Positions 1-64,000 of a stretch of 64,000 nt of DNA are shown piece by piece. The stretch's first letter is position 1. Each line of letters opens with the position of its first letter. This DNA comes from an uncultured bacterium (GTDB lineage Bacteria > Verrucomicrobiota > Verrucomicrobiia > CAIQCK01). The notes under the pieces were generated by a model. It searched no databases and was not told the origin of the DNA. It saw only the letters and a list, made by a program, of their open reading frames with translations. The position numbers were made by a program, and so were the translations under genes. Location of the stretch: NCBI GenBank assembly GCA_903870275.1, contig CAIQCK010000101.1, positions 13,141 through 77,140 of the forward strand. The letters run 5' to 3'.

Positions 1-21
1 ACCACCTGATTTAATATCACC

Positions 22-825
22 ATGAAACTCCGCTCCAGCCGCATTCTCCGCGAACTTCACGCCGGCCAGTGTCCGACAGTGTTGAAAATGAACTTCAGCG
101 ATCCGCGCGCTGTTGAACTGGCCGGCTTGGCCGGCGCGTCCGCGGTGTGGCTCTGCAACGAGCACGTGCCAAACGACTGGCTCAATCTCGAGCACATGAT
201 CCGCGCCGCGAAACTCTACGACATGGACACCATTGTCCGCGTCGCGAAGGGTTCCTACAGCGACTACGTGAAACCGTTCGAGGCCGATGCGACCGCAATC
301 ATGGTGCCCCATGTCTCCTCTGCTGAGGAGGCGCGGCATATCGTCGAGATGACACGGTTTCATCCCCTTGGCCGCCGGCCGATTGACGGCGGTAATATGG
401 ACGGCGTTTTCTGCCAGGTGCCCTACCCCGAATACATCGAGCACAGCAACCGCGAAAGGCTGCTCATTCTTCAGATCGAGTCGCCGGAGGCACTGGCGAA
501 AGTGGAGGAGATCGCTGCCGTGCCGGGCTTTGACGCACTGCTGTTCGGCCCGGGCGATTTCAGCCATCTCATTGGCAAGGTGGCACAGGTCAAGGCACCG
601 GAAGTCGTCGCCGCTCGCAAACGCGTCGCCGCCGCAGCGCGCAAGCACGGCAAATACGTCGTCACCGCCGGCATGCTCGACACCCGCGAAGCGCTCGAAG
701 CCGAAGGCGTTTCCATCTTCACGCTCGGCGCGGATGTATTGGGCCTCGGCGATTATTTCAAACAGCTCATCGCGGGATTTCACAAGGCCGCGCCAGCGGC
801 GAAGCCGAAGGCGGTCAATCGCTGA
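22..825 (+). CDS. HpcH/HpaI-family aldolase (2-keto-3-deoxy sugar-acid aldolase-like)
   Basis: 267-aa ORF with the (beta/alpha)8 aldolase signature typical of HpcH/HpaI and 2-dehydro-3-deoxy-rhamnonate aldolases (..IMVPHV..AEEA.., ..LLFGPGDF..). Coding-like GC3. Followed 11 nt later by the SDR gene. Confidence 0.75.
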   Translation: MKLRSSRILRELHAGQCPTVLKMNFSDPRAVELAGLAGASAVWLCNEHVPNDWLNLEHMIRAAKLYDMDTIVRVAKGSYSDYVKPFEADATAIMVPHVSSAEEARHIVEMTRFHPLGRRPIDGGNMDGVFCQVPYPEYIEHSNRERLLILQIESPEALAKVEEIAAVPGFDALLFGPGDFSHLIGKVAQVKAPEVVAARKRVAAAARKHGKYVVTAGMLDTREALEAEGVSIFTLGADVLGLGDYFKQLIAGFHKAAPAAKPKAVNR

Positions 826-836
826 CAAGGAGGCGT

Positions 837-1610
837 ATGCCCGACTCGTTCAGCCTTGAAAATAGAGTTGTCGTCCTCACCGGCGGCGCGGGATTGTTTG
901 GCCGCGGACTGGTATCCGCCATCGCAGCGGCTGGCGCGAAGCTGGTAATCGCCTCGCGCGACGTCGCCAAGCTCAACCGCGTCGCCGCCGAAGAAAATGC
1001 CCGGGGCCACTCCGTCGTGACTGAAAAGCTCGATCAAGGCGACGAAACATCCGTGCTGGCGCTGCGCGACCGCGTGTTGGAACGCTTCAGCCGCGTGGAC
1101 GGGTTGGTGAACAATGCGGTGTTGCGCCCGATGAAATCGCCAGACGCGCCAGTGGCCGCATGGGAGGAATCCATGCGGGTCAACGCCACGGGGACGTTTC
1201 TCATGACGCGGGCGTTTGGCGAAGCCATGTGCCAGCAACAGAGCGGCAGCATCGTCAACATCGGCTCCATGCAAGGCATGGTCGGCCCCAGCCTTGAACT
1301 CTACGAAGGCACCAACATGGGCGTTCCACCGCCGGATTATTTTTTCCACAAAGGCGGCATGATCAACCTCACCCGTTACTACGCCGCACTCTTCGGACAG
1401 CACAACGTGCGCGTGAACTGCGTCTCACCCGGCGGATTCTTCGATCATCAGCCGGAACCGTTTCTGAGCCGCTACTGCTCTCGGACTTTCGTCGGCCGGA
1501 TGGCCGACGATACCGACCTCGGCGGACCCGTGGTGTTCCTTTTGAGTGACGCTGCGCATTACGTCACCGGCGCGAACCTGCCCGTGGACGGCGGCTACAC
1601 GGCAAAGTAG
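837..1610 (+). CDS. short-chain dehydrogenase/reductase (SDR) family oxidoreductase
   Basis: N-terminal Rossmann motif VVLTGGAGLFG. Internal NNAV and catalytic Y..K region. 257 aa, typical SDR length. Probably an operon with the aldolase. Confidence 0.85.
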   Translation: MPDSFSLENRVVVLTGGAGLFGRGLVSAIAAAGAKLVIASRDVAKLNRVAAEENARGHSVVTEKLDQGDETSVLALRDRVLERFSRVDGLVNNAVLRPMKSPDAPVAAWEESMRVNATGTFLMTRAFGEAMCQQQSGSIVNIGSMQGMVGPSLELYEGTNMGVPPPDYFFHKGGMINLTRYYAALFGQHNVRVNCVSPGGFFDHQPEPFLSRYCSRTFVGRMADDTDLGGPVVFLLSDAAHYVTGANLPVDGGYTAK

Positions 1611-1615
1611 CGCGG

Positions 1616-2539
1616 CTAGCGCGACAACTCCGCAAGCCGAATCCGCCAGCAAGCCGCGGAGCGATGCTTCTGCCGGTCTTCGCCGCCGAGCGCCCACAGC
1701 CACTCGCGCGTCTTCACGAGGTGAACCATCCCGCGAATGGGCAGCCGCACGCACGGCTCGAAGCGGTCCGAGGCAATGTCGTAGATGAAACTCTCGTCGG
1801 TGAAACCCTCTTTCGCGCTCTTGAAGCCGCCAGCCAGAAAGACCTGTTTCTCATTCAAGGCCACAGCGGTGACGCCACGCGCGGCGAAAGGATAGGGGCA
1901 GATTGGTTTCCATGTTCGCGTCGCGGGGTCAAACGCGAACGCCGCGTCTCGATTCACCACCTGTTGGGTAGCCGCATCCCACGTCGCGCCGGTGAAAGCG
2001 AAGACACGCGCCTTTGCCGCAGCCACCGCCACCAGTGCGGTCGGGCCAGCGGGATAATCCATCAGAAGCTGCGCTTCCTTCGCTCCGCCGCGCCACTCAA
2101 AACAACGAGCCACGACCGTGCTGAAGTTCGCAATGTCCCCGGCACCACCGATCACGAACAACCGGCTGTCGGCGAAAGCTGCGCCCGCGAGCGTCACCGG
2201 TTGCGGTAAACGTGCAAGCTGCCGGGGAAGACTTTCAGTTTTCCATTCCAGAATCGCATCGGATGATCTTTCTCCGTCGCTGCCCCCGGCTGTGAAATGG
2301 CCGCCGCACGCAGCGTAAGCAAGAGGCGCGTCCAACGACGGCAGCGGTTTCCACAAATTCGCCTTCGCGTCGAATCGCCAGCGTTTCGCGAGCCACCGCT
2401 TCGAGTCGTTCTCCCAATTCGTCCCGCCCGCCACCACGATGTCTTCGCCTGTCGAAAAGCAGATCATTCCACCGTTCGATTCAAGAAGGTCGGGCATCCG
2501 TTGCCAGCCTTCGGCCGCGAAGGAAATCGTGGTGGTCAT
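1616..2539 (-). CDS. Kelch-repeat beta-propeller protein (NanM/cyclically-permuted mutarotase-like)
   Basis: Repeated ..AGG..G(x)..-W..- Kelch-like blades across about 300 aa. No signal peptide. The start is taken at the internal ATG 2539 (MTTTISFAAEGW); the ORF extends to 2662, but that upstream part overlaps the neighbouring gene frame. Confidence 0.6.
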   Translation of the reverse strand: MTTTISFAAEGWQRMPDLLESNGGMICFSTGEDIVVAGGTNWENDSKRWLAKRWRFDAKANLWKPLPSLDAPLAYAACGGHFTAGGSDGERSSDAILEWKTESLPRQLARLPQPVTLAGAAFADSRLFVIGGAGDIANFSTVVARCFEWRGGAKEAQLLMDYPAGPTALVAVAAAKARVFAFTGATWDAATQQVVNRDAAFAFDPATRTWKPICPYPFAARGVTAVALNEKQVFLAGGFKSAKEGFTDESFIYDIASDRFEPCVRLPIRGMVHLVKTREWLWALGGEDRQKHRSAACWRIRLAELSR

Positions 2540-2561
2540 GATAGCAATCCACAGACACGCA

Positions 2562-3128
2562 TCAGTCAGCCTTGCGCGTCGTCTTATCGTCAGGGTTATT
2601 AGCGCGTTCATAAACATCCATCGTTCCGTGCGGCGGCAACCAGTCCGCACGCTGGCGAACATCGTGTGTGCCGCTCATTTTCCCCGACTCGCTCGGCGGT
2701 GTGGGATCGTCGGCGCGGCGCAATTCCCACCAGCACTGCCCGCAGTGGTTGTGCTCGTGGTCCACGACCCACCCGCATTGTTTTAGCAACGGACCGATCC
2801 AGCCCATGCAGTGGTCGCAATAGTCGTGGTATCGCCGGAGAACGTTACGAAGCAGAAAGCCTTTCGATGGACACTCGTGCATGTCTATGCGGAATGTGGC
2901 GCTCGTGGCGGCGCAGTAGTAACCGGCGCCTTCGTCCGCAAGCGTATGGCCCCAGTATTCTTTCATGCCGGCGATGCCTTTCGCAGCGATAAGAGCCGCC
3001 GCGTGCCGCTGCGAGTCGCGATGAATCGCTTCGTCCCAATACTCGCGGACCAAGGACTCACCGCCCTGTTGGCGCAGCCATTCGAAGGTCCACTCGTAGT
3101 GGCCACAGAAATCGTAACAGCCTAGCAC
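2562..3128 (-). CDS. Cys/His-rich hypothetical protein (probable metal-binding)
   Basis: Frame remains open and coding-like from the stop of the upstream gene. Putative GTG start (3126-3128) overlaps the upstream TAG (GTGcTAG coupling). Motifs GCYDFCGHYEW, HDYCDHCMGW, HEHNHCGQCWW. An alternative ATG lies at 2966. Could also be a frameshifted continuation of 3122..3643. Confidence 0.45.
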   Translation of the reverse strand: MLGCYDFCGHYEWTFEWLRQQGGESLVREYWDEAIHRDSQRHAAALIAAKGIAGMKEYWGHTLADEGAGYYCAATSATFRIDMHECPSKGFLLRNVLRRYHDYCDHCMGWIGPLLKQCGWVVDHEHNHCGQCWWELRRADDPTPPSESGKMSGTHDVRQRADWLPPHGTMDVYERANNPDDKTTRKAD

Positions 3129-3643
3129 GCGGCCTCCTTGATGAGCGCGAGGTCCTGTGGCGCTGATACGATGTGGTGACGGAGAAAAGTTTGTCGGCAC
3201 GAACCATTGCCGCCTTCGACGCGCACCGTCAGCCCCGCTGGCGCAACCATCGCCTCGCCAACGAAATAGCAGTGCTGGCAGAAGCACGGGACGATTTCCC
3301 GGCCGTGCGCGCGGAGATGTTTGATGGCTGGGCAAACTTTCACGTCTAGTGTGACGACATCCGACGATTGGTGGACTTCGACTTCCGCTCCCGGTTCCGC
3401 GGCAAAGAAGGCGCGCCAATATGCTGCGACGGCCGGCAGGCCGCCCGTTCTCCAACGCACCATGACCGGAGCGAAATAGCCCGCACCGAGATCGGTCCAG
3501 TATCGCCGCAACCCCTCGATGCCGGACTTCTTCAGCACAAAGCGGAAGGTTGCGTTGATCGCGTAGTAAAAATCCGCCGCGCCGACCAGTTTCGTGTCAG
3601 TGTAGGGTAGCGGTTTGGCGGAGGAAGGCATGATGGCTTTCAA
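3122..3643 (-). CDS. hypothetical protein (contains CFCQHCYF motif)
   Basis: 173-aa ORF. Its ATG overlaps the stop of the upstream MFS gene (ATGA). Same strand and operon as the Kelch gene. No family recognised. Confidence 0.5.
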   Translation of the reverse strand: MKAIMPSSAKPLPYTDTKLVGAADFYYAINATFRFVLKKSGIEGLRRYWTDLGAGYFAPVMVRWRTGGLPAVAAYWRAFFAAEPGAEVEVHQSSDVVTLDVKVCPAIKHLRAHGREIVPCFCQHCYFVGEAMVAPAGLTVRVEGGNGSCRQTFLRHHIVSAPQDLALIKEAAC

Positions 3644-4905
3644 CTTTCAGCTACGCGACGGGATGGCTTGACCATAAACATCAACCCGGCGCAGAAAAGC
3701 ATGCTAACCGACGACCACATGAAGAGGTTGTTCACGTTCACATGCGCGTCGCGCAGCGCGCCGCCCGCGTAGATCGACACACCGCCGATGATGCAACTGA
3801 ACATGTTCAACACGCCATAGCCGGTCGCACGATAACGCGGGTCGGCTACCAAACAAAGCGCCGGCATCATGTTCGCGTCGGTGAAATAGCGTCCCACGCC
3901 GTATAGCATCAGCCCGGCGATGGCGACGATCAGCACGCTGGTCTTGGCCATGACAAAGACAGCGGGCGCGGCCAGGCATAGGCCGATGGCGGGGACGAGG
4001 ATGCGAGCGCGGATGTTGGTTCGGCTCCAGCGATCGGCCCACACGCCGCCAATGAGCAGGCCCAGCAACGTCGCCGTTTGCAAATAGCCGGTCGCCGACA
4101 AGCCGGCCACGCCTTGTGAGAGATGAAAGTTTTCGTTCAAGTAAGTTGGCAGCCAGCCCACCACCGCCCAGACGGCCATCCCGAGCACGCCCCAATAACC
4201 GAGCATGAAATAAAACGGGCCGCAGCTAAACAAGCTGCCGAGCGCTTCAACAAAACCTGCCTTCTGCTTGGGTCCCGCGGTTGCCAGCGCCTCTGCGTCC
4301 TCGCGTGGCGCATCCCGCAGCGTGAACACAAGCACCGCGGCATAAATGATGCCGACGATACCGAACAGGATAAACGCGTAATTCCATCCATGCCGTTCCG
4401 CCAGCCATCCGCCCAAACCGCCCAGCCCGGCGCCGACGCTAACGCCGGTCATGTGGACGCCCGTCGCCAGTGAGCGCGTGCCGGTGCGATGATAATCGGC
4501 GATGAGCGCGAGCGCCGCCGGGATGTAAGTCGCTTCGCTGATGCCCATGAGAGCGCGTGCAGCCAGAAGCTGCTCGAACGTCTTCGCGTGCCCCGTCAGC
4601 CACGTGAGCGCCGACCAGACCAGCAAGCTTGCGATAATAACGCGGCTGCGGCTGCAACGGTCCGCCAAATAACCCGTAAATGGGCTGATCACGCCATAGA
4701 CCCAGAGGAACACCGATGTAAGCAAACCAAATTGCGCGTCGGTCATTGGAATCGCCGCAACCAATGATCCGTGCATCGTGGTGATCATCACACGGTCGAG
4801 GTAATTCAAGCAGGCCACAATCCAAAGCAATCCCACAACGAGCCACGCCCGCGTGCATTGATTGGGGTTGCTAGTCATTTGGGTCGGATCAAACTTCGTC
4901 TTCAT
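3640..4905 (-). CDS. MFS transporter (sugar/sugar-acid type)
   Basis: 12 predicted hydrophobic helices. MFS-type loop motifs (..DRCSRSRV.., ..GWLAERHGW..). ATG taken at 4905 (MKTKF); the ORF extends to 4935. Confidence 0.8.
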   Translation of the reverse strand: MKTKFDPTQMTSNPNQCTRAWLVVGLLWIVACLNYLDRVMITTMHGSLVAAIPMTDAQFGLLTSVFLWVYGVISPFTGYLADRCSRSRVIIASLLVWSALTWLTGHAKTFEQLLAARALMGISEATYIPAALALIADYHRTGTRSLATGVHMTGVSVGAGLGGLGGWLAERHGWNYAFILFGIVGIIYAAVLVFTLRDAPREDAEALATAGPKQKAGFVEALGSLFSCGPFYFMLGYWGVLGMAVWAVVGWLPTYLNENFHLSQGVAGLSATGYLQTATLLGLLIGGVWADRWSRTNIRARILVPAIGLCLAAPAVFVMAKTSVLIVAIAGLMLYGVGRYFTDANMMPALCLVADPRYRATGYGVLNMFSCIIGGVSIYAGGALRDAHVNVNNLFMWSSVSMLFCAGLMFMVKPSRRVAES

Positions 4906-5208
4906 CCGCGCGCAAGGCCACCGAGGCGAGCGCAAGCATCGTGAACCACAGAACTGTTTTCATAGTGGGCAGCACTGTTGAAGACATCGTAGCGGAGGCG
5001 GGATGCGTCACAAGCGCGAAATGTTATCCTTGAACAAAGACCACAACTTCAAGCTTGGGTTTATCGTTCCGCTCAATCCGCCACACCGGCTCATTGCCCG
5101 CGCCTCCTGCCGCCTGAAAACCAACATTTACCAACACTTAAGGAACACTTTGTCGCTCCAACAACCGCAAGTCCGTGTGAGTGACAAGGCGGGACGCGGA
5201 ACACCCGC

Positions 5209-8070
5209 TCAAGGCGTGCTTTTTGAGATGTGCCGCTGCGGTTCGATGGGAATCAAGGCTCCGTTTCGAGCGGGTAGCCTGATTCGCAGCGGTTCCCGGC
5301 GACCGGCCAAATGCACGCTTGCCGTAACAGGCTTGGCAGCATGGTTGACGGCAACCAACCACTCGATTCCATCGCCCACAAGCAAACTGGTCTCGACATC
5401 ATCATTGTCTGCGCGGGCGTGAGTCGTGACCCCGGTCTTTGTGAGCGCAGCGCGCACCTGCCGCAGAAGATCCGTGCGCTCCCTCGTGTCCGGCGTCTCG
5501 GCGGCATCGTGGAACCGTTGTTCGAGGCTGCCGCTGAATCGAATCACACGCGGGTTGTCCCGAAATTCATCCGGCAGCCTGGCCGTGTCGTCACAGATGA
5601 CCCACCCGCCTGTGCGGAGAAAATCCGCAAGACACACGAGAGCCTCCTTCGGCAAGTAATCCGTTTCGACCATCGCCAGCACTTTCACCGGACCAAAACC
5701 CTTTCGCCCGACCGCGATCTGTTCGTGAGCGATGTCACACTCGCCAAAAGCGCGGAACAACAGTTGATACGCGTAGGCAGGCGCGAATTTCTTGCCGCCG
5801 CTCATCCACTGCGCCTGGGGAAAGTAAAGCGCCAGAGGCGATGGCAGTTTGTGAGTGTGCAGCAGCGCCGGCCCGGCGTCGCATATGGTGCACAGCTCGC
5901 GGCCCAAGTGATCCCATCGCTCCGGCCGCGCGCCCGTGCCGGTTCCAAACGCATTGTTGATGAATGAGTTCAGGTAGTGACAACCCTGGCTGATGGCGGT
6001 CCACGCGCACTCGCTACTTGCTTCGACCGGGTTGATCTGAAATGGATAGTTCCGATCATCCAGCTCGACGTAAAAACCCGCCGGCTTGCCAAGATGCCCG
6101 GCAATGGCGCGTTGCACCGCAAAACAGAAATGCGCCTGAAGCATCCGAATGTTTTGCGAGACGGGATAAAAGTAGGGATACACGTCGAAGTCCACGTAGT
6201 CGGCAGCGCGCGACCAGCCGAGAACATCCTCCAGCGCGCGCCGATTATCGGCGTAGCCGTAGCCGGGCGCCATGTAGGTCAACAGCAGACCAAACGGCGC
6301 GGCGGATTCGCTCGCGACCTGCCGGCTTGCTTCGTAGCCGGTCGCCACATAATCGGCAATGAACTGACTGAGCTGCCGGTGGCCTTCGGCGTCGCCGGCC
6401 GGTATCTCAGCGCGCCTTCGCAATGGCCGGCCGAATCGTTTCTGAAACTCACGCTGGCAGAGCGGGCAGTAGTCCAGCGACTTGTCACAGGCGGTCGGCT
6501 CGTCGAGAATCTTGATTCCCCACACGCGTGGATACTCGCGCGCCGCGTCGAGCCTCGGCCTCAATATTTTGGCAAGAGCTTCACGATAATCGGGCGCGAA
6601 CACACAAGGCGTTGGCGGCGTGTCGGTGCCAATGTTGGTCAGGCGTTCGTATTCGAACATGACAGCCATGCCGCGCGACTGCGCGTAGCGGATTGCATAG
6701 TCGAGCAGCCGCGCACGGTTGTCCCAGGGCTTGCGGGCCAGGTGCCGCAAGCCGCCAATGGCAACGGTATTGAATCCGTGTCCGCTCAGATCGTCCACGC
6801 GTTCGCGCAACGCGCGCTCGTCGAGCAAGTGACCGCCTCCCTCGGTGCCAAGCCATGAGATGATCGGAAAGAAGTTTGTGCGGTCGAGGGGTTGGGGATG
6901 CGCGAAATCGGCGGGCACTGCGGCGTAACCCGGCAGATTTGCCGCGCCAGGCTCCTGCCCGGCGAGCCACTGGCAGGTTCGCGCCAGTTGCGTCCGGTAT
7001 TCTCCCGACGCGAAATAACAGCCATCCATGGTTGTTGCGACATTGGGACGTCCATTGAGCAACGCCACGCGCCCGAGATGAAAACTGCGTTGCGACAGCA
7101 TGGCCTTATTCTTCGTGTTCGCTGCGGGCAGCATCTCCGCGAGGGGGCGGGGAAAGGATTTTGCCGTGTCGAGCGTCGTCGGCCCACCCACGAACAGCAA
7201 CCCGCCGCCGCTGGCAACATAATCACAGAGCATTTCCACCTGTGCCCGCGTCAACACGTAAGGATCAACGTCCACCAGCGCCACGAGGTCATAGTCCAAC
7301 ATCTCCCGTGAGGACGCGGGAAAACCGAAGACGGGAAAATGAAGGCCCCGAAACAGTCGCCGCTCCACGGCCACGCCAACCGCTTCCAGCGTCTCGCGGA
7401 CGAAATAGAAGCTCGCCGCGGAGTGGGTAACCAACAGGGCACGGCTCAGGTTGCCGGTCTTGCGCGGGCTGACGCGCGGTTGGTATTGCCAATCGGGCGG
7501 CGACTTCGGACGCAGCCGGATGTTTGCCACGGCAAAGTCGCCTTCAAATGCCTGTCCGTCGGCCACGCCAATCCGAAACGTGAGTTCCTTCAACGGATGG
7601 AAATACGCGCTGTAGATATTGCGGGGTTCGGCGAAGTGGTCGAGCCGTACCACAGCCGTCTGCCATCGGCCCGGCGTTACATCGTGCAACCGCGCAAAAG
7701 GCAGATCAGTGAACTCGGCCGGCCCGGTGCGGAACCGGAACACCAGCGCGCGATCCGGGTCGAGATGATTCGTCGACCTGAGACGGAAAGAAAATGTGAG
7801 CTGTTCCCAGCGGTGAAGGCCCGGCAAGTTGTCGAACTTCTTTGTCAGAAACGCGGCGTGCGGCGAACTGTCCACCGCGACACGGAGCGTGCCGCACAAC
7901 GCAGACGAGCCATCCACGGCATTGCTGACGACGTTCAAGCTCTTTGCTCCGGCACCGCTGAGTTGCCATCCAGCCGGTCGCGGCGAAGAGAAATCGTCCA
8001 AAACGGTGACTTCAGCATGAGCCGTCACGACTGTGGCGAGAACAAGAAAGAGAGCTTTCATAAACAGCAT
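5209..8070 (-). CDS. large secreted multidomain glycoside-hydrolase-like protein
   Basis: Signal peptide MLFMKALFLVLATVVTAHA from ATG 8070; the ORF extends to 8241. 950 aa with TIM-barrel GH-like stretches (..GFNTVAIGG.., ..FEYERL..) and a trimerisation/ThuA-like stretch (..DYVASGGGLLFVGG..). Family not resolved. Confidence 0.5.
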   Translation of the reverse strand: MLFMKALFLVLATVVTAHAEVTVLDDFSSPRPAGWQLSGAGAKSLNVVSNAVDGSSALCGTLRVAVDSSPHAAFLTKKFDNLPGLHRWEQLTFSFRLRSTNHLDPDRALVFRFRTGPAEFTDLPFARLHDVTPGRWQTAVVRLDHFAEPRNIYSAYFHPLKELTFRIGVADGQAFEGDFAVANIRLRPKSPPDWQYQPRVSPRKTGNLSRALLVTHSAASFYFVRETLEAVGVAVERRLFRGLHFPVFGFPASSREMLDYDLVALVDVDPYVLTRAQVEMLCDYVASGGGLLFVGGPTTLDTAKSFPRPLAEMLPAANTKNKAMLSQRSFHLGRVALLNGRPNVATTMDGCYFASGEYRTQLARTCQWLAGQEPGAANLPGYAAVPADFAHPQPLDRTNFFPIISWLGTEGGGHLLDERALRERVDDLSGHGFNTVAIGGLRHLARKPWDNRARLLDYAIRYAQSRGMAVMFEYERLTNIGTDTPPTPCVFAPDYREALAKILRPRLDAAREYPRVWGIKILDEPTACDKSLDYCPLCQREFQKRFGRPLRRRAEIPAGDAEGHRQLSQFIADYVATGYEASRQVASESAAPFGLLLTYMAPGYGYADNRRALEDVLGWSRAADYVDFDVYPYFYPVSQNIRMLQAHFCFAVQRAIAGHLGKPAGFYVELDDRNYPFQINPVEASSECAWTAISQGCHYLNSFINNAFGTGTGARPERWDHLGRELCTICDAGPALLHTHKLPSPLALYFPQAQWMSGGKKFAPAYAYQLLFRAFGECDIAHEQIAVGRKGFGPVKVLAMVETDYLPKEALVCLADFLRTGGWVICDDTARLPDEFRDNPRVIRFSGSLEQRFHDAAETPDTRERTDLLRQVRAALTKTGVTTHARADNDDVETSLLVGDGIEWLVAVNHAAKPVTASVHLAGRREPLRIRLPARNGALIPIEPQRHISKSTP

Positions 8071-8191
8071 GCTTGTTGTCATTGCACCGATGATGCCGTG
8101 AAGAAGCTCTCGCGTCGAGGATGGAGCGGTTTTTGGGCGGATGCAGGGTCGGAAACCTGCTATAATCTGTGCCCAAGCATCTTCACTACCT

Positions 8192-10411
8192 ATGAACCGA
8201 ATCATTGCGGCCCTACTCTTGGCAGGTCTCAGCAACTCCATGCTGTGCGCGGCAGCGCAGACCCCACTGAAAGCTTACGGCGTTACGGCCATTGAAAAGG
8301 TGACGCAAAATCAGGAGCCAGCCACCGACTGGCGCGCAGGCCGGATCGCCATTGAGTGCGCCCGAAATGAGTCCGAGTCATTCCAAGTCGTGGTGCGGGC
8401 AAACAGACCGATGGACAACCTTTCAGTGGGATTGGAGGATTTGCGAACCGCAGGAGGCGCGGTGTTGCCAGCCCGGTTTATCAATTTGCGGAAGGTGGAG
8501 TGGGTGGATGTGAACGCGCCATTCGATCCGGCAGAGCCTTCGACGAAACCCAACTTCCTGCCTGACCCCCTGCCCCCTGTTGACGCGGCAAAGGACCGTT
8601 TCGCCGTGGAGCCGGGGAAGAATCTTGTCTTCTGGCTGACGGTGACTGTTCTCGAAGACGCGCGCGCGGCGATTTACCGCGGCCGGGTGCGGTTGCTGCG
8701 GGGAAGTGAGACCGTGGCGACCATCGCGGTGGAACTGCGCGTGCGTGGTTTCACCCTGTCCAACCCGCCAATCCTTCAGAGCATGGTCGGCCTGTCGGCG
8801 TCAAACATCTACAAGGCTCACGGCTGCAAAACGCGCGAGGACAAGGAGCGGATCATCCGGGTTTACTTCGACGAATATATTCGCGCGCGGCTTTCCCCGT
8901 TTCTCTACGCGCCGGGAACGATGGCCTTTAGCCCGCTGCCGGACAGCGCGATCAAATGGGAGTTCCTCAAAGGTCCTGACGGCAAGCCGACCGGCCAGGC
9001 AAAGCTGGACTTCACAGGCTTTGACCGCGAAGGCGAACGCTACTTCAATCAGCGGCGGGCCTTCAGCGCGTTCAACTTCGCGCCGTATCTCTGGACCCGA
9101 CGTGACAAACGCGACAAACAACAGGGAACTGTTCTCCGTTTTGCCGACGGGAAAGGCGCCGTCGTTGAGCGACGCAATCCAGACGATTCGATCAATCCCG
9201 TGTTCGACCGGCTCGTCATGGGCGTATTCCGGCAGATCGCCACGCACCTGGCGGAGAAAGGCTGGCTTGACCGGGCGATCTATTACGTCACCGACGAACC
9301 GCCCGAGTCAGACATGGAGGCGCTGAAGGAAATTTGCCTGCTCATCCGACAAGCCGATCCGCGTATTCGCACGGCAATGACTTACGATCCGGCCAACCGT
9401 CCGAAGCTTGCGGAGTTGGCCCAGGATGGCAAGTCGCTCATCTCGGTGTGGATTCCCTATTGCACGCTTTACCGCGAAGACGTGGCGGCGGCCGAGCGCA
9501 AAAAAAACGCCGATTACTGGCTCTATGACGTGAAGGATTTCTGTCTCATCTCGCACACTGGGCTGCTCAACCGCGCAATGTTCTGGGATGTCTGGCGGCG
9601 CGATGCCGGCGGTTATCTGTATTATCTCTCGACCCATTGGGGGCAAACCACCACGCCGTGGGAGCGGCCGAATTTCCTGCTGCCCGGTGTTTCTTACAAG
9701 TATCGCCACGGCGACGGCTATTTTTTCTATCCGCCGCTGCGCCACGGGGAGCCGGACGCGCCGCTGTTGGACCGCGTCGTGCCGACCATTCGTTGGGAAC
9801 TGATGCGCGAGGGCGCGGAGGATTACGACTACCTGCGGATGCTGGAGCGATTGGTGAGCGCCGCCAACCGGAAGAATCCCTCCGCCGCCAATAAAGGCCG
9901 GCTCGCGCTGGCTCAGGCGCGCAACTTCGCCAACATCGCGGCTGGCGCGGCCAACAACTACACGATCCAGATGTTGCAGTTGGAGAAAGCGGAGGGTTGG
10001 TCGTGGTCCGCCACGGAGAGCTGGCTTATTCACCGGGGCGGCAAGCCATCCAAGCTGAAGGTGACGATCAAAACCGGCATGAAAGACGGCCTCTACGATC
10101 TGTCACTCCGGGTGTATGACGACCGCGACCACCACGGTCGGATCTATTCGCGTTTCGCCGTTAACGGCAAGCCTTGCGCATCGCCAGGGACGGACGTGAA
10201 AGGCCCCGTCGCGGTGGAGGTTGGAAGCGTGGCCGTGCGGGGCGGGGTTTGCTCGTTCGAGCTTTCCTCTTCGCCGGAGGATTACGGTGTGATTGTTTAC
10301 GGCGTTGGCCTGCGCGAGATCGTAAAAGCAAAGAGCCGGAGCATCTACGCCGTGCGCCACGACGTGGCCGATGCCATCGAACTGTTGCAGGCGACGCTAG
10401 CCGCCAAGTGA
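8192..10411 (+). CDS. secreted DUF4091-like glycoside-hydrolase-domain protein
   Basis: Signal peptide MNRIIAALLLAGLS at ATG 8192. VTDEP / WTRRDK / WIPY motifs recalled from DUF4091-type proteins. Divergent from the 5209..8070 gene. The ORF ATG is at 8141. Confidence 0.5.
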   Translation: MNRIIAALLLAGLSNSMLCAAAQTPLKAYGVTAIEKVTQNQEPATDWRAGRIAIECARNESESFQVVVRANRPMDNLSVGLEDLRTAGGAVLPARFINLRKVEWVDVNAPFDPAEPSTKPNFLPDPLPPVDAAKDRFAVEPGKNLVFWLTVTVLEDARAAIYRGRVRLLRGSETVATIAVELRVRGFTLSNPPILQSMVGLSASNIYKAHGCKTREDKERIIRVYFDEYIRARLSPFLYAPGTMAFSPLPDSAIKWEFLKGPDGKPTGQAKLDFTGFDREGERYFNQRRAFSAFNFAPYLWTRRDKRDKQQGTVLRFADGKGAVVERRNPDDSINPVFDRLVMGVFRQIATHLAEKGWLDRAIYYVTDEPPESDMEALKEICLLIRQADPRIRTAMTYDPANRPKLAELAQDGKSLISVWIPYCTLYREDVAAAERKKNADYWLYDVKDFCLISHTGLLNRAMFWDVWRRDAGGYLYYLSTHWGQTTTPWERPNFLLPGVSYKYRHGDGYFFYPPLRHGEPDAPLLDRVVPTIRWELMREGAEDYDYLRMLERLVSAANRKNPSAANKGRLALAQARNFANIAAGAANNYTIQMLQLEKAEGWSWSATESWLIHRGGKPSKLKVTIKTGMKDGLYDLSLRVYDDRDHHGRIYSRFAVNGKPCASPGTDVKGPVAVEVGSVAVRGGVCSFELSSSPEDYGVIVYGVGLREIVKAKSRSIYAVRHDVADAIELLQATLAAK

Positions 10412-11120
10412 TGCCTTGGGCGAAGTCTATGTTCTTTCCATTCCAGCCGCGCGATCTCAGCAGTGCGAAGCCCGGCGAATCCGCCCAGCGCCATCAACAG
10501 CAACTTGTCAGCATCCGCCGCCGCCAGCAACGCCGCTATTTCCTGCGGTGTGAAGATCTCAACCTCACCCGGCTTGACCTTGACGCGCGTGGAGGCATCG
10601 GCCGCGGTGTTGCGGTCGCGCGGCAGATAACCGCGGCTCTTCGCAAACGCGAACGTCGTTACCAGCGCGACCCGGACATTGTGACGCGAGCGCGTGCTGA
10701 AAGGTCAGGCTCGAAGATAATCATCAATCTCGGCAGTCGTGAGTTCGGATTGCCATGTTTTGAGTAGAAGTCCGCTGCTTCCAGTAGTGGGCGACCGCCG
10801 ATTCGTTGGCGGGCGGCAATATATTCCTGCACGGCAACGGCAAGCGACACGCCAAACGGTTTCAAGGATTCGACCACTGCAAGATGAACCTCGACTTCGG
10901 CCGCTGGCAATACGCCTGTGCCGGCGATTTGCGCGCCAATCTGCCGGGCCACATCTCTGGCACGCGCCGTCGCAGTTTTCAGGTCGCCGCGGAATGTTTC
11001 CCGGCAACGCCTATTGTTCAGATAGTAGCCAATAAGGTAGCTCGTGACATTTTTCGGGCTATGCGGAAGATTTTGACGCTGACACCAGACTGACGAATGA
11101 GCATGCCTTCCTTTCCGCAA
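10345..11120 (-). pseudogene. tyrosine recombinase (phage-type integrase) remnant, frameshifted and C-terminally truncated
   Basis: N-terminal SAM-like/core-binding domain in frame 10659..11120. Continuation ..KTWQSELTTAEIDDYLRA in a second frame (about 10705-10770). Catalytic-domain start ..LLLMALGGFAGLRTAEIARLEW.. in a third frame (10345..10530), which then runs into the 3' end of the 8192..10411 gene. Lies next to the 3' end of tRNA-Leu. Confidence 0.7.
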
Positions 11121-11207
11121 TCGCGAAAGGATTGGCTCATTTCACTCCGTCGAGTTGTCACGTTTCTGTCACGCGCCGACCGAATATGCATTTTCCCCAG
11201 GAAAAAG

Positions 11208-11291
11208 TGGTGCGGGCGACAGGACTTGAACCTGCAAGCCTCTCGGCGTCCCGCCCTAAACGGGATGCGTCTGCCATTCCGCCACGCCCGC
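11208..11291 (-). tRNA. tRNA-Leu (anticodon UAG)
   Basis: Reverse complement folds as a class II tRNA: acceptor GCGGGCG/CGCCCGC, D arm GCGG-AATGGCAGA-CGC, anticodon stem TCCCG/CGGGA with loop TTTAGGG (anticodon TAG), long variable arm, T arm GCAGG-TTCAAGT-CCTGT, encoded CCA. Confidence 0.85.
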
Positions 11292-11489
11292 GCCGCGCTT
11301 CGGAAACCGCAGAACCCCACTTCTAGCCTCATCCAGCCGGATGTTCAACGGTTTTGTTTCCCGGGTGTATTCCACGGCATCCGTGGAGGCGCATCAGACA
11401 ATGCCGCAAAACACTTGCCCGAAACGTGGCGGCAAGGCAATATGTCTGGCAACAGTTTGACAAAACAACTTAGGAGCTTGAAACACACA

Positions 11490-11951
11490 ATGGAAACAAC
11501 TGGGAGCAACTCGCAGTCCATCATCACAGCGGACGCGGAAGTCACGGGCAACATCAAAACCAGCGGCTCGCTTCTGATTGACGGCAAAGTCGAGGGCGAT
11601 GTCGCGTGCGGACACGATATCACGATGGGAAAGACCGGCTCAATCAAGGGCAACACGACGGTGAATTCCATCGTCGTTGAAGGCACCGTCGAAGGCAATA
11701 TCGTCGCCCACGAGCGCATCGAATTGAAAGCCTCCACGCGGATGACGGGCGACCTCAAAGCCAAGCGTCTCTCCGTAGAGGAAGGCGTGGCATTTTCCGG
11801 CAAGGCTGAGATCACGCCGAGCGGTGCGGGCGAAGCCTCCGCCGCCAAGAGCGAAAACCGGTCGGCGTCAACGGAATCGTCGCGATCCGCGACGACGGCC
11901 GCCGGCGCTGCCCGGCCGGATGTGCGTGGCAATCTGTTTGGCAAGCGCTAA
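11490..11951 (+). CDS. bactofilin family cytoskeletal protein
   Basis: DUF583/bactofilin beta-helix signature (..IDGKVEGDV.., ..GNTTVNSIVVEGTVEGNIVA..ELK..TGDLKAKRLSVEEG..) with a Ser/Ala-rich tail. AGGAG RBS 12 nt upstream of ATG 11490. The longer ORF from 11097 runs across the tRNA and is rejected. Confidence 0.8.
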   Translation: METTGSNSQSIITADAEVTGNIKTSGSLLIDGKVEGDVACGHDITMGKTGSIKGNTTVNSIVVEGTVEGNIVAHERIELKASTRMTGDLKAKRLSVEEGVAFSGKAEITPSGAGEASAAKSENRSASTESSRSATTAAGAARPDVRGNLFGKR

Positions 11952-11986
11952 GCGAGAGATGTTCCCACGCAGGGGTTTCTTGTGAG

Positions 11987-12048
11987 GATGGGCGCGCATA
12001 AGCGCGCCGCCCATCGCGGGTGGGTTGTGCCACCACAGTGCGTTTTTT
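11987..12048 (+). terminator. GC-rich hairpin plus downstream T-tract (probable terminator region after bactofilin gene)
   Basis: gatgggcgcgc-ataa-gcgcgccgcccatc hairpin (11987-12015) followed 27 nt later by TTTTTT (12043-12048). Spacing is non-canonical. Confidence 0.4.
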
Positions 12049-12303
12049 GGACTGGCCACGTCCGCTCTCATGAACTTGCATAGGTTGCCAACGAAGTCGC
12101 AAATCGTTTCCAGCCGCCCTGCATGACGACCGCGAGCGGGCCTCTTGTCAAACACATCGTTGTCGCGGAAGAATTTGGCGTGGACTCGCAAACAAATTGA
12201 GTCTGCTGGTCACGACGTTGTACGCAGCGGTCTGCGTTTGGGCTTCTCAAACAAAACGATATCGCCATAATACAGCGTCGGAAAGTTAACCCAAGGACAC
12301 AAC

Positions 12304-12684
12304 ATGGAAATGCACAAGATCATTCATGATTTGGGATCCGGTATTTTCCTGGGCCTCGGCGTTGCGGCGGCTCTCCTCGGCGTCGTCTTCGTCATCCACT
12401 GGTTCCTGCTGCCTTTTGGGGTTTTTGGCATCAGAGACCGGCTTGACCGTGTGCTGATCCAACTCGCGGAATTGCAGCGCCAACTCGAAAAAATGGAAAA
12501 TGTTTCCGGTCTGTCGGGAGCGGAGTCGAAACACGCGCCTCGCAATGCCGCAAACCCCGGCGGGAGTCGGAGAGAGGCGAAATGTCCGCACTGCAACCAA
12601 CTCTTTGAAATCAAAGATGTTCCCCTTGGCACTCCGCAACAATGCTCCCACTGCCATAAGCCGATCTATAACTTTGAAACGTAA
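12304..12684 (+). CDS. small membrane protein with C-terminal zinc-ribbon (CPHC...CSHC)
   Basis: One N-terminal TM helix, a coiled segment and CxxC-x17-CxxC at the C-terminus. AAGGA RBS upstream. Confidence 0.55.
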   Translation: MEMHKIIHDLGSGIFLGLGVAAALLGVVFVIHWFLLPFGVFGIRDRLDRVLIQLAELQRQLEKMENVSGLSGAESKHAPRNAANPGGSRREAKCPHCNQLFEIKDVPLGTPQQCSHCHKPIYNFET

Positions 12685-12828
12685 TTCCCGATGGCGGGCG
12701 TTTCTCGCGCTCCAAGTTTCGGCGGCGCTTCTTCACGCGCGCGGTTTGACTTTCCGCCACGCCGTGCTTGTTTAGAGGGCGGAATTTGAAAAGCGAGCGA
12801 CAACATTCCAAAGAGAGAGGACACGACC

Positions 12829-13323
12829 ATGGCAATTCAAGTGGGTGACAAGGCGCCGGACTTCAATCTGACCACCAAGACGGCGGAGGGCCCGAAAAAA
12901 GTCAGGCTCAGCGATAATGCAGGCAAGAAGAGCAGCGTGCTGTTGTTCTTCCCGATGGCGTTCACCGGCGTCTGCACCAAGGAAATGTGCGACGTCAGCC
13001 AGGGGTTGAACGCCTTCACCGGTCTCAACGCCGTCGTCTATGGCATCAGCGGCGACAATCCCTTTGCGCAGGAGGCGTGGGCGCAGAAAGAGAAAATCCA
13101 GGTGCCGTTGCTGGCGGATTACGATCACGCCGTCGCTCGTGCCTACGGCATCGCTTACGAGAGTTTTTTGGCCGAAAAAAATCTGGGCCAGTCCGGCGTG
13201 CCCAAGCGCAGCGCGTTCGTCGTGGACAAGACGGGCACCGTCCGATACGCTTGGTTTAGCGACAATCCCGGCACTCTTCCCAACTTCGAGGAGATCAAGG
13301 CCGCGCTGGGCAAATTGCAGTGA
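12829..13323 (+). CDS. peroxiredoxin (AhpC/TSA family, AhpE/Prx-type)
   Basis: Thioredoxin fold with peroxidatic-Cys motif PMAFTGVCTKE. Conserved W..S..D and R regions. 164 aa. Confidence 0.85.
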   Translation: MAIQVGDKAPDFNLTTKTAEGPKKVRLSDNAGKKSSVLLFFPMAFTGVCTKEMCDVSQGLNAFTGLNAVVYGISGDNPFAQEAWAQKEKIQVPLLADYDHAVARAYGIAYESFLAEKNLGQSGVPKRSAFVVDKTGTVRYAWFSDNPGTLPNFEEIKAALGKLQ

Positions 13324-13410
13324 CGCACGATCGCAAGAGCGTGGAAATGAAACTCGTGCTATTGTAGACGGGGTAGCGCGTGGCGCAGAGCGGACCGGGT
13401 TTCATCCGCG

Positions 13411-14073
13411 GTGGCCGACCCCGAGCGAATGGCGTATATGGCGAAAACAATCAAAGCAGAACGTTTGAGTAAACCCACCAGGGACGTTCTCCCTGTGCTG
13501 GTGGTGATCGTGGACAAAAACCTGGCCATCAGGGAACTCAATGGCGCGGCCCGGCAATTCCTCGGTCCGCAATATAAAAAGGCGCTTCACAAGCGCAATG
13601 GAGAGGCGTTTGCGTGTATACACAGCCACGATGCTCCGGCAGGGTGCGGACACGGCAGGTTTTGCAGCATATGCCCCATACGCGAGGCAGCGACCCTCGC
13701 ATGGCAGGAGCAACGGGTGGTGCGCCGTCGCACGAAGGCGCAAATCGGAAGCGACGAGCAACGCCGTGACGTCAATTTGTTGGTGACTGCCACTCCGCTG
13801 CCGTCGCAAAAATCAGCCCGCATCCTTTTGATGCTGGAGGATGTCACCGCGCTGGCGGCTCTGCAAACCTCAGCGCCCGTGTGCGCTTCGTGCAAGCGCA
13901 TCCGCGATGACCGCGCCTACTGGGAACAATTGTGCGCTCATCTCAACGAACAGTTGGACCTGGATTTGACCGACGGGGTTTGCACCAAGTGCCGGCAGCA
14001 ACTCTACCGGGGCCTCAAGGAAAGCCAGCCCTTGTTCTTCAAAGAACCGGCGGGCTTGTCCAGACACCGCTGA
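13411..14073 (+). CDS. PAS-like sensory-domain protein with Cys-rich C-terminal motif
   Basis: N-terminal part looks PAS-like (..VLVVIVDKNLAIRELNGAARQFLG..). Two Cys clusters (CIHSHDAPAGCGHGRFCSICP; CASCKRIRDDRAYWEQLCAHL...CTKCRQQL). The true start may be 13438 (MAKTIK). Confidence 0.5.
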   Translation: MADPERMAYMAKTIKAERLSKPTRDVLPVLVVIVDKNLAIRELNGAARQFLGPQYKKALHKRNGEAFACIHSHDAPAGCGHGRFCSICPIREAATLAWQEQRVVRRRTKAQIGSDEQRRDVNLLVTATPLPSQKSARILLMLEDVTALAALQTSAPVCASCKRIRDDRAYWEQLCAHLNEQLDLDLTDGVCTKCRQQLYRGLKESQPLFFKEPAGLSRHR

Positions 14074-14134
14074 TCCCAACGAGTGAAATGAGCCGTCCGA
14101 CGCAGCGTTGACGGCGCGGGAAAACGGCTGGGCT

Positions 14135-15241
14135 TCACCATCGGCTCTTCAGCATCTTGTCGAAAACCCCCAGGATTTCCTCGCGGTTGCGTTCCTCATC
14201 GTCAAGTTGCCGCCGAAAGAAATCATAACCGCATCGAGTCTTGGCACCGGCGAGATCATCTCGGCTGGCCGTGCGCAACAAGGCCGGCAGACTCTGTCCA
14301 CCGCCCGAGGCGGTGCGCGAGCCGGGACGCAGGCTCCGATTTACATAAAAAGCGCTCAGCGCACCCCGGATCGCCGCCGAATCGTAGCTGTGCGTCGGGC
14401 GACCGTGCCTGCCCAGGTCGTTGAGCAGGTCCACAAACTCCGCCGTGGTTTTCTTGACCCGTTCCAGGTCGTCGGCCTCGGCATAAAACCGTTTCCAGTC
14501 AATGGTCTGCCACTTTTGCACACTGTCCAACCGGAAGCCAAAGCGGCGGATCTTCTCTTGGCGGGGGCCCGTCTTTTTCACCATCGCATAGGTCGCCACG
14601 CCGAGAACCTTGCCGCTTTGCACGTGGATGATCGGGCTGCCGCTGTTGCCCGGCACGAACGGCGCATCCACCTCTACCAGATTCGGCCCGATGCCGATCA
14701 GTTTGCCTTCCAACAGATTCACGACCCCCGCGCCTTCCGCGTTGCCAAGCACCACGACGGCGTCGCCGATTTCGGCCTCCTTCTCCACGGACGCCACCGG
14801 CGGGATGGACACGCCGCCTTCGACCACCGCGAGCGCAACCAAATCGTGTCCCATCGCCACCAACGGAGTGCCGACCTGCACCGGCGTGCTATCGAGCAGT
14901 TTGAACGTGGCGGCTTTGATGGCGGCTACCACGTGGGCGTTGGTAATCAGATACTTCCGGCCCCGGATGTCCGTAATAAAACCGCTGCCCTTTCCGGCCT
15001 TGCCCTCGAAGAAAACCAGACCGCTGCGGTAATTGCGCACCAGCGCCGCCGCCTTGTCATCGTCCGACGCGCGCGCCGTGCCGTAAAAGACAAGACCACA
15101 AGCGAGAGCGGCGATGACAGCCCACGCTTTGAAAGCACAGCAACTCCGGGAAGAAAAAAAACCTCGTGCGTCGTGACCGGAGCCTTCCGTCCACGCCTGC
15201 TTCCTGTTCTGTTGTGCCATCAAGTTCAAACCGGGCGGCAA
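14135..15241 (-). CDS. trypsin-like serine peptidase (S1/S1C family)
   Basis: Catalytic triad contexts TNAHVV (His), D in LVAL, and GNSGSP (Ser). N-terminal hydrophobic segment. Preferred over the overlapping plus-strand ORF 14108..15373, which has no motifs. Confidence 0.75.
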   Translation of the reverse strand: MPPGLNLMAQQNRKQAWTEGSGHDARGFFSSRSCCAFKAWAVIAALACGLVFYGTARASDDDKAAALVRNYRSGLVFFEGKAGKGSGFITDIRGRKYLITNAHVVAAIKAATFKLLDSTPVQVGTPLVAMGHDLVALAVVEGGVSIPPVASVEKEAEIGDAVVVLGNAEGAGVVNLLEGKLIGIGPNLVEVDAPFVPGNSGSPIIHVQSGKVLGVATYAMVKKTGPRQEKIRRFGFRLDSVQKWQTIDWKRFYAEADDLERVKKTTAEFVDLLNDLGRHGRPTHSYDSAAIRGALSAFYVNRSLRPGSRTASGGGQSLPALLRTASRDDLAGAKTRCGYDFFRRQLDDEERNREEILGVFDKMLKSRW

Positions 15242-15331
15242 TTTAATGGCCGCCGCGCCCCCGCAACAGCAAAATCATCCGGGCCGGCACGGTGCAACGT
15301 CGTAACGCGCGCCGCCATCGCGGAAAAAAAA

Positions 15332-15408
15332 TGGTGGGCGCGCTCGGATTCGAACCGAGGACCCAGTGATTAAGAGTCACTTGCTCTAGCCAGCTGAGCT
15401 ACGCGCCC
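15332..15408 (-). tRNA. tRNA-Lys (anticodon CUU)
   Basis: Reverse complement GGGCGCGTAGCTCAGCTGGCTAGAGCAAGTGACTCTTAATCACTGGGTCCTCGGTTCGAATCCGAGCGCGCCCACCA gives a canonical cloverleaf with anticodon loop CTCTTAA (CTT) and encoded CCA. A T8 run follows immediately 3'. Confidence 0.9.
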
Positions 15409-15426
15409 ACTCGAAAAGTGCGCAGA

Positions 15427-15484
15427 CCCTACCGATGTCGCCATGGCCTGTCAATACTCTACTCGATGGTACTCTACTCGATGG
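15427..15484 (-). promoter_or_regulatory. putative sigma70-type promoter of tRNA-Lys with upstream tandem 15-bp repeats
   Basis: On the minus strand: TTGACA (15450-15455) -17 nt- TAGGGT (15427-15432), about 18 nt before the tRNA 5' end. Immediately upstream are two perfect tandem copies of tactctactcgatgg (15455-15484). Confidence 0.4.
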
Positions 15485-15622
15485 CAAAATGCTGGCGACA
15501 AATCCCCCTTCTCCACCCGTCACGTCGCCTTCGCGGGCGGCCTGCGCACGCTCTTGACGCAGCCTGCCAATCCGCCCAAACTGGCGTGCCAGAAGGAAAC
15601 CAACCTTAACAGGCGATTCATC

Positions 15623-16024
15623 ATGAGCACTCTGGATCCGATTCAAATCCTCAATATCCTCTGGGGACTCCGCCAGGAAATTGACGCGTTGGAGAACGAT
15701 ACAAGGAGCGAAGTGGTCTCCGGCGCGCAAGTGGAGCAGAACGTCACGTCCCGCATGATCATCCCGCTCGACGCGCGCCTGAGCAAACTCTCGCTGATTT
15801 GCCGCGCCATGTGGTCGCTCATGCAGCAAAACCTGGGCGTGACCGAAGAAGATTTGCTGAAGCGCATCACCGAGATTGATGGCATGGACGGCCGGATCGA
15901 CGGCAGGGTGACCAAACCGGCGCTCCAGTGTCCCAAGTGCAAGAGCGTGGTTTGCCGCCAGTTCAATCGCTGCTTGTTTTGCGGCTACGAACCGCCCGAC
16001 CGCGACCCTTTCGATGAAGTCTGA
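15623..16024 (+). CDS. small hypothetical protein with C-terminal zinc ribbon (CPKC...CLFC)
   Basis: 133-aa ORF from ATG 15623; the ORF extends back to 15443 across the tRNA promoter region. Helical N-terminus plus CxxC-x11-CxxC. Confidence 0.5.
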   Translation: MSTLDPIQILNILWGLRQEIDALENDTRSEVVSGAQVEQNVTSRMIIPLDARLSKLSLICRAMWSLMQQNLGVTEEDLLKRITEIDGMDGRIDGRVTKPALQCPKCKSVVCRQFNRCLFCGYEPPDRDPFDEV

Positions 16025-16038
16025 CGCAGGCTGGGAAC

Positions 16039-16073
16039 GCGCTGCGGTCGAGACAGCAGCGCGCTGATTTTTT
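16039..16073 (+). terminator. putative bidirectional intrinsic terminator
   Basis: gcgctgc-ggtcgagaca-gcagcgc hairpin followed by gctgaTTTTTT. Lies between the convergent 15623..16024 and rsfS genes. Confidence 0.45.
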
Positions 16074-16081
16074 ACTGCCGG

Positions 16082-16432
16082 CTACACCCGCTTCGCGTCG
16101 CCCCACAACCGCTCCAGCGCGTAGTGATGACGCACGTCGGCGCGAAAGACGTGGACGACGACGTCGCCGTAATCCACCACGACCCAGTGGCTGGAGTAAA
16201 CGCCGTCGCGACCGCGCGGCATGCGGCCATGCTCCTTGAGCCGCATCTCGACACTGCCGGCAATGGCTTTCAGATGCGGCTCGGAGGTGCCGTTGCAGAT
16301 GAGGAAAAAGTCGCAGAAGGAGGAGATGCCGCGCATGTCGAGCAGCACGATCTCGTCGGCCTTTTTTTCCAGCGCGGCCTCGCGGCACAGGCTGGCCAGT
16401 TCGGGGGAATCCAGGGGGGTGTTGTTGTCCAT
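16082..16432 (-). CDS. rsfS: ribosomal silencing factor RsfS (Iojap family)
   Basis: 116 aa. Conserved Iojap core ..DIVLLDMRG..FCDFFLICNG.S..H. Overlaps the stop of the upstream nadD, the typical nadD-rsfS arrangement. Confidence 0.85.
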   Translation of the reverse strand: MDNNTPLDSPELASLCREAALEKKADEIVLLDMRGISSFCDFFLICNGTSEPHLKAIAGSVEMRLKEHGRMPRGRDGVYSSHWVVVDYGDVVVHVFRADVRHHYALERLWGDAKRV

Positions 16433-17007
16433 CAGCTGTAAAGTCCGGTTTTCTCAATATACCGCCGCACGGCATCCGGCACAAGGTAGCGGACCGACGC
16501 GCCGCGCGCGAGCCGGTCGCGGATGTCTGACGACGAGATGTCGGCAGGATGGCCGGGCAATCGGTGAACACGCACACCCCGGAGCCGCGTGCGGGCCGGC
16601 CGTTCGCCGGGCCGCGCGACGCAAATAAACTCGCAGAGCCGTGCCAGTTCCGAAGCCTCGCGCCACGTGTGCAGTTCGTTCAGGCTGTCGGTGCCGATGA
16701 GAAAATAAAACTTCGCGCGTGGCATGGCGTGGAGCAGTTGGCGCAACGTCTCCACCGAATACGACGGCCCGCCCCGCCGCATCTCCATGTCGGAGCAGCC
16801 GAAACGCGGATTGCCGTGAATGGCGAGTTTGACCATCCGCAGCCGGTGTCGCGCCTCGGCCAGCACAGGGGGCCGTTTGTGCGGCGGCGTGGCGGCGGGA
16901 ATGAAGATGACCCGATCCAGTTCGAGCGCTTCCGCCGCGGCGTCGGCAATGAGCAGGTGCCCCATGTGAATGGGGTTGAACGTGCCGCCGAAGATGCCGA
17001 GTTTCAT
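16432..17007 (-). CDS. nadD: nicotinate-nucleotide adenylyltransferase NadD
   Basis: GIFGGTFNPIHMGHL (HxGH nucleotidyltransferase motif) and C-terminal ISSSDIR motif. Start taken at MKLGIFGG (17007); the ORF extends to 17028. Confidence 0.85.
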   Translation of the reverse strand: MKLGIFGGTFNPIHMGHLLIADAAAEALELDRVIFIPAATPPHKRPPVLAEARHRLRMVKLAIHGNPRFGCSDMEMRRGGPSYSVETLRQLLHAMPRAKFYFLIGTDSLNELHTWREASELARLCEFICVARPGERPARTRLRGVRVHRLPGHPADISSSDIRDRLARGASVRYLVPDAVRRYIEKTGLYS

Positions 17008-17030
17008 CGTGTCGCTATCAGTCGCCACTA

Positions 17031-17119
17031 GTCAGTGTACAGTGGTTAGTGGACAGTGACCAGTGTTCAGTTTGCAGGAATCCGTTCGTTCACTGCCCAC
17101 TGTTCACTGTCCACTGATC
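17031..17119. repeat. inverted heptamer-period repeat pair: (NNCAGTG)x6 -13 nt- (CACTGNN)x4
   Basis: Left arm 17031-17083: seven 7-nt units (gtcgcca ctagtca gtgtaca gtggtta gtggaca gtgacca gtgttca) plus partial gtttg. Right arm 17096-17119: gttcact gcccact gttcact gtccact. The arms are imperfect reverse complements (gtggacagtgaccagtg / cactgttcactgtccac). Lies between the nadD start and the tRNA-Tyr 3' end. Confidence 0.7.
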
Positions 17120-17135
17120 CCTATTCACAAAAAAA

Positions 17136-17220
17136 TGGTGGAGGGAGAAGGATTTGAACCTTCGAAGGCATAGCCACCTGATTTACAGTCAGGCCCATTT
17201 GGCCGCTTTGGTATCCCTCC
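17136..17220 (-). tRNA. tRNA-Tyr (anticodon GUA)
   Basis: Reverse complement GGAGGGATACCAAAGCGGCCAAATGGGCCTGACTGTAAATCAGG...TTCGAAGGTTCAAATCCTTCTCCCTCCACCA. Anticodon loop CTGTAAA (GTA), long variable arm, encoded CCA. A T7 run follows immediately 3'. Confidence 0.9.
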
Positions 17221-17303
17221 ACTCTCAAAAAACGTGGCGCGCAACGTACCAGACCCCAATATCGGAGTCAAGGCATGCGCGGACGGGTTGTTGGGAAATC
17301 CGC

Positions 17304-18092
17304 TCATCGCGCCGGCAGTTCGCGAATCTTGAGATTGCGGAACCAGACGCCGCCGCCGTGGTCCTGCAAGAGGATCGGCGTCTTGATTTTGTCGGCGAAC
17401 CCGGGCACGTCCTTGAACTTGCTCTCGGCAATGCCCGCCGCCGACTCGGCGCTGTCGGTCTCATACTCGACCACCTTCGCGCCGTTGAGCCAGTGCTCGA
17501 CATGCTTGCCTTGGATCACAATGCGCGACTGGTTGAATTCGCCCAGCGGTTTCAGCACGGCGCCCTTCGGCGCGATGACCACATACCACGACGCCGTCAT
17601 GGACTTCGGCCCCTCTTTCTTGGCCCACGCCGCGTCGTCGAGCATCTGATACTCGTGAGCGATGGCGCTCTTGTAAACCTTGCCCTTCTTGTCGGCGCGC
17701 TTCTCGTCCACAAAATACTTCACACCGCTGTTGGCGCCGGCCGAAAGCTTCCACTCCCACGAGAACTCGAAATTATCAAATAGCTTCGTTGTGATGATGT
17801 CGCCGCCGCCGGTGGCCTTGGGCTTCTCGCCGGGCGCGGGCGCGGCAGGTTTCTCACAGTTGAGACAGCCGTCCTCGACCACCCAGCCGTGCGCGGGAAA
17901 CGCCTCCTTCTGGAAACCGCGCCAGCCGGTCGTGCCCTTGCCGTCGAACAACAGTCGCCAACCGGCCTCCTTCTCCGCTGCCGTCAGCTCATTGCATCCG
18001 GCCTCGGCGCCCGTCGCCCACGCGACCGCCGCCGCGCCGATGCCGCACATCATCCACATCCTGCTCATCAAATTCATTTTCGCTCTCCTCAT
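17304..18092 (-). CDS. DUF1080 (3-keto-disaccharide hydrolase-like, ConA-like fold) secreted protein
   Basis: Signal peptide MNLMSRMWMMCGIGAAAVA. Characteristic DUF1080 motifs W..L.DG...GWRG..., ..NSGVKY.. and DHGG.VWFRN..I. ATG taken at 18092; the ORF extends to 18170. Confidence 0.75.
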   Translation of the reverse strand: MRRAKMNLMSRMWMMCGIGAAAVAWATGAEAGCNELTAAEKEAGWRLLFDGKGTTGWRGFQKEAFPAHGWVVEDGCLNCEKPAAPAPGEKPKATGGGDIITTKLFDNFEFSWEWKLSAGANSGVKYFVDEKRADKKGKVYKSAIAHEYQMLDDAAWAKKEGPKSMTASWYVVIAPKGAVLKPLGEFNQSRIVIQGKHVEHWLNGAKVVEYETDSAESAAGIAESKFKDVPGFADKIKTPILLQDHGGGVWFRNLKIRELPAR

Positions 18093-18211
18093 TGCGCCCT
18101 CTTCGCTAAAGCATTCGCCACCGAACGTCCAGCGGATTTTGCGGTTGCGCCGGCGGCGCGCTGGCACCAACTGCGGACGCGTCGCGATTACCCGGGAACG
18201 TTTTTGCCGAA

Positions 18212-19648
18212 GTGCCCGACAATAGAACCGTTTTGCAGTCAGACCGTTTTACATTGAGTCGGCAGCCGCCGCGTTTTACTTTGGCGTGTGTGGCTGCTGG
18301 ACAACACAAAACACACGGCTGGAAAAACGAAATTTTGAGAACCCAACATCTTATCGCGGCTTGCGCGCTGTTGCTCGGCGCAACGGAAGTCTATCCCCAA
18401 AACAAAGCGCCCCAGCCCACGGTTCGGAGCGATTCGGTGAACCTCGCCGCAGCCTGCAACAACGACGGCCACGCCAAGCTGGCCAGGCACGAGTGGGACG
18501 GCGCGCTGGCCGATTTCAACCGCGCCATCGAACTCAATCCGCAATTGGCCGCCGCCTACTGCAACCGCGCCAGCGCCTACTACAACAAAGGCGACTACGA
18601 CCGCGCCTTGCAGGACTTCAACCGCGCCATTGCCCTCGACCCAAACTACAGCACGGTCTTCAATGGGCGGGGCTATGTCCTGCTCGAACAAGGCGACTGG
18701 AGCGGCGCGCTGGCCGACTTCAACCGCGCTCTCGGCCCCTACCCCCATGACGCCGCCGCCTACAATGGCCGCGGCAACGCCCGGCAAAATCTGGGTGACG
18801 CGGACCGCGCTCTGGCCGATTTCAGCCGCGCCATCGAACTCAATCCCAGCTACGCCGCCGCCTACAATGGCCGCGGCAATGTCAAATGGACCAAGGGTGA
18901 CTTGAAGGGTGCGCTGGCCGATTTCAGCAAAGCCATCGCGCTCAATCCGAAGTTCGCTCCGGCTTGCACCAATCGCGGCCATATCCGTCGCATCCAGGGC
19001 GACGTGGACGGCGCGCTGGCCAACTTCAACCGCGCCATCGAATGCAACCCGAAGTTTGCTCCTGCATACAACGGCCGCGGCAGCATCAAGTGGACCAGGG
19101 GCGACACGAGCGGCGCGCTGGCCGATTTCAACACCGCCGTTGAACTGGATTCCAAGCTCGCCTCCGCCAGCTTCAACCGCGCCAGCGTCTTCTACGACAA
19201 ACGCGATTACGGCCGGGCCATCCAGGATTACAACCGCGCCATCGAGTGCAACCCGAAGTTCGCCCCCGCCTACAACGGCCGCGGCAGCGCCAAGTGGGCC
19301 AAGGGCGACGTGAGCGGCGCGCTGGGCGATTTCGATACCGCCATCGAACTGGATTCCAAACTCGCCCTGGCCTACTGCAACCGCGCCGGCGTCTATTACA
19401 ACCAGCGCGATTACGACCACGCCGTGCATGACTACGACCGAGCCATCGCGCTCGATCCAACCCACGCCGCCTCCTACTATGGCCGCGCCGCCGTTTGTTT
19501 CGTCAAAGGCGACTATACGCGGGCACTGGCGGATGTGAAGACATGCCAAAAACTGGGCGGCCAAGTGGATCCCGCCTTTCTCGCGCAACTGATGCAACCG
19601 CCCAGCAAGGCGAAGAAGGAAGAGAAGTCAGTGATCAGTAATCAGTAA
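18212..19648 (+). CDS. TPR-repeat protein (secreted/periplasmic)
   Basis: At least 10 tandem 34-aa TPR units (..A.ADFNRAIELNP..A.AY.NRG...). A probable signal peptide (LIAACALLLGATEV) begins at in-frame TTG 18335; coordinates given are the ATG ORF. The last 7 codons are encoded by the CAGTG heptamer array. Confidence 0.8.
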   Translation: MPDNRTVLQSDRFTLSRQPPRFTLACVAAGQHKTHGWKNEILRTQHLIAACALLLGATEVYPQNKAPQPTVRSDSVNLAAACNNDGHAKLARHEWDGALADFNRAIELNPQLAAAYCNRASAYYNKGDYDRALQDFNRAIALDPNYSTVFNGRGYVLLEQGDWSGALADFNRALGPYPHDAAAYNGRGNARQNLGDADRALADFSRAIELNPSYAAAYNGRGNVKWTKGDLKGALADFSKAIALNPKFAPACTNRGHIRRIQGDVDGALANFNRAIECNPKFAPAYNGRGSIKWTRGDTSGALADFNTAVELDSKLASASFNRASVFYDKRDYGRAIQDYNRAIECNPKFAPAYNGRGSAKWAKGDVSGALGDFDTAIELDSKLALAYCNRAGVYYNQRDYDHAVHDYDRAIALDPTHAASYYGRAAVCFVKGDYTRALADVKTCQKLGGQVDPAFLAQLMQPPSKAKKEEKSVISNQ

Positions 19649-19687
19649 CCAGTGTTTAGTAATCAGTGGCCAGCGGCCAGTCGTCAC
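19627..19687. repeat. (NNCAGTR)x8-9 heptamer tandem array
   Basis: gtcagtg atcagta atcagta accagtg tttagta atcagtg gccagcg gccagtc. Spans the TPR gene stop and ends 20 nt before the membrane-protein ATG. Confidence 0.75.
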
Positions 19688-19706
19688 AAACAACCGGTAT
19701 TCGCAT

Positions 19707-20327
19707 TTGGATTCGTTCACTGTGAACAAGGCCAAGGTCATTCTACTCAGCATCATCGCCGCGTGCGGCTACGGGGTTGTCCACGACCAGATCACCGCCC
19801 GGCTCTGCATCGAGTATTTCACCGTAGCCCACCCGCCGCTGTTTCACACAACGTCCCCCACGCTTCTCGCGCTCTGCTGGGGTATCGCTGCCACTGCAGC
19901 CATCGGCGCTGGCTTTGGCATCGTCTTGGCATTGGTTTCGCAGTCCGGCAGTCCACCACCCTATCCAGTCTCGCGCCTCTTTCAAAATATTTTGCTTTTG
20001 CTCTCGGTGATGGCGCTATCGGCATTCATCGCCGCGGTTGCGGGCTATCAACTCTCGCAACGCGGCTTCCTTTCCGATCCCGCAGGTTTGATGGAGGCAA
20101 TTCCCGCCCACCAGCATCACCGCTTCAGGGCTGTCTGGTTCGCACACATCGCCAGCTACCTCGTTGGTCTGGGCGGCGCAACGGTTCTATGTTTGCGCGT
20201 GTGGCGCCAGCGGGGTTGCCCCTCCGTCATCTCACTTTTTCCCCGCACGCGCGCGGCCGCTATCCGCGCTGTCATCGTTGTCGCCATCGCCGCATCTATC
20301 GTATGGATTTGTTTTATCGCTCACTGA
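19707..20327 (+). CDS. hypothetical integral membrane protein (5-6 TM)
   Basis: 206-aa ORF with several hydrophobic helices. No family recognised. Flanked by oppositely oriented CAGTG/CACTG heptamer arrays. Confidence 0.5.
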   Translation: MDSFTVNKAKVILLSIIAACGYGVVHDQITARLCIEYFTVAHPPLFHTTSPTLLALCWGIAATAAIGAGFGIVLALVSQSGSPPPYPVSRLFQNILLLLSVMALSAFIAAVAGYQLSQRGFLSDPAGLMEAIPAHQHHRFRAVWFAHIASYLVGLGGATVLCLRVWRQRGCPSVISLFPRTRAAAIRAVIVVAIAASIVWICFIAH

Positions 20328-20387
20328 GCAACCAACGAAAGCACCCACCCATGTGTTGTTGCAAACCGCCGTCCTGCCCCTTTCCGC

Positions 20388-20425
20388 TTACTGTCCACTG
20401 TTCACTGACCACTGATCACTGGCCA
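20388..20425. repeat. (CACTGNN)x5-6 heptamer tandem array (inverse orientation of 19627-19687 array)
   Basis: ttactgt ccactgt tcactga ccactga tcactgg ccattcc. Lies in the convergent intergenic region between the membrane-protein gene and the gluconolactonase gene. Confidence 0.7.
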
Positions 20426-20430
20426 TTCCC

Positions 20431-21333
20431 CTACTTCGCCTGATTGGCGCCTTTGACGCGCATGCGGATGGAGTAAAAGCCTTTGCTGGCAGTGATGAAA
20501 AGAGTGCGCTTGTCCTTGCCGCCGAAACAAAGGTTGGCGGTCCACGGCTCCGGCACGTCTATGTGCTCGATCTGTTTGCCCGTGGGGTCGAAGACGGTGA
20601 CGCCTTTGCCGGTGATGTAGATGTTGCCCTCGTCGTCGAGCGTCATGCCGTCGGAGCCGGGCCGAAACAGCAGCGTCTTGTTTGTGAGCGAGCCGTCGGG
20701 CTGAATGTTGTAGCGGTAGGTCTTCCGGTCCTGGATGTCGGCGACGTAGAGGGTCTTGCCGTCGGGCGTGCCGATGATGCCGTTGGGCTGGACGAGGTCG
20801 GTGGTGATGCGCACGAGCTTCTTGCGGTCCGGCGTGAGGTAATAGACCTGCTGGCTGTCCTGCGGCATCTTGTCGTGCTTCCACCACGGCCGCTTGTAAA
20901 ACGGGTCGGTGATATACATCCCGCCGTCGGGCCGCACCCAGACATCGTTCGGGCCGCACAGCAGCTTGCCCTCGTAGTCCTTCACGAGCACGGTCACGCT
21001 TCCGTCGGGCGCGATGCTCCACAGCTCGTTCTTCTCGTCGGCGCAGGAGATGATGTTCCCCTGCGCGTCGAAATACATGCCGTTGGAGCGGCCGGCCGGC
21101 TGTTTGAACGTGGTGAGTTTGCCGTCCACGCTCCATTTCATGATGCGGTCGTTGGGCTGGTCAGTGAAGAAGACGTTGCCGGCGGCGTCGCAGGTCGGCC
21201 CTTCGGTGAACTTGAACTCGCCGGAGAGTTTCTCCAGTTTAGCGCCGGGGGCGATGACGCTCTCCGCGCCGAAGAGCTGCGCGCCGGCGATAAGGCAAAG
21301 GGTCAGTGTGGCCAGCAGGAGTTTGGTTTTCAT
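20431..21333 (-). CDS. SMP-30/gluconolactonase/LRE-like beta-propeller protein (secreted)
   Basis: Signal peptide MKTKLLLATLTLCLIAGAQLFG at ATG 21333. SGL-family motifs ..FTEGP..D..GN..F.D, ..PNG.. and ..D..GN.Y.T. The ORF extends to 21495. Confidence 0.75.
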   Translation of the reverse strand: MKTKLLLATLTLCLIAGAQLFGAESVIAPGAKLEKLSGEFKFTEGPTCDAAGNVFFTDQPNDRIMKWSVDGKLTTFKQPAGRSNGMYFDAQGNIISCADEKNELWSIAPDGSVTVLVKDYEGKLLCGPNDVWVRPDGGMYITDPFYKRPWWKHDKMPQDSQQVYYLTPDRKKLVRITTDLVQPNGIIGTPDGKTLYVADIQDRKTYRYNIQPDGSLTNKTLLFRPGSDGMTLDDEGNIYITGKGVTVFDPTGKQIEHIDVPEPWTANLCFGGKDKRTLFITASKGFYSIRMRVKGANQAK

Positions 21334-21486
21334 GATGAACTTCCTCGCGTTTTCAACTGTCGGGCAACCGCGCAAACCATAAGCACGCCGTTCGCCGCCC
21401 GTCGAGCGCATTCCAACTCGTGGCAGGCCAAACGGTGAGTTCGAAATTCCACGACGAGCCGGAGGATTTAAGGTAGGATTCTCGTT

Positions 21487-21993
21487 ATGCGCCACGCCAT
21501 CACATCCATTTTACTGGCACCGCTGATTCTTATTCAAGGAACCACCTTGGCCGCAGATAACGCCGCCGACCAAGCGACGGTGCAGTTCATCAACCAACAG
21601 GCGTTGCGATGCATGACCAGCATCAAACTCGAGCTGGCCGGGTTGAGCAACCGGTGTCCCGCCTTCAAAACCATCGTCGCCGAACCGATGGACGCCGCGA
21701 AACCCACCGGCAAGAATGCGGGCTGTAGCATGAATTTCTGGCATCAAATGCATTACGTGGATGGCAAAGAGGTGCTGGATGACAGCGGAGTCCGCCTCGC
21801 CGTGGGCATCCGGGAACACATGCCCAACATGCAGACGACCCAACGGTATCGGGCCACCGTCGGCAAAAAACGAGTGACCGCCTATTATCACCTCGAGCTC
21901 GGCCAAAATCTGAAAGATCTGGAGGCGCCAATCAAGGCGATCCTCGACAGGAACTTGCAGCAATTCTGCGCCCTGGCGGAAAAGATGAAGTGA
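21487..21993 (+). CDS. secreted hypothetical protein
   Basis: 168 aa with N-terminal signal peptide (ILLAPLILIQGTTLAA). No recognised family. Confidence 0.45.
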   Translation: MRHAITSILLAPLILIQGTTLAADNAADQATVQFINQQALRCMTSIKLELAGLSNRCPAFKTIVAEPMDAAKPTGKNAGCSMNFWHQMHYVDGKEVLDDSGVRLAVGIREHMPNMQTTQRYRATVGKKRVTAYYHLELGQNLKDLEAPIKAILDRNLQQFCALAEKMK

Positions 21994-22003
21994 TGAGGCG
22001 GGG

Positions 22004-22046
22004 ATTGGAGATTGGTAATTGGTGGCCGGTAATTGATTGTTGGTGA
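22004..22046. repeat. (NNATTGG)x6 heptamer tandem array
   Basis: ggattgg agattgg taattgg tggccgg taattga ttgttgg, immediately after the stop of the 21487..21993 gene. Confidence 0.6.
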
Positions 22047-22109
22047 AAGGCGGAACGCCATCTGTCAGGTCTGGCCGGATAAAACGTGACGGACCGCATC
22101 CTCGACCGT

Positions 22110-22808
22110 TCAAAAAGCCTCCCATGGCGGTTCGTAATGAATAAACTCGTGGTGTTCGCCAATCGTCGCCTCCCAGAAAGGGCACCACATCAAGTCAATT
22201 ATGAACGCCGGAGGCACTAACACCTGCGCTGGATATCCCCACCATTCTCTGTAGTCACGACGCATGTGCGTGCCTGGAATAACCTGCAAGTGGATGTTCT
22301 TGCCCATTATGACGTAAGGAATTGTCTGGCCCATTGCGAAAGTGGATGCGTTCTTCCTGAAATTCGGTGGAATCTTTTCGAGCGCCATATTCTCACGGCT
22401 GATGCCATCGGGGACAACCTCCCAGACTTTGTTTCCACAACAATCAGCCGATATCTGGATGGTGGGCGGATATTGCTGTCCCGGATTCGTCAGACGCGGG
22501 TGAGAGTCATACTCCCGCCACGTTTTCGTTCTATAGATAGAGCTTTCAACACCAGAGCGGGAAGCAATTACGTATTTGTTACACCTGAAGATCGGGTTTC
22601 CATTTCCAGCAGCGATCCCAAACCTGGCTTTCACGGCAATTGCTCCATCCTCTGCCACAATCACCGAATCTTTGGCCAGAATGTCGCTATTAAGATATTC
22701 CATGCGTTTGCCCGCGACTGTCACCGCCTTCGTTGTCATGCACCCGCTAGTGATGACGGACAACAGCACCAGACCAGCGATCCTCAGCCAAGCCTTGTTC
22801 ATTTTCAT
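22110..22808 (-). CDS. hypothetical lipoprotein
   Basis: Signal peptide with lipobox-like LLSVITSGC at ATG 22808 (MKMNKAWL). About 230 aa, no family recognised. The ORF extends to 22877. Confidence 0.5.
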   Translation of the reverse strand: MKMNKAWLRIAGLVLLSVITSGCMTTKAVTVAGKRMEYLNSDILAKDSVIVAEDGAIAVKARFGIAAGNGNPIFRCNKYVIASRSGVESSIYRTKTWREYDSHPRLTNPGQQYPPTIQISADCCGNKVWEVVPDGISRENMALEKIPPNFRKNASTFAMGQTIPYVIMGKNIHLQVIPGTHMRRDYREWWGYPAQVLVPPAFIIDLMWCPFWEATIGEHHEFIHYEPPWEAF

Positions 22809-23061
22809 GGGTGTTGCTCCTGATGGTTCCACAGGGAAAGGCGCGGCTAAGCCCGGCGTATAACGGAGAATTTCCAAAGTCCATCGTGATCCGTTTCCGG
22901 TGATAAGACCGGACCGCCGGGCCGGCCAAAATAACGACTCGGCGCGCCCAGCGGTCGCACCCTACCCGTGTGCCAGGCGTCCCGCCTGTCCTACTCTTTC
23001 CTCTGGAATTTGCCGCCGGTTCGGAGACATATTGTCCCCGTCATCGAAAGGAAACCCGATA

Positions 23062-24510
23062 ATGAAGAAACGCGGCTCCAACCATCCGACGATTTCCAAC
23101 TCGTCCGTCCATCCGTCCGCTTCGCCGCCTTCCCCTGCTCTCTCGCGCCGGCGGTTTCTCGGCTTCGCGGCGGCGGCGTGGGCCACAACCAACATCGTGC
23201 CTGCGCGCGTACTCGGCGCAGACGGCCAGACACCGCCAAGCGGGCGGCTCAGTCTCGCGGGCGTCGGCGTCGGCGGCGTCGGGTTTCCCCAACTTCAGGA
23301 TTTTGAGAAGGCCGGCTTCAATATCGTCGCGCTCTGCGACGTGGACGACGTGTATGCCAAAAAAGCCTTCGACAAATGGCCGCAGGCGCGCCGTTACCGC
23401 GATTACCGCGAGATGCTTCGCGCCGAGGGCGACAAGATTGACGCGGTCCACGTCGCCACGCCCGACCACACGCACGCGCTGGTCACGCTCGCCGTGCTGC
23501 GGCGCGGCAAGCACGTCTGTTGTGTGAAGCCGTTGACCCGCACCATCCACGAGAGCCGCGTGATCGTGGAGGCGGCGCGCAAGGCCGGCGTAGCCACGCA
23601 GGTCACCGCGCAACCCAATACCAGCGAGACCGCCTGCCGCACGTGCGAATTGATCCAGGCCGGCGCCATCGGCGCGGTGCGCGAAGTTCACGTCTGGTCC
23701 AACCGCCCGCTCTGGCCGCAAGGCATGCAGCGCCCGCCGGGCGAGGACGCCGTGCCGGACACGTTCGATTGGAAAATGTGGCTCGGCCCCGCGCCGCAGC
23801 GGCCGTTCAAGGACAAGTGGCCCGACGGCAGCTACGCGCTCGATCAGGTGAAGGCGGCGGGCAAGAAAGGGCCGTCGGTCAAGGCGGTGTATCATCCGTG
23901 GAATTTTCGCGGCTGGTGGGATTTCGGCACCGGCGCGCTCGGCGACATGGGCTGCCATTACCTGAACACGCCGTTCCGCGCGTTGAAGCTCGCCCATCCG
24001 ACGCGCGTGCAGGCCAGTGCAACGCAGGTGTTCGCCGAGACGGCGCCACTAGCAGCGGTGGTCACGTATGATTTCCCGGCGCGCGGCGAAATGCCGCCGC
24101 TGCGCCTGATCTGGTATGACGGCGGTTTGAAACCGCCCGCGCTGGGCGATTTCGAAGGCCGCCCGCCCGACGGCGGCGCGCTCTACATCGGCGACGAGGG
24201 CAAGATGCTCGGCACGACGGTGCTGCCCGGCTCGCGCGCGACGAAGTTCGAGAGCCTGCCCAAGACCCTGCCGCGGCGCGGCGGGACGTGGGCGGAGTGG
24301 TTTGAAGCCTGCAAAGGCGGCGAACCCGCGGGTTGCAACTTCAACTGGGCCGGGCCGCTCACGGAAACGGTGTTGCTCGGCAACATCGCCATCCGCACCG
24401 GCAAGCGGCTGGAGTGGGACGCCGCGCAGATGAAATTCACCAACGACGAGCCGGCGAACGCTCTCGTGAAGGAATCCTACCAAAACGGCTGGTCGCTCGA
24501 CCCGGCGTGA
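23062..24510 (+). CDS. Tat-exported Gfo/Idh/MocA family oxidoreductase
   Basis: Twin-arginine motif RRRFLGFAAAAWA. NAD(P) Rossmann GVGGVG. Gfo/Idh/MocA motifs (..DAVHVATPDHTH.., ..GKHVCCVKP..) and a C-terminal alpha/beta domain. AAAGGAAA RBS before ATG 23062; the ORF extends back to 22900. Confidence 0.8.
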   Translation: MKKRGSNHPTISNSSVHPSASPPSPALSRRRFLGFAAAAWATTNIVPARVLGADGQTPPSGRLSLAGVGVGGVGFPQLQDFEKAGFNIVALCDVDDVYAKKAFDKWPQARRYRDYREMLRAEGDKIDAVHVATPDHTHALVTLAVLRRGKHVCCVKPLTRTIHESRVIVEAARKAGVATQVTAQPNTSETACRTCELIQAGAIGAVREVHVWSNRPLWPQGMQRPPGEDAVPDTFDWKMWLGPAPQRPFKDKWPDGSYALDQVKAAGKKGPSVKAVYHPWNFRGWWDFGTGALGDMGCHYLNTPFRALKLAHPTRVQASATQVFAETAPLAAVVTYDFPARGEMPPLRLIWYDGGLKPPALGDFEGRPPDGGALYIGDEGKMLGTTVLPGSRATKFESLPKTLPRRGGTWAEWFEACKGGEPAGCNFNWAGPLTETVLLGNIAIRTGKRLEWDAAQMKFTNDEPANALVKESYQNGWSLDPA

Positions 24511-24755
24511 CGCCCGCGGGCGAGTCGTGGGTCTCTTTCTAATTGTGGCGGCGGTAGCCGACCACGAAAGGCAGGGTCGGACCGCAGGGCCGGCCGAAAG
24601 CCCCGGCAAAGAGGAAGCGATGCCGATTTGAGAACGTTGCGGCGCGCCCAGCGGTCGCGCCCTACCAGTCTACCCCAACAGGGTGGGAATCACTCAGCCC
24701 GGCGTCGTCTGGCCCTCCGGCCTGCGCCTTTTTTGAAAATAATAGACAATTTCAC

Positions 24756-24783
24756 TTGACATGATAGCATAAATCTCTATATT
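24756..24783 (+). promoter_or_regulatory. near-consensus sigma70 promoter (TTGACA-16-TATATT) with AT-rich UP-like tract
   Basis: TTGACA 24756-24761, 16-nt spacer, TATATT 24778-24783. Preceded by ttttttgaaaataatagacaatttcac. Conspicuously AT-rich in a 62% GC genome. Fires toward the structured leader and the 25426 Gfo/Idh/MocA gene. Confidence 0.5.
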
Positions 24784-25425
24784 CTGTCCCCAGCGTCGAA
24801 ACGGACCGCTGGGCCAACGCCCGCCGTCCGGCGCGGCAAAAGACCATCGGAGAACAAAGAGACAGCCATGAGGACAGGGAATACCAAAACATTGGCGCCG
24901 AAACAGATCGAGGCCAACCGCCACAACGCCCTCCAATCCACCGGCCCGAGGACGCCGGCGGGGCCGCTGGAGCAGACGCTGGTGGAGCATACCGTTGCCA
25001 TGCTGAGGCGGTCGCCACGGGGCGGAAATCATATATGCTCGTTTCCCAAAACGAACCCATATGACGGCGGCTTCGAAAACCGGAAAACCTCGTTTTCCAA
25101 TTGGAATCGGCGTTTTTCGATTCCGGGGAGTGTGAAAAACAACAACCTTTTTTACGAAACGAACCCAAATGAATGGGACCCATTTTTGCCGCACATCGGG
25201 CGACAATCCGGCTTGCGGCCATCGCGCGCCCGGCGCCGCTTGCCACAAGTCAGATGGTCAGCCCCGAAAGCTCCGACAGGAGTCGCGAGTCCATCCCAGA
25301 CTTTCGGGGTCAGAAACCGCCGCCACAGCCAATGCCCCCGCGTCCGCTGATACCTCAGTAGTTCTCGACCGCCCAACGCACGCCGTGGTATGTCTGGAGC
25401 CGAAGCGGTTTCGCATCGGACCATC

Positions 25426-26718
25426 ATGAAACAACTCTCACGGCGCGATTTTGTGAAGGGCGCGGGCGCGGCGCTCGGTTTTCCTTTTCTCGTTCCATCC
25501 TCCGCGCTCGGTCTGGGCGGCGCGATCGCGCCCAGCGAACGCATCACAATGGGCTTCATCGGCGTCGGCGGCCAGGGCGGCGGCCATCTGCTCGGCGGCG
25601 CGTGGACCTACATCCCCGGCGGTTACAGCGCGCGGCCCGACGTGCAGGTGCTCGCCGTTTGTGACGTGCGGCGCGAACGCCGCGAGCGCGCGGTGCAGCG
25701 CGTGAACGAAAACTACGCGCAAACGCCCGGGCGCAGCGGCGGCAAGCCGTGCGAGGGGTATGTGGATTTCCGCCAGGTGCTCGAGCGCGACGACATTGAC
25801 GCCGTGCTCATCGCCACACCGGCGCACTGGCACGCCATCATGGCGATCATGGCGGCGGAGGCGGGCAAGGACATCTATTGCGAGAAGCCGTCGGCGTGCA
25901 CCGTTCACGAGGCGCAGGCGATGGCCGCGGCGGTGCGGCGCTACGGCCGCGTCTATCAAGCCGGCACGCAGCAGCGCAGCGAATACGGAGGCAAGTTCCG
26001 CCGGGCGTGCGAGTTTGTCCGCAGCGGGCGCATCGGGCGGTTGAAAGAGATTTACGCCTACCGCGACGGCGGCGCGATCCGATGGCCGGTGCGGTTCGGC
26101 GCAGGCCGGCCGGTGCCGGACGGGCTGGACTGGGAACTCTACCTCGGTCCCGCGCCGTGGCTCCCCTATGACGGCAACGTTGGCTCGCACCGGTTCGACA
26201 TCGGCGAACTCAACTGGGGCCAGCACCACTACGACATCGTGCAGTGGGCCGCCAACGCCGACGAGACCGGCCCGGTGGAGTTGTTCATGGACGGAGATCG
26301 CACCGCCTATCGCTACGCCAGCGGCGTGACGGTGTTCGGCAAACCATACCCCGGCGAAAAAGTCGGCGGCAACGGTGGCGCGTGCTTCGTCGGCACGAAC
26401 GGACGCATCGCCGTGGACCGCGACAATCTCGTCTCCGATCCACCCGACATCGTGCGCGAACCGCTCCGACCCGACGAGACGCATCTCTATCACTGCGATA
26501 GCCACTCCGGCAATTTTCTGGAATGCGTCCGTACCCGCCAGCGCACGATCTGCCACGAAGGCGTCGCGCACCGCTCATCGAGCGCGCTGCTGCTCGGCGG
26601 CGTCGAGAAACAGTTGCAGCGGCCGTTGAAGTGGGATCCGCAACGCGAGCAGTTCGTCGGCGACGACGAGGCCAACCGCCTGCTCTCCATCGCCCAGCGC
26701 CCGCCGTGGCACATCTAA
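25426..26718 (+). CDS. Tat-exported Gfo/Idh/MocA family oxidoreductase (paralog)
   Basis: Tat motif SRRDFVKGAGAALG. GFIGVGGQGG Rossmann. ..DAVLIATPAHWH.. and ..GKDIYCEKP... ATG at 25426; the ORF extends back to 25390. Confidence 0.8.
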   Translation: MKQLSRRDFVKGAGAALGFPFLVPSSALGLGGAIAPSERITMGFIGVGGQGGGHLLGGAWTYIPGGYSARPDVQVLAVCDVRRERRERAVQRVNENYAQTPGRSGGKPCEGYVDFRQVLERDDIDAVLIATPAHWHAIMAIMAAEAGKDIYCEKPSACTVHEAQAMAAAVRRYGRVYQAGTQQRSEYGGKFRRACEFVRSGRIGRLKEIYAYRDGGAIRWPVRFGAGRPVPDGLDWELYLGPAPWLPYDGNVGSHRFDIGELNWGQHHYDIVQWAANADETGPVELFMDGDRTAYRYASGVTVFGKPYPGEKVGGNGGACFVGTNGRIAVDRDNLVSDPPDIVREPLRPDETHLYHCDSHSGNFLECVRTRQRTICHEGVAHRSSSALLLGGVEKQLQRPLKWDPQREQFVGDDEANRLLSIAQRPPWHI

Positions 26719-26728
26719 GGAACCGACG

Positions 26729-29173
26729 ATGCGACTCATTTTCATTGCCATCATTTTCGCCGCCCTGCTCTCGCCGTTGCGCGCCGCCGATTCGGACGAG
26801 GAACAATCCATCGCCGTCCTGCAATCGGACGCCACCTTGCAGCAGAAGGACGCCGCGTGCGCGCAACTCAAGCACATCGGCACCGTCCGCTCTGTGCCCG
26901 CGCTGGCCGCGCTGCTCGCCGACGAACAACTCTCCCACTCCGCCCGTTACGCGCTCGAATCCATGCCGCTGCCCGAAGCGGGCCGCGCGTTGATCGGCGC
27001 GCTGGACAAGACCGCCGGCCTGACCCGGGTTGGCATCATCACTTCGCTCGGCTACCGCCGCGAACTCGCTGCACTGCCGGCGCTGGCGAAACTGGTTTCC
27101 GACAACGACCCGCAGATCGCCTCGGCGGCAGCGGTGGCGCTGGGAAAAATCGGCGGTGCGGAGGCGGCGAACACCCTGAAGGCCGCCCGCGCCGGAGCAC
27201 CCGCCCCCGTCCAACCCTCCATCGCGGACGGCCTGCTCCGTTGCGCCGCGCATTTCCTCAAAAAGGGCGCAATGCATTCTCCGCACGCGCTCCCCGCCGA
27301 TGAGGACACCGCGGCGGCATCGGAAATCTACCAATCGCTTCTGCACTCCAAAGAGCCTCGCCTGCGCACCGCCGCCGCTCACGGCCTGATTGTCTCCAGC
27401 GGCAAGGACGCGGCCGCAACGGCGCAGAAGATGTTGCTGGGAGACGATCCCTTCTGCCGGATGGCCGCTTTGCAGTTGATCGCCCGGATTCCCGGAGAGG
27501 TCGCAACGAAACTTTTCGCCGAGTCGCTGCCCTCGCTCCCCGCCGATATCCAAGTCGCGGTGATTGAAGCCCTGCGACAACGCGGCGACGCGGCGGCCGT
27601 TCCCGCGCTCGTCCCGGCCACGAAGGCTTCGTCGGATGCGGTGCGCATTGCCGCCCTGCGCGCGCTGGGCGCGATTGGCGACGCTTCGGTCATTGCGCCG
27701 CTAGCCGAAACAGCCGCCGGCACAAAGGGCGGCGAGCAGGAAGCCGCGCGTGACGCGCTCGATCTGCTTCGCGGCAAGGGCATCTCCAAGGCCATGCTGG
27801 CCCATCTGACCAAGGCGGCGCCGGAAGTTCAGACAGAACTGATTCTGTCGTTGGGCCGGCGCAAAGAAACCTCCGCCGTTCCGACGTTGCTGAAGCTTGC
27901 CGGGTCTTCCAGCGAATCGCAGCGCGCCGCCTCGCTTCAGTCGCTCGCGCTGACGGCGGATGAAGGCGTGGTGAACGATCTCGTCGGGCTTCTGGTGAAG
28001 GCCGGCACCGATGGCGAACGCGACGCGATTGAGAAAACCCTGCTGACCATCTGCGTCCGCAGCAAACATAGCGAGGTCTGCGCCGCGTCCGTGCTGAAGT
28101 CCGAGAAAACCGCTGCCGTTCCGGTGCGTTGCGCCTTGCTCAGAGTTCTCGGTCGCGTCGCCGGCAACGAATCGCTCCAGGAACTTCGCACCGCCACCCG
28201 CGACAGCGATCCCGCCATTCAAGACGCCGCCATCCGCTCGCTCGCCGATGCCGGACGGCTCGACGCCATGCCGGACCTGCTCGCGCTGGCGAAAGACGCG
28301 CCCACCCTGCCCCATCGCGTCCTCGCGCTCCGCGGTTACTGGCACGCCGTCTCGCTCGCCGACAAATGCGCCGCCGCCGAGCGCCTGAAAATGTGCGAGA
28401 CGGGCCTGGCGGCTTCACCGCGCCCCGACGAAAAGCGGCTCGGTCTCACGGAACTGGCGAAAATCCCGGACGTTGGTGCGTTCAAGCTGGCCGAGCCGTT
28501 TCTCGCCGACGCCGCCGTACGCGCCGAAGCCGCGTCCGCCATCGTGCAGATCGCGCTAGAAACCTCCGGCGCGCACCGCAGCGCCGCCAAAGCCGAACTG
28601 ACCCATCTTCTTGCCACCGCGCCCGACGACGCTACCCGCAAAGCTGCGGAAGCGGCGCTGGATCAACTTGAGCCGGCCGCCGGCTACATCACCGCGTGGC
28701 AGGTGGCCGGTCCCTACGCGCAAGAGGGCAAGAACTACCGCGCTCTTTTCGATATCCTCTTCCCGCCGGAAACGCCCGACGCGGCGCAGGTGAAATGGCG
28801 CACGTTGCCGGCCGGCACCAGCGCCGGCACACCGTGGCTGCTCGACCTGCTCAAGTTCCTCGGCGGCCAACAATGCGTGGCCTACGCGCGCACCAACGTC
28901 TACTCCGACAAACCACAAGCCGCGCGCCTCGACCTCGGCTCCGACGACGGCGTGAAAGTCTGGCTGAACGGCGAGGTGATCCACGCCAACAACACCGCGC
29001 GTCCCCTGAAGCCGGGATCGGACAAGGTCGCCATCAAGCTCAAGCAAGGCTGGAACGCGCTCCTGTTGAAAATCACCCAGAACAACCTGGGCTGGGAATT
29101 TTCCGCCCGCATCGTCAAACCCGACGGCACGCCGCTCTTCGGCCTCCGCGCCGACACCTCTCCGGTTCATTAA
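26729..29173 (+). CDS. HEAT/PBS-lyase repeat protein with C-terminal beta-sandwich (lectin/PA14-like) domain, secreted
   Basis: Signal peptide MRLIFIAIIFAALLSPLRA. About 600 aa of HEAT-like repeats (..ALG.IG..A...L..LL.D.D..VR..A..AL..). C-terminal about 160-aa beta-sandwich (..VKVWLNGEVIH..). Starts 11 nt after the Gfo/Idh/MocA stop, an operon arrangement common in PVC genomes. Confidence 0.7.
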   Translation: MRLIFIAIIFAALLSPLRAADSDEEQSIAVLQSDATLQQKDAACAQLKHIGTVRSVPALAALLADEQLSHSARYALESMPLPEAGRALIGALDKTAGLTRVGIITSLGYRRELAALPALAKLVSDNDPQIASAAAVALGKIGGAEAANTLKAARAGAPAPVQPSIADGLLRCAAHFLKKGAMHSPHALPADEDTAAASEIYQSLLHSKEPRLRTAAAHGLIVSSGKDAAATAQKMLLGDDPFCRMAALQLIARIPGEVATKLFAESLPSLPADIQVAVIEALRQRGDAAAVPALVPATKASSDAVRIAALRALGAIGDASVIAPLAETAAGTKGGEQEAARDALDLLRGKGISKAMLAHLTKAAPEVQTELILSLGRRKETSAVPTLLKLAGSSSESQRAASLQSLALTADEGVVNDLVGLLVKAGTDGERDAIEKTLLTICVRSKHSEVCAASVLKSEKTAAVPVRCALLRVLGRVAGNESLQELRTATRDSDPAIQDAAIRSLADAGRLDAMPDLLALAKDAPTLPHRVLALRGYWHAVSLADKCAAAERLKMCETGLAASPRPDEKRLGLTELAKIPDVGAFKLAEPFLADAAVRAEAASAIVQIALETSGAHRSAAKAELTHLLATAPDDATRKAAEAALDQLEPAAGYITAWQVAGPYAQEGKNYRALFDILFPPETPDAAQVKWRTLPAGTSAGTPWLLDLLKFLGGQQCVAYARTNVYSDKPQAARLDLGSDDGVKVWLNGEVIHANNTARPLKPGSDKVAIKLKQGWNALLLKITQNNLGWEFSARIVKPDGTPLFGLRADTSPVH

Positions 29174-29559
29174 CTCACGCCATCCGTCCTCAATGGAGCC
29201 GGAGCGGACTCTTCACCGCACCATGCCGCGCCGCACCCATGGACGCAGCCGCCGACGCTTGCCACGTGTGACGTGGTAAGGAGAACTCCGCTAGCTCGGC
29301 GTTGACGTGTCCGGGCCATAAACCCGTCGGAAGGGTCCCGGAGAGCCCCGGCCTCCAATGCTTGGACGCGCATCGCGACCATGAACTGGCATGATCCCTC
29401 GCGATTCCAAAGCGGCAGAGGACTGCCGCAGTCCAAGAGGCTTGCGCCCATGTGTGAGGGGCTGTCCGCAACGCGGCAGCGCCGTCGCACTGCGTCATTA
29501 AGGTCTTGGGCACTAGGTCCTCGGCGACACCGCTGAGAGCGAATGCGTCGAAGAGGGCG

Positions 29560-31250
29560 TGAATGATGGCGAGTTGAAGTTTCCTGGTTTTTGGTTATGC
29601 CGGTCACGCCCGCCGAACTCGCTCTCGGTTTGACCAACGTGGGTCTTTACAGTTGTTAGCCTCGTCGAACTTAGGTTCGACAAGCTCCTTCCCCCACAGC
29701 TTGCCGCCGGCACGCTGTGGATTGTTCCGAAAATGGCGATTGCGGTCCCGAAAGTAGCGGTTAATAGCCTCCTTGCACTCTTCGACTGACTGGTAATCAC
29801 TGTTGTGAAGTATCGCCTTCGCCATGCCACTGAAAACGGATTCGATCACATTCAGAAACTGTGCGCCCGCAGGAAGCGGGGCCAGTCTAACGAATGGCCC
29901 ATGCAGATCTCGGCGAAACTCGCGGCTGTTTACGAAATGAACCCTCTCAAGAAACTGATGCGAAGCGTGCCAAGACGCAGCGTCCCAAGAGAAATAGATG
30001 AACTTTGCCGCACGATACTTCCGCACAAGCAGATTCAGCAACTTGATCATCTCGGTTGTGTCCTTCTTTCGTGAGTAGAAATGCGTGGCTTGATTACGTG
30101 ATAACTCGAGTGCAGCCGTGACGATCAAACTGCCTTTATTCTTTTGGAGTTGTGGGACCACTCGCACTTGCCCTCTGGGGACGAATGACTTTCCGCCAGT
30201 CATCTTGACAGCAAATGGTCCGAACTCATCCACGGAGAAGAATCTGTCTTTTGTTCCCAAGTGTGAGAGTATGCGCGTAATCTTCCGAACTTTTTCAGAG
30301 TATTGCGGATCCGCGCTAGTCAGCACTTTCTTTGCCTTTCGCATCCGCCAACCTGCGTTCCTGATTATTCTGCTGATGCAGGCTTTCCCAACATGAAGCC
30401 CCTGTTTGCCCATGATGCACTTGATGTCCTGCAATCGCCAAGTCGTCCGGTTAACTCCAAAGGCGCGTGGCGGTGCATGGAGTATCGAGAAGACGGCCTG
30501 TTTGTATTCAGGGACATCGCACTTCGCGTATGCACGGCTAACAGGGTTTACGGCAGCTTCGCACCCTTTGGCAGCAAGTTGGGATATGTGAGCATCAACA
30601 GCGGAATGACCGAGGTGCAGGAATCTCGAAATGACCGAGACCGGAATTCCTTTCAGATGAGCAAGAATCGAAACCGCACGGTTCCTGAAACGCAAGCCCT
30701 TGTCTCTAATGCAACTCAGGATAAGACCGATCTCGCGCGGCGTCAGATGCTTCGCAAACAACAGAGCAAGTTGCTCGACAGTGAAGCTACCCTGAAGCAA
30801 GGAGAGCATCCACTCGCGACTTTTCTGCTCCCGGTCTGCGCGCGGGTTTACAGCTCTAATTGGTCGTTTACAATCTGGATAGATGCCATCTTCGTCACCC
30901 CGCCTTCGCATTCCTGACGCGCTTTCTAATGAACGTATCGACTGCTCCGCAAGCGACTGTGCATCGCTTGGGCATCGGCGTAGAGGCCGGAAACTTGCTG
31001 CTGCTTTGTCGAGCAACGCCTTCTTCCACCTGTAGAACACGTTCTGATGAATCCCGTAGCCTAAGCACAATAAGCGAACAGGAATCTTCTCCTCAAAGTG
31101 CATTCGGAGGAGCCTGACCTTTTCATCGGCGTTGAAGTGCCTTCGTTTTCTCGGCATGCGTGCTTAACATTGTTTCATTTCGCAGGCTGCGCCAGTGAAT
31201 TGTCAGTGGCGAGCCGGGACTCGAAACCTTCTCCCGCTAACCGCATCCAC
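29560..31250 (-). mobile_element. IS630-family insertion sequence (boundaries approximate)
   Basis: Single 517-aa transposase ORF with noticeably lower GC than its flanks. Terminal inverted repeats could not be resolved by eye, so the ends are estimated from the ORF ends plus typical 50-100 bp flanks. Confidence 0.55.
29604..31157 (-). CDS. IS630/Tc1-mariner family transposase (HTH + DDE_3)
   Basis: N-terminal HTH region (RRHFNADEKVRLLRMH...). DDE_3-like core (..FSVDEFG.., ..FSWDAASWH.., ..LPAGAQFLNVIESVF.. corresponding to the LPPYSPDLNPIE motif). Confidence 0.75.
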   Translation of the reverse strand: MPRKRRHFNADEKVRLLRMHFEEKIPVRLLCLGYGIHQNVFYRWKKALLDKAAASFRPLRRCPSDAQSLAEQSIRSLESASGMRRRGDEDGIYPDCKRPIRAVNPRADREQKSREWMLSLLQGSFTVEQLALLFAKHLTPREIGLILSCIRDKGLRFRNRAVSILAHLKGIPVSVISRFLHLGHSAVDAHISQLAAKGCEAAVNPVSRAYAKCDVPEYKQAVFSILHAPPRAFGVNRTTWRLQDIKCIMGKQGLHVGKACISRIIRNAGWRMRKAKKVLTSADPQYSEKVRKITRILSHLGTKDRFFSVDEFGPFAVKMTGGKSFVPRGQVRVVPQLQKNKGSLIVTAALELSRNQATHFYSRKKDTTEMIKLLNLLVRKYRAAKFIYFSWDAASWHASHQFLERVHFVNSREFRRDLHGPFVRLAPLPAGAQFLNVIESVFSGMAKAILHNSDYQSVEECKEAINRYFRDRNRHFRNNPQRAGGKLWGKELVEPKFDEANNCKDPRWSNRERVRRA

Positions 31251-31276
31251 ACGAACGCGATTCTTGTCCATTTACC
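31250..31276 (+). promoter_or_regulatory. shared upstream motif GAACGCGATTCTTGTYYATTTAC (copy 1, imperfect palindrome ACGAAC-N5-TTCTTG)
   Basis: About 40 nt upstream of the GH gene ATG at 31307. 21 of 23 positions identical to the copy at 35385-35410. Confidence 0.45.
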
Positions 31277-31306
31277 GCGAGACGTGACACGAGCATACTG
31301 GCAGAC

Positions 31307-33415
31307 ATGAAGGCACTTGCAATTATCCGACTCGGTTGCGCGTGTTTGGTTGGCGGTGCGATTGGAGCAGCGGCGGACGAGATTGTGTTGTTCGATGCCG
31401 CTACGACGCCGATGGCCGCGGTCGCGTCGCAGTCGGGCGGGAAGATCGAGTTGCGAGACGGGCTGCTGGAAGTCGAGACGAAGGGCGGGACGGGCTATCC
31501 GGGGATTCGTGTCAAGGGCGTGTGGGATTTGTCGAAGTGCAACCGGCTGACGCTGGAGCTGGCCCTTCGCGATCGCAAGGGCGAACTGCCGCTCACGATC
31601 CGGCTCGACAATCCGGATGCGAATCCCGGCAAATCAGAAGGCGTGTTTGTGGATCGCGTGAAGATCCGTGGCAAGAAGCCGGCGAGCTACGAAGTAGCGC
31701 TCCCGCCGCCGCTGCCCTACGGGCGCGAAATCAACAGCAAACTCACCGGCATGAAGCGCGGGCCGTTGGCGACGACGGGTGTGGCGGCCGATCTGGATGC
31801 GTCGAAGGTGGTCGGCGTGGCGGTCTATATCAACGAGCCGAAGCTGGACTGGCTCTGGAGTGTGAAGCGCATCGTCGCGCACACCGGGCCGTCGCCAGAC
31901 GTGGCGGCATGGATGCGGCTGCCGCCGGAAACGTTTTTCCCGTTCATTGACGTGTATGGCCAGTTCAAACACAAGGAGTGGCCCGGCAAGACGCACTCGG
32001 ACAACGACCTGAAAAAGGCACTGGAGACCGAGCGCGCCGACCTCGCCGCGCATTCCGGCCCCGACGGGTGGAACCCATACGGCGGTTGGGCCAAGGGGCC
32101 GCGGCAAAAAGCGACCGGCCGGTTCCGCGTCGAGAAGATCAACGGCAGGTGGTGGATGGTGGATCCCGAAGGCTGCCTCTGGTGGTCGCACGGGCCGGTG
32201 CGCGTCACCTCCTCGTCGGCGGTGACGCCGCTGGACGGGCGCGAGCTTTACTTCACCGATCTGCCCAAGCCGGACTCGCCGTTCGCGCTCTTCTATACGA
32301 CGCGCGACGCGCTGCTCTGGCCGTATTACGAGGCGCGCGGCATCCAGCGGACGTATGATTTTTCCTCGGCCAACGCCTACCGCAAGTATGGCGCGGACTG
32401 GCGCGCGCGCTACGCCGACATGGCGCACCAACGGCTGCGGAGCTGGGGCATGAACACCATCGCGAACAGTTCCGACAAGGGCATCTGCCTGCAGCGGCGC
32501 ACGCCCTACTGTGACCGCTTCGAGTTGAAATCGCCGGACATCGAGGGCGCGCATCTCGGCTGGTGGAAGTTCAAAGACCCGTTCCACCCCGAATTCCGCG
32601 CCAACTTCCGGCGGCAGCTCGCGCAGCGAAAAGAGGAACTCGATGACCCGTGGTGTTTCGGGTTTTTCGTGGACAATGAGATCAGTTGGGGCGGCGAGAC
32701 CGCGCTGGCGGACTGGACATTGCAATCGCCCGCCACCCAGCCGGCGAAGATCGAGATGATTCGCCGGCTCAAGGAGAAATACGCCGCCATCGCCCAACTC
32801 AACGCGGCATGGAAAACCAACTACACCGACTGGGACGCGTTGCTCCAATCGCAGCAGAAGCCACCGCCCGATGCGAAAGACGACTGCGCTGCATTCACCG
32901 CGGTCGTGACCGAGGCATACTTCAAGAACATCCGCGACGAATTCAAGGCTGTCGCTCCCAACACGCTCTATCTCGGTTGTCGCTTCGCCGGCTCGACCAA
33001 GGCCGCCGTCCAGATCGCGGCCAAATACTGCGACGTCATCAGCTACAACCTCTACCGGCACACGCTGGATGATTTCAAACTGCCGGAGGGCGTGGACAAG
33101 CCGGTTATGATTGGCGAGTTCCATTTCGGCGCGCTCGACCGCGGCATGTTTCATCCGAGCCTGATCGAGGTCGCCGACCAGGCCGCGCGCGGCAAAGCTT
33201 ACGCGACCTACATCGCTTCCGCGCTGCGCCACCCGAACATCGTCGGCGCGCACTGGCATCAATTCGGCGAGCAGCCGACCACCGGCCGCTTCGACGGTGA
33301 GAATCTTCAGAACGGCCTGCTCGATGTGTGCGACACGCCCTACCCCGAAACCATCGCCGGCATCCGCGACGTCGGCTATCGCCTTTACGAAATCCGCAAC
33401 GAAGGAGTGAGATAA
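31307..33415 (+). CDS. secreted glycoside hydrolase (N-terminal CBM-like beta-sandwich + TIM-barrel; GH42/GH50-like)
   Basis: Signal peptide. About 200-aa N-terminal beta-sandwich. TIM-barrel region with ..GMNTIANS.., ..GFFVDNEISW.., ..MIGEFHFG.. and ..HWHQFGEQPTTGR.. typical of clan GH-A hydrolases. Exact family unresolved. Confidence 0.6.
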   Translation: MKALAIIRLGCACLVGGAIGAAADEIVLFDAATTPMAAVASQSGGKIELRDGLLEVETKGGTGYPGIRVKGVWDLSKCNRLTLELALRDRKGELPLTIRLDNPDANPGKSEGVFVDRVKIRGKKPASYEVALPPPLPYGREINSKLTGMKRGPLATTGVAADLDASKVVGVAVYINEPKLDWLWSVKRIVAHTGPSPDVAAWMRLPPETFFPFIDVYGQFKHKEWPGKTHSDNDLKKALETERADLAAHSGPDGWNPYGGWAKGPRQKATGRFRVEKINGRWWMVDPEGCLWWSHGPVRVTSSSAVTPLDGRELYFTDLPKPDSPFALFYTTRDALLWPYYEARGIQRTYDFSSANAYRKYGADWRARYADMAHQRLRSWGMNTIANSSDKGICLQRRTPYCDRFELKSPDIEGAHLGWWKFKDPFHPEFRANFRRQLAQRKEELDDPWCFGFFVDNEISWGGETALADWTLQSPATQPAKIEMIRRLKEKYAAIAQLNAAWKTNYTDWDALLQSQQKPPPDAKDDCAAFTAVVTEAYFKNIRDEFKAVAPNTLYLGCRFAGSTKAAVQIAAKYCDVISYNLYRHTLDDFKLPEGVDKPVMIGEFHFGALDRGMFHPSLIEVADQAARGKAYATYIASALRHPNIVGAHWHQFGEQPTTGRFDGENLQNGLLDVCDTPYPETIAGIRDVGYRLYEIRNEGVR

Positions 33416-33417
33416 AC

Positions 33418-35331
33418 ATGAACCGCCGCGCAATCTCCACCCTGACGGCGGCGCTGCTGCTGGCCATTGGAGCTTTGGCACAGGAACCCAAACCGCCGGT
33501 CTTCGCCTATCGCTCGTTCTGGCCGGAGTTCGAGGCGATGAAGCAGTTCAAGGACGCGGGCGTGAACACCGTCTGCATCTTCGCCGCCAACACCTACAAC
33601 TCGCTCGGCCAGCCTTACTGCAAATACCCGCCCGTGTGGCGCTGGTTTCGAAAGTATGACTTCGCGTCGCTGGACAAACAATATGACGATGTCCTCGCGA
33701 TCAATCCGAAGGCGGATTTTCTCTGCATGATAGACCTGAACACGCCGATCTGGCTCAAGCACCAGATGGCGTTGCGCGGACAGCCGGATTGCGACAGCTT
33801 CACCATGCTGAGCTGTGCTTGCGCCAGCCGCGAATGGCGCAAAACAACCGGCGAGTATCTGGAGGCGGTGGTCAAGCACATGGAGGCGCGTTATGGCGAC
33901 CGCGTGAAAGCCTACGTGCTCGCCTGCGGCCAGACCGACGAGTGGATGGATTACAGCCGTGGCATGGCCGGCCGGGCAAAAACCCAGGCGTGGAAAACAT
34001 GGCTCAAAGACCACGGCAGGGCCGACGTGGCCGTGCCCACGCTGGAGCGACTGGATCACGCGTCATTCGAGGACTTGATTCGCGATCCGGCCACCGAGCG
34101 GGACGTGGTGGATTACGCGCAGTTCACCGGCGACATCGTTGCGGACACCGTGCTGGAGTTTGCGAAGAAGACCCGTTCGCTGATTCCAAGGCAACGACAG
34201 ATCGGAATGTTTTTCGGCTACATCCTGGAGTTGACCCGCACGCGTCTGGTTTGGGCAGGCCATCTGGAATACGAACGGCTTTACAGCTCGCCGGACATTG
34301 ATTTCTTCATCAGCCCGGGAACCTACAGCGATCGGCCGATGGGCGGCGGCAGCGGCTTCATGGTGCCGAACGCAACGCGGCTGCTGAATCATAAAGGCTT
34401 CCTCCACGAGATGGATCACCGCACGCCGACGTATAATGTCCACCTCGACGAGTTCGTCTCCATTGCGTGGATGGTGCCGTGGAAAAATCAGGCGGAAACC
34501 GACGCCGGCCTGAAGCGGGAGTTTGCCCTCGCGATCACCGCACAGAGTTCGCTGTGGTGTTTCGACATGTGGGGCGGGGTTTTTAAGACGCCGGAAACGA
34601 TGCAATGCGTCAAGCAAGCCAAGACGCTGTGGGATCGTTTCACCGCGCAGCCGCTCAAGACCCGCGCCGAGGTCGCGCTGGTGGTGGACCCGCAAAGCGC
34701 GCGCTACGTCAACGACCAGAACGCCACGGTGGCGCAGATCTACCAGAACACGCGCAACACGCTCAATCGCTTGGGCGCGCCGTTCGAGGTTTTCTCCTTC
34801 AACGACCTGTCGCGCGCCGACCTGTCTCAATACCGGCTGTTTATTTTTCCCGGACTCTTCGAGCTGACGCCCGAGAAAATGGAGGTGCTCAAAAATCACG
34901 TTCTCAAAAACAATCGCACGGTGATGTTCCTCTACGCGCCCGGCATCTGCGACGGCAAGACCCTCGATCCGGCGCGGGTGAAAGCGCTGACCGGCACCGC
35001 GTTCAAGACGCCGGGCCTCAGCACGGTGCCGCGCGATGGTTGGAAGGCCGTTTATGCCGCCGGCTACGCGGACTTGACGGCGGAGACCTTGAGAAAAGCG
35101 GCTGTCGAAGCGGGCGTCACGATCTACTGTCAGGACGCCGTTCCGGTTTACGCCAACGAACGCCTCGTGGCGATTCACACGGCGCAAGGAGGTGAGAAGA
35201 CCATCACGCTGCCGGTTGACTGCCGGCAGGTTCGCGAGCTTTACACCGGCCGTCTTGTGCCCGTGACAGCACGCCAGTTCCGTTACTCATTTGAGACGCC
35301 GGACACGGCACTGTTCGAACTGATTTGGTAA
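33418..35331 (+). CDS. secreted glycoside-hydrolase-like protein (TIM-barrel + beta-galactosidase-trimerisation-like domain)
   Basis: Starts 3 nt after the previous stop with a GGAG RBS. Signal peptide MNRRAISTLTAALLLAIGALA. Resembles the GH42-like/DUF4832-type two-domain architecture. The ORF extends back to 33328. Confidence 0.5.
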   Translation: MNRRAISTLTAALLLAIGALAQEPKPPVFAYRSFWPEFEAMKQFKDAGVNTVCIFAANTYNSLGQPYCKYPPVWRWFRKYDFASLDKQYDDVLAINPKADFLCMIDLNTPIWLKHQMALRGQPDCDSFTMLSCACASREWRKTTGEYLEAVVKHMEARYGDRVKAYVLACGQTDEWMDYSRGMAGRAKTQAWKTWLKDHGRADVAVPTLERLDHASFEDLIRDPATERDVVDYAQFTGDIVADTVLEFAKKTRSLIPRQRQIGMFFGYILELTRTRLVWAGHLEYERLYSSPDIDFFISPGTYSDRPMGGGSGFMVPNATRLLNHKGFLHEMDHRTPTYNVHLDEFVSIAWMVPWKNQAETDAGLKREFALAITAQSSLWCFDMWGGVFKTPETMQCVKQAKTLWDRFTAQPLKTRAEVALVVDPQSARYVNDQNATVAQIYQNTRNTLNRLGAPFEVFSFNDLSRADLSQYRLFIFPGLFELTPEKMEVLKNHVLKNNRTVMFLYAPGICDGKTLDPARVKALTGTAFKTPGLSTVPRDGWKAVYAAGYADLTAETLRKAAVEAGVTIYCQDAVPVYANERLVAIHTAQGGEKTITLPVDCRQVRELYTGRLVPVTARQFRYSFETPDTALFELIW

Positions 35332-35384
35332 AGTGGGGCGGGCATTTCAACCAGATCGTGCCCTCAAGACCGATACCGCACTCG

Positions 35385-35442
35385 CAAGAACGCGATTCTT
35401 GTTTATTTACGACGGCCTTCGGGCGGCGCATAATGCCGCCCG
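35385..35442 (+). promoter_or_regulatory. shared upstream motif copy 2 (perfect palindrome CAAGAA-cgcga-TTCTTG) plus 5'-UTR hairpin
   Basis: caagaacgcgattcttg (35385-35401), tttatttac, then GGGCGGC-gcataat-GCCGCCC hairpin (35420-35442). ATG of the ceramidase-like gene is at 35467. Confidence 0.45.
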
Positions 35443-35466
35443 TGCAGTCTGAAGAACATTGAAGCC

Positions 35467-36876
35467 ATGTCACGGAGCACGATCATGCCCACACTCGCCA
35501 CTCGCCGAAGTTTTCTTTGCCACCTCGTCATCGTCGCATCGAGCTTGTCGCTCGCCCACGGCGCAGCCGCCGGCGACGGCGGACTGAAGCTCGCCACGTT
35601 CGACGTGGACGCCACGCCGCCGGTTGGCTCGATGCTAGCTTACGATCCCGTCATCCGCGTGGACGAACTGACGCTGCGATGCCGTGGTGTCGTCTTGATC
35701 GGCGCGGGCGAGCCGATTGTGTTGTGCGCGGTGGATTGGATCGGCATCGCCAACGAAGCCCACGACGCTTTCTGCGAGGCGCTGGCCAGGGCCGCGCACA
35801 CGACGCCGCAGCGCGTCGCCGTCCACGTGGTGCACCAGCACGACGCGCCGGGATGCGATTTCACCGCGGAAGCTCTGTTGAAAAAAGCGGGTGTAAGCGA
35901 CCTCGGCCGCTACGAAAGCGCCTTTGCGCGCAAAGTGATCAGCCGCGCCGCGGAAGCGGTGCGGGTTTCCCTCACGAAGGCGCAGCCCGTCACCTACTGC
36001 GGCTGGGGCGAAGCCAACGTGAAGGAAGTGGCGTCGAACCGCCGCATCCCCGGCCCGGACGGCCGCATCCGCGCCACGCGCTGGACCACTTGCAAGGACC
36101 CGAAATTGCGCGCGGAGCCGGAAGGCGTGATTGACCCGCGTGTGTCGCTGCTGAGTTTTTGGAACGACGACGAACCGGTCGCCGTCCTGAGCTACTACGC
36201 CTGTCATCCGCAAAGCTACTACCGCATGGGCATTCCCAGCCCGGATTTTCCCGGCATCGCGCGTTTCTTCCGCCAACAAGACGTGCCGGAGGCGTTGCAC
36301 GTACATTTCAACGGCGCCGGGGGAAATATCACCGCGGGCAAATACAACGACGGCGCGCGGGAGAACCGCGTGGCGCTCGCGCTGCGGCTGGCCAACGGCA
36401 TGAGGCGCGCGTGGGAAGCGACGCGGGTCTTTCCCATCAACGCAACGAACATCCAGTGGCGCGTGGAGCCTGCGGCCCTGCCGCCTGCGGCTCATCTCGA
36501 CGAGGCAAAGCTGCGTGCCGACCTGACTCAGCAAAAGAATCCCAAGCTCGCCTTGGACGCCGCCGACCAGCTCGCGTGGCTGTTGCGTTGCCAGAGCGGG
36601 CACAAGATAGACATCGCGATGCTGGGCGTCGGCGACGTGCGAGTACTGCACATGCCAGGCGAGCTGTTCGTCGAATATCAACTTGCCGCCAAGCAGATGC
36701 GTCCCGATCTTCACGTCGCAATGGCCGCCTATGGCGAATACGGCCCCGGCTACATCGGCACGGCACGCGCCTACCCCGAAGGCGGCTACGAAACCAGCAA
36801 GCTGGCGTCCGGTGTCACGCCAGAGGTGGAGTCGGTATTGATGACCTCCATGCGGAAGCTGCTGGAGCCGCGATGA
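35467..36876 (+). CDS. neutral/alkaline ceramidase-like hydrolase (paralog 1), Tat/Sec-exported
   Basis: [24 protein letters not shown] leader. Ceramidase N-terminal-domain signature VHQHDAPG (GxHxHSGP-like) and overall similarity to 57589..59049. Confidence 0.55.
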
Positions 36877-36982
36877 TGCTTTGAATCGCGTGAGAAACTT
36901 TCCCTTGGAATCGCTTGTTTCAAAACAACGGGCCGGTAGAATCCCGCCGTTCACGTCTCTTCATCTACGAGCTTGAGAAACC

Positions 36983-38164
36983 ATGCTCTGCCAGCAAACG
37001 ACTGCACATGCCGAGCCTGCCGTCGCCGCGAAAAGCGGCCGGCTGGCGTCGCTCGATGCGTTGCGCGGGCTGGACATGTTCTGGATCATCGGCGGCGGCC
37101 AGGCGGCGGTGGCAGCGGCCAAAGCCAGCGGCCAATCATGGCTCAACTGGGTTCCCGTCCAGATGAGCCACGTGGCATGGGACGGGTTCCGCTTCTATGA
37201 CCTGATCTTTCCGCTGTTCCTGTTCATGATCGGCGTCGCGATTCCCTACGCACTAGGCAAGCGTCTCAGCCGCGGCGACAGCCGCCCAAGCATCTACGGT
37301 CATCTCATCTTGCGCGTCGCCGTCATGATCGTGCTGGGAATGATGGTCAACGGTAGCTTGCTGACGCTCGACCCAAAGAAGTTCGAACTGACCTACAGCG
37401 TGCTCCAGATGCTGGCGCTGGGCTATTTCGTCGCGGCGGTTCTGTTCCTGAACCTGGGTCTGCGCGGCCAGATCATCGCCACGGTCGCGATGCTCGTGGG
37501 CTACTGGGCTTTGCTGGCGTTCGTGCCCGGTCCCGGCCATGAAATCGGACGGTTCCGCGAAGGCTGCAACGCGGGCGATTGGGTGACCGAATATCTTTTC
37601 GGCAAATGGCGCGGCCAGCAGATCGGCTGGGTCGTCGGCATTCTCGGCCATGCTTCGACCGCGATGCTCGGCGTGTTTGCCGGACACCTGCTTCGCTCCG
37701 GTCTGGACGCGTGGCAAAAACTGCGATGGCTCGCCGTGCTCGGCGTGGCCTGTCTCGCCGCAGGTTTTCTCTGGAGTGGCTGGCTTGCCGAATGGTTTCC
37801 GGGCGCGTGGAACCAGTGGCCCATCTGGTTCCCAATCATCAAGGTCCGATGGACGAGTTCGTACGCGCTCTACGCGGGCGGCATCAGTTTCCTGTTGCTG
37901 GCGCTCTGCTACCTGATCATTGACGTGCGGGGATGGCGCCGCTGGGCGGAGCCGTTCATGGCCATCGGCGCCAATTCGATCTTCGCCTACATGGCGTGGC
38001 AACTCTGCAGTTCCGCCTTCCGGCGCGTCGCGGAGGTATTTCTGGGCGGACTGAAGGCTTACGTCGGTCCATGGCACGAAACGATCCTCGCGGCCGGAAC
38101 ATTCGCTGTCTTGTGGATTCTGCTCGGCTACCTGTATCGCAAAGGAACTTTCATTCGCATCTGA
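36983..38164 (+). CDS. DUF5009/HGSNAT-like (heparan-alpha-glucosaminide N-acetyltransferase-like) integral membrane protein
   Basis: Motif R.ASLDALRGLDMFWII at the N-terminus followed by about 10 TM helices, typical of the DUF1624/DUF5009 acyltransferase-3-like family. Confidence 0.6.
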   Translation: MLCQQTTAHAEPAVAAKSGRLASLDALRGLDMFWIIGGGQAAVAAAKASGQSWLNWVPVQMSHVAWDGFRFYDLIFPLFLFMIGVAIPYALGKRLSRGDSRPSIYGHLILRVAVMIVLGMMVNGSLLTLDPKKFELTYSVLQMLALGYFVAAVLFLNLGLRGQIIATVAMLVGYWALLAFVPGPGHEIGRFREGCNAGDWVTEYLFGKWRGQQIGWVVGILGHASTAMLGVFAGHLLRSGLDAWQKLRWLAVLGVACLAAGFLWSGWLAEWFPGAWNQWPIWFPIIKVRWTSSYALYAGGISFLLLALCYLIIDVRGWRRWAEPFMAIGANSIFAYMAWQLCSSAFRRVAEVFLGGLKAYVGPWHETILAAGTFAVLWILLGYLYRKGTFIRI

Positions 38165-38204
38165 ACAACCGCCCATCATCGAAATCATAACAAAGGAGTC
38201 CGCC

Positions 38205-39047
38205 ATGTCTCGCGCACCACATTTTTCCCGACGACGTTTCCTCCAGATCACCGGCGCGGCCCTGCCCGCGTCCGTCCTTGCCGCCCCGGCATCGGGCAAG
38301 CTGAAATCGCACAAGTATGAGGAACTTCGCCCGGAGGAATTCTACGCCGAACTCGAACGCACGCCCATCGCCTACTGGGGTTGCGGCGCGATGGAAGAGC
38401 ACGGTTTGCAGAACCCGCTCGGCGTGGACCCGCTCACCGCTTATGAAATTTGTCTGCGGGCCGTAAAAATCTCCGGCGGCATTGTCTTTCCGCTGGTGCC
38501 GTTTGCGCCGGCCTACATGCCGCCGTGCCTGACGCGCCGCGAATTGCGCGAGAAGTCCAAGGAACTGTTCCTGCCGAGCCTCTGGACCAGCGGCGAGCTT
38601 TGCAAACAACTCTACATCGAGCTGCTCGAATCGCTCGCCGACATCGGCTTCAAGTCCTGCATCGCCTTCAGCGGCCATGCGCCCGCGGACGTGCTGCTTC
38701 AGCAGATTGACAAGGAACTCGGCGGCAAGGTGGGCGCGATGCGATTCTGGGGCGGCGGCACCGTGAGCATCCTGCGCGATCATCTCAAGGATCTGGCGAA
38801 ACAATACCCGCTCGGCATGGGCCACGGCATGATGTGGGAAACGTCATTCATGATGGCGCTCAATCCGGAGTGCGTGGACCTGCCGCGGGCGAAACGCGTC
38901 AAGGACTATCCGCGGCCTTCGCAGCTCTCCAAACAACCCGACAAGAATCTTGACGATATCTCCAACGCCAACACCGAACTCGGCAACCGCGAATTCAACC
39001 TCGCCGCCGAGCGCGCCGCCAAGATCGCGCGCGAGATGCTCCAATAA
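38205..39047 (+). CDS. creatininase-family amidohydrolase-like protein, Tat signal
   Basis: Tat motif SRRRFLQITGAALPA. Creatininase-fold metal-site motif ..AYWGCGAMEEHG..PLGVD.. and ..FSGHAP... Confidence 0.6.
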   Translation: MSRAPHFSRRRFLQITGAALPASVLAAPASGKLKSHKYEELRPEEFYAELERTPIAYWGCGAMEEHGLQNPLGVDPLTAYEICLRAVKISGGIVFPLVPFAPAYMPPCLTRRELREKSKELFLPSLWTSGELCKQLYIELLESLADIGFKSCIAFSGHAPADVLLQQIDKELGGKVGAMRFWGGGTVSILRDHLKDLAKQYPLGMGHGMMWETSFMMALNPECVDLPRAKRVKDYPRPSQLSKQPDKNLDDISNANTELGNREFNLAAERAAKIAREMLQ

Positions 39048-39082
39048 TTGAACGCCGCGACTCAATAAATTCGAACTCATCC

Positions 39083-41776
39083 ATGAAACCCGTCTTCCCC
39101 TTCTGTCTTGCCGCGCTGTTCGTGGCCGGCGTTGCAACCGCAACGGATTTTTACGTCGCGGCCACCGGCGACGACGCCAATCCCGGCACGAAGACGAAGC
39201 CGTTCGCGACGCTGGAACACGCGCGCGACGCCGTCCGGCAATCCAAGACCCAAAATCCAAAGTCCAAAATCGAAGTCTTTCTCCGCGGCGGAGTTTACCG
39301 CGTCGAAAAGACGATCGAGTTCACGCTGGAAGACTCAGGCTCCGAGGACGCGCCGATCACTTACGCGGCATACGGCAGCGAGCGGCCGGTCATTTCAGGC
39401 GGTCGGCAAATTACCGGCTGGCAGAAAGGCGACGGCAAGCTCTGGCAAACGGTCGTGCCGGACGTGAAGGAAGGCCGCTGGTATTTCAACCAGCTTTTCG
39501 TCAACGGACAGCGGCGCACACGAGCACGGACGCCCAACAAGGGCTTCCTCTACACCGAAGGCATCCTCGCGCCGTTCAATCGCGCGAAATGGTCCAGCGA
39601 CACGGTGGCAAAACACGGCTTTGTGTTTCGCGACGGCGACATCAAGCGCTGGCGTAATTTCAACGACGCCGTGGTCGTCGTTTATCACTCATGGACAACC
39701 TCGATTCACCTGATCACCGATCTTGATTCCGGGCAGCGAACAGTGCGGCTCGCGCCGTCGTCGCGATGGCCCATCGGTTACTGGTGGGAATACAACACGC
39801 GATATCACGTCGAAAATATTTTCGAGGCGCTCGACGAGCCGGGCGAATGGTATCTCGACCGCGCTACGGGCGTTTTGAGCTACTGGCCAATGCCCGGCGA
39901 GAACATGCGTCGCGCGGAAGTCGTCGCGCCGGTCGTGCGGCAGACGCTGGTCGCGTTCCAAGGCGCGGCGGCGAAGAAGCAATACGTTGAATACCTTCGC
40001 TTCGCCGGCCTGTCGTTCCAGCACACGGATTACCTGCTCGCGCCGGACATGCCGCCTGATGAGCAAGGGGCCACGGAGCGCTTGCCGCTGATCGCCGCCG
40101 AAGGGTTGCGCCACGCGGTCTTTGAAAACTGCGAGATCACCCACGCCGGTGAGAACGCCCTCTGGCTCGATAGTGGTTGCGCCAACAACGTCTTCCGCCG
40201 CTGCCACATTCACGACCTCGGCGGCAGCGCCATATTCATCGGCCCGAAGAAATGGCGCGATACGCCGGAAGAACGCGTCGAGCGCAACGTTGTGGACAAC
40301 TGTTTCATTCACGATGGCTCGCACATATTCCTCGGCAGTCAGGGCGTGTGGATCGGCCGCTCCTCATACAACGAGGTGACGCACAACGAGATTTCCGACT
40401 TCGCCCATCTCGGCATCTCCGTCGGTCACTCGTGGGGTTACGCGCCGAGCAGCGCGCACAACAACCGGATCGCTTTCAACCACGTCCACCACATCTGCAA
40501 CGGATTTTTCAGTGACGGCGGCGGCATTTATACGCTCGGCATTTCGCCGGGCACAGTGATCCTGAACAACGTCGTCCACGACGTGGTGCCGACACCGCAG
40601 ATGCCGGTCGGCGGTACCGGCATCTACCTCGACGAAGGCTCCAGCGACATCGTCGTCGAGAGCAACCTCGTCTATCGCGTGGGCGCGGGCGCGTTCAACC
40701 AGCACTACGGGAAGGAAAACCTCGTGCGGAACAACATCTTCGCTTTCGGCGGGCGCAATCCGATCACCAGCGGCCGGCCGGAGGACCATTTGTCCTTCAC
40801 GTTCGAGGGCAACATCGCCCTGTCCAGCGAAGGCCAGGCCACGGCGGACCATTTCAGCCCGCTCAAATCAAAAACCGCGTTCCGCCACAATCTCTACTGG
40901 GACACCTCGACCACGGAACCGCTTTTCTCGAGTGTGAGTTTCGCCGAGTGGCAGCGCACCGGCCGCGACCAGGACTCGCACATCGCCGACCCGCAGTTCT
41001 ACGACGCGACGCATGGCGATTTCCGGCTCAAGAAAACCTCGCCCGCGCTCGCTATGGGTTTCCAACCGATCGCAACGGACCTTGTGGGTCTCTACGGCGA
41101 CGTCGCATGGGTGAACGCACCCAAGCGAATCAAGCGGGCGCCACTTCCCGATCTTCCGCCGCTGCCACCCGCGCCACCGCCGAAACCGCTGGTTATGGAT
41201 TTTGAATCCGACGCCACCGGCAAACAACCGGCTATGCTCACATGCACGCCCGCCGACCGAACCGACGTGCTGCAAGTGACTGAGGAAACGGCCGCCAGCG
41301 GAACGAAGTGCCTTAAGTTCACCCACGCCGCCGGTTTGCAACACTCCTGGCAGCCGCACGTCTATTACAGTTCCACCCGCTACACGAACGGCCTCGTCCG
41401 GTTCTCTTGTGACATCCAAAACAGCGCCGCGCATCCCTCCGATTGCTATGTCGGCTTGCGCGACTGGGGCAATGGCGGCGGCTCATATCGCGAGGGCGCC
41501 AGCCTGCTGCTGAAAACTGATGGCACGCTTTGTGCCAACGGCAAGCCCATCGTCAAAGTCGGGCTTGGTCGCTGGGCACACCTTGAAATTCAAACCGGGA
41601 CCGCCGATTACCGTCTAGCGGTCACCATCGCCAGTGAAAAAGAGCAAGTCTTCGAGCATCTGCCCTACGCCAATCCGGAATACCGTCAATTTACCTGGTT
41701 CGGTTTCTCATCTATGGGCAAACCCGGCGTGATCTTTTACGTGGATAACATTCGCCTGGAGTTACTTCCCAAATGA
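39083..41776 (+). CDS. secreted right-handed parallel beta-helix protein (pectate-lyase fold; polysaccharide lyase/hydrolase-like) with C-terminal beta-sandwich domain
   Basis: Signal peptide. DFYVAATGDDANPGTKTKPFATLEHARDAV N-terminus typical of beta-helix (Pectate_lyase_3/Beta_helix) CAZymes. Many ..N.....N.. coil repeats. Pro-rich linker PLPDLPPLPPAPPPKP followed by about 190-aa beta-sandwich. Contains in-frame 7-nt repeats at 39244-39278. Confidence 0.7.
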   Translation: MKPVFPFCLAALFVAGVATATDFYVAATGDDANPGTKTKPFATLEHARDAVRQSKTQNPKSKIEVFLRGGVYRVEKTIEFTLEDSGSEDAPITYAAYGSERPVISGGRQITGWQKGDGKLWQTVVPDVKEGRWYFNQLFVNGQRRTRARTPNKGFLYTEGILAPFNRAKWSSDTVAKHGFVFRDGDIKRWRNFNDAVVVVYHSWTTSIHLITDLDSGQRTVRLAPSSRWPIGYWWEYNTRYHVENIFEALDEPGEWYLDRATGVLSYWPMPGENMRRAEVVAPVVRQTLVAFQGAAAKKQYVEYLRFAGLSFQHTDYLLAPDMPPDEQGATERLPLIAAEGLRHAVFENCEITHAGENALWLDSGCANNVFRRCHIHDLGGSAIFIGPKKWRDTPEERVERNVVDNCFIHDGSHIFLGSQGVWIGRSSYNEVTHNEISDFAHLGISVGHSWGYAPSSAHNNRIAFNHVHHICNGFFSDGGGIYTLGISPGTVILNNVVHDVVPTPQMPVGGTGIYLDEGSSDIVVESNLVYRVGAGAFNQHYGKENLVRNNIFAFGGRNPITSGRPEDHLSFTFEGNIALSSEGQATADHFSPLKSKTAFRHNLYWDTSTTEPLFSSVSFAEWQRTGRDQDSHIADPQFYDATHGDFRLKKTSPALAMGFQPIATDLVGLYGDVAWVNAPKRIKRAPLPDLPPLPPAPPPKPLVMDFESDATGKQPAMLTCTPADRTDVLQVTEETAASGTKCLKFTHAAGLQHSWQPHVYYSSTRYTNGLVRFSCDIQNSAAHPSDCYVGLRDWGNGGGSYREGASLLLKTDGTLCANGKPIVKVGLGRWAHLEIQTGTADYRLAVTIASEKEQVFEHLPYANPEYRQFTWFGFSSMGKPGVIFYVDNIRLELLPK
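39244..39278 (+). repeat. intragenic heptanucleotide tandem repeat (CAARRYC)x4-5
   Basis: caagacc caaaatc caaagtc caaaatc gaagtct, encoding ..SKTQNPKSKIEV.. about 55 codons into 39083..41776. Confidence 0.7.
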
Positions 41777-41805
41777 CACGGTTCAGCAAACACAAAGACT
41801 CGATT

Positions 41806-44800
41806 ATGAAGAAGATATTGTGCATCGCCGCCGCCATGGCCGCTGCGGCCATCAGCCACGCCGACGTGTCCCTTTACGTCGCCACCAACGGCGACGACGC
41901 CAATCCCGGCACGAAGGCCAAACCGTTCGCGACGCTGGAGCACGCGCGCGACGCCGTCCGGGAATCTCAAATTTCAAATCGCAAATCTCAAATTGTGGTG
42001 TATGTCCGCGCCGGAACCTACGAACTGACAACGACGTTCAAGCTCACCACCGAGGATTCCGGTACTGAAAAAGCGCCGGTGGTTTATCGGGCGTATCCGA
42101 AGGAGAAGGTCCTGCTCATCGGCGGCAAGCGGATCACCGGCTTCACGCCATACAAGGGCGCGATTCTCAAAGCCGATGTCGGCGCGCAGGGGTTCACGAA
42201 TTATTTCCGCCAGCTTTTCCTCGACGGCAAGCGGATGCAGCTCGCGCGGTATCCGAATTACGATCCGGTGAATCCCAACGGCGGGTTCGCCTACGTGGAC
42301 GGCCCGTTGCCGAAGGACTCCGAGAAATACAAGGAGAAGCCGGAGTATCGGCCGCGGCAGATTTGTTTCAAGCCCAGCGACGCCCGCTCGTGGGCGCACC
42401 CGGAACAGGCCGAGGTGATTTATTTCCCGTGGCACAACTGGATGAACATCAGCGTCCCCGTCGCGTCGGTGGACAAGGAGCAGCGGCTCATCACGCTGAC
42501 GCGCGACGTGAAGACGCATGCCGGCTACCCCGGCGGCGTTCGCCCGGGCGACCGTTACTATGTCCGCAATGTGTTTGAGGAACTCGACTCGCCCGGCGAA
42601 TGGTTTCTCGACCGCGAGACGCACACGCTCTACTTCTGGCCGCCCGCCGACAGTAGCCGTCTACGTAAGGAGACGGGCGGAACCGCAGCAACGCCAAATC
42701 CGCCTCCTCACGTCGGCGGCTACGAGGCAATGAACGTTTACGCTCCGACCACCGAGAACCTGATCGAGATCGGCGCGAACGCCGCGTGGATCACCATCCG
42801 CGGGTTCACACTGGAATGCTGCGACGGCTACGCGGTGGCGTTGCGAGGGGCGAGCAACTGCCTCGTGGCCGCCAACACAATCCGCAACACGGCGGGCGGA
42901 CGCATCGGCGGCGGTGGCGCCGTGCTCGTGGACGGCGGCGCGAACTGCGGCGTCGTTGGCAATGACATCTATGACGTGGGCAACATCGGCATTACACTGC
43001 GCGGCGGCGACAAGGAGACGCTCAAGCCGGCCGGGCATTACGCCGACAACAACTACCTCCACCACATCGGCGTCCTCAACGGCCACGGCAACGGCATCAA
43101 GATCGAGGGCGTTGGCCTGCGCGTCTCGCACAACCTGTTGCACGACATCACCCGCAACAGCATCTACGGCGGCGGCAACGATTGCGTTGTGGAATACAAC
43201 CACGTCCGCCACGACAACCTGATGACCGAGGACACCGCCGGTTATTACAACGGCGGCAACTGGCACAACCGCGGCCAGATCGTCCGCTACAATTATGTCC
43301 ACGACACGCTCGGCTACGGCCGCCACGGCGGCAAATGGGTCTGGCCGTTCTTCGCCTGGGGCATCTACCTCGACGACGACGAAAGCGGCACGCACGTCTA
43401 TGGCAACATCGTCGCCCGCACCATGCTCGGCGGCTTCCACATCCACGCCGGCCGCGAGAACGTCATCGAGAACAACATCATCATCGACTGCGAGAAGCAG
43501 CAGTTCCAGATGTCCGGCCACGACCCGAGAAGCAGCCAGTGGCTGATTGACAAGAAGATGGCCGAGTTCGCGAAGTTCCAGCACAACCCCGCCTACGCGA
43601 AATATCCGGAGGTGCCGGCGCTCGACCCGGAAAAAGCGTGGCTGATGGTCGGGAACCAATTCTGCCGCAACATTGTCTGCTACCGGGGCACCAACTCCAT
43701 GCTCTACACCTATTCGCAGGATCGGTTTCCCGAACAGAACACGACCGACAACAATCTGGTCTGGCATTTCGACCAGCCGATCACTGTGCAACACAGCACC
43801 GGCTGGAAATCAGCGAAATACTCGTGGGAGGAATGGCAGAAGGCGGGCCACGACCAGCATTCCGTCGTCGCCGACCCGCTTTTCGTGAACGCCACGAAGG
43901 ACGATTACCGGCTCAAGAAAAACTCGCCTGCGTTCAAGCTCGGTTTCAAACCGATCCCCATCGAAAAGATCGGCCCGTATCGCGACGAACTCCGCGCGAG
44001 CTGGCCCATCGTCGAGGCCGAAGGTGTCCGCGAACATCCGCAGCCCGTCGAGATGGGCTCGCTCTGGCCCGACCAGGCGCCCGTGGGCGACGGCACCTTC
44101 GACACGGCCAACGCCAACATCACCGTGCATCTCCCCTCGCCCGACAAAGCCAACGGCGCGGCGGTGGTCATCTGTCCCGGCGGCGGCTACCAGCGCCTCA
44201 TGGTCCAACCCGAAGGCCACCAGATCGCCCGCTGGCTCAACGAGCACGGCATCGCGGGCATTGTGCTGGAATACCGGATGCCGGAGGGCCGGCATCTCGT
44301 CCCGTTGCTCGACGCCCAGCGCGCCATCCGCTACGTGCGATCGCGGGCCGCCGAGTGGCGCATCGCGCCGGATCGCATCGGCATCATGGGCTTCTCCGCC
44401 GGCGGACACCTCGCGTCCACGGCCGTCACCCACTTCGACGACGGCGACCCGAAGGCCGCCGATCCCGTCGCGCGCCTGGGTTGTCGTCCTGATTTCGGAA
44501 TCCTCATTTATCCCGTCGTCACGATGGGCGACAAAACCCACAGCGGCACGAAGAAGAACCTGCTCGGTCCCGACCCGAAGCCGGAACTGGTCAAGCTGTT
44601 CTCCAACGAAGAACAAGTCACCGCCAAAACACCGCCAACGTTCCTCGCCCACGCGATAGACGACAAGGCCGTGCCGATAGACAACAGCCGGAACTTTGCC
44701 GAGGCGATGAAAGCTCACAACGTCCCCGTCAAATATCTAGAACTCCCCTCCGGTGGCCACGGCCTCAACCACTACTCCGGCCCCATGTGGGACGCGTGGC

Positions 44801-44880
44801 AGACGCAGTCAATCGAGTGGCTAGCCGCGCAGGGATTCACCTCGCGAGGCAACGCTTCTCGCGCGTCAAAAACACCGTGA
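41806..44880 (+). CDS. secreted beta-helix protein (paralog of 39083..41776) fused to C-terminal alpha/beta-hydrolase carbohydrate-esterase domain
   Basis: N-terminus about 70% identical to the upstream gene (DVSLYVATNGDDANPGTKAKPFATLEHARDAV). C-terminal about 300 aa has esterase features (..VVICPGGGY.., nucleophile elbow GFSAGGHLA, ..HGLNHY..). ATG at 41806; the ORF extends back to 41773, overlapping the previous stop. Contains 7-nt repeats at 41968-41995. Confidence 0.7.
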   Translation: MKKILCIAAAMAAAAISHADVSLYVATNGDDANPGTKAKPFATLEHARDAVRESQISNRKSQIVVYVRAGTYELTTTFKLTTEDSGTEKAPVVYRAYPKEKVLLIGGKRITGFTPYKGAILKADVGAQGFTNYFRQLFLDGKRMQLARYPNYDPVNPNGGFAYVDGPLPKDSEKYKEKPEYRPRQICFKPSDARSWAHPEQAEVIYFPWHNWMNISVPVASVDKEQRLITLTRDVKTHAGYPGGVRPGDRYYVRNVFEELDSPGEWFLDRETHTLYFWPPADSSRLRKETGGTAATPNPPPHVGGYEAMNVYAPTTENLIEIGANAAWITIRGFTLECCDGYAVALRGASNCLVAANTIRNTAGGRIGGGGAVLVDGGANCGVVGNDIYDVGNIGITLRGGDKETLKPAGHYADNNYLHHIGVLNGHGNGIKIEGVGLRVSHNLLHDITRNSIYGGGNDCVVEYNHVRHDNLMTEDTAGYYNGGNWHNRGQIVRYNYVHDTLGYGRHGGKWVWPFFAWGIYLDDDESGTHVYGNIVARTMLGGFHIHAGRENVIENNIIIDCEKQQFQMSGHDPRSSQWLIDKKMAEFAKFQHNPAYAKYPEVPALDPEKAWLMVGNQFCRNIVCYRGTNSMLYTYSQDRFPEQNTTDNNLVWHFDQPITVQHSTGWKSAKYSWEEWQKAGHDQHSVVADPLFVNATKDDYRLKKNSPAFKLGFKPIPIEKIGPYRDELRASWPIVEAEGVREHPQPVEMGSLWPDQAPVGDGTFDTANANITVHLPSPDKANGAAVVICPGGGYQRLMVQPEGHQIARWLNEHGIAGIVLEYRMPEGRHLVPLLDAQRAIRYVRSRAAEWRIAPDRIGIMGFSAGGHLASTAVTHFDDGDPKAADPVARLGCRPDFGILIYPVVTMGDKTHSGTKKNLLGPDPKPELVKLFSNEEQVTAKTPPTFLAHAIDDKAVPIDNSRNFAEAMKAHNVPVKYLELPSGGHGLNHYSGPMWDAWQTQSIEWLAAQGFTSRGNASRASKTP
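41968..41995 (+). repeat. intragenic heptanucleotide tandem repeat (CAAATYN)x4
   Basis: caaattt caaatcg caaatct caaattg, encoding ..SQISNRKSQIV.. at the position homologous to the repeat in the upstream paralog. Confidence 0.7.
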
Positions 44881-44964
44881 CAAGCCAATGGCTGGAGCGG
44901 TGCCGGGAAATATTCATGGGAATCGGATTCCAAGTCGCACGGCTGTGCTTCCCTGCCGTGCGCG

Positions 44965-46644
44965 TTATCGGAGCTTGGCCGACTTCAGATAGATGACGCC
45001 GGGCTTGATGAGTTCGGCCAGCGTGAGGCCGCCGAAACCTGTGGCGGTGGTGCTGAAGGTGCCCCAAGGCATTTCGGGATCGCAGAGGATGCCGAGCCGG
45101 GCCGCCCAGTCCGGGTTGCAAAGGACGACGGTCGCGCGCCGCACGGCTTCGGCAACCTCGGGGTCACGGGTCATGCTGCGATCATACTCGATGAGCACCA
45201 GCGGCATGGCCGCGGCCTTGGAGTTGGTCCAGGGATCGGTCAGCGGCCACCAGACGCCATGCTCGCGCGCGGCGAGCAGCCCGTGATCGCCCTTGATGTG
45301 CCAGCCGTAAACCCGACGGATTTTTTCTTTCAGGGCCTGGTCGGTCGTCCAGTGCCAGACCCAGAGGATGGCTTCGTGGTAGTAGTACACGTCGCCGAAG
45401 TCGGTGACGCCCACCGCGCTGCTGCTGGCCTTGGCGTGATGGTGATGGATGGGCCGTCCGTCTTCCCGCCAGTCATCGAGCAGGAACCGCACGGCGCGTT
45501 CCGCAATCTTCAGGTCCTCGTCCCGGCCCGTGATCGCATAAAGTGCGCAAAAGCTCATGCCTTGGGTGCCGGTGGCCACGCTGTAGGGGACGGTCATGTC
45601 CTTGCCGCCCCATCGCCCGTTGGTGAAGGCACCGGAAGGCAGTTGCCAGCGCGCGGCGTAGTCGTGGGCAAACCGCTGGAGGGACTGGAGGTAGAGCTTC
45701 TTGCGCGCCTCGTCCACGTAGGGATAGGCGACGGCAAGGCAAGTGGAGATCGAGCCGACGTCGGCGGTGTTGGTGGTGCCGCTCTGCGCTTTCTGGATTT
45801 GCTCCGGGGTCCGCTGGGCGAGCGGCTTGTTGGCGAAACCCGAGGACCAGGCTCCGTTGGGGAGCTGTTCGCCGACGAGTTTGTCGAGGCACACGGTCAC
45901 CGCGTCGAGGTAGGCTTTGTTGCCGAAGATCTCATAGCCCGCCAGCAGCGACCGCACGGGGTAGGATGTGCGATACCACTCGGAGGAGTTCGGGTTGAAG
46001 GAACCGCTCTCGGTTTGATGGGCCAGCAACCAGTCGCAGTAGCGCTTCAACGCTTTCGATGCGTCAGGCTGACCGCAGGCGTTGATCTCCGCGAGCGTGG
46101 GGACCAACTTCGACGGCCCATCGGGAAGCGCGCGGTGCACACCGGACTGCTTTGGGCCGCGGATGACCATCGAGTTGATGGCAAAATTCACGCCGCCCTC
46201 GACGGGAATGATGCCGATGCGGAGCCTCTCGTCCTCGACCATCGCGGGGAAGACCTTGCTGATGAACTTACCCTTGGGGGTCGCCAGTTTCGCGAAGACC
46301 ACCTGCCCTTGCGCCAGGACGTTGAAGGGCCCGTGGGCGTAGTTGGAATCGCCGAAGGTGACCTCCACCTCGTAGCAGCCGTTATCCAGTCCGACCGTGA
46401 ACTCGCCTCGATCTCCATGAATGAAGTCACGGTGCAACAAGTCGTCGCCGCCCCGATCGCGCGTGCTTAAGCCCCGGCCCTTCCAAAAAAAGCGGGGATC
46501 GGAAGGCTTGACGTCCACGGGCAGGAATCCCGGGGCGCAGGTGGCGGCGGGGCCGAAGTCTATTTGATAGACGACGTTTGTCGGATCGGCCGAGGCACCG
46601 GTTGCCCCGCCCAGCACGAACAGGACGGCGAGAATCGTTCTCAT
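44965..46644 (-). CDS. secreted glycoside-hydrolase-like protein (N-terminal CBM/malectin-like domain + (alpha/alpha)6-toroid domain)
   Basis: Signal peptide MRTILAVLFVLGGATGASA at ATG 46644. About 150-aa beta-sandwich, then alpha-helical repeats with W/Y-rich segments typical of (alpha/alpha)6 GH or lyase-like enzymes. The ORF extends to 46899. Confidence 0.5.
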   Translation of the reverse strand: MRTILAVLFVLGGATGASADPTNVVYQIDFGPAATCAPGFLPVDVKPSDPRFFWKGRGLSTRDRGGDDLLHRDFIHGDRGEFTVGLDNGCYEVEVTFGDSNYAHGPFNVLAQGQVVFAKLATPKGKFISKVFPAMVEDERLRIGIIPVEGGVNFAINSMVIRGPKQSGVHRALPDGPSKLVPTLAEINACGQPDASKALKRYCDWLLAHQTESGSFNPNSSEWYRTSYPVRSLLAGYEIFGNKAYLDAVTVCLDKLVGEQLPNGAWSSGFANKPLAQRTPEQIQKAQSGTTNTADVGSISTCLAVAYPYVDEARKKLYLQSLQRFAHDYAARWQLPSGAFTNGRWGGKDMTVPYSVATGTQGMSFCALYAITGRDEDLKIAERAVRFLLDDWREDGRPIHHHHAKASSSAVGVTDFGDVYYYHEAILWVWHWTTDQALKEKIRRVYGWHIKGDHGLLAAREHGVWWPLTDPWTNSKAAAMPLVLIEYDRSMTRDPEVAEAVRRATVVLCNPDWAARLGILCDPEMPWGTFSTTATGFGGLTLAELIKPGVIYLKSAKLR

Positions 46645-46964
46645 GTTATGGCTCCTCATGCGCGGCTCGCGGCTCCACGATTTCATCGGCGTGGCTCGAT
46701 GGGCAAAGTGTAGCCGCTTCGCGTGGCGGCACAAATCAATTTGTCGGCGCGCTCCGCGATGGCGGGATTGGGCCAAAGGCTCATGCGAACGGAAAGCGCT
46801 GGCAGGAATTTTTTCATGGCGCGCGGGCGGAGTGCGGTGGCACTCTGCCGGAAGCCAGAAAGAGATTGCACAGCCGATGGCCGGCAATGAATCCGTCAAG
46901 AGTCGTGAACCGCCCCCGATGGAGAATCACTGACCTGTATATTTTTCCAAGGTGTTGTGCAAAT

Positions 46965-47843
46965 ATGGCCAGCATCGCGATGACAAAAACCGCTTTCAGG
47001 TCTCGTCGGGCTGTAATTCGCTGGATCGTGCCAGTTCTCACAGCAGTCATTGTCTTCCCGGTGAGTGGAGCTGATGAATCCACCCCGGCTTCCGTGTCGC
47101 CATCGTGGAATGTGGTCAAGCATCCAGTGAGTCCCGACATTAAACACCAATCGTTTGCCAGCAAGGTGGTGAATGCGGAGGTGGGATACAATGTCTGGCT
47201 GCCGCCCGGCTATGACGGCGGCACTGCGCGTTATCCGGTGCTCTATTTTCTTCCCGGCAATGGCGGGAACGAATACGACGGGACCAGCCCCGTGCTTCAG
47301 CGCGTGCGCGCGGCGGTGAAGAAGAAAACCCTGCCGCCGGTGATATGCGCTTTCTGCAATCCGGGCAACGGCACGTTTCGGGACAACCGGGTGCCGGGCG
47401 TTTTGGGCGAGACGATGTTCATAACGGAGTTTGTTCCCATGATTGACCGTGAGTTCCGCACGGTGGCATCCCGCAATGGCCGGGCAGTGACCGGCTTTTC
47501 CATGGGAGGCGGCGGGACACTGCGGTTTGTCCTGGGCCATCCCCAGATGTTTGCGGCAGGAGTCAGTTGGGGTTGCCCGCGGCTGAAGGAGGAAGAAGCG
47601 GCCATGAGTCGATTGGCTCAGGTCAAAGAGGCCGGGACCGCGGTGATGATTGTATTCGGCACCAAGGAATCCGACAAGAGCGTCGGGGTGGCTGAAGGGT
47701 TTGTCAAAGCCCTCTCCGGTCATGGTGTCTCCTGCTTGCTGAAAAGACCGGAGGTGCCGCACAATCTGGAACTCTATTTGAATACCTCCTGGGATGACGT
47801 GGCGGTGTTTCTCAGCGCGCGCCTCAAACCCGGTTCGCAATAG
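46965..47843 (+). CDS. secreted esterase (putative esterase family, CE1-like alpha/beta hydrolase)
   Basis: ..YPVLYFLPGNGGNEYD.., nucleophile elbow GFSMGGGG, C-terminal His region. Signal-like N-terminus. In-frame ATG at 46965; the ORF extends back to 46578. Confidence 0.65.
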   Translation: MASIAMTKTAFRSRRAVIRWIVPVLTAVIVFPVSGADESTPASVSPSWNVVKHPVSPDIKHQSFASKVVNAEVGYNVWLPPGYDGGTARYPVLYFLPGNGGNEYDGTSPVLQRVRAAVKKKTLPPVICAFCNPGNGTFRDNRVPGVLGETMFITEFVPMIDREFRTVASRNGRAVTGFSMGGGGTLRFVLGHPQMFAAGVSWGCPRLKEEEAAMSRLAQVKEAGTAVMIVFGTKESDKSVGVAEGFVKALSGHGVSCLLKRPEVPHNLELYLNTSWDDVAVFLSARLKPGSQ

Positions 47844-47895
47844 ATTAAAAACACGGTAGCTGCCACCGGTTTGGAGCAAGCCAAGGAGACAAACG

Positions 47896-48819
47896 ATGAC
47901 ACAGTGGATTGTCACGCGATGCGCGCTCGCGAGCGCGCTTTGTTCCCTCACAGCCAACGCCGAGGCGCCGGCGCTAGGGCCCGGCGACCGTGAGATCACC
48001 GTGCGGGTTGGCACTCAAACGCGCACCTGTCTGATTCATCTGCCTCCAGCGCACGGCGGCGCGAAGCTCCTGCCTTTGCTGATCACGCTTCACGCATCCG
48101 GGCAAACCGGCGAGGCCATGGCCAAGATGACAGGGTTCAACGCCATGGCGGATAAACACGGCTGGATGACCGCGTTTCCAGACGGCATGATCGGCAAAAA
48201 GCGCGCCTGGAGCTCCCTCTTCGGCAAGGGTCCCGCCAACCAGATCGTGTTGGCCGACGACGTGGACCATGTCGCACTCATCCGGTCGCTCATTGATACA
48301 CTGCGCAATTCCCATCATGCCGACCCGAATCGCGTCTTCGTTTGCGGCCATTCGTCGGGCGCCTTCATGGCCTACCGGGTGGCGATAGATCTGGCCGACC
48401 GGGTCGCTGCGGCCGGGGTCGTCAACGGCTCGTTGGGAATCCGGTTGCTGGATGGCAAACCCTCCATCTCCGACATCCCCATGCCGGTGGCCCCTGTCTC
48501 CGTGATCCACATCTGTGGCGCGAAGGACAACCTCGTGAAGTTCGACGGCGTCCAGACTCCCAGGGTGGTCACCAAGTCCGTGCCTGACTGCATCCAGCAC
48601 TTCGTCAAGGCCAATGGATGCGCCGCCACCGGCAAGGAGACCAAAGACGCTGAGCACGGCGTGGACCGCACGCTCTATTCCGGGGGCAAGGCGGGCACCG
48701 AGGTCGAACTGGTGATCGTTGAGAACTGCGACCACAACTGGCCGTTCCCGCCAACCGGCCTTTCAGCCAGCCAGGAATTGTGGGACTTCTTCACCAAGCA
48801 CCCCAAAGCTGCGCGCTAG
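47896..48819 (+). CDS. secreted esterase, PHB-depolymerase/LpqC-like (CE1-like)
   Basis: Signal peptide. ..LPLLITLHASGQTGE.. and nucleophile elbow GHSSGAF, the characteristic Esterase_PHB pattern. Confidence 0.65.
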   Translation: MTQWIVTRCALASALCSLTANAEAPALGPGDREITVRVGTQTRTCLIHLPPAHGGAKLLPLLITLHASGQTGEAMAKMTGFNAMADKHGWMTAFPDGMIGKKRAWSSLFGKGPANQIVLADDVDHVALIRSLIDTLRNSHHADPNRVFVCGHSSGAFMAYRVAIDLADRVAAAGVVNGSLGIRLLDGKPSISDIPMPVAPVSVIHICGAKDNLVKFDGVQTPRVVTKSVPDCIQHFVKANGCAATGKETKDAEHGVDRTLYSGGKAGTEVELVIVENCDHNWPFPPTGLSASQELWDFFTKHPKAAR

Positions 48820-49039
48820 GTCGCACATCTGTAGTTGCCTGCACCTTGGATGACCACCCGCTCCACCCTATTCAACTCTGCATCCGCGTTCATTCGCGGC
48901 GGCTGCCGTTCTCGGTTTAGCCCATCGCCGTTGCGGATTTTTTGTGGCGCATGGACGGCTTTCAGGGCAGGCTGCCGCGAGCGACCAGGAGACTGCACAG
49001 GCGATGTTCAAGCACGCGCGCACGAAAAGGAGAATTGTC

Positions 49040-50113
49040 ATGAGTCATCATCGAATCGTTCTGATCTTAGCCGTCGCCCTCATGCTGTCTGCGGCTTGTT
49101 TCGCGGCGGAGACTGACAGTGCCAATCTGCCGAAGGTGACGGTGACGAATCTGCGGCGGGTGTTCCACAACGGCGAACACAACGCCTTCACCGATCTCGT
49201 GCGGTATCATGGTCAGCTTTATCTCACCTTCCGAAGCTGTCCCGACGGCCACATGGTCTTCCCCACGTCGTCCATCATCATCATGCGCAGCCGGGACGGC
49301 GCGACATGGGAGGAAGCGCATCGCTTCCGCGTGGACTTGCGAGACACGCGCGACCCGCATTTCCTCGTCTTCAAAGACAAGCTCTTTGTCTATACCGGCA
49401 CTTGGTATAGCGGGCCGACGAAACCTGCGCGCGAGGATTACGACCTCAACAAACACCTCGGCTACGCCGCGTGGACCGACGACGGCGCAACGTGGCACAG
49501 CCCGATCATGCTCGAAGGCACCTTCGGCCATTACATCTGGCGGGCGGCGGCGTGCGGCGACAAAGCGTATCTTTGCGGCCGGCGAAACATCGGATTCGCC
49601 ATCGGCGTGCGCGGCGAAGGCAGGAAGGTCGAGTCGCTCATGCTGGAAAGCGATGACGGTCTCATCTGGCGCAAGCGCGCGGTGTTTCAGGAAATCGCCG
49701 GCGACGAGACGGCGTTCATGTTCGAGCCGGATGGCAGCGTGCTCGGCGTGGGCCGGCGCGGCAGCGCTCCCGCGCAACTGTTGCGCTCCAAACCGCCCTA
49801 CACAAACTGGGACCGCAAGGACCTCGACCGCTACATCGGCGGGCCGTTGATAACCAAGTGGGGCGACCACATTATCGTCGGTGGCCGCAAGACGACGAAG
49901 GAAGCCGGGCCGAAGATGTCGCTCTGCTGGCTGGTCGGCGACCAGTTGCACGAGTTCGCCGAGTTCCCCAGCGGCGGCGACTGCTCTTATCCCGGGTTTG
50001 TCGAACTCGCGCCCGGCCGCGCGCTGGTCTCCTACTACTCCAGCCACGAGAAGGACGCGTCGGGCAAAACGATCACGGCGGTCTATCTGGCGGAGCTGGT
50101 GCTGGGAAAGTAA
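49040..50113 (+). CDS. secreted BNR/sialidase-superfamily beta-propeller protein (no canonical Asp-boxes)
   Basis: Signal peptide MSHHRIVLILAVALMLSAACFA with AAGGAG RBS. Repeating ..W.. / ..DDG..W.. blades. Similar to sialidase-like glycosidase domains. The ORF extends back to 48944. Confidence 0.5.
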   Translation: MSHHRIVLILAVALMLSAACFAAETDSANLPKVTVTNLRRVFHNGEHNAFTDLVRYHGQLYLTFRSCPDGHMVFPTSSIIIMRSRDGATWEEAHRFRVDLRDTRDPHFLVFKDKLFVYTGTWYSGPTKPAREDYDLNKHLGYAAWTDDGATWHSPIMLEGTFGHYIWRAAACGDKAYLCGRRNIGFAIGVRGEGRKVESLMLESDDGLIWRKRAVFQEIAGDETAFMFEPDGSVLGVGRRGSAPAQLLRSKPPYTNWDRKDLDRYIGGPLITKWGDHIIVGGRKTTKEAGPKMSLCWLVGDQLHEFAEFPSGGDCSYPGFVELAPGRALVSYYSSHEKDASGKTITAVYLAELVLGK

Positions 50114-50122
50114 ACCGCCACG

Positions 50123-51799
50123 ATGAAACAACTCATGAACCGCCGACAGTTCCTGACCTCCTCCGCTGGCGCGCTCGTCGCATCGGCCGCGTCATCGGAT
50201 AGTTTCGCTGACGAGTCGCCCATTGAATTGCCATCCGATCACCAAAACGCGATGGCTCGACGAAAACGGCGCATCGTGATTCAGCACGATGTGCATTGGG
50301 TGATGCTCAACTACGGGAAAATGCACCCGGATGGCGGCGCGGCTTTCGCGCCCTTTTGTGACGCGGTTTTCTCGTATGTGGACGAACCGGACAGCCAGAT
50401 TGATGCGATCTGGTGGGACATCGGCGGCAACGCCACGGGCGCCATTTATCCGAGCAAGGTGGCGCCGTCCGTGGCTCCTGCGCTGGTGCAGCAGTGGTTG
50501 CGCGACGGTGTGGATTGGGCCAAGGAACTGGTCGCCGAAACGCGCCAACGAAAGCTGGAGTGTTTTTGGAATCACCGCATCAGCGAGGTGGACATCCTGC
50601 CCGAAGGCGGCCACTCGAAACAGCCCGATCCGCTCAAGCTGGAGCATCCCGATTGGGTGGTGCCAACTTCGTGGTGGCCGCACGGCATGTGGAATCTGGC
50701 GGCGGCGGGATTGCGCGAACACAAGGTTGCGCTCCTGCGCGAGATTGCGACGCGCTACGACCTGGACGGGATTCAGATTGATTTCGCCCGCCACGTTCCC
50801 TGTTTGCCAGTGGGCCGGCAGTGGGAACTTCGCGATCACGTCACGCAGTTCATGCGCATGGTGCGGCGGATGTTGCTGGAGGTCGCGCGCCAGCGGGGAC
50901 GACCATTCCTGCTGGCGGCGAGAGTGCCACAGACATTGGATGGATGCCGTGCGGACGGCTTCGACGTGAAGACGTGGGCGGAGCAGCATTTGGTGGACGT
51001 GCTGACGCTTGGCTCGCGCTCCATGGATGTGGACGTCGAGAGCCTCCGGGCCGCCATCGGCAGGCAGGTTCAGCTTCAACCCTGCTTTGACGACCACCAC
51101 ACCACCGACGGCTATCGCTACGCCTCCATAGAGTTCTTGCGCGGCGTTTTCGCGAACCACTTTCAACGCGGCGCGGATGGCGTGGTGGCCTTCAACTGGC
51201 CCATCGGCACGCCCGAAGTGGCCCGTTCGGTTGGCGGCGAGATTGCTCCGCTCACGCATCGGGTCGCGTTCAAGGAAATCGGCGACCCGCGCACGCTCGC
51301 GAGCAAGGACAAGATGTTCGCCGTCGAGCGCCGCGGCGGATATCCGTGGGCCGAGGGATTTTTCAACCGCAACGACACTGCGCCGTTGCCCGCGCCGCTG
51401 GCCGGCGACGGTCGCGCCGCCGGATTCGTGCTGCACATGAGTGACGCGCCTGAGGCAACCGACGCGAAGGTCGTTCTGCGCTGCGTTCTGTTCCGCGCGA
51501 CAGAAAAAGATGAATTTGAAGTCCACATCAACGGCGCACCGCTGGCCATCCACCTGCGCGATACCGAATGGAAGGACGCGCAAATTTTCTCTCCCGCCCC
51601 GCAGCCGGCGTCCGGCGGCAAGGGCCAATACCGGGTCAATCCGAAACAACGTCTGCTCCGGTTGGACTGCCACGTTTCGCGCGAAGCGTGGAAGCGCGGT
51701 CCCAACCGCATCGAAATCCGCGTCGCCTCGCGCGGGCCATCTCCATCCACTGAAGTCATTCAGCTTGAAAAACTCGAAGCGCACCTGCGATACCATTGA
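50123..51799 (+). CDS. Tat-exported TIM-barrel glycoside-hydrolase-like protein
   Basis: Tat motif NRRQFLTSSAGALVASAA. (beta/alpha)8-like pattern with ..DLDGIQIDFARH.. and ..WWDIGGNA... Family unresolved. Confidence 0.5.
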   Translation: MKQLMNRRQFLTSSAGALVASAASSDSFADESPIELPSDHQNAMARRKRRIVIQHDVHWVMLNYGKMHPDGGAAFAPFCDAVFSYVDEPDSQIDAIWWDIGGNATGAIYPSKVAPSVAPALVQQWLRDGVDWAKELVAETRQRKLECFWNHRISEVDILPEGGHSKQPDPLKLEHPDWVVPTSWWPHGMWNLAAAGLREHKVALLREIATRYDLDGIQIDFARHVPCLPVGRQWELRDHVTQFMRMVRRMLLEVARQRGRPFLLAARVPQTLDGCRADGFDVKTWAEQHLVDVLTLGSRSMDVDVESLRAAIGRQVQLQPCFDDHHTTDGYRYASIEFLRGVFANHFQRGADGVVAFNWPIGTPEVARSVGGEIAPLTHRVAFKEIGDPRTLASKDKMFAVERRGGYPWAEGFFNRNDTAPLPAPLAGDGRAAGFVLHMSDAPEATDAKVVLRCVLFRATEKDEFEVHINGAPLAIHLRDTEWKDAQIFSPAPQPASGGKGQYRVNPKQRLLRLDCHVSREAWKRGPNRIEIRVASRGPSPSTEVIQLEKLEAHLRYH

Positions 51800-51877
51800 G
51801 GAGACAACCCCGCACAACCATGAAGCCCTTTCCCGAAGTTGATGATGGGAACATGAATCGTTGAAAGGAAACCTGCC

Positions 51878-52966
51878 ATGACAGACCTCTCCCGCCGCAC
51901 CGTGTTGAAGTTGGGAACCGCCGGATTGGCTGGCTCGGCATTGCCCGCACTCACGTCAGGAAGCGAGAAGGCGGGCAAGACGAGCGACGGTTTGTGCAAC
52001 GCGGCCATCAACATCCGCGCCCATCAACTGCTGAGTCTTGTCTGCGTCCTCGGCGGCGCGAAATGCCCGTTGATGGAAGCAGCCAAGGCGCGCGCGGTGT
52101 TGCAGCGGCTCGGCAGCGATCCCACGACCGCGATCCGTCTGATATCGAACGCGGACGAGATTCCGCATTATACCAAGCTGGCGCAGACAGGGAAAGCCGC
52201 GCCGGACGCGCAGGAGGTGCTGAATCGAAAACGCGACCTCGACGTGCTCCAGCGGCTGGGCCTCGCGCCGGGCGACACGCGCCGCGCCCGTTACCTTTAC
52301 GACCTGCTGTTCAAGCGCATCGAGACCCCGAAAGGCATTTGCGCCCATGACACGCCGGGATGGGAAGGCTGTCCGCTCGCAAAAGACGGCGCGTATGAAC
52401 GCGTGCGCGCGCAGGGGTGGAAGACGGTCGTTTATTTGCGAACGGATCAGGAGCGCGAGCAATACCGCCGCCGCAATGTGCAGCGCATCGAGACGGGCGA
52501 CCGCCTCTTCGTCCGTCCGCACCATTTGATGTGCCTGGCGTGCTGGTATGCCGGCGGCAAGAACCAGTCGCCCCGGCCCAACGACACGTTATTCGAAATC
52601 TGGCAGCGCATCCGCCGCGAGCCGGACGCGCCCATTACGCTGGTCGAAGGAACGTGCATGGCCTGCGATTGCTGCGACGGCTTCCATCCGCCCAACGGCC
52701 GCTGCGTCCACTCGTGCGGGCTGATCCGCGATTACAAAAAAGACCTCGACGTTCTCCAGAAGCTTGGGCTGATGCCCGGCGCGACAATGAAGGCGCGCGA
52801 ACTGTTCGCCCTCTTGTTCCAGCGCATCCCGTCCACGCGCGACGTCTGCGCCTACGGCGACGGCATCGAGCGCTCCGAGGAATGGAAAATTTGCAGCGGC
52901 CCCGACGGCAATCCGGGCTACGTCGCGACACGACGAACAGGCGTCTTCAACGAAGACCGCTCATGA
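51878..52966 (+). CDS. Tat-exported cysteine-rich hypothetical protein with internal duplication
   Basis: Tat motif SRRTVLKLGTAGLAGSA. Two homologous about 40-aa segments (KRDLDVLQRLGLAPGDTRRARYLYDLLFKRIETPKGICAH / KKDLDVLQKLGLMPGATMKARELFALLFQRIPSTRDVCAY). Cys clusters CNAAINIRAHQLLSLVCVLGGAKC and CLACW...CMACDCCDGFHPPNGRCVHSC. Confidence 0.55.
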   Translation: MTDLSRRTVLKLGTAGLAGSALPALTSGSEKAGKTSDGLCNAAINIRAHQLLSLVCVLGGAKCPLMEAAKARAVLQRLGSDPTTAIRLISNADEIPHYTKLAQTGKAAPDAQEVLNRKRDLDVLQRLGLAPGDTRRARYLYDLLFKRIETPKGICAHDTPGWEGCPLAKDGAYERVRAQGWKTVVYLRTDQEREQYRRRNVQRIETGDRLFVRPHHLMCLACWYAGGKNQSPRPNDTLFEIWQRIRREPDAPITLVEGTCMACDCCDGFHPPNGRCVHSCGLIRDYKKDLDVLQKLGLMPGATMKARELFALLFQRIPSTRDVCAYGDGIERSEEWKICSGPDGNPGYVATRRTGVFNEDRS

Positions 52967-53009
52967 CGCACATCAGAAACCCGCACTAACAGACGATTTC
53001 GGAAAACAC

Positions 53010-55409
53010 ATGAAACACAATCCAATGAACAAAACCCTGGTCCATCTCTTTTTCGCAACCGCCTTGCTCGTCAGCGATGTCGTGGCTGACGATTCCGGCA
53101 AGGCGCGTGGATGGCCAGACACCGCCCCGTTGACGAAACGAAGCGTGATCGTGACTTTCGACGGCGGCGCCTCCGTGCGCGTGGACGTGCTGGGCCAAAA
53201 GCTGTTTCGCATCCGCCACAGCAAGACGGGCCAGTGGACGGAATCGGGACTGAACCGTTACGGCATATTCACCACGTCCTTTCCCGATGTCGCCTTTGAG
53301 CGGACGGAGGGCAAAGGCGAAATGGTGGTCGCCACCCAACAGGCCAGGCTCACCATCAACCGCAAAGACGGTGCCATCGCTCTGGCGACTGCCGACGGAA
53401 TCGCGCTGACGCAGCAGGCCGCTCCCGTCTATGAAACCAACGGCGGCTATGATGTCCGTTTCACACTGGCCAAGGACGAGCGTCTCTACGGGTTGGGCGA
53501 CGTCAGCCGCGAGAACATCATGCGCCGGCCCGGTGTCTATGAGTTTTGGGTGCTCAATGTGAAAGCGTATATCCCGATTCCAGTGATGTTGAGCAGCCGG
53601 GGCTGGGGCATGCTAATGAACACCACCTGGCGCAACACCATGGACATCGGCAAGAGCGACCCGGACCGGATCGTCTGCACCGCGCCCCGGAGCGATCTCG
53701 ACTACTATCTGTTTTGCGGGCCGGATTATCGGAGTCTGCTCGACACCTACACGTCGTTCAGCGGGCGCCCTGCCCTGTTGCCGATCTGGGGATATGCGTT
53801 CACCTACGTCTGCAACGAAAACATTGACGCCTTTAACATGATAAACGAGGCGCTCACATTCCGGCGCGAGGGCATGCCGTGCGACGTCATCGGACTCGAA
53901 CCCGGCTGGATGTCCAAGAACTACGACGGCACCACCGCGAAGGCCTGGCATCCCCAGCGTTTTCCAATCCCCTACTGGGCGCCGAAGGGGCCGCATACCT
54001 TTCTCGGCGCGCTCAAGCGCAAAGGGTTCAAGCTCAGCCTCTGGCTCTGTTGCGATTACGATTTGGGCGTTTACGAGGAAGAACTGCTCGCCGGGCGTAA
54101 AACGGCGCCGGCATCGGACGCCAAATCGGCCACGGCGCGTGGCTCCGTCAACATCCAGGAAGGATTCGAAGACGAGCGGCTGACCAAACCCACAGGCGCC
54201 AAAACAAAGAACGCGGCCAAACACGAAGCGCCGTCGGTCCTGGAACCCTGGTTCGATCATCTCAGCAAGTTCGTGGATCAGGGTGTCTCGGCGTTCAAAC
54301 TCGACGGCTCCAGCCAGGTCATCGAACATCCCACCCGCAAATGGGGCAACGGCATGACGGACGAAGAGATGCACAACCTCTATCCCGTGATCTATGCCAA
54401 ACAGATGTCGCGGGGATTTGAGGACCACGCCAAACGCCGTTCCATGATTTACTCCGCCGGCGGGTACTCGGGCGTCCAGCAGTTCGTCGCCACCTGGGCC
54501 GGCGACACCGGAGGCGGAGCCAAGCCGCTGGCCTCCATGTTGAATCTCGCGTTCTCGGGTCATTCCAACCACTCGTGCGACATGAATGTCTCCGATGTGG
54601 AAGGCATTCACTTTGGGTTTCTACAAACTTGGGCACAGCAAAATAACTGGGCTTATTGGTATCAGCCCTGGCTCCTGGAGGACGCGCAGACCGCCGCGTT
54701 CCGCGCGTATGGGCAGCTTCGCTACAAGCTGCTCCCCTATCTTTACTCGACGGCCGCCGAGGCCGCGCTGACCGGTTATCCGGTCATGCGCGCGATGTCC
54801 ATGGCTTATCCCGACGATCCGGCGTGGGACGCCAGCCGGGCGCAATACATGTTGGGCGATTTTCTGTTGGTCTCGGCCTTCTCCAAAGAAGTCCGTCTGC
54901 CGAAAGGAGCGTGGATTGATTTCTGGAGCGGTAAACGTCTCGACGGGCCGGCGACGGTTCCCGTGCAAATCACGCCCACGCAGGGTGGCGCGCTGCTGGT
55001 GAAAAGTGGCGCCATCATTCCCACATGGCCGCCTTGCGATCATGTCGGAAAAGGCTGGTCGCCTGAAGTCGGATTGCTCGTTTACCCGGCGGCCAGCAGC
55101 GCCTTCACGTTGTATGAAGATGACGGCGCAAGCCTCGCCTACCGTAAAGGCAAGTTCGCCCGGACGCGCCTGACTTGCGAGACGACCGGGAAGACAACCA
55201 AACTGACCATCGGCGGGCGGGAAGGAAGCTACGCCGGCATGCCCGCGACGCGCGACTTCACCGCCACCATTCATTTGCCCGCCCGTCCCAAAACAGTCAC
55301 GCTCGACGCCGTGGCTGTGACCGACTGGCAGTGGAGCGACGAAACTTCGGTCGCAACGATCAAAATTCCCGCGTGCGGCAATGGGCCACGGGTGTTGGTC
55401 TGCGACTAA
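53010..55409 (+). CDS. glycoside hydrolase family 31 (alpha-glucosidase/alpha-xylosidase-like), secreted
   Basis: Signal peptide. GH31-type regions ..DVIGLEPGWM.., ..SAFKLDGS.. and ..IYSAGGYSGVQQFVATWAGDTGG.. (equivalent to the GH31 ..RS.F.G.QRY...W.GDN.. block). Confidence 0.7.
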   Translation: MKHNPMNKTLVHLFFATALLVSDVVADDSGKARGWPDTAPLTKRSVIVTFDGGASVRVDVLGQKLFRIRHSKTGQWTESGLNRYGIFTTSFPDVAFERTEGKGEMVVATQQARLTINRKDGAIALATADGIALTQQAAPVYETNGGYDVRFTLAKDERLYGLGDVSRENIMRRPGVYEFWVLNVKAYIPIPVMLSSRGWGMLMNTTWRNTMDIGKSDPDRIVCTAPRSDLDYYLFCGPDYRSLLDTYTSFSGRPALLPIWGYAFTYVCNENIDAFNMINEALTFRREGMPCDVIGLEPGWMSKNYDGTTAKAWHPQRFPIPYWAPKGPHTFLGALKRKGFKLSLWLCCDYDLGVYEEELLAGRKTAPASDAKSATARGSVNIQEGFEDERLTKPTGAKTKNAAKHEAPSVLEPWFDHLSKFVDQGVSAFKLDGSSQVIEHPTRKWGNGMTDEEMHNLYPVIYAKQMSRGFEDHAKRRSMIYSAGGYSGVQQFVATWAGDTGGGAKPLASMLNLAFSGHSNHSCDMNVSDVEGIHFGFLQTWAQQNNWAYWYQPWLLEDAQTAAFRAYGQLRYKLLPYLYSTAAEAALTGYPVMRAMSMAYPDDPAWDASRAQYMLGDFLLVSAFSKEVRLPKGAWIDFWSGKRLDGPATVPVQITPTQGGALLVKSGAIIPTWPPCDHVGKGWSPEVGLLVYPAASSAFTLYEDDGASLAYRKGKFARTRLTCETTGKTTKLTIGGREGSYAGMPATRDFTATIHLPARPKTVTLDAVAVTDWQWSDETSVATIKIPACGNGPRVLVCD

Positions 55410-55437
55410 CCCGTAACCGCGCCGGTATGCGAGGCGA

Positions 55438-57567
55438 ATGATCTTCGAATCAACCCGGATGATAGCAACCTCAACGCTCAAACCGGTCCTGGCGCGCGTC
55501 ATCGTTGCGTTGACCTTTCTCCATGTTCTCGCCTTTGCTGACGCTACGCCTGTCGAGAAAACACCACCGTTGGACACCCGATTGCCGAGCGCAGATGAAC
55601 TGATGGCCGCAAAACAATGGATTCAAACCACCCTGCTTGACGGAAAGGCGCGCAAGCCGTTCAGCTTCGTTTATGACGGCAAAGAGTCCGGCACCTTGTT
55701 TGGCAGATGGAAGCCGGGCAAGCGGACACGCAACCTGGATGCGCGACGGCACGAGCACACGCTGACGTGGACGGACGCCGCAACGGGTTTGCAGATCCGC
55801 TGCGTTACGGTGGAATACGCCGACTTCCCGGTGGTGGAGTGGACGGTTCGCCTCAAAAACACCGGAAAAGAAATCACACCCATCGTTGAGAATATTCAAG
55901 GGCTTAGCGCCCGCTTTGAGCGAAGCATGGGAGGGGAATTTGTTCTTCACGGCAACCGGGGCGATTCATGCGTCGTCGAAAGTTATCGGCCCTATGAACT
56001 GACGATGGGTCCCGATTTTTCAAAACGCTTCTCGCCTCCAGTGAAGGGTGACATGGTGTCGGGCAAATCGTCCGATGGCCCCGACGGCTGGCCTTACTTC
56101 AATCTTCAAAAACCGGGTGGCGGAATCATCATCGCCGTGGGCTGGCCGGGACAATGGGAGGCTTCGTTTGCTCGCGATCATGATTGCGGCGTGCAGATCA
56201 ACGCCGGACAACAACTCACCCACCTGTATCTGAAACCCGGCGAGGAGATTCGCACGCCGCTGATCGCGCTCTTGTTCTGGCAAGGAACGGACGTCGTGCG
56301 AGCACAGAATCTCTGGCGCTCGTGGTATTTGCGGCACAACCTCCCACGAATCAACGGCAAGCCGCAACCGCCGGTCAGTTCAATTCAAGTCGAGGGATCT
56401 CTGTCGTTCCTGCCGAAGGTCGAGGCTTATCTCGAAGCGGGTATCAAACCAGACGTTTGCTGGCGGGATGCCGGAGGCCAGCACACCTGGTATCCCAACC
56501 GCACAGGTCCTTACACGGGCAAAATGGCCTGGCTCAACACCGGCACCTGGGAACCCGATCCCGTGAGGTATCCGCAGGGGTTCAAACCCTTCAGCGACAA
56601 GGTGCGCGCCATGGGCATGCAGTTTCTCTTATGGTTTGAGCCGGAACGCGTCGGCGATCCGGATTCATGGCTCGGCAAGAACCATCCCGAATGGTTGCTG
56701 CCGGGAAACAGTAACGGCTCGGTGCTCAATGAGGGTATTCCACAGGCCTTAAGTTGGCTGATTCATCACGTGGACGGCATGATCAAATCCCAAGGACTCG
56801 ACTGGTATCGCGAAGACTTGAACGGCGCTCATTACGGGACCGCGTGGCGAAAGAATGATGCCGCCGATCGCCAGGGCATCACCGAGAACCTCTATATGCA
56901 AGGACATCTGGCCTTTTGGGATGAACTCCGACGCAGAAATCCAAAGCTGCACATTGATTCCTGCGCCTCCGGTGGCCGGCGTAACGATCTGGAGACCATG
57001 AGGCGGGCGGTGCCGCTCCTTCGCAGTGATTTTCAATTCCCAACCATGAAGGGCGTCATCGAAGGGAACCAGGGACATACCTACGGCATCTCGTCATGGC
57101 TGCCCTGGAATGGTTCCGGCGTTTACTTCACGGATAGCTACGCCGTCCGCAGTTTTCTGCTGCCGGGCTTTGGCGTTGTCCCTCCCGGCGATTGGGCAAA
57201 ATCGGACAAAGAGCGAGCCGCGATAAAAAAGGCCTATGATGAATGCCGCCAAGCCGCGCCGCTCATGCTCGGTGATTACTTTCCGCTGACGCCTTACAGT
57301 TTGGATACGGACAAATGGATCGCATGGCAGTTTCATCGTTCCGACCTCGGCGAGAGCCTCGTGCAAGCCTTTCGCAGACCCAACGCGGAATCGGAAACGC
57401 TCACGGTCAAACTCCGCGGCCTCGAACCGGATTCGCGCTACGAGGTGGAAAATTTCGACGGAGGCAAAGAAACGCGCACCGGACACGACTTGATGGACGG
57501 CTTCGCGATCAGACTGGTTTCCAAGCCCGCAGCGGCGGTGCTTGTTTTGCGAAAAGTCCGGCGATAA
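55438..57567 (+). CDS. glycoside hydrolase family 36 alpha-galactosidase-like, secreted
   Basis: Signal peptide (start possibly 55459). GH36 signatures ..GLDWYREDLN.. (KxD nucleophile region analogue) and ..IDSCASGGRR.. (CxSGGGR motif). Confidence 0.7.
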   Translation: MIFESTRMIATSTLKPVLARVIVALTFLHVLAFADATPVEKTPPLDTRLPSADELMAAKQWIQTTLLDGKARKPFSFVYDGKESGTLFGRWKPGKRTRNLDARRHEHTLTWTDAATGLQIRCVTVEYADFPVVEWTVRLKNTGKEITPIVENIQGLSARFERSMGGEFVLHGNRGDSCVVESYRPYELTMGPDFSKRFSPPVKGDMVSGKSSDGPDGWPYFNLQKPGGGIIIAVGWPGQWEASFARDHDCGVQINAGQQLTHLYLKPGEEIRTPLIALLFWQGTDVVRAQNLWRSWYLRHNLPRINGKPQPPVSSIQVEGSLSFLPKVEAYLEAGIKPDVCWRDAGGQHTWYPNRTGPYTGKMAWLNTGTWEPDPVRYPQGFKPFSDKVRAMGMQFLLWFEPERVGDPDSWLGKNHPEWLLPGNSNGSVLNEGIPQALSWLIHHVDGMIKSQGLDWYREDLNGAHYGTAWRKNDAADRQGITENLYMQGHLAFWDELRRRNPKLHIDSCASGGRRNDLETMRRAVPLLRSDFQFPTMKGVIEGNQGHTYGISSWLPWNGSGVYFTDSYAVRSFLLPGFGVVPPGDWAKSDKERAAIKKAYDECRQAAPLMLGDYFPLTPYSLDTDKWIAWQFHRSDLGESLVQAFRRPNAESETLTVKLRGLEPDSRYEVENFDGGKETRTGHDLMDGFAIRLVSKPAAAVLVLRKVRR

Positions 57568-57588
57568 ACATACACGAGAGACAACTCT

Positions 57589-59049
57589 ATGAAATCCCCT
57601 GCCCATCCCCACTCGGTTCTTGCCACTGTTTCAATCGCGCTGCTCTTGACCATCGCGTCCGGTTCCGCCGCGCCCACCCCAAAAACCCCGCCGCTACGCG
57701 CCGGCGCCGCCGCCGTGGACATCACGCCGAAACAATTCCCGCTCAACATGCCGGGCGGTTTCAGCGCAAATATGGCCGACGGCGCGAACGATCCACTCCA
57801 TGCCCGCGCGCTGGTGCTTGACGATGGTTCGACCACCCTCGCGATGGTCGTCGTGGACAATCTCGGCGTGCCCCCCGAAGCCGCCAATGATGCGAGAGCC
57901 CTCGCCTCCCAGCGCTGCGGCATCAAGCCGGAGAAAATCCTGATCTGCGCCACGCACACGCACTCTGCCCCCTACTGCAACGCAACCAACGGCCCCGCCC
58001 CGGCCGTGGCATACCGGAAACTCTTCGTCGAAGGCGTCGCCGAGTCCATCGTCCGCGCCCACGCCGCGCTTCGGCCTGCCGCGGTCGGCGCCGCCGCACG
58101 TCCGCTGCCGGATGAGGTTTTTAACCGCCGCTGGTTTCTCAAACCGGGCAAGATGCCGTTGAATCCCTTCGGCAAACTGGACCAGGCGAAAATGAATCCC
58201 GACAACAGTCCCGATGTGCTCGACCACCCCGCGGGCCCCACTGACCCCGACATCACCGTGCTTTCCGTCCAGGACCCGAAGCGCAAACAGATCGCCCTTT
58301 TTGCCAACTATTCGCTTCATTATGTTGGCGGTACACCGAAAGGCATGGTTTCCGCCGACTACTACGGCGAGTTTGCCCGATTGATGCCCTCGCGCCTTCC
58401 CGGCGATGGCAGGCTTGTTGCCATGATGTCCAACGGCACTTCAGGCGACATCAACAACATCCCGTTTGGCTCCAGCCGCCCGCCACGCGAGCCGTTCGAG
58501 CAAATTCGCATCGTGGCACAACAAGCGGCCGACACAGCTTGGACTGCATGGAAAAGCATCAGCTCGTATCAGTCCAGCCCGCGCCTCGGCATGGTGCAAC
58601 GCGAGGTCACGCTCAAGTATCGCCGCCCCACCGCCGAACAGGTCGCCGCGGCCCGGGCCGTGCTCGCCATCAAGGATAAAGCAGAGCGCGAGAAGCTGCC
58701 GCGTCTCGCCGAGAATTACGCCCGCAGCACCATCTCTGCCGCCGAGCGCAAAGAGGACACGATCACGGTCATTCTTCAAACCATCCGCGTCGGCGATCTG
58801 GCCGTGTGCGGCATTCCCTTCGAGGCTTTTTGCGAGATCGGCCTCGACCTGAAGAAGCGCAGTCCGTTCCCGCGCACAATGGTCATCGGCCTCGCCAATG
58901 GCCGGCACGGTTATCTGCCAACGCCCGAACAGCACAAGCTCGGCGGCTACGAAACCTGGATCGGCACATGCAGCGTCCAGGAAGACGCCTCCGTCATCCT
59001 CACCAACAACTTGCTCGAAATGCTCGCGGAACTGGCGAAGGCAGACTGA
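57589..59049 (+). CDS. neutral/alkaline ceramidase-like hydrolase (paralog 2), secreted
   Basis: Signal peptide. ..LICATHTHSAPY.. (ceramidase GxHxHSGP-type motif). Paralogous to 35467..36876. Confidence 0.55.
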   Translation: MKSPAHPHSVLATVSIALLLTIASGSAAPTPKTPPLRAGAAAVDITPKQFPLNMPGGFSANMADGANDPLHARALVLDDGSTTLAMVVVDNLGVPPEAANDARALASQRCGIKPEKILICATHTHSAPYCNATNGPAPAVAYRKLFVEGVAESIVRAHAALRPAAVGAAARPLPDEVFNRRWFLKPGKMPLNPFGKLDQAKMNPDNSPDVLDHPAGPTDPDITVLSVQDPKRKQIALFANYSLHYVGGTPKGMVSADYYGEFARLMPSRLPGDGRLVAMMSNGTSGDINNIPFGSSRPPREPFEQIRIVAQQAADTAWTAWKSISSYQSSPRLGMVQREVTLKYRRPTAEQVAAARAVLAIKDKAEREKLPRLAENYARSTISAAERKEDTITVILQTIRVGDLAVCGIPFEAFCEIGLDLKKRSPFPRTMVIGLANGRHGYLPTPEQHKLGGYETWIGTCSVQEDASVILTNNLLEMLAELAKAD

Positions 59050-59117
59050 ACCTGCGGCAGGATGTGACGACGATTCGCTTGCGGTTGTCCTTCTATCCGC
59101 GTCCCGAATAACGACGG

Positions 59118-60155
59118 TTATTTCTTCGCAGCGGCGGCGGCCTTGGCCTTGGCTTGATTCGCGGCAATAAATGCGTCCCAGTCTTTTTTGACCTCCGGAG
59201 CCTGGATAAAGAGATAATCGCGCTCGGTCTTTTGCGCCATCTGCACGTCCTTCATGAGTTGCTTATACTTCGCGTCTTCGCTGGCGAGCCGTTTCTTCTC
59301 CGCATCCGCCTTCGGACCTTTGCGATTGACGACCGGGAACGCCTTCGCGAGGGCTTCCATGGCGGTGCCGCGCACGTCCACCAGCGACTTGAATTTCTCG
59401 TCGGACTTCATCAGCCGGTCGCGGGCCTTTACCTCGGCCGCCATATATGCGTCCTGCGGATTGCCCGAGCGATCAATGGCGGGCCGCGCGGTCTGGCGCA
59501 CAAAGAGTTTGGCTTTCTCCGCCGGCCAGGATGGGCTGGGTGTGGCGCTCCAGAGCTTCACGTTGTCGAACTGCGCCGCCCCGATCACCGCGAATAAGAG
59601 ATCCGTCTTCTCCTTGTTGATGCCGGGGTGCGAGCCGCAGAGGAAGATTGTGTCGTCCACGCGGGCCAGCATCTCCTCGCCGTTGAGTTCCACGATCATC
59701 GTGTGCCAGATATCCGGAGCGAGCGTGGCGCCTGTTTCGTCGAGGATGGGCGAATAGCTGCGGGGGTCTTTGCGATCCGCGTTCTTATACATGACCAGCG
59801 AATTGGGCCGAATCTGGATGTAGCTGTTGTGGCCGCCCGCGTCGTTGAGACCGAAGTGGATCCGGGAATCGCCTTTGATCATGAAGGAAAACTGCGCCAC
59901 CCCCGTGATACAGGCGAACGGCGTTTTGATCACGGCGGCGTGATGATCCTCGGGGCGTTCGGCGCCGATAAGCGCGCCGTTTTCGATTGTCCAGCCGCCA
60001 ATGGCCACTTTCCACTTGTTGGTGTCGAGGCTGCCGCTGAACGACTCGTCAAGCAAACACGCGCCCCGTTGAACCATGAGCGGCTGCACATCCCCCGCCA
60101 AGGCTGCCGCCGTGCCAACCAACAGTGAAACCGAAAGCGTAATCATGTTGTTCAT
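59118..60155 (-). CDS. secreted ConA-like lectin/glucanase-domain (DUF1080-like) protein with Lys/Ala-rich coiled-coil tail
   Basis: Signal peptide. About 200-aa beta-sandwich (..W....GGW..ENGAL.., ..DNVKLW..). C-terminal about 120 aa is K/A/E-rich and helical. Confidence 0.5.
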   Translation of the reverse strand: MNNMITLSVSLLVGTAAALAGDVQPLMVQRGACLLDESFSGSLDTNKWKVAIGGWTIENGALIGAERPEDHHAAVIKTPFACITGVAQFSFMIKGDSRIHFGLNDAGGHNSYIQIRPNSLVMYKNADRKDPRSYSPILDETGATLAPDIWHTMIVELNGEEMLARVDDTIFLCGSHPGINKEKTDLLFAVIGAAQFDNVKLWSATPSPSWPAEKAKLFVRQTARPAIDRSGNPQDAYMAAEVKARDRLMKSDEKFKSLVDVRGTAMEALAKAFPVVNRKGPKADAEKKRLASEDAKYKQLMKDVQMAQKTERDYLFIQAPEVKKDWDAFIAANQAKAKAAAAAKK

Positions 60156-60318
60156 GGCGTGTAGTCCTAACGCAATTGGGAATTCCCGTAAACAACTGTT
60201 TCTGGGGTCGCGGTGTCTGGCTCGTTGGTCGGGGTTCCGGTGTCATCGTTGGCCAAGCCGCGGGCAAGCATTTTCTGGTGGCGCGCGGACGGCGGGCGGT
60301 GGCACGCTGCGGCTTGCC

Positions 60319-61884
60319 ATGAAGAAGCTTTGCATCCTCTCTCTCGCCGTTATCTTGCTGGCGCCGCTGGTCGCGATGGCTGAGGAAGCCACGATCCGGG
60401 GCGAACCGATCATCAAGGATGATTTTGAGCGATGTACGCCCAAGGACAAGATCCTGAACGACGAGAACCGGTCCGGTTTCTGGAACCTCCGCTACAAGAC
60501 CTGGGGCGACAACAACCTGCTTTACGGCAACCCGGCCGCGCCGGACATCGCTTACGATCCGGCGCTGAAAGGTTTCTATGATGTTGAAGTGGAATCCCGC
60601 GCCACCGACCGCGCGGGCGGCTTCGGTTTGAGATTGTCATCGGAGGCGGAGTTTACTGTTCTCCATGTGCCCAACGAAGGCGCGACCCCACAAAAGCACT
60701 TCAACGTCTGGCTGCCGTTCCGGAAAAACGTCAGGCTGGATAACGAGAAACTCATCATCCGTTACACCGGCAAAGCCGCCCACATTGATGCGTTCAAGTT
60801 CATCCCCATCGGCCGATTCACCAAATTCCGGCCGCTGGCCGCAAACGAGCCGGGTCCTTCCACCGGGGTGATCTGCAAAGAGATGGGCCGATACATTGGA
60901 TGGCCGACTATCGCCAGAACTTCCAAAGGCGAGTTGATCGTGACCTTCTCCGGGGATCGCGACGCGCATGTCTGCCCCTGGGGAAAAACCCAGATGGTCC
61001 GCTCCGCCGACAACGGTAGAACGTGGTCCGATGTTGTCACCATCAACAACACGCCGCTGGACGACCGGGACACCGGCGTCATTGAAACAAGCAAGGGCAC
61101 CCTGCTTGTCAGTTGGTTCACGTCGCTCTACTTCGAGCGGCCGGGCATCCTGCGGGATTCGTGGCGGCAGCACGCGGCCAAGATCGGCCCGGAAACCCGC
61201 AAGCAATGGCTCGGCACCTGGGTGCGCCGCTCCGAAGACAACGGCAAGACGTGGGGCGTTCCGACAAGGACCTCCGGCTCCGCCCCGCACGGCCCGATTC
61301 CGTTGAAGGACGGCCGGTTGATTTATGTCGGCACGGGTGACGGCCCCGGCCCCTCCGATCGCGTCGTCGTGGAGGAATCGAAAGACGACGGCGTCACGTG
61401 GCAGCAAATCGCCAAGGTGTCGTCGCCGCCTTCCTTTTACGCGGATGAACCGCACGTCGTAGAGTGTAGCAACGGCCGGCTCGTGGCTATGTTTCGGAAT
61501 GAACACCCGGATGAATCCCAGCGGTTCCTCGGCCAATCGGAAAGCGAGGACGGCGGCCGGACTTGGAGCATGATTCACCGTATCGAGATATGGGGCTATC
61601 CGCCGCATCTCACCCGGTTGAACGACGGACGGTTGCTGATGGTTTACGGACACCGCCGCCAGCCCTTTGGCCAGCGCGCCTGCCTTTCCCGCGACGACGG
61701 CCGGACGTGGGACCTTAAGAACGGGATTGCGCTCGTGGACAATGCGCCGGACGGCGATCTCGGTTATCCGGCTTCCGCGCAACTCGGCGACGGAACCATC
61801 CTGACCATTTACTATCAGAAGGATCAGCCCGCTGAGAAACCGTGCCTGATGGGCACGCACTGGCGCCTGCCTGCAGCGAGATAA
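60319..61884 (+). CDS. BNR-repeat exo-alpha-sialidase-like glycoside hydrolase (GH33-like), secreted
   Basis: Signal peptide MKKLCILSLAVILLAPLVAMA. Five Asp-box motifs (SADNGRTW, SEDNGKTW, SKDDGVTW, SEDGGRTW, SRDDGRTW) preceded by an N-terminal beta-sandwich. The ORF extends back to 60076. Confidence 0.75.
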   Translation: MKKLCILSLAVILLAPLVAMAEEATIRGEPIIKDDFERCTPKDKILNDENRSGFWNLRYKTWGDNNLLYGNPAAPDIAYDPALKGFYDVEVESRATDRAGGFGLRLSSEAEFTVLHVPNEGATPQKHFNVWLPFRKNVRLDNEKLIIRYTGKAAHIDAFKFIPIGRFTKFRPLAANEPGPSTGVICKEMGRYIGWPTIARTSKGELIVTFSGDRDAHVCPWGKTQMVRSADNGRTWSDVVTINNTPLDDRDTGVIETSKGTLLVSWFTSLYFERPGILRDSWRQHAAKIGPETRKQWLGTWVRRSEDNGKTWGVPTRTSGSAPHGPIPLKDGRLIYVGTGDGPGPSDRVVVEESKDDGVTWQQIAKVSSPPSFYADEPHVVECSNGRLVAMFRNEHPDESQRFLGQSESEDGGRTWSMIHRIEIWGYPPHLTRLNDGRLLMVYGHRRQPFGQRACLSRDDGRTWDLKNGIALVDNAPDGDLGYPASAQLGDGTILTIYYQKDQPAEKPCLMGTHWRLPAAR

Positions 61885-61905
61885 GAATCGGGAACAGACC
61901 TTGCG

Positions 61906-62910
61906 ATGAAACCAGTCCGTCTCACCCTCATTGCTCTATTGCTGGCCCCGCTGGCCGCGCTTCATGCGGCTGAGCCTGACTGGGTGTTGGAAACCAAGGC
62001 GGCGGGTTGGCAGGCGCGCGACTCTCAGGGCGAGTTTGCGTTCCGCGACCGGCTCTGGATCATGGGCGGATGGTTCAACTCCAATGAGGCCCCGCCGCGT
62101 GATGTGTGGTCTTCGGCGGACGGCCGCGTGTGGAGTCTCGTCACCCAATGTGCGCCGTGGATTCATAGCGATCTGCCGATGGCCATCGTCTTCAAAAACC
62201 GCATGTGGATGATGGGCGGATGGTATAACGGCCGATTGCCAGGACACTCGGCCAGCCACCAGGTCTGGTGGTCCACCGACGGCGCGAACTGGCAGCAGGC
62301 CACGGCCGCCGCCGGTTGGTCGCCGCGCATCGCAGCCGCCATCGTGGAGTTTCGCGGCCGCATGTGGATACTCGGCGGCACGGAGAACTATTACTTTGGC
62401 GATGAGAAGAGCCTGAAGAACGACGTGTGGTCATCCGCTGACGGCAAAGAGTGGAAACAGGAAATCGCACAGGCCCCCTGGTCGCCGAGGGCTTATCATC
62501 AGGCGGTGGTGTTGAACGATAAGATATATGTCCTTGGCGGCGGCAACTATGTCCCCGCATACCACGCGAAGAACGACGTGTGGTCGTCCAGCGATGGCGT
62601 GCATTGGGTTTGCGAAACGGAATCGGCCCCGTGGCAGCCGCGCCTGTGGTTCTCCGCCGCAGTGTATCGCGGCCACATGTGGGTGCTCGGCGGCTGGTGC
62701 AAGGAAAAGGACAACTACGGCGACGTTTGGCACTCGGCCGACGGCAAAACGTGGCAGCGATTGGAAACGAAAACATGCTGGAAGGCGCGGCATGAGCACT
62801 CGGTCTTTGTTTTTCAGGACAAACTCTGGATCGCCGGCGGTCACGCGCGTCCCCTTTCCAGCGAGGTCTGGTCACTATATCTGCCGCCAAATTTCTGCGC
62901 ACAACCATGA
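61906..62910 (+). CDS. secreted Kelch-repeat beta-propeller protein
   Basis: Signal peptide. Six repeats of ..R.W.MGGW....DVWSS.DG..W.. (Kelch/galactose-oxidase-like blades). Confidence 0.65.
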   Translation: MKPVRLTLIALLLAPLAALHAAEPDWVLETKAAGWQARDSQGEFAFRDRLWIMGGWFNSNEAPPRDVWSSADGRVWSLVTQCAPWIHSDLPMAIVFKNRMWMMGGWYNGRLPGHSASHQVWWSTDGANWQQATAAAGWSPRIAAAIVEFRGRMWILGGTENYYFGDEKSLKNDVWSSADGKEWKQEIAQAPWSPRAYHQAVVLNDKIYVLGGGNYVPAYHAKNDVWSSSDGVHWVCETESAPWQPRLWFSAAVYRGHMWVLGGWCKEKDNYGDVWHSADGKTWQRLETKTCWKARHEHSVFVFQDKLWIAGGHARPLSSEVWSLYLPPNFCAQP

Positions 62911-64000
62911 AACAAATCATCTCCCTGACTCTCGCCGCGCTGCTGCTGGCTCTGGCGGTCGCCGCCAGTCCAACCCAGGCGCAAACACCCAGGAAACTTC
63001 TTCCGGCCAATTGGGACGCCAAACAAGCCGCGGACCGCGTGATGGACGGCCTCGTCAACATCTCCGCTCCGCAGGTCAAAGGCGCGCATGATGCGGGCAT
63101 CGTCATCGTGAACGACAAGGCCTATGTCGTCGCGATTTGCAACGACGTGCAGCCGGGCGAAAACCCCGAGTGGGCCTTCTGCTACGTGAGCATGTCCGTG
63201 GTGAACGTGAAGACGCGGACGGTGGAGAAGTTCATCCCGGTTGCCAAATCGGAGCAAGTGTTCGAGAACGAAACGCTGCCCTCCGGTGCGTGCTTTGTGC
63301 CGCGCATCTTCGGAATAAACGCGCGGACGCTGCGCTGCTTCTTCGCCAGCGAAGCGCCGAAACTCCGCCAGGCGCAGGTGTGGTTCACCGACTTCAATCT
63401 CCAGAGCGGCGCTTTTGAGAACCGCATTCATCGCGCGAAGCTCAAGATGGCGAATGGCGTCTTCGACATGCAGCCGAAACCGTTCTACGACGATGCCGCG
63501 GCGCATGGCTTTACCCATGAGCCGAAGGATTACGGCTTGTATCTCATTGACGCCTTCAAGGCCTTCGATGGAAAAACCTACGCGGTCCTCAACAACTTCG
63601 CCGCCGGCCAGGACGCGCTCGCGCTCTTGAATCCGGACATGGACACCTTTGAAGTGCTTGGCCACTACAACGAGCCGCACGGTTTGAAGCTTACCGAGTC
63701 GGCTGTAAACCGTCTGCCGGACAGCACGTGGATGGCGATCTGCCGGCAGGAAGGCGGCAACAAGAACTACACCTTCACCACGAGCAAAGACGGCAGGACT
63801 TGGACGCCCGGCGAGCACCGCGACTTCGTGCCGAACGGCGGCAGCTCGAAGCCGACCTTTGACCGCTTCAAGGGCGTCTATTATCTCGGCTGGCAGGAGA
63901 GCACGCGCATCGCCGGCGTCGGGCGTTCCGTGTTCAACATCGAAGTCTCCGCCGACGGCATAAACTGGGAGCGCAAGTATCGCTTCGAATCCGCGAAAAC
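62907..64000 (+). CDS. secreted BNR/sialidase-like protein (partial, runs off window end)
   Basis: ATG overlaps the previous stop (ATGA). Signal peptide MKQIISLTLAALLLALAVAA. Asp-box-like SKDGRTWT and SADGINWE. The frame stays open to 64000. Absent from the supplied ORF track because it lacks a stop within the window. Confidence 0.6.
   Translation, partial: MKQIISLTLAALLLALAVAASPTQAQTPRKLLPANWDAKQAADRVMDGLVNISAPQVKGAHDAGIVIVNDKAYVVAICNDVQPGENPEWAFCYVSMSVVNVKTRTVEKFIPVAKSEQVFENETLPSGACFVPRIFGINARTLRCFFASEAPKLRQAQVWFTDFNLQSGAFENRIHRAKLKMANGVFDMQPKPFYDDAAAHGFTHEPKDYGLYLIDAFKAFDGKTYAVLNNFAAGQDALALLNPDMDTFEVLGHYNEPHGLKLTESAVNRLPDSTWMAICRQEGGNKNYTFTTSKDGRTWTPGEHRDFVPNGGSSKPTFDRFKGVYYLGWQESTRIAGVGRSVFNIEVSADGINWERKYRFESAK

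Follow-up and report, generated by a model that had tools for sequence, protein, structure and literature searches.

Two sites in a 64,000-nt stretch of DNA from an uncultured bacterium, the window analysed here, carry seven-base tandem repeats in which (CAGTGNN)n faces (CACTGNN)n, and at the second site a small membrane-protein gene lies between the facing arrays. This arrangement raises the question of whether the arrays delimit a mobile gene cassette or belong to a wider group of repeats. The first-pass annotation took them either for a palindromic, REP-like element that had captured a cassette or for recombination sites flanking an insertable cassette, with 17031-17119 as the unoccupied site. 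Our analysis favours a different answer, with a probability of roughly 55%: the arrays belong to a class of heptameric tandem repeats already known from intergenic DNA, and do not form the ends of a mobile cassette.

Facing heptamer arrays at two sites

At the first site, the 5' arm (17033..17072) consists of six heptamer units, four starting with CAGTG (17033, 17040, 17054 and 17061), one with TAGTG (17047) and one with CAGTT (17068), and is partnered by a 3' arm (17091..17116) of four CACTG units starting at 17091, 17098, 17105 and 17112. The intervening loop (17073-17090) is about 18 nt long, so that the earlier description holds for the four units of the 3' arm and needs correction for the seven units of the 5' arm and the 13-nt spacer. 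This convergent array pair, hereafter hairpin 1, is the longest inverted repeat of the window (17033-17116), and fold prediction confirmed the hairpin at -44 kcal/mol on the plus strand (z -5.8) and -45.6 kcal/mol on the minus strand (z -5.1), the energies ranging overall from -44 to -49 kcal/mol, in keeping with a long stem formed by inverted repeats.

Hairpin 1 separates two genes on the minus strand, tRNA-Tyr(GTA) at 17136..17220 (ARAGORN; Rfam tRNA, 59 bits) and an ORF for a nadD-like nucleotidyltransferase at 16432..17007 (PF01467, 1.6e-25). Read on that strand, the 3' end of tRNA-Tyr is followed by seven T and then by the hairpin, with the nadD ATG (17007) about 25 nt downstream. The T-run precedes the stem rather than trailing it as in an intrinsic terminator; a consensus scan for a GC-rich stem with a U-tract detected no Rho-independent terminator at the arrays, and intrinsic terminators were rejected as an explanation on that basis.

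At the second site, the left array (19629..19684, plus strand) comprises eight CAGTG/CAGTA-type units, partly degenerate (CAGTA, TAGTA, CAGCG, CAGTC), in the sense of a TPR protein gene (18371..19648, plus strand; the start is that of the public gene call, the longest ORF beginning at 18212). As had been noticed before, this array supplies the last TPR codons, encoding the C-terminus KSVISNQ*, with the stop (19646-19648) inside the array. The right array (20389..20421, minus strand) has five units that read (CAGTGNN)n on the minus strand, where it follows, 9 nt on, the stop (20431-20433) of an SMP-30/gluconolactonase-like (SGL) gene (20431..21333, minus strand; PF08450, 9e-44), whose orthologues have 300 aa and 80-91% identity and are labelled Verrucomicrobia. 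Thus, one flanking array comes after the TPR stop and the other after the SGL stop, both G-rich in the sense of their gene. Between them lies a conserved integral membrane protein gene (19722..20327, plus strand) with 547 homologues, typically of 201 aa, in which certain His, Asp and Pro positions are invariant; neither Pfam nor NCBIfam had a family that matched it. The 206-aa ORF annotated earlier, from TTG at 19707 to 20327, exists, the database form being 201 aa long and starting at GTG 19722.

The inverted CAGTG/CACTG arrays are real and far above chance, and their facing arrangement at both sites stands with the small corrections given above. The pattern CAGTGNNCAGTGNNCAGTG, allowing up to two mismatches, has 16 matches in place of the 0.10 expected from shuffles, Tandem Repeats Finder detects a period of 7 at each of the four sites (both arms of hairpin 1, left array and right array), and a sliding-window self-match at a strict threshold returns arrays of period 7 plus one of period 10. 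In total, seven period-7 arrays representing three unit types lie in the window, five of them intergenic or overlapping a stop and two within coding sequence. One further array, (GATTGGN)n at 21995..22045 (plus strand), begins 2 nt after the stop of a 168-aa ORF (21487-21993), so that three window arrays follow stop codons, those of TPR, SGL and this ORF. Three assemblies made independently, two from Logan runs and one from an ENA record, are 100% identical over the region, which rules out an artefact of assembly; nor does array copy number vary among the three samples of this strain.

The two sites in related genomes

Compared with the close relative L207, blastn breakpoints delimit a present/absent block of 2,282 bp (18153..20434) containing the whole TPR gene, the left array, the membrane gene and the right array. 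L207 has 210 bp in its place, and in L214 a spacer of 62 bp separates SGL from a DUF1080 (PF06439) gene. Presence/absence polymorphism between syntenic loci is therefore seen, but the breaks do not match the array pair: the block takes in the TPR gene, and an array lies beside only one of its two ends. In L207 and L212 the membrane gene is absent, yet a heptamer array or hairpin still follows the SGL stop; what stands there in relatives is (ATTGGTA)n (L207), an (AGTTAAG)n hairpin (L212) or a plain perfect hairpin, and the region downstream of SGL is different in every relative examined. The neighbourhood of the membrane gene also differs in every relative, and arrays were found beside its homologues at 0 of 84 loci. 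Of the REP-like element with a captured cassette, the palindromic repeat class survives and the cassette does not, given the inclusion of TPR in the block and the array-free homologue loci.

Nor is 17031-17119 an unoccupied site. The gene order tRNA-Tyr, hairpin, nadD, rsfS recurs in L207 and L214, in each of which a hairpin of other heptamers stands between tRNA-Tyr and nadD. For the long hairpin in this spacer, z is -5.0 in the window, -3.2 in L214 and -1.5 in L207, a weak value at which 15 of 200 shuffles fold equally well, and 3 of the 18 consensus pairs carry compensatory changes. More distant relatives have other units and unit numbers at corresponding sites.

That the array pairs are integron-like or other site-specific recombination sites, with 17031-17119 as an empty attachment site, is accordingly very improbable. 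Inverted arrays do resemble a foldable site, and gene content at the locus does vary, but neither the ends of the variable block nor the hairpin at the supposed empty site fits, and such arrays occur by the hundreds in unrelated phyla and viral contigs, within ordinary operons. As had been remarked at the outset, no recombinase lies adjacent: the ORFs of 15000-23000 (about 8 kb) include no recombinase, integrase or transposase, and the window showed no RAYT. On inspection of the sequence, the arms contain no attC-type R''-L''/L'-R' cores (GTTRRRY), and neither structure is flanked by a direct or target-site duplication. Rfam returned no rRNA in 16500-22500 and no family matching the arrays.

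The variability of the locus also bears on the idea of an element acting in double-stranded or extruded DNA, whose arrays would bind protein at a pseudo-palindromic CASTG core, form cruciforms or serve as hot spots of recombination that drive local gene gain and loss. Both window/L207 breakpoints in a 10-kb region (20434 and 21997, the latter at the (GATTGGN)n array) fall at a heptamer array beside a stop codon, the region downstream of SGL is variable throughout, CAGTG and CACTG represent a single CASTG site read on opposite strands, and the polarity of the arms resembles a switch in strand composition. Breakpoints at gene ends are, however, expected anyway, the three samples of the strain show no copy-number variation, and unrelated units (AGTTAAG, ATTGGTA, GGCAGAA) behave alike, which makes a sequence-specific DNA-binding protein unlikely. 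We consider a DNA-level element quite unlikely as a whole.

Stop codons, arm order and enclosed genes elsewhere

Exact (CAGTGNN)x4 arrays occur at over 119 genome loci, against an expectation of about 1 estimated from collection size, in Acidobacteriota, Planctomycetota, Chloroflexota, Cyanobacteriota (with Scytonema, Rivularia and Brasilonema among the carriers), Verrucomicrobiota and Bacteroidota, and at least 120 viral contigs carry them. Most arrays in other genomes are unpaired, so that a stem-loop cannot be their sole role. Being common across phyla and mostly unpaired, they largely show the picture that the first-pass annotation had reserved for generic repeats or terminators.

The usual position of an array is close to a stop codon. 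Counting starts between -25 and +12 nt of a stop, in sense and for frames of 100 codons or more, 56 of the 143 arrays from genomes and 114 of the 290 from viral contigs are placed in this way (39% of 433). Random placement would give 9.5 and 21.7 (about 7%), and antisense starts number 21 and 36, respectively, amounting to a four- to six-fold enrichment at stop codons and a three-fold excess of sense over antisense; these counts rest on crude stop-to-stop frames, and spurious frames in GC-rich DNA therefore add noise to them. Arm order is fixed: in pairs less than 200 nt apart, the CAGTG arm comes first in 14 cases to 0 at genome loci and in 33 to 0 at viral loci, and of 50 hairpins built from other units, 41 are richer in G than in C on the 5' arm. 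In the viral contig L220, one such hairpin fills nearly every gap between co-directional ORFs.

These regularities can be set against a neutral origin, in which functionless, slippage-prone heptamers are tolerated outside coding sequence and hairpins are by-products of inverted duplication. Rapid unit turnover between relatives, the unpaired majority and the two window arrays inside coding sequences would all suit such an origin, and, as far as the account of Mrazek 2007 in PMC4679880 goes, in many bacterial genomes no long simple-sequence repeats are commoner than heptamers, with polymerase slippage as the proposed cause. Against it stand the hairpin potential kept at one site in three relatives despite sequence change, the strict arm order (47 to 0), the enrichment at stop codons with its sense bias, and the exact filling of inter-gene gaps by hairpins in L220, and we judge neutrality unlikely.

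Inverted arrays that enclose a gene, as the first-pass annotation had envisaged, do occur elsewhere, the enclosed gene being a PF05635 four-helix-bundle ORF. The usual location of genes for 23S rRNA intervening-sequence (IVS) proteins (S23p, PF05635) is the loop of a heptamer hairpin of this kind. A PF05635 ORF of about 115 aa lies between inverted heptamer arrays in L067, L080, L119 and L039; among 24 non-redundant viral-contig loci picked by protein motif alone, 18 have arrays beside the ORF and at least 12 are bracketed. Complementary short-repeat arms flank the ORF on both sides at seven of eight plasmid loci sampled, including a true 23S rRNA IVS from Azospirillum in which both arms are heptamer arrays, and the eighth, from Nostoc PCC 7120, is flanked by an array on just one side.

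By analogy, the arrays around the membrane gene could be the arms of a single PF05635-type hairpin into which this gene was inserted or in which it replaced an earlier cargo, 17033-17116 being a family member without an ORF. The geometry matches, as one arm stops 20-35 nt short of the ORF and the other starts 60 nt beyond it; the left and right arrays, both of the same unit type and without a local partner, are mutually complementary, are each other's only partner and pair in both the minimum-energy and the centroid fold of 19600-20450; and the neighbourhood of the membrane gene changes from relative to relative. On the other side, the cargo is not PF05635 and tblastn found no such gene in the 64 kb, the homologue loci of the membrane gene lack arrays, and the block that differs from relatives takes in the TPR gene. 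Beyond the common core the two arms match over only about 11 nt, including one spacer dinucleotide, and cross-locus pairing between hairpin 1 and the second pair is equally strong (-51.5 kcal/mol). The stop-codon pattern explains each arm separately, and in array-rich contigs mere adjacency places ordinary genes between a G-type and a C-type array. We regard one split hairpin as improbable, while noting that its splitting by insertion of the membrane gene would give an identical picture of partnerless flanking arrays that share a unit type and are predicted to pair.

A proposed role at transcript ends and the known repeat classes

The arrays are most likely transcribed stem-loops at 3' ends or between cistrons, serving as RNase III sites or exonuclease barriers. 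Each array would start where a transcribed unit ends, or a few bases away, with the G-rich unit (CAGTGNN) in its sense, and would be transcribed as 3' UTR or inter-cistron spacer; where an array of the complementary unit comes next, the transcript could form a long stem-loop. Stems of 25-35 bp may act as an RNase III processing site, a barrier to 3' exonucleases or both, and would uncouple the fates of adjoining cistrons, in this case tRNA-Tyr and nadD-rsfS. Since the two arms are built from repeats of a single 7-nt unit, pairing would survive the gain or loss of units by replication slippage, and any G-type array should be able to pair with any C-type array. The cassette-like look around the membrane gene would then arise because the convergent TPR and SGL genes each own a 3'-end array, with a small gene between them; in a read-through transcript of TPR and the membrane gene, the two arrays could still pair, looping out the membrane cistron. 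RNA pairing energy explains neither the fixed arm order nor the period of 7.

Among known systems, the REP/BIME (REPIN) elements of enterobacteria and pseudomonads are palindromes found between genes in many copies, frequently behind stop codons or inside operons, and form mRNA stem-loops that shield upstream RNA. Each REP consists of one imperfect palindrome of 20-40 nt, has a sequence conserved within its family and is associated with a RAYT transposase, whereas the arms in the window are tandem 7-nt arrays, variable in length and unit, of which only a 5-nt core is conserved. MITEs or foldback transposons were rejected in view of the missing flanking duplication and of the loop and spacer sequences of array pairs at other loci, which are unrelated to each other. 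As the earlier reading had already stated, integron attC cassettes and CRISPR arrays do not match: the arms have no attC cores and the ORFs of 15000-23000 no integrase, and the units are contiguous and 7 nt long, unlike CRISPR repeats of 23-47 nt, which alternate with unique spacers of about their own length.

The 23S rRNA IVS also has terminal inverted repeats that form a long stem, with a loop that is empty or codes for PF05635, and the 18-nt loop of hairpin 1 is compatible with this. In Coxiella, the IVS stem includes tandem heptamers (GACAGAT) in strain-variable number, with RNase III cutting where the first repeat begins (PMC4990558). IVSs are, however, located in helix 25 or 45 of 23S rRNA, while the window structures are flanked by tRNA-Tyr/nadD and TPR/SGL, and the distant arms enclose a membrane-protein ORF without a Pfam match instead of PF05635.

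The cyanobacterial STRR heptamers and the TAACTGA repeats are likewise intergenic tandem heptanucleotides, patchy across phyla and of mixed types, and they differ between strains in 7-nt steps (MacGregor 2015, PMC4679880). The TAACTGA sets of Beggiatoaceae lie just upstream of start codons, in 169 direct sets and one indirect set (PMC4679880), whereas the window arrays follow stop codons and at one site form a paired-arm hairpin. More generally, transcript 3' ends are marked by stem-loops, whichever termination factor acts (PMC13613805).

A close comparison can be made with the GGGAATC repeats of Xanthomonas and the GGGGAYT repeats of Nostoc (Rehm 2015, PMC4692102). The CAGTGNN unit differs from these in joining a 5-nt core to a dinucleotide that varies and in lacking G-tracts, which means that no G-quadruplex is expected, in its host, here a Verrucomicrobial metagenome-assembled genome (MAG), and in being common to at least six phyla and viral contigs. 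Like them, it occurs in tandem 7-nt arrays that are dispersed and mostly intergenic; many of the published repeats, like hairpin 1, form two convergent arrays, one per strand, capable of giving a stem-loop. GGGAATC and GGGGAYT repeats are present in transcripts, which tend to begin or end there (PMC4692102). For the Xanthomonas GGGAATC heptamers, convergent inverted pairs, coding-strand closeness to stop codons and transcript ends at the repeats have been described (PMC4692102), and thus the convergent pairs and the proximity to stop codons seen here already have a published precedent.

Heptamer arrays and gene context in the window

The inverted CAGTG/CACTG arrays recognized in the first-pass annotation are present as observed; they far exceed chance, they fold, and their sequence recurs unchanged in other assemblies. 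Tandem Repeats Finder returned a period of 7 at all four CAGTG/CACTG sites, and, when at most two mismatches were allowed, a run of three CAGTG units was matched 16 times in the window versus 0.10 expected from shuffles. The region is 100% identical in three independent public assemblies, with no strain-level variation of the arrays among them; thus, the array sequence is no assembly artefact. The strain is contained in the samples ERZ18629311, SRR5754711 and ERR4195937. The source names of the closest homologues of the SMP-30/gluconolactonase-like gene (SGL, PF08450) place the organism in the Verrucomicrobia.

The longest inverted repeat of the 64 kb, hairpin 1 (17033-17116), consists of a left arm of six heptamer units (CAGTG at 17033, 17040, 17054 and 17061, TAGTG at 17047, and CAGTT at 17068), an 18-nt loop, and a right arm of four CACTG units (17091-17116). 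Whichever strand is folded, the energy is -44 to -46 kcal/mol (z about -5 to -6). Read along the minus strand, a DUF1080 (PF06439) gene is followed by tRNA-Tyr (17136-17220), a run of seven T, hairpin 1, and, after about 25 nt, by nadD (ATG at 17007) and rsfS. The second pair of arrays is distant. The left array (19629-19684) comprises eight CAGTG/CAGTA-type units, and the plus-strand TPR gene terminates within it, with the C-terminal end KSVISNQ*; the right array (20389-20421) has five ACTG/CACTG units and reaches to within 9 nt of the stop codon of the convergent SGL gene. The sole ORF between them (19722-20327, plus strand) encodes a 201-aa membrane protein that matched no Pfam or NCBIfam model and that, with 547 homologues, is a member of a real, conserved family. 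No foreign composition was seen in the TPR-membrane gene block, whose GC of 0.56-0.65 equals that of its surroundings. Rfam searches returned only the tRNA and sub-threshold noise, with no family matching the hairpins; no canonical terminators or promoters were found at the arrays, and no U-tract follows the hairpins.

Heptamer arrays of other units also occur in the window. A (GATTGGN)n array (21995-22045) begins 2 nt past the stop codon of a 168-aa ORF, exactly where homology to L207, a related locus, breaks; the 1,036 bp that follow this ORF (21998-23033) have a low GC of about 0.51, correspond to unrelated sequence in L207, and contain a 255-aa minus-strand ORF (22110-22877) with no NCBIfam match. 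The GC of the 22000-22800 block is likewise about 0.51, below its surroundings. In each of two tandem paralogues (39083-41776 and 41773-44880), an in-frame heptamer array occupies the same N-terminal position; the units differ, being (AATCCAA)n at 39238-39278, encoding QSKTQNPKSKIE, and (AATCTCA)n at 41958-41997, encoding ESQISNRKSQIV; a period-7 repeat within coding sequence is unusual. Besides, the tail ...VISNQ* recurs where ORFs extend into (TCAGTGA/TCAGTAA)n arrays, ending both the TPR protein of the window (19629-19648) and an unrelated 86-aa ORF of a viral contig (L260, 2334-2586).

The equivalent sites in relatives

The first-pass annotation had proposed that the arrays may bound a gene cassette, with 17031-17119, in one of its two readings, as the unoccupied site, an interpretation that is largely refuted by the hairpins of relatives, the ends of the variable block, and the loci of homologues. 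In two related loci, L207 (SGL 90% identical) and L214, SGL, DUF1080, tRNA-Tyr, nadD, and rsfS stand in one row from which the TPR gene is absent along with the membrane protein gene, rather than the latter alone. Both carry a long hairpin at exactly the tRNA-Tyr/nadD place supposed to be vacant. In L207 it is a degenerate version of the CAGTG/CACTG type that includes a CCGGTGAA/TTCACCGG segment, and in L214 it consists of GAGTGA/TCACTC units. The consensus fold of the three orthologues has 18 pairs, of which 3/18 are compensatory, a weak covariation from three sequences only. The tRNA-Tyr/nadD hairpin is a conserved structure between cistrons and not a vacant attachment site.

By blastn, window positions 18153-20434 (2,282 bp) stand in place of 210 bp of L207, so the variable block includes the TPR gene, and its SGL end alone adjoins an array. 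Relatives without the membrane protein gene also have a structure just past the SGL stop: L207 has (ATTGGTA)n, both L212 and L213 have an (AGTTAAG)n/(CTTAACN)n hairpin, and L209 has a perfect non-periodic hairpin; for this reason, the right array is best assigned, from these comparisons, to the 3' end of SGL. Elsewhere, two short intergenic stretches of L207 (5493-5521 and 4214-4294) match a non-corresponding place of the window, 24638-24728, at 84-93% identity and may represent a small dispersed element.

The homologues of the membrane protein gene were followed through 84 loci, comprising four long contigs and 80 metagenome loci. Arrays beside the gene were found in 0/84, and its neighbours differ in each of the four long contigs, such that the gene was rejected as a regular cargo of arrays. 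A travelling pair of TPR and membrane protein genes was also discarded, any TPR match being present in just 1/84 loci. Duplexes between the 130-nt flanks of the homologues had energies that were mostly length-dependent, with no excess over within-gene controls. The locus holds no new cassette or recombination system.

A wider class of heptamer arrays

Heptamer tandem repeats have long been known, including the cyanobacterial STRR, the long simple-sequence repeats of Mrazek, and the TAACTGA repeats of MacGregor (PMC4679880), and GGGAATC heptamers were described in Xanthomonas by Rehm et al. in 2015 (PMC4692102). We searched the exact (CAGTGNN)x4 pattern in one-genome-per-species contigs and in IMG/VR, obtaining more than 119 loci in the former, versus about 1 by chance as estimated from the collection size, and at least 120 contigs in the latter. 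The matches listed span at least six phyla (Acidobacteriota, Planctomycetota, Chloroflexota, Cyanobacteriota, Verrucomicrobiota, and Bacteroidota) in addition to viral contigs. In our literature search, we found no paper that connects heptamer repeats with Verrucomicrobia, Planctomycetes or Acidobacteria.

Among the matches listed, we counted the arrays whose start lay in the interval -25 to +12 nt around a long frame's stop codon and which read in sense with that frame. This was the case for 56/143 genome arrays (antisense 21, random 9.5) and for 114/290 viral-contig arrays (antisense 36, random 21.7). Inverted pairs less than 200 nt apart, again among the matches listed, had the CAGTG arm first in all 14 genome cases and all 33 viral-contig cases (47 to 0), and, since a hairpin reads alike from both strands, this arm polarity is a property of the structure itself. 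Hairpins of other heptamers had more G than C in the 5' arm in 41/50 cases. RNA pairing energy accounts for neither the G-first polarity nor the period of 7. In the viral contig L220 (IMGVR_UViG_3300047586_000106, 1-7440), almost all spacers between co-directional ORFs consist of one CAGTG/CACTG hairpin each, which spans the interval between stop and start codons, eight in 7 kb, and units of the window's left array crowd all intergenic regions of another viral contig, L266. Given the findings of Rehm et al. on GGGAATC, the stop-codon, arm-order, and operon regularities are extensions of known ones; the start at stop codons and the G-first polarity appear to be general properties of the heptamer class, as in Xanthomonas. 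The arrays of the window are a new unit (CAGTGNN), in a new phylum, of this already known class, and the result at the locus removes a false lead by identifying another lineage and unit of it.

The membrane protein gene could instead sit in the loop of a single split hairpin whose arms are the left and right arrays, an arrangement to which we give a low probability. Such a hairpin would produce just what is seen, namely two arrays without local partners that are of one unit type and are predicted to base-pair with each other. However, the stop-codon pattern also accounts for each arm, the arms have only about 11 nt in common beyond the core, and the gene family shows no array association elsewhere (0/84 loci). 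Moreover, ordinary genes lie between G-type and C-type arrays in array-rich contigs merely because consecutive intergenic regions carry arrays.

Returning to the arrays as 3'-end structures of their adjacent genes, they stand at 3' ends, keep hairpin potential at the same site through sequence change, occur within operon-like gene rows, and have no terminator features. Bacterial transcript 3' ends are marked by stem-loops, whichever termination factor acts (PMC13613805), and the Coxiella IVS, the 5' part of whose stem contains tandem heptamers, is excised by RNase III with a cut where the first repeat begins (PMC4990558). We infer that the arrays are transcribed and that paired arms would form a 25-35 bp stem, serving for RNase III processing, as a block to 3' exonucleases, or both; the stem of hairpin 1 would then set tRNA-Tyr apart from nadD-rsfS. 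With a tandem 7-nt unit, the arms would stay complementary after slippage, and any G-type array could pair with any C-type array. A cross-locus duplex was calculated at -51.5 kcal/mol, and the pair across the membrane protein gene at -44.7 (plus strand) and -55.4 kcal/mol (minus strand), versus -18 +/- 4 for shuffles.

PF05635 genes in heptamer hairpins

The lead most worth following is a link to PF05635, the four-helix-bundle S23p protein of 23S rRNA intervening sequences (IVS). In the loci fetched for their CAGTG arrays, 8/8 detectable PF05635 ORFs adjoin arrays, seven being confirmed by Pfam and the eighth (L041) carrying a stop codon. Inverted arrays enclose several of them (L067, 1273-1835; L080, 7443-7915; L119, about 4110-4750; L039, 5457-6050). 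Among 31 viral loci picked by protein motif alone, 24 of them non-redundant, arrays adjoin the PF05635 ORF in 18/24, with at least 12 bracketed and a unit that varies by locus. Non-PF05635 genes in array loops of viral contigs were also considered and set aside, as the long-gap pairs proved to be ordinary genes between consecutive intergenic arrays.

In a sample of eight plasmid loci of cultured organisms, likewise taken irrespective of arrays, 7/8 had the ORF between complementary short-repeat arms; at the eighth, Nostoc PCC 7120, only one side carried an array. The insertions include cas6/cas4 and cas10/cmr3 in this plasmid sample, with lysC/dapB as a further example, and the G-rich arm usually lies upstream in the PF05635-bearing hairpins. 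The usual site of PF05635 genes is the loop of an inverted heptamer-array hairpin. One plasmid locus, L372 (Azospirillum lipoferum 4B plasmid AZO_p2, NC_016586.1 13792-15330), is a true 23S rRNA IVS in which rRNA flanks enclose (GAGGACG/GATGACA)n, the PF05635 ORF, and complementary (CGTCCTC/TGTCTTC)n; hence, a classical IVS also has its stem made of heptamer arrays. In Gemmatirosa kalamazoonensis plasmid 1 (L371, NZ_CP007129.1 1006986-1008521), the flanking arrays are (GAGGGCAG)n and (CTCCTGCC)n with a period of 8, so period 7 is not universal. No general link between PF05635 and heptamer arrays was stated in the literature we found, the Coxiella paper noting heptamers in the IVS of Coxiella (PMC4990558). 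Combined with the RNase III cut at the first Coxiella heptamer, the PF05635 link offers a concrete experiment on the role of heptamer arrays, and together with the shared unit and fixed polarity it makes the class easier to test.

A more far-reaching reading, which we regard as improbable, would make heptamer hairpins general chromosomal selfish elements of the IVS type, the autonomous form carrying a PF05635 (Avd-like) gene in its loop, ORF-less hairpins such as 17033-17116 being non-autonomous, and 19629-20421 being a member whose loop received a different gene. To our knowledge, PF05635 proteins and heptamer repeats have both been unexplained since about 1990, and this reading, if true, would give each of them a role. 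ORF-less hairpins would then relate to the PF05635-bearing forms as REPINs do to RAYTs.

Follow-up and report, generated by a model that had tools for sequence, protein, structure and literature searches.

The 915-base spacer between gfo1 and gfo2, two Gfo/Idh/MocA oxidoreductase genes in the window (the whole 64,000-nucleotide stretch of DNA analyzed here), can be set beside several described systems. Like a bacterial pseudogene formed by internal deletion, it shows homology to an intact paralogue (protein P0041 of locus L091), two deletions with junction microhomology, a displaced stop, a chimeric read-through open reading frame (ORF), and a change of frame in a close relative (L001). It departs from that type in that promoter, 5′UTR, and 3′ flank are almost intact in two independent relics, and in diverging from L001 by less than a neutral proxy, so that the non-coding ends could still be in use. 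The repeats of the spacer recall REP and other small palindromic repeats such as Acido-Lenti-1 (RF01687), as they are short, GC-rich, partly palindromic, and intergenic, and occur in either orientation in unrelated loci. Unlike Acido-Lenti-1, they match neither RF01687 nor other Rfam models, and their copy number is low, with two to three copies in the sequence compared.

Three further comparisons concern regulation. As in promoter donation by outward-reading IS promoters, a near-consensus promoter from foreign or paralogous DNA lies 5′ of a host gene of the same orientation, and no terminator-like site separates the two; here, however, the donor is not a known IS, the activity is putative, and the promoter serves the family gene itself in intact units. 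Riboswitches and other long 5′ leaders share with the spacer a potential 5′UTR of ~640 nt with local hairpins after a strong promoter, but the spacer has no family match, no conserved structure or covariation, and no conservation 5′ of orthologues. Finally, two near-identical 16-nt direct repeats in an AT-rich patch, with a fixed 108-bp spacing (~10 helical turns) and always linked as a pair to one protein family, are reminiscent of iterons or operators, although replication and partition genes are missing, the protein has no recognisable DNA-binding fold, and binding is putative.

With a probability of roughly 0.8, we read the spacer 5′ of gfo2 as what internal deletions have left of an uncharacterised gene, and not as a conserved riboswitch-like leader. 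Still present are the ancestral promoter and the conserved AT-rich 3′ flank of that gene; small dispersed repeats border the remnant on both sides. The spacer is a lineage-specific patchwork, in which REP-like repeats lie to either side of a decayed paralogue from an all-helical, uncharacterised family. Its features, and those adjoining it, are as follows (window coordinates, strand, description).

24512-24532, +: terminator-like hairpin and T-rich tail right after the gfo1 stop (consensus scan only)
24544-24666, +: copy of a dispersed REP-like repeat of ~80-120 nt (…CGAAAGGCAGGGNCGGACC…GCAGGGCCGGCCGAAA…GCGGCGCGCCCRGCGGTCGNGCCCTRCC), aligning with window 22905-22966 and L092 3934-4027
24729-24783, +: sigma70-like promoter inherited from the ancestral unit, preceded by an AT-rich tract, with the -35 at 24756-24761 and the -10 at 24778-24783
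24789-24867, +: 5′UTR of the ancestral gene, homologous to L091 1653-1731 (83% identity)
24868-24962, +: relic piece 1, start codon and codons 1-32 (MRTGNTKTLAPKQIEANRHNALQSTGPRTPAG), matching L091 1732-1826
24868-25350, +: 160-aa ORF (P0001), a chimera produced by reading through the relic pieces, the 3′ flank, and the repeat
24963-25000, +: relic piece 2, mid-gene codons (PLEQTLVEHTVA), equivalent to P0041 residues ~79-90
25002-25004, +: ancestral stop TGA, now out of frame with the 160-aa ORF
25005-25243, +: conserved 3′ flank of the family gene, consisting of AT-rich island and GC-rich tail; window 24998-25233 matches L091 2623-2856
25262-25309, no strand assigned: palindromic REP-like element CCCCGAAAG…CTTTCGGGG, found by eye in the opposite orientation at about L092 4345-4393
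25426-26718, +: gfo2, downstream of the relic, a Gfo/Idh/MocA oxidoreductase with a TAT-like signal (PF01408, PF19051)

The relic and its ancestral gene unit

Window positions 24729-25243 are a copy, shortened by internal deletions, of a self-contained gene unit; the family to which it belongs is widespread and consists of ~300-aa helical "hypothetical" proteins. Specifically, positions 24736-25233 map in three pieces, at 75-87% identity, onto the intact unit of L091, whose product P0041 is the closest intact copy and which carries the same TTGACA-N16-TATATT promoter, 5′UTR hairpin, and AT-rich 3′ island as the window. The ancestral unit measured ~1.3 kb and comprised its own sigma70 promoter, a structured 5′UTR, the gene, and a ~300-nt 3′ flank with the island. 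Two microhomology-mediated internal deletions removed ~750 nt of its coding sequence, leaving the promoter, the 5′UTR, codons 1-32, 16 mid-gene codons, the old stop, and the 3′ flank. Piece 1 encodes a peptide 84% identical to P0041 residues 1-32; positions 24953-25000 align with L091 1958-2005 at 87.5% identity, and inspection of the junction sequences revealed that the two pieces are joined by a deletion across a GCCGGNGGG microhomology. The second deletion eliminated L091 2006-2622, and the ancestral stop persists in a nearly unchanged context ('cca tgc tga ggcggtcgcc' in the window versus 'cca tgt tga ggcggtcgcc' in L091). P0041 residues ~33-78 and ~92-296 have no counterpart in the window, where PLEQTLVEHTVA is all that remains of a body that runs in full-length members from PVGPLEExLVxxIxxxxWRxRR through LRYExxLxRQxxRxxxxLERxQ, patterns built from alignment columns that are invariant or nearly so. 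In the window, the family is represented by a relic and not by a functional member.

The limits of the insertion are set only by where homology between the paralogous units ends. We considered locus L004 as evidence on these boundaries and rejected it: its contig is identical to the window from ~23915 on and different before, with gfo1 seemingly only 81% identical. This is most likely an assembly join between paralogues, which makes L004 uninformative on the boundaries.

The N-terminal piece identifies the family. An exhaustive phmmer search yielded 27 other proteins with E ≤ 1e-3 (2.7e-7 to 1e-3), all aligned to residues ~1-40 and sharing the N-terminal motif KQIEANRxNAxxSTGPRTPxGK, of which the relic carries ANRxNAxxSTGPxTxxG; the N-terminal resemblance proposed in the sequence-only reading is real. 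Overall, 28 phmmer matches, at least 205 profile matches, and five metagenome loci support the family. Pfam, NCBIfam, PHROGs, and PADLOC contain no match to it, and it lacks structural relatives, being absent from the PDB. An LRYETxLERQ block at the C-terminus is invariant among its members; in L093 and L098, family genes are preceded by RF01687 matches (47.4 and 46.7 bits, respectively).

That the region still encodes a functional small protein, either the 160-aa ORF or a mini-protein keeping the family's most conserved N-terminal motif, is very unlikely. Start codon, ribosome-binding site, and the 32-residue N-terminal motif are intact, and 136 nt compared with L001 contain only five substitutions, three of them synonymous. 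However, ~250 residues are missing, including the invariant C-terminal block, and the sole homologue of the 160-aa ORF (P0002) switches frame after a 25-nt indel, so the two proteins differ in their C-terminal frame; past codon ~50, substitutions between P0001 and P0002 are mostly non-synonymous. The ORF runs through what is island and 3′UTR in L091 and L098, where the same frame holds stops. No family or domain matches and no viral relatives were found for it. The 160-aa ORF is a read-through artefact, not a conserved protein, and exists only because the deletions joined the start codon, in frame, to a stop-free run of the 3′ flank; the earlier view that the small ORF at 24868 is not a protein gene was correct.

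A second decayed copy, in locus L102, lies 5′ of a co-oriented ThuA gene and was found in a sample that also contains the window sequence. It decayed independently, with other deletion end points, and has lost the original ATG and three motif residues, which speaks further against a retained mini-protein; its promoter end and 3′ flank are again kept. That both decayed copies kept both ends is not predicted by random deletion alone.

Such a pattern, together with paralogous units at unrelated loci with sharp homology boundaries, would suit a non-autonomous, MITE-like derivative of a mobile unit that needs only its two ends for mobilisation in trans, the island repeats with their fixed spacing serving as recombination or binding sites. 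The neighborhoods of some family genes point the same way: they adjoin tyrosine recombinases on Rhodobacterales plasmids, and ERF/HNH/YqaJ-type recombination genes in L086, as seen in inspected ORF translations. Plasmids contributed only three distant family matches, all annotated as hypothetical proteins. We nevertheless consider a MITE-like origin quite unlikely. The unit lacks terminal inverted repeats, no transposase-like fold was found, no second copy occurs in the 64-kb window, and P0041 and P0051, which come from different samples, are encoded at one and the same syntenic position, an indication of vertical inheritance. An inverted repeat at 24544-24582 and 25289-25327 (79% over 39 nt) was examined as a pair of element ends and rejected: it is made by REP-like copies outside the unit, with a half-copy of the palindrome at 24564-24582 producing a weak long-range inverted repeat, and its left arm is absent from L001.

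Divergence from L001 is lower than expected for inert sequence. Across the relic coding pieces and the island, 13 of 308 positions differ (4.2%), versus 27 of 236 fourfold sites in gfo2 (11.4%; Fisher p = 0.0016), so the relic could still be constrained. Either retained function or gene conversion with paralogues could account for the low divergence.

The promoter, the repeats, and the gfo2 leader

Ahead of the relic, the promoter TTGACA-16-TATATT (24756-24783) matches 11 of 12 consensus positions in a consensus scan, within a patch where GC content falls to 0.47 (24700-24799). Promoter-like sites cluster here (four versus 0.6 expected), and the sigma70-like sites of the spacer are confined to 24743-24790. 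An equivalent promoter occupies the same position ahead of intact or decayed family genes in L091, L092, L093, L102, and L001. The combination of promoter (TTGACA-N16/17-TATATT) and GC-stem 5′UTR directly 5′ of the ATG is common to the window, L001, and L091 and is weaker in L092, L093, and L102. In the 5′UTR, CCCAGCG (24789-24795) pairs with CGCTGGG (24807-24813), and a second GC stem (24819-24837) precedes the ribosome-binding site GGAGAA (24849-24854); the predicted fold has an energy of -27.8 kcal/mol (z = -1.7). Between window and L001, the -35 and -10 hexamers are identical and the 16-nt spacer has three substitutions. Because the hexamers are intact while the sequence between them varies, the relic promoter may still be functional.

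Simple co-transcription of gfo1 and gfo2 seems unlikely given the terminator-like hairpin that follows gfo1. As the consensus scan places a terminator-like site after gfo1 and none after the relic promoter, transcription of gfo2 is probably supplied by the relic, which would now drive transcription into gfo2 and the HEAT-repeat gene that follows it via a ~640-nt leader. The gfo2-HEAT pairing is kept in most of the closest orthologous loci. If the promoter fires, the long leader could exist as a by-product, an exaptation and not a conserved regulatory RNA.

The sequence-only reading had proposed something else: a riboswitch-like RNA or long, structured cis-regulatory leader that serves the Gfo/Idh/MocA genes specifically. 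A strong promoter does lie 640 nt 5′ of gfo2 with no terminator-like site between, local hairpins exist, and a 27-mer present 5′ of both gfo genes could be taken as a mark of their co-regulation. However, no block homologous to the spacer was detected by blastn or nhmmer at 80 gfo2 orthologue loci, the nearest of which are at most 76% identical in amino acid sequence. At the 12 closest loci examined, the nearest upstream ORF ends ~0-650 nt from gfo2, mostly within 250 nt. In Rfam 15, window 22000-27000 has no match with E ≤ 1 except a spurious 18.9-bit viral hairpin inside gfo2; a gathering-threshold scan of the whole window returned two tRNAs only, and nothing was found for the block in 11 related loci. 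Homologues of the island lack a consensus structure, with fold z-scores from +1.55 to -1.97 (see below). The lack of conserved sequence or structure in relatives, which the sequence-only reading had itself named as counter-evidence, is what the 80 orthologous loci display.

The 27-mer argues no better for co-regulation. Its two copies are real, at 22940-22966 and 24640-24666 (not 24638-24665, as previously given), and two matches to CGGCGCGCCCAGCGGTCGCRCCCTACC compare with none in 100 shuffles. However, it forms the 3′ end of the dispersed REP-like repeat, of which another copy lies in an unrelated locus (L092), and the repeat is missing at the corresponding place 5′ of gfo2 in L001. The same applies to the CCGAAAG...CTTTCGG stem. 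It exists, as CCCCGAAAG…CTTTCGGGG at 25262-25309, but as part of a dispersed REP-like repeat and not as a structure of a leader.

The sequence features listed earlier are all present, with small coordinate shifts: the near-consensus promoter in its AT-rich patch, the CCCAGCG...CGCTGGG stem at 24789-24813, and an AT-rich island with two perfect hairpins and a twice-repeated motif. Their interpretation held in part. The island is non-coding and the 160-aa ORF is not a genuine gene, and the N-terminal motif proved a valid lead, but promoter, 5′UTR stem, small ORF, and island all come from a single decayed gene unit unrelated to gfo2 and so are not parts of a Gfo/Idh/MocA leader, small RNA, or riboswitch. 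A dedicated leader is therefore largely refuted, and we hold it to be extremely improbable.

The AT-rich island and its motif pair

The island (GC 0.45-0.47 at 25050-25199) contains the hairpins GGAAAAC/GTTTTCC (25082-25098) and GGAATCG/CGATTCC (25103-25124) and a repeated motif, with copy A at 25049-25064 and copy B at 25157-25172; a T-run together with copy B spans 25146-25172. In L091, two AAACGAACCCAWATG motifs lie exactly 108 nt apart, as in the window. An AAAC[GA]AA[CG]CCA[AT]ATG pair 3′ of the stop has this 108-nt spacing in the window, L001, L091, L092, L093, L095, and L096, and a spacing of 109 nt in L098. The core can be written over ~16-22 nt as (T)nACGAAACGAA[C/G]CCA[A/T][A/T]TG, and unrelated loci totalling 644 kb contained nine motifs. 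Compared with L001, the window bears a further 25-nt deletion at ~25244.

A coding role for the island was tried and rejected. In a six-frame translation of nine homologues, no frame is consistently open, and conservation follows the nucleotides in every frame. By sequence inspection, GAA, CCA, and AAT, the codons that never vary, end in A or T although the surrounding DNA is GC-rich, and the single variable motif position alters an amino acid (N/K).

An independent small RNA, or a 3′UTR-derived regulatory RNA of the family gene still expressed from the relic, would account for the conservation of sequence and length across diverged units, for the window-L001 divergence below neutral, and for the intact promoter upstream. 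We judge it unlikely, however, since RNAalifold on eight island homologues returned zero pairs, with neither consensus structure nor covariation. Single-sequence fold z-scores on the + strand (-0.77, -1.97, +1.55, and +0.64) are inconsistent, and neither strand gives uniformly negative values; over its full 636 nt, the putative transcript is only modestly more stable than its shuffles (z = -2.2). The earlier idea of a structured-RNA island fails on these grounds. In addition, the consensus scan of 24533-25457 shows no terminator-like site, and the T-run ahead of copy B is preceded only by an A/T stem.

The distribution of the motif provides a further argument against a folded RNA. Verrucomicrobia-type units carry it twice, 108 bp apart and 3′ of the gene. 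More distant family members carry a single copy, before or after the gene. It lies 20-160 nt past the stop in more distant members and on Rhodobacterales plasmids, and ~25 nt 5′ of the start in members from soil metagenomes, for which gene context was the sole basis for guessing the taxon. A protein-binding site fits this placement better and is, in our view, the more likely role of the island. The island would then be a sequence-specific cis element of the family, built from two 16-nt direct repeats at fixed spacing and carried along here as part of the relic.

We also considered a phage origin and rejected it: the double motif is absent from IMG/VR, and the single motif has 30 matches there, judged to be near chance level, none of which adjoins a family gene. 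In the literature library searched, the peptide and DNA motifs brought up nothing but unrelated primers and epitopes.

More tentatively, we propose a broader picture built from these sequence comparisons, which is possible but on balance doubtful. The island may represent, in PVC bacteria, an undescribed cis element that accompanies the likewise undescribed family across phyla. Helical protein and motif would together act as a module of protein and binding site, with a role that might be autoregulatory, recombinational, or selfish, for example, and decayed copies would be kept because their ends, the promoter and the motif pair, still act on a downstream host gene.

Meaning for the locus and the family

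For this locus, the analysis removes a false lead: no riboswitch-like Gfo leader is present, and an annotation should not list the small ORF as a protein. In its place stands a concrete case of a decayed gene that has left behind a strong promoter, which, judging from its preserved hexamers, may rewire a neighboring sugar-oxidoreductase operon. Beyond the locus, the relic exposes a large, phylum-spanning family of ~300-aa helical proteins, consistently accompanied by a short, conserved DNA or RNA motif that has no Rfam entry. This 3′ motif, which accompanies the family across phyla, appears to be undescribed. The pairing of family and motif offers a tractable point from which to work out what a common 'hypothetical protein' does.

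Composition of the gfo1–gfo2 spacer

The two Gfo/Idh/MocA genes, gfo1 and gfo2, are separated by 915 nt in a window with a GC content of ~61%. All the spacer features listed by the sequence-only reading (27-mer, promoter, stems, ORF, and island) are present in the sequence.

Features of the gfo1–gfo2 region (window coordinates)
23062-24510: gfo1, Gfo/Idh/MocA oxidoreductase with a TAT-like signal
25426-26718: gfo2, Gfo/Idh/MocA oxidoreductase with a TAT-like signal
22940-22966 and 24640-24666: 27-mer, two matches versus none in shuffles
24756-24783: promoter TTGACA-16-TATATT, 11/12 consensus match, local GC down to 0.47
24789-24813: stem CCCAGCG/CGCTGGG
24868-25350: ORF of 160 aa
25049 and 25157: repeated AAACGAACCCAWATG motif in the AT-rich island, which also contains two small hairpins
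25262-25309: stem CCCCGAAAG…CTTTCGGGG

Scores against NCBIfam NF058561 (BT_2158-family glycoside 3-dehydrogenase, cutoff 750 bits) are 430 bits for gfo1 and 116 bits for gfo2; both oxidoreductases could be glycoside 3-dehydrogenase-like enzymes of the periplasm. The sole Rfam gathering-score matches in the window are two tRNA genes, at 15335-15408 (-) and 17139-17220 (-). Downstream of the HEAT-repeat gene, a 517-aa ORF at 29604-31157 (-) is assigned a DDE_3 (PF13358) transposase domain by the precomputed annotation available for the identical contig and is probably an IS630-type insertion. A metagenome contig, k141_569938 (L004), matches the window at 100% identity from ~23915 on; before that point (L004 1-165 versus window 23751-23915) it encodes another Gfo paralogue. 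The change from one to the other, at a conserved FGTGALGDMGCHY motif, is probably an assembly chimera or possibly a recombination between paralogues.

The N-terminal motif of the 160-aa ORF, pointed out in the sequence-only reading, marks a real family. With the first 56 residues of the ORF as query, exhaustive phmmer searching retrieved 27 other proteins (E <= 1e-3), each aligning over residues ~1–40 and sharing the motif KQIEANRxNAxxSTGPRTPxGKxxSxxNAxKHGL; a metagenome scan gave five additional loci, and a profile search returned 205 proteins, typically ~300 aa, none with Pfam domains. Among intact members, P0041 (299 aa, encoded at L091 1732-2631) is the closest, and BLASTN aligns the window to L091 as three collinear pieces.

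Window pieces aligned to the intact gene unit of L091
24736-24962 = L091 1600-1826: promoter, 5'UTR, and codons 1-32
24953-25000 = L091 1958-2005: codons ~76-92
24998-25233 = L091 2623-2856: final three codons, stop, and 3' flank

The first junction has microhomology GCCGGNGGG and the second CCA, and ~750 nt of coding sequence has been lost. Since L091 shares the TTGACA-N16-TATATT promoter, the 5'UTR stem, and an AT-rich island directly after the stop codon, the promoter, stem, ORF start, and island of the spacer descend from one gene unit, as its promoter, 5'UTR, N-terminus, and 3' flank, respectively. The ancestral stop TGA (25002-25004) is not in the frame of the 160-aa ORF. The ORF itself is a read-through artefact, and the sequence-only reading was right to doubt it as a protein gene: in L091 that frame has a stop within the island, and between the window and its close relative L001 the substitutions beyond codon ~50 are mostly non-synonymous.

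Lineage distribution and dispersed repeats

The block is lineage-specific. The 160-aa ORF has no match in Pfam or NCBIfam, and its relatives among 5.8 billion proteins are only itself and P0002 (91% identical) from L001, whose gfo2 protein is 97% identical. Homology between the two DNAs begins at ~24715, the left 200 nt including the 27-mer being unrelated, and because of a 25-nt indel at ~25244 the two ORFs terminate in different frames. Across GTDB genomes, 80 gfo2 orthologue loci, chiefly of Verrucomicrobiota and Planctomycetota and with gfo2 <=76% identical in amino acids, gave no sequence resembling the block. Most of the closest of these loci retain the gfo2–HEAT pair, gfo1 is not upstream there, and among the 12 closest most upstream spacers are shorter than ~250 nt. 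Such an absence from relatives is what the sequence-only reading had itself named as speaking against its proposal. A conserved leader of the Gfo gene, riboswitch-like or otherwise structured, is thus unsupported: the block is a copy, now decayed, of an uncharacterised gene unit, without conservation among orthologues.

The 27-mer is the 3' end of an ~80-120 nt repeat with copies at window 24544-24666, window ~22905-22966, and L092 3934-4027, the last within the 3' flank of another family gene at an unrelated locus; in L001 the repeat is absent upstream of gfo2. Read by eye, the CCCCGAAAG…CTTTCGGGG element has an inverted copy at about L092 4345-4393, and a half-copy at window 24564-24582 accounts for the weak long-range inverted repeat in the spacer. 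Both elements are REP-like dispersed repeats, not Gfo-specific operators, and the locus consists of the decayed gene unit plus these repeats. The window repeats do not match the Rfam Acido-Lenti-1 model (RF01687). This model has matches above the gathering score, none of them in the window, at L093 2738-2783 (-) (47.4 bits) and L098 2167-2212 (-) (46.7 bits), each preceding an intact family gene by a few hundred nt; these sites look like REP-type palindromes.

The AT-rich island and its motif

Two AAAC[GA]AA[CG]CCA[AT]ATG copies occur at a spacing of exactly 108 nt in the window, L001, L091, L092, L093, L095, and L096, and of 109 nt in L098, in units whose proteins are only ~45-55% identical. 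Conservation between the copies is limited to AAAAC…GGAAA-N5-7-TTTCC-AAT-GGAA and a T-run. The motif, seen 9 times in 644 kb of unrelated loci, is almost always present close to family genes: as one copy 20-28 nt past the stop (L097, L099, L103), 160 nt past it (L101), within a read-through tail (L100), or ~25 nt before the ATG (L086-L088). RNAalifold found no consensus structure among island homologues, whose fold z-scores span -1.97 to +1.55 (+ strand) and -3.57 to +1.30 (- strand), nor is a reading frame consistently open among them. Because of this linkage and the lack of a common fold or frame, the island is best read as a nucleotide-level cis element set by sequence and spacing, not as a folded RNA; direct repeats ~ten helical turns apart suggest a putative protein-binding site.

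The last 70 residues of family ORFs are ~15-fold enriched for translations of the motif, which appear there in two frames. The long family ORFs whose frame continues through the island (P0033-P0043 and P0044) all end GGSL(T/P/K)(T/K)…. Five conserved C-terminal residues are encoded by different synonymous codons in L095 and L096 (GGA GGT TCT TTG ACA in P0040, L095 ~2190-2214, versus GGC GGA AGC CTG ACC in P0044, L096 ~1600-1631), which points to conservation at the protein level, so the island-containing extension may really be translated in this subgroup.

Possible present role of the relic, and the wider family

A second, independently decayed copy with other deletion end points lies in L102 (P0014, 870-1481), from sample ERZ27313066, which also contains the window sequence (L004). 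It retains L091 1708-1984 and 2606-2929, has lost the original ATG and three residues of the N-terminal motif, and lies directly upstream of a co-oriented ThuA (sugar-metabolism) gene at 1621-2355. Both relics still have their promoter end as well as their 3' flank. The window and L001 diverge by 11.4% (27/236) at fourfold sites of gfo2, by 7.7-9.7% in the rest of the spacer, and by 4.2% (13/308) in the coding remnants plus island, which are less diverged than either (Fisher p = 0.0016 and p = 0.023, respectively); gene conversion with paralogues is one possible cause of this low value. The -35 and -10 hexamers are unchanged, with three substitutions in the intervening spacer. Downstream of gfo1 there is a terminator-like hairpin; the stretch from the relic promoter to gfo2 has none. 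In every double-motif unit with a listed downstream neighbour, that neighbour is co-oriented with the family gene. The best reading is that the relic promoter would now add to transcription of gfo2 and the HEAT gene, the relic possibly having been co-opted as gfo2's promoter.

In different samples, P0041 and P0051 are found at the same syntenic site, flanked by a 334-aa hypothetical gene and coaD, which indicates vertical inheritance. Their genes (the latter at L098 2477-3376) differ at 29/31/41 sites in codon positions 1/2/3, which suggests fast, weakly constrained or diversifying evolution; despite this, a few family motifs are invariant across phyla. Two Rhodobacterales plasmids, NZ_CP018573.1 (L101 2124-2789) and NZ_CP028919.1 (L103 470-1375), carry a family gene that overlaps an upstream hypothetical gene resembling the family's middle and C-terminal part, with a divergent tyrosine recombinase ~0.4-0.7 kb upstream of the pair; in the second, TTTTTACGAAACGAACCCATTTG follows the family gene. 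In a soil metagenome (L086 11-2054), the family gene is immediately downstream of YqaJ-like exonuclease and ERF-like/C-terminal HNH genes, assigned by inspection of ORF translations, and the AAACGAAGCCAA motif lies between the HNH gene and the start codon of the family gene. A phage link of the family or motif was looked for and none was found; literature searches with the peptide and DNA motifs returned nothing relevant.

By itself, the relic is an ordinary finding, a pseudogene relic. The more interesting lead is that, across phyla, a helical protein family lacking annotation is paired with a short conserved motif, which in the PVC clade is duplicated at a fixed 108-bp spacing; this pairing appears to be undescribed.

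Follow-up and report, generated by a model that had tools for sequence, protein, structure and literature searches.

The 23-nt motif found before two operons for carbohydrate-active enzymes in the 64,000-nt stretch of DNA analyzed here (the window) appears, on balance, to be the upstream part of a lineage-specific promoter cassette of the sigma-70 family, which precedes several operons for glycan degradation in a small, uncultured clade of Verrucomicrobiia. Judged from sequence comparison, a few related uncultured Verrucomicrobia reuse this promoter almost letter for letter before several sugar-degrading operons. Free-living uncultured Verrucomicrobia are major polysaccharide degraders, and to our knowledge almost nothing is known about their promoters and regulons. 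The element supplies a concrete candidate promoter architecture, with boxes, -35, -10, and predicted start sites.

Architecture of the element in the window

The original prediction described a motif, GAACGCGATTCTTGTYYATTTAC, shared by two upstream regions. Exactly two occurrences are present in the window, each on the forward strand (31253-31275 and 35388-35410), and the copies are identical at 21 of 23 positions. No match to the 23-nt motif, even with 3 mismatches, was obtained in 100 shuffles (chance expectation, 0). The distances to the genes first quoted with it were approximate: the motif starts 54 nt before ATG 31307 and 79 nt before ATG 35467, and its end lies 31 and 56 nt, respectively, from these start codons. 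Similarity between the copies exceeds 23 nt, reaching ACCGCA..C.CA on the 5' side, and GCATAMTG lies exactly 18 nt 3' of ATTTAC in both. The motif is a portion of a larger putative promoter unit, whose parts and surroundings are as follows:

29604..31157, - strand: gene for a 517-aa DDE_3 (IS630-type) transposase, recently inserted upstream of copy 1 and outside the element
31234..31251, + strand: copy 1 distal box CCGCTAACCGCATCCACA, at about -73 to -56, taking the A of ATG 31307 as the transcription start
31252..31256, + strand: copy 1 variable linker CGAAC, which supplies the greater part of the dyad's left arm (see below)
31257..31275, + strand: copy 1 proximal box GCGATTCTTGTCCATTTAC, overlapping the -35-like TTTACC (31271-31276)
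31294..31299, + strand: copy 1 -10-like CATACT, separated by 17 nt from TTTACC and by 7 nt from ATG 31307
31307..35331, + strand: copy 1 operon, comprising a GH50-like hydrolase (31307-33415) and then a 637-aa protein (33418-35331)
35369..35391, + strand: copy 2 degenerate distal box and linker (ACCGATACCGCACTCGCAAGAAC), matching the distal box only in part
35392..35410, + strand: copy 2 proximal box GCGATTCTTGTTTATTTAC, overlapping the -35-like TTTACG (35406-35411)
35420..35442, + strand: hairpin CGGGCGGCG-CATAA-TGCCGCCCG, surrounding the copy 2 -10 hexamer
35429..35434, + strand: copy 2 -10-like CATAAT, a hexamer kept in the orthologous locus L032
35467..44880, + strand: copy 2 operon, with ceramidase-like, DUF5009, creatininase-like, GH141-like, and GH141-like/esterase fusion genes (Pfam)

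Across the 11 copies described below, a 19-nt proximal box, GCGATTCTTGTYYATTTAC, terminates in the -35-like TTTAC(C/G) and is followed by 18 to 19 unconserved nt, the -10-like CATAMT, and, 7 to 32 nt further, a start codon. An 18-nt distal box, CCGCTAACCNCATCCACA, is present in 9 of the 11 with one variable position, and the only variable columns in full copies are those of the linker (element positions 19 to 23). The suggestion that the motif might be a promoter element is thereby borne out in its geometry: the motif closes at its 3' end with a -35-like hexamer, a conserved -10-like one follows after 17 nt, and the entire unit is kept before both orthologous and nonorthologous genes of related genomes. 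All copies have a sigma-70-type layout, TTTAC(C/G), 17 to 18 nt, and CATA(A/C/G)T, with A at -11 and T at -7. Both hexamers are weak (4 to 5 of 6 consensus bases each), with C instead of T at -12. A promoter consensus scan called TTTACG-17-CATAAT at 35406-35434 in copy 2 (9/12 matches); the copy 1 hexamers (8/12) fall under its cutoff. We infer promoter activity, with transcription predicted to start at about 31306-31307 (copy 1) and about 35441 (copy 2). The tRNA genes of the window have ordinary TTGACA-17-TAnnnT promoters, indicating that the organism uses standard sigma-70 geometry.

The GH50-like hydrolase matches the PDB beta-agarases 5z6p and 4bq2 (E ~1e-79), and the 637-aa protein behind it has no Pfam domain. 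No Shine-Dalgarno sequence was found before ATG 31307 or at any motif-bearing GH gene; AGGAG-like sequences do precede other genes of the window. For three gene families, the -10 hexamer is followed by the ATG after 7 to 10 nt and a Shine-Dalgarno sequence is lacking, so these transcripts are probably leaderless or nearly so. Shine-Dalgarno use is rare in some Verrucomicrobia (PMC10783764), and its absence is therefore weak evidence of leaderless mRNA. ATG 35467 and the M-x-R-S-T-x-M after it are kept in L032. The called gene start of the 469-aa protein is at 35485.

Copies in related genomes

We compared about 250 kb, a sample biased to glycan loci; the 11 unique copies found come from at least six assemblies of related Verrucomicrobiia. 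Every copy (11/11) is intergenic and points toward the downstream gene, with 31 to 56 nt from box end to start codon. The genes behind the copies belong to five unrelated families: GH50-like hydrolases, ceramidase-like proteins, GH42-like proteins, an amidohydrolase-M20 fusion, and an SDR/enolase pair. All 17 specified positions of the proximal box are invariant across the 11 copies. Among five GH orthologues, invariant columns number 19/19 in the proximal box, 6/6 in the -10 hexamer, and 20/23 in the distal box and linker, versus 7/18 in the spacer and 2/40 in the upstream flank; the hexamers are kept and the spacer drifts, which is the phylogenetic footprint of a sigma-70-type promoter. The SDR orthologues L013 and L019 likewise retain both boxes and CATAGT/CATAAT with a diverged spacer. 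This conservation pattern, the geometry, the orientation, and the gene contexts are read directly from the copies.

The smallest retained form is found in L032, the orthologue of copy 2, which has an identical proximal box at 5496-5514, an 18-nt spacer, and CATAAT; the stretch orthologous to the copy 2 distal box and linker is unrelated sequence there. L032 thus defines the minimal unit. The ceramidase-like orthologue of the L023 genome (locus L035) is without a box, and more distant GH orthologues without a box are located within operons and have Shine-Dalgarno sequences.

Scans for further copies returned few. The proximal box with one or two mismatches was found 0 times in 217 kb, with a single 3-mismatch chance match (L032, minus strand), and degenerate extra copies gave chance-level matches only (42-nt position weight matrix and a scan at up to 5 mismatches; 217 to 259 kb). 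A pattern scan of a genome collection yielded 15 matches, about the chance number, of which only 2 were real, both in Verrucomicrobiia; a metagenome scan yielded 4, of which 1 was new and real, and both matches of a viral scan were chance. The genome and metagenome patterns demanded AACGCG and thereby missed the GGACGCG and CGACGCG variants, which were found later. The scarcity of copies in exact-pattern scans of large collections suggests a small regulon or a small lineage. The tag GCGATTCTTGTNNATTTAC-N18/19-CATANT may serve to find coregulated glycan-degradation operons in Verrucomicrobia metagenome-assembled genomes, and it could tie the 637-aa protein and the ceramidase-like, DUF5009, and GH141-like genes to one substrate response.

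Near-identical sequence before nonhomologous genes, with no degenerate intermediate copies, could also mean that a constitutive ("mobile") promoter was copied before several operons and retained as a good promoter without a dedicated regulator. Putative mobile promoters (PMPs) are defined by a stretch of 50 nt or longer that shares 80% identity or more before nonhomologous coding sequences in one genome (PMC3488235). Best 50-nt windows reach this level within the L023 genome (L023a/L023b, 94%) and within the L010/L024 genome (80%); the pair in our window stays under it (66%). The element resembles the PMPs of Matus-Garcia et al. (2012, PMC3488235) in that a homologous promoter precedes nonhomologous genes within and across related genomes. 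PMPs are, however, an operational class rather than a mechanism, and in the present element conservation is limited to about 42 + 6 nt, with a diverged spacer, which argues for long-term selection rather than recent copying. The hexamers are also weak (TTTACS and CATAMT), unlike those of the tRNA promoters, and no terminal inverted repeats (TIRs), target duplications, or transposase accompany the copies, except for the transposase at copy 1. Finally, at least 37 positions upstream of -35 are invariant across species while the spacer drifts, which implies that something reads those bases. We regard simple propagation as unlikely and retain the regulated cassette as our reading.

Palindrome, hairpin, and neighboring transposase

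The inverted repeat CAAGAA-N5-TTCTTG on which the original prediction based a dimeric transcription factor operator is present, perfect at 35385-35401 and with one mismatch (CACGAA) at 31250-31266; the operator role did not survive comparison of the 11 copies. The left arm falls within the one stretch of the element that varies and is the element's least conserved part: matches to CAAGAA over the 11 copies number 6, 5, 5, 4, 4, 4, 4, 4, 4, 3, and 1. It is absent from L032 (1/6 matches), where the neighboring bases do not vary. Across 251 kb there is a single perfect dyad, and allowing other central bases added no site. A perfect 6-N5-6 dyad near a sugar-utilization operon, as in copy 2, is what LacI/GntR/TetR-type operators would present, but here the inverted repeat is unconserved among sites and orthologues, and its position (about -56 to -40) is upstream of the core promoter. 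A dimeric factor, probably a repressor, binding this dyad is very improbable, and the aligned copies indicate that the palindrome within the motif is incidental.

The copy 2 hairpin also exists, with a 9-bp stem (35420-35428/35434-35442) and a 60-nt fold of -23.7 kcal/mol (z = -2.2). Its former placement in a 5' untranslated region is not upheld: with the -10 hexamer as its loop, the hairpin would for the most part precede the transcript start, and the fold is not kept in the orthologous region of L032 (z = +0.86). It is probably nonfunctional. A transcribed cis-regulatory RNA or leader (a protein- or small-RNA-binding site or a structured 5' untranslated region) would suit this well-folding hairpin and the constant placement of the element ahead of a gene, on its sense strand. 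On the other side, Rfam gave 0 matches at E <= 1 in 29000-37000, the fold of the element itself does not surpass that of shuffled sequence (z = +0.33), and compensatory changes are absent; a promoter is favored by the conserved hexamer with A-11 and T-7, which stands at promoter spacing and is followed by ATG after 7 to 10 nt. We consider an RNA element extremely improbable, and a known RNA family or structured leader was set aside. A leaderless 6-codon GTG mini-ORF 3' of the copy 2 -10 is unconserved in L032 and was likewise rejected.

The transposase gene adjoining copy 1 is real (Pfam domains DDE_3 and HTH_Tnp_1). The element is undamaged, with the IS upstream of its conserved 5' edge, contrary to the idea that the insertion may have disrupted the context of copy 1. 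The transposase was found in all source-species contigs and is missing in a strain with a 95% identical GH, in which 85 nt separate the end of the HEAT gene from the GH gene. No TIR was found, the transposase flanks share no inverted repeats, and this DNA has no further copy in any locus compared. The element as IS or MITE terminal sequence was rejected, given that there is no TIR and that the transposase lies beside copy 1 only and is missing in the 95% identical strain. A tRNA-like fragment upstream of copy 1 was also dismissed (ARAGORN finds none there). The comparison thus corrects the palindrome-operator reading and shows the element intact after IS insertion.

Candidate regulators and comparison with known promoters

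We favor a mechanism in which RNA polymerase holoenzyme would use the weak -35 and -10 hexamers and transcription would depend on a putative protein contacting the asymmetric 19-nt box, which overlaps -35 and is centered near -41. Where a distal box is present, as in most copies, a second protein or subunit would bind it, near -65. Such a layout would be that of class II or tandem-site activators such as AraC, XylS, and XylR, and a single trans-acting factor may coactivate the GH50-like operon, the ceramidase-like/GH141 operon, and other operons. The box overlapping -35 is probably contacted by a putative activator, as in AraC/XylR-type promoters; we infer from sequence that such a protein exists, that it belongs to this family, and that it activates rather than represses. 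The window encodes no regulator, as had been stated: about 45 ORFs searched against Pfam gave 0 DNA-binding regulator domains.

Full invariance of 17 positions over loci and species is unusual for a transcription factor site, which is normally degenerate, and would suit a sigma-specific element or recent copying about equally well. A specialized alternative factor of the sigma-70 family might directly read the 19-nt box and the unusual CATAMT -10 with no separate activator, as the invariance of every box position, the fixed spacing from box to hexamer (18 to 19 nt), and the C at -12 (invariant in 11/11 copies; T in the tRNA promoters) would lead one to expect. Yet sigma contacts at -35 span about 6 to 7 bp, versus a 19-nt box plus an 18-nt box reaching to about -73, and neither the window nor the neighborhood of any copy showed a sigma factor gene. 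The AAC typical of ECF promoters sits in the variable linker and is unconserved (GAAC, AAAC, GGAC, CGAC, GGAT, CGTT). We consider direct reading by such a sigma factor quite unlikely. An ECF-type promoter via GAAC was rejected, as GAAC is unconserved and no conserved CGT stands at the spacing expected of such a promoter, about 16 to 17 nt 3' of the AAC-containing -35. A broader proposal, which we hold to be conceivable but doubtful, takes the invariant 19-nt box together with the fixed C at -12 as the mark of a dedicated transcription apparatus of high specificity, built on a sigma factor or activator that is confined to this lineage and has an unusually long readout; it would produce mostly leaderless mRNAs from a portable glycan-regulon cassette recruited repeatedly before new operons of this Verrucomicrobiia clade.

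The activator reading draws its closest parallels from known promoters of this layout. MarA, SoxS, and Rob act at class II promoters through the marbox, a single asymmetric site of about 20 bp that overlaps -35 and is read by a monomeric two-HTH protein. The proximal-box-only copies before ceramidase-like genes are alike in geometry, the only feature compared; the marbox consensus, in contrast, is degenerate and without sequence resemblance to the box, and its regulon concerns stress rather than glycan catabolism. Full copies are closer to AraC/XylS-family promoters (XylR IA/IF, AraC I1-I2, and XylS at Pm), which share a long asymmetric two-part site of about 37 to 42 bp at a weak -35. Sites of Escherichia coli XylR are two-repeat sites of about 37 bp adjoining the -35 hexamer (IA/IF; PMC3561964), and the 42-nt element, ending inside the -35 hexamer, has the extent and position of AraC/XylS/XylR sites (about 35 to 45 bp adjoining or overlapping -35). 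Unlike those sites, its boxes are not detectable repeats, its sequence is invariant rather than degenerate, and some copies have the proximal box only. Distal and proximal boxes match at 9 of 21 positions at offset 21 (CGC.A..C...TCCA; p = 0.065 there and p = 0.38 over all offsets), so the tandem-repeat signature of AraC/XylS sites is not apparent, and two 21-nt direct repeats inside the element were set aside as not significant. The likeness extends to gene context, AraC/XylS-family promoters serving sugar-catabolic operons: a XylR-like gene (PBP1_XylR and HTH_AraC) lies directly 3' of the motif-bearing GH gene in L024, L025, L026, and L027 only, which represent two species.

Distribution and anatomy of the shared element

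Within this long island of glycan-degradation genes (GC ~61%), the 23-nt motif GAACGCGATTCTTGTYYATTTAC had exactly two matches, both on the + strand and before the genes originally named; with three mismatches permitted, 100 dinucleotide-preserving shuffles yielded 0 matches. An ungapped comparison anchored on the motif showed that the similarity between the two copies exceeds 23 nt, reaching upstream through ACCGCA..C.CA, and that GCATAMTG lies exactly 18 nt past ATTTAC in both. As originally noted, the window appears to lack a regulator gene: a DNA-binding regulator domain was found in none of the ~45 ORFs scanned. The features are as follows.

Features around the two window copies
29604-31157, - strand: DDE_3/HTH transposase gene, 517 aa
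31253-31275, + strand: motif, copy 1
31307-33415, + strand: GH50-like hydrolase (GH) gene, downstream of copy 1; best PDB matches beta-agarases 5z6p and 4bq2 (E ~1e-79)
Directly after the GH gene: 637-aa protein, no Pfam domain; the operon spans 31307-35331
35388-35410, + strand: motif, copy 2
From ATG 35467, after copy 2: ceramidase-like gene, then DUF5009, creatininase-like, and two GH141-like genes; the operon spans 35467-44880

Related copies were sought in ~250 kb of sequence, chiefly glycan loci. The first two collection-wide patterns demanded AACGCG, and variants found later fell outside them. A scan of one genome per species returned matches at about chance level, two of which, in the Verrucomicrobiia MAGs L010 and L013, extended well beyond the query: a 42-nt element, CCGCTAACCNCATCCACACRAACGCGATTCTTGTYCATTTAC, with CATAMT 18-19 nt past it and an ATG ~10 nt beyond CATAMT. 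A metagenome scan added an orthologue of the L013 SDR gene (L019), in which the element and the -10 hexamer are kept and the spacer has diverged. Many orthologues of the GH protein were found. The element, the -10, and the ATG are kept in all those at 86-89% identity (L023, L024/L025, L026/L027, and L032), and L023 carries an additional copy (L023b) before a GH42-like gene. The element is absent from the orthologues at 82% (L028) and 79% (L030) identity, whose genes are operon-internal and preceded by Shine-Dalgarno sequences; the clade boundary of the box separates GH orthologues of at least 86% identity from those of at most 82%. At the ceramidase-like gene, the L032 orthologue retains no more than GCGATTCTTGTTCATTTAC, an 18-nt spacer, and CATAAT, its distal half being unrelated, and a different promoter precedes the orthologues in L035 and L036.

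All 11 unique copies from this mostly glycan-related sample are intergenic and directed toward the downstream gene. The genes behind them are all catabolic: GH50-like genes, the ceramidase-like/GH141 operon, a GH42-like gene, an amidohydrolase-M20 fusion (adjoining NagB-like and deacetylase genes), and an SDR gene with an enolase-superfamily dehydratase (adjoining GH129 and GH36 genes).

The whole unit follows the pattern GCGATTCTTGTNNATTTAC-N18-19-CATANT. In its proximal box, GCGATTCTTGTYYATTTAC, none of the 17 specified positions varies (n = 11 unique copies); the distal box, CCGCTAACCNCATCCACA, is present in 9/11, and the linker between them (element positions 19-23) is variable. No proximal-box copy with 1-2 mismatches occurred in 217 kb scanned, which held a single 3-mismatch match and, at 4-5 mismatches, chance-level matches only.

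Invariant alignment columns among five GH orthologues
Upstream 40 nt: 2/40
Distal box + linker: 20/23
Proximal box: 19/19
Spacer: 7/18
-10 hexamer: 6/6

Probable promoter architecture and its possible reader

The motif had been interpreted as a candidate operator of a dimeric factor on account of the dyad CAAGAA-N5-TTCTTG, which copy 2 indeed matches perfectly and copy 1 with a single mismatch. However, the left arm falls on the variable linker (bases agreeing with CAAGAA in the 11 copies: 6, 5, 5, 4, 4, 4, 4, 4, 4, 3, and 1), and 251 kb of sequence contain a single perfect dyad, so the data do not support a symmetric dimer operator. What stands of the original interpretation is the reading as a promoter element. 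The hairpin proposed after copy 2 folds in the window (z = -2.2), but the -10 hexamer makes up its loop, and it does not form in L032 (z = +0.86). For the element itself, neither a significant fold nor an Rfam match was obtained.

The best-supported reading of the element is a lineage-specific promoter cassette. It would combine weak -35 and -10 hexamers with an extended asymmetric stretch, at about -73 to -32, that is under strong selection; transcription is predicted to start at 31306-31307 for copy 1 and at about 35441 for copy 2. The proximal box ends in TTTAC(C/G), with CATAMT 17-18 nt away; judged by these hexamers, TTTAC(C/G)-17/18-CATAMT is of sigma-70 geometry. A consensus promoter scan calls copy 2, and the window tRNA genes have ordinary TTGACA-17-TAnnnT promoters. 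The first base of the -10-like hexamer (31294-31299, 35429-35434, and related copies) is C in 11/11, in contrast to the usual T in three window tRNA promoters. This invariant C at -12 would fit a dedicated sigma factor reading the promoter, which we consider quite improbable. We also think it unlikely that the cassette is a propagated promoter retained for its own sake. Copies within two genomes share the >=50 nt at 80% identity by which a "putative mobile promoter" is defined (PMC3488235), whereas the window pair falls short of this.

Every base of the cassette upstream of the -35 is under selection, which implies recognition of that stretch by a protein. The proximal box would be centred near -41, overlapping the -35, with the second box ~two helical turns upstream. 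Since class II/tandem-site activators of the AraC/XylS/XylR type have sites at the same position relative to the -35, we infer that the putative reader may belong to this type; E. coli XylR has ~37-bp two-repeat sites adjoining the -35 (PMC3561964). Two features temper this assignment: no significant repeat relationship was seen between the distal and proximal boxes, and a box that does not vary at all is uncommon among transcription-factor sites. The motif-bearing GH gene is directly followed by a XylR-like gene in two species.

These XylR-like genes (PBP1_XylR + Peripla_BP_3 + HTH_AraC; L024 12114-13277 and L026 12144-13310, both on the - strand) are convergent with the GH gene and divergent from a GFO/MFS/PfkB/KduI/FGGY operon, the promoter of which is without the box.

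The -10 lies 7 nt from the start codon in GH genes, 9 nt in SDR genes, and 10 nt in L010, all without Shine-Dalgarno sequences; the distance is 24 nt in L023b, with GGAG, and 32 nt in ceramidase-like genes. Leaderless transcripts are a weakened inference, because some Verrucomicrobia seldom use Shine-Dalgarno sequences (PMC10783764). A GTG 7 nt past the copy-2 -10 opens a 6-codon ORF (35442-35462) ending 6 nt short of ATG 35467; L032 does not preserve this ORF, which is therefore probably due to chance.

Sequence upstream of copy 1 and other window features

The transposase gene noted beside copy 1 exists and is present in all contigs of the source species. A strain with a 95% identical GH does not have it: there, 85 nt separate the end of a HEAT-repeat gene from the GH gene. 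The IS thus inserted recently, at a site upstream of the element. The flanks of the transposase gene (29174-31233) showed no terminal inverted repeats, and the compared loci contained no second copy of the IS DNA. Positions 29536-29592 are similar to the end of a DUF998 gene region in L023; 29174-29600 may thus in part be left over from older genes rather than belong to the IS. In three species (L023 9351-9901, L026 9353-9903, and L032 2689-3269), the element is immediately preceded by a small two-gene pair encoding 90-100 aa, with a weak PhdYeFM antitoxin match, and 93 aa; in the window, the transposase occupies the place of this pair.

Elsewhere, a perfect tandem duplication (2 x 15 nt, TACTCTACTCGATGG, 15455-15484) lies on the minus strand immediately upstream of the TTGACA -35 of a tRNA-Lys gene (15332-15408) and may serve as an upstream promoter element or a factor-binding site. 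CAGTG/CACTG-like units make up a long imperfect inverted repeat (17026-17128; 37-nt arms, 78% complementary) between a tRNA-Tyr gene (17136-17220, - strand) and a cytidylyltransferase-like gene (16432-17028). Region 51878-61884 holds a second ceramidase_alk-like paralogue (57589-59049), a DUF1284 gene, and a BNR/sialidase-like gene. A matching gene set follows the ceramidase-like orthologue in L035, so that the ceramidase-like genes recur in a conserved glycan-degradation module.
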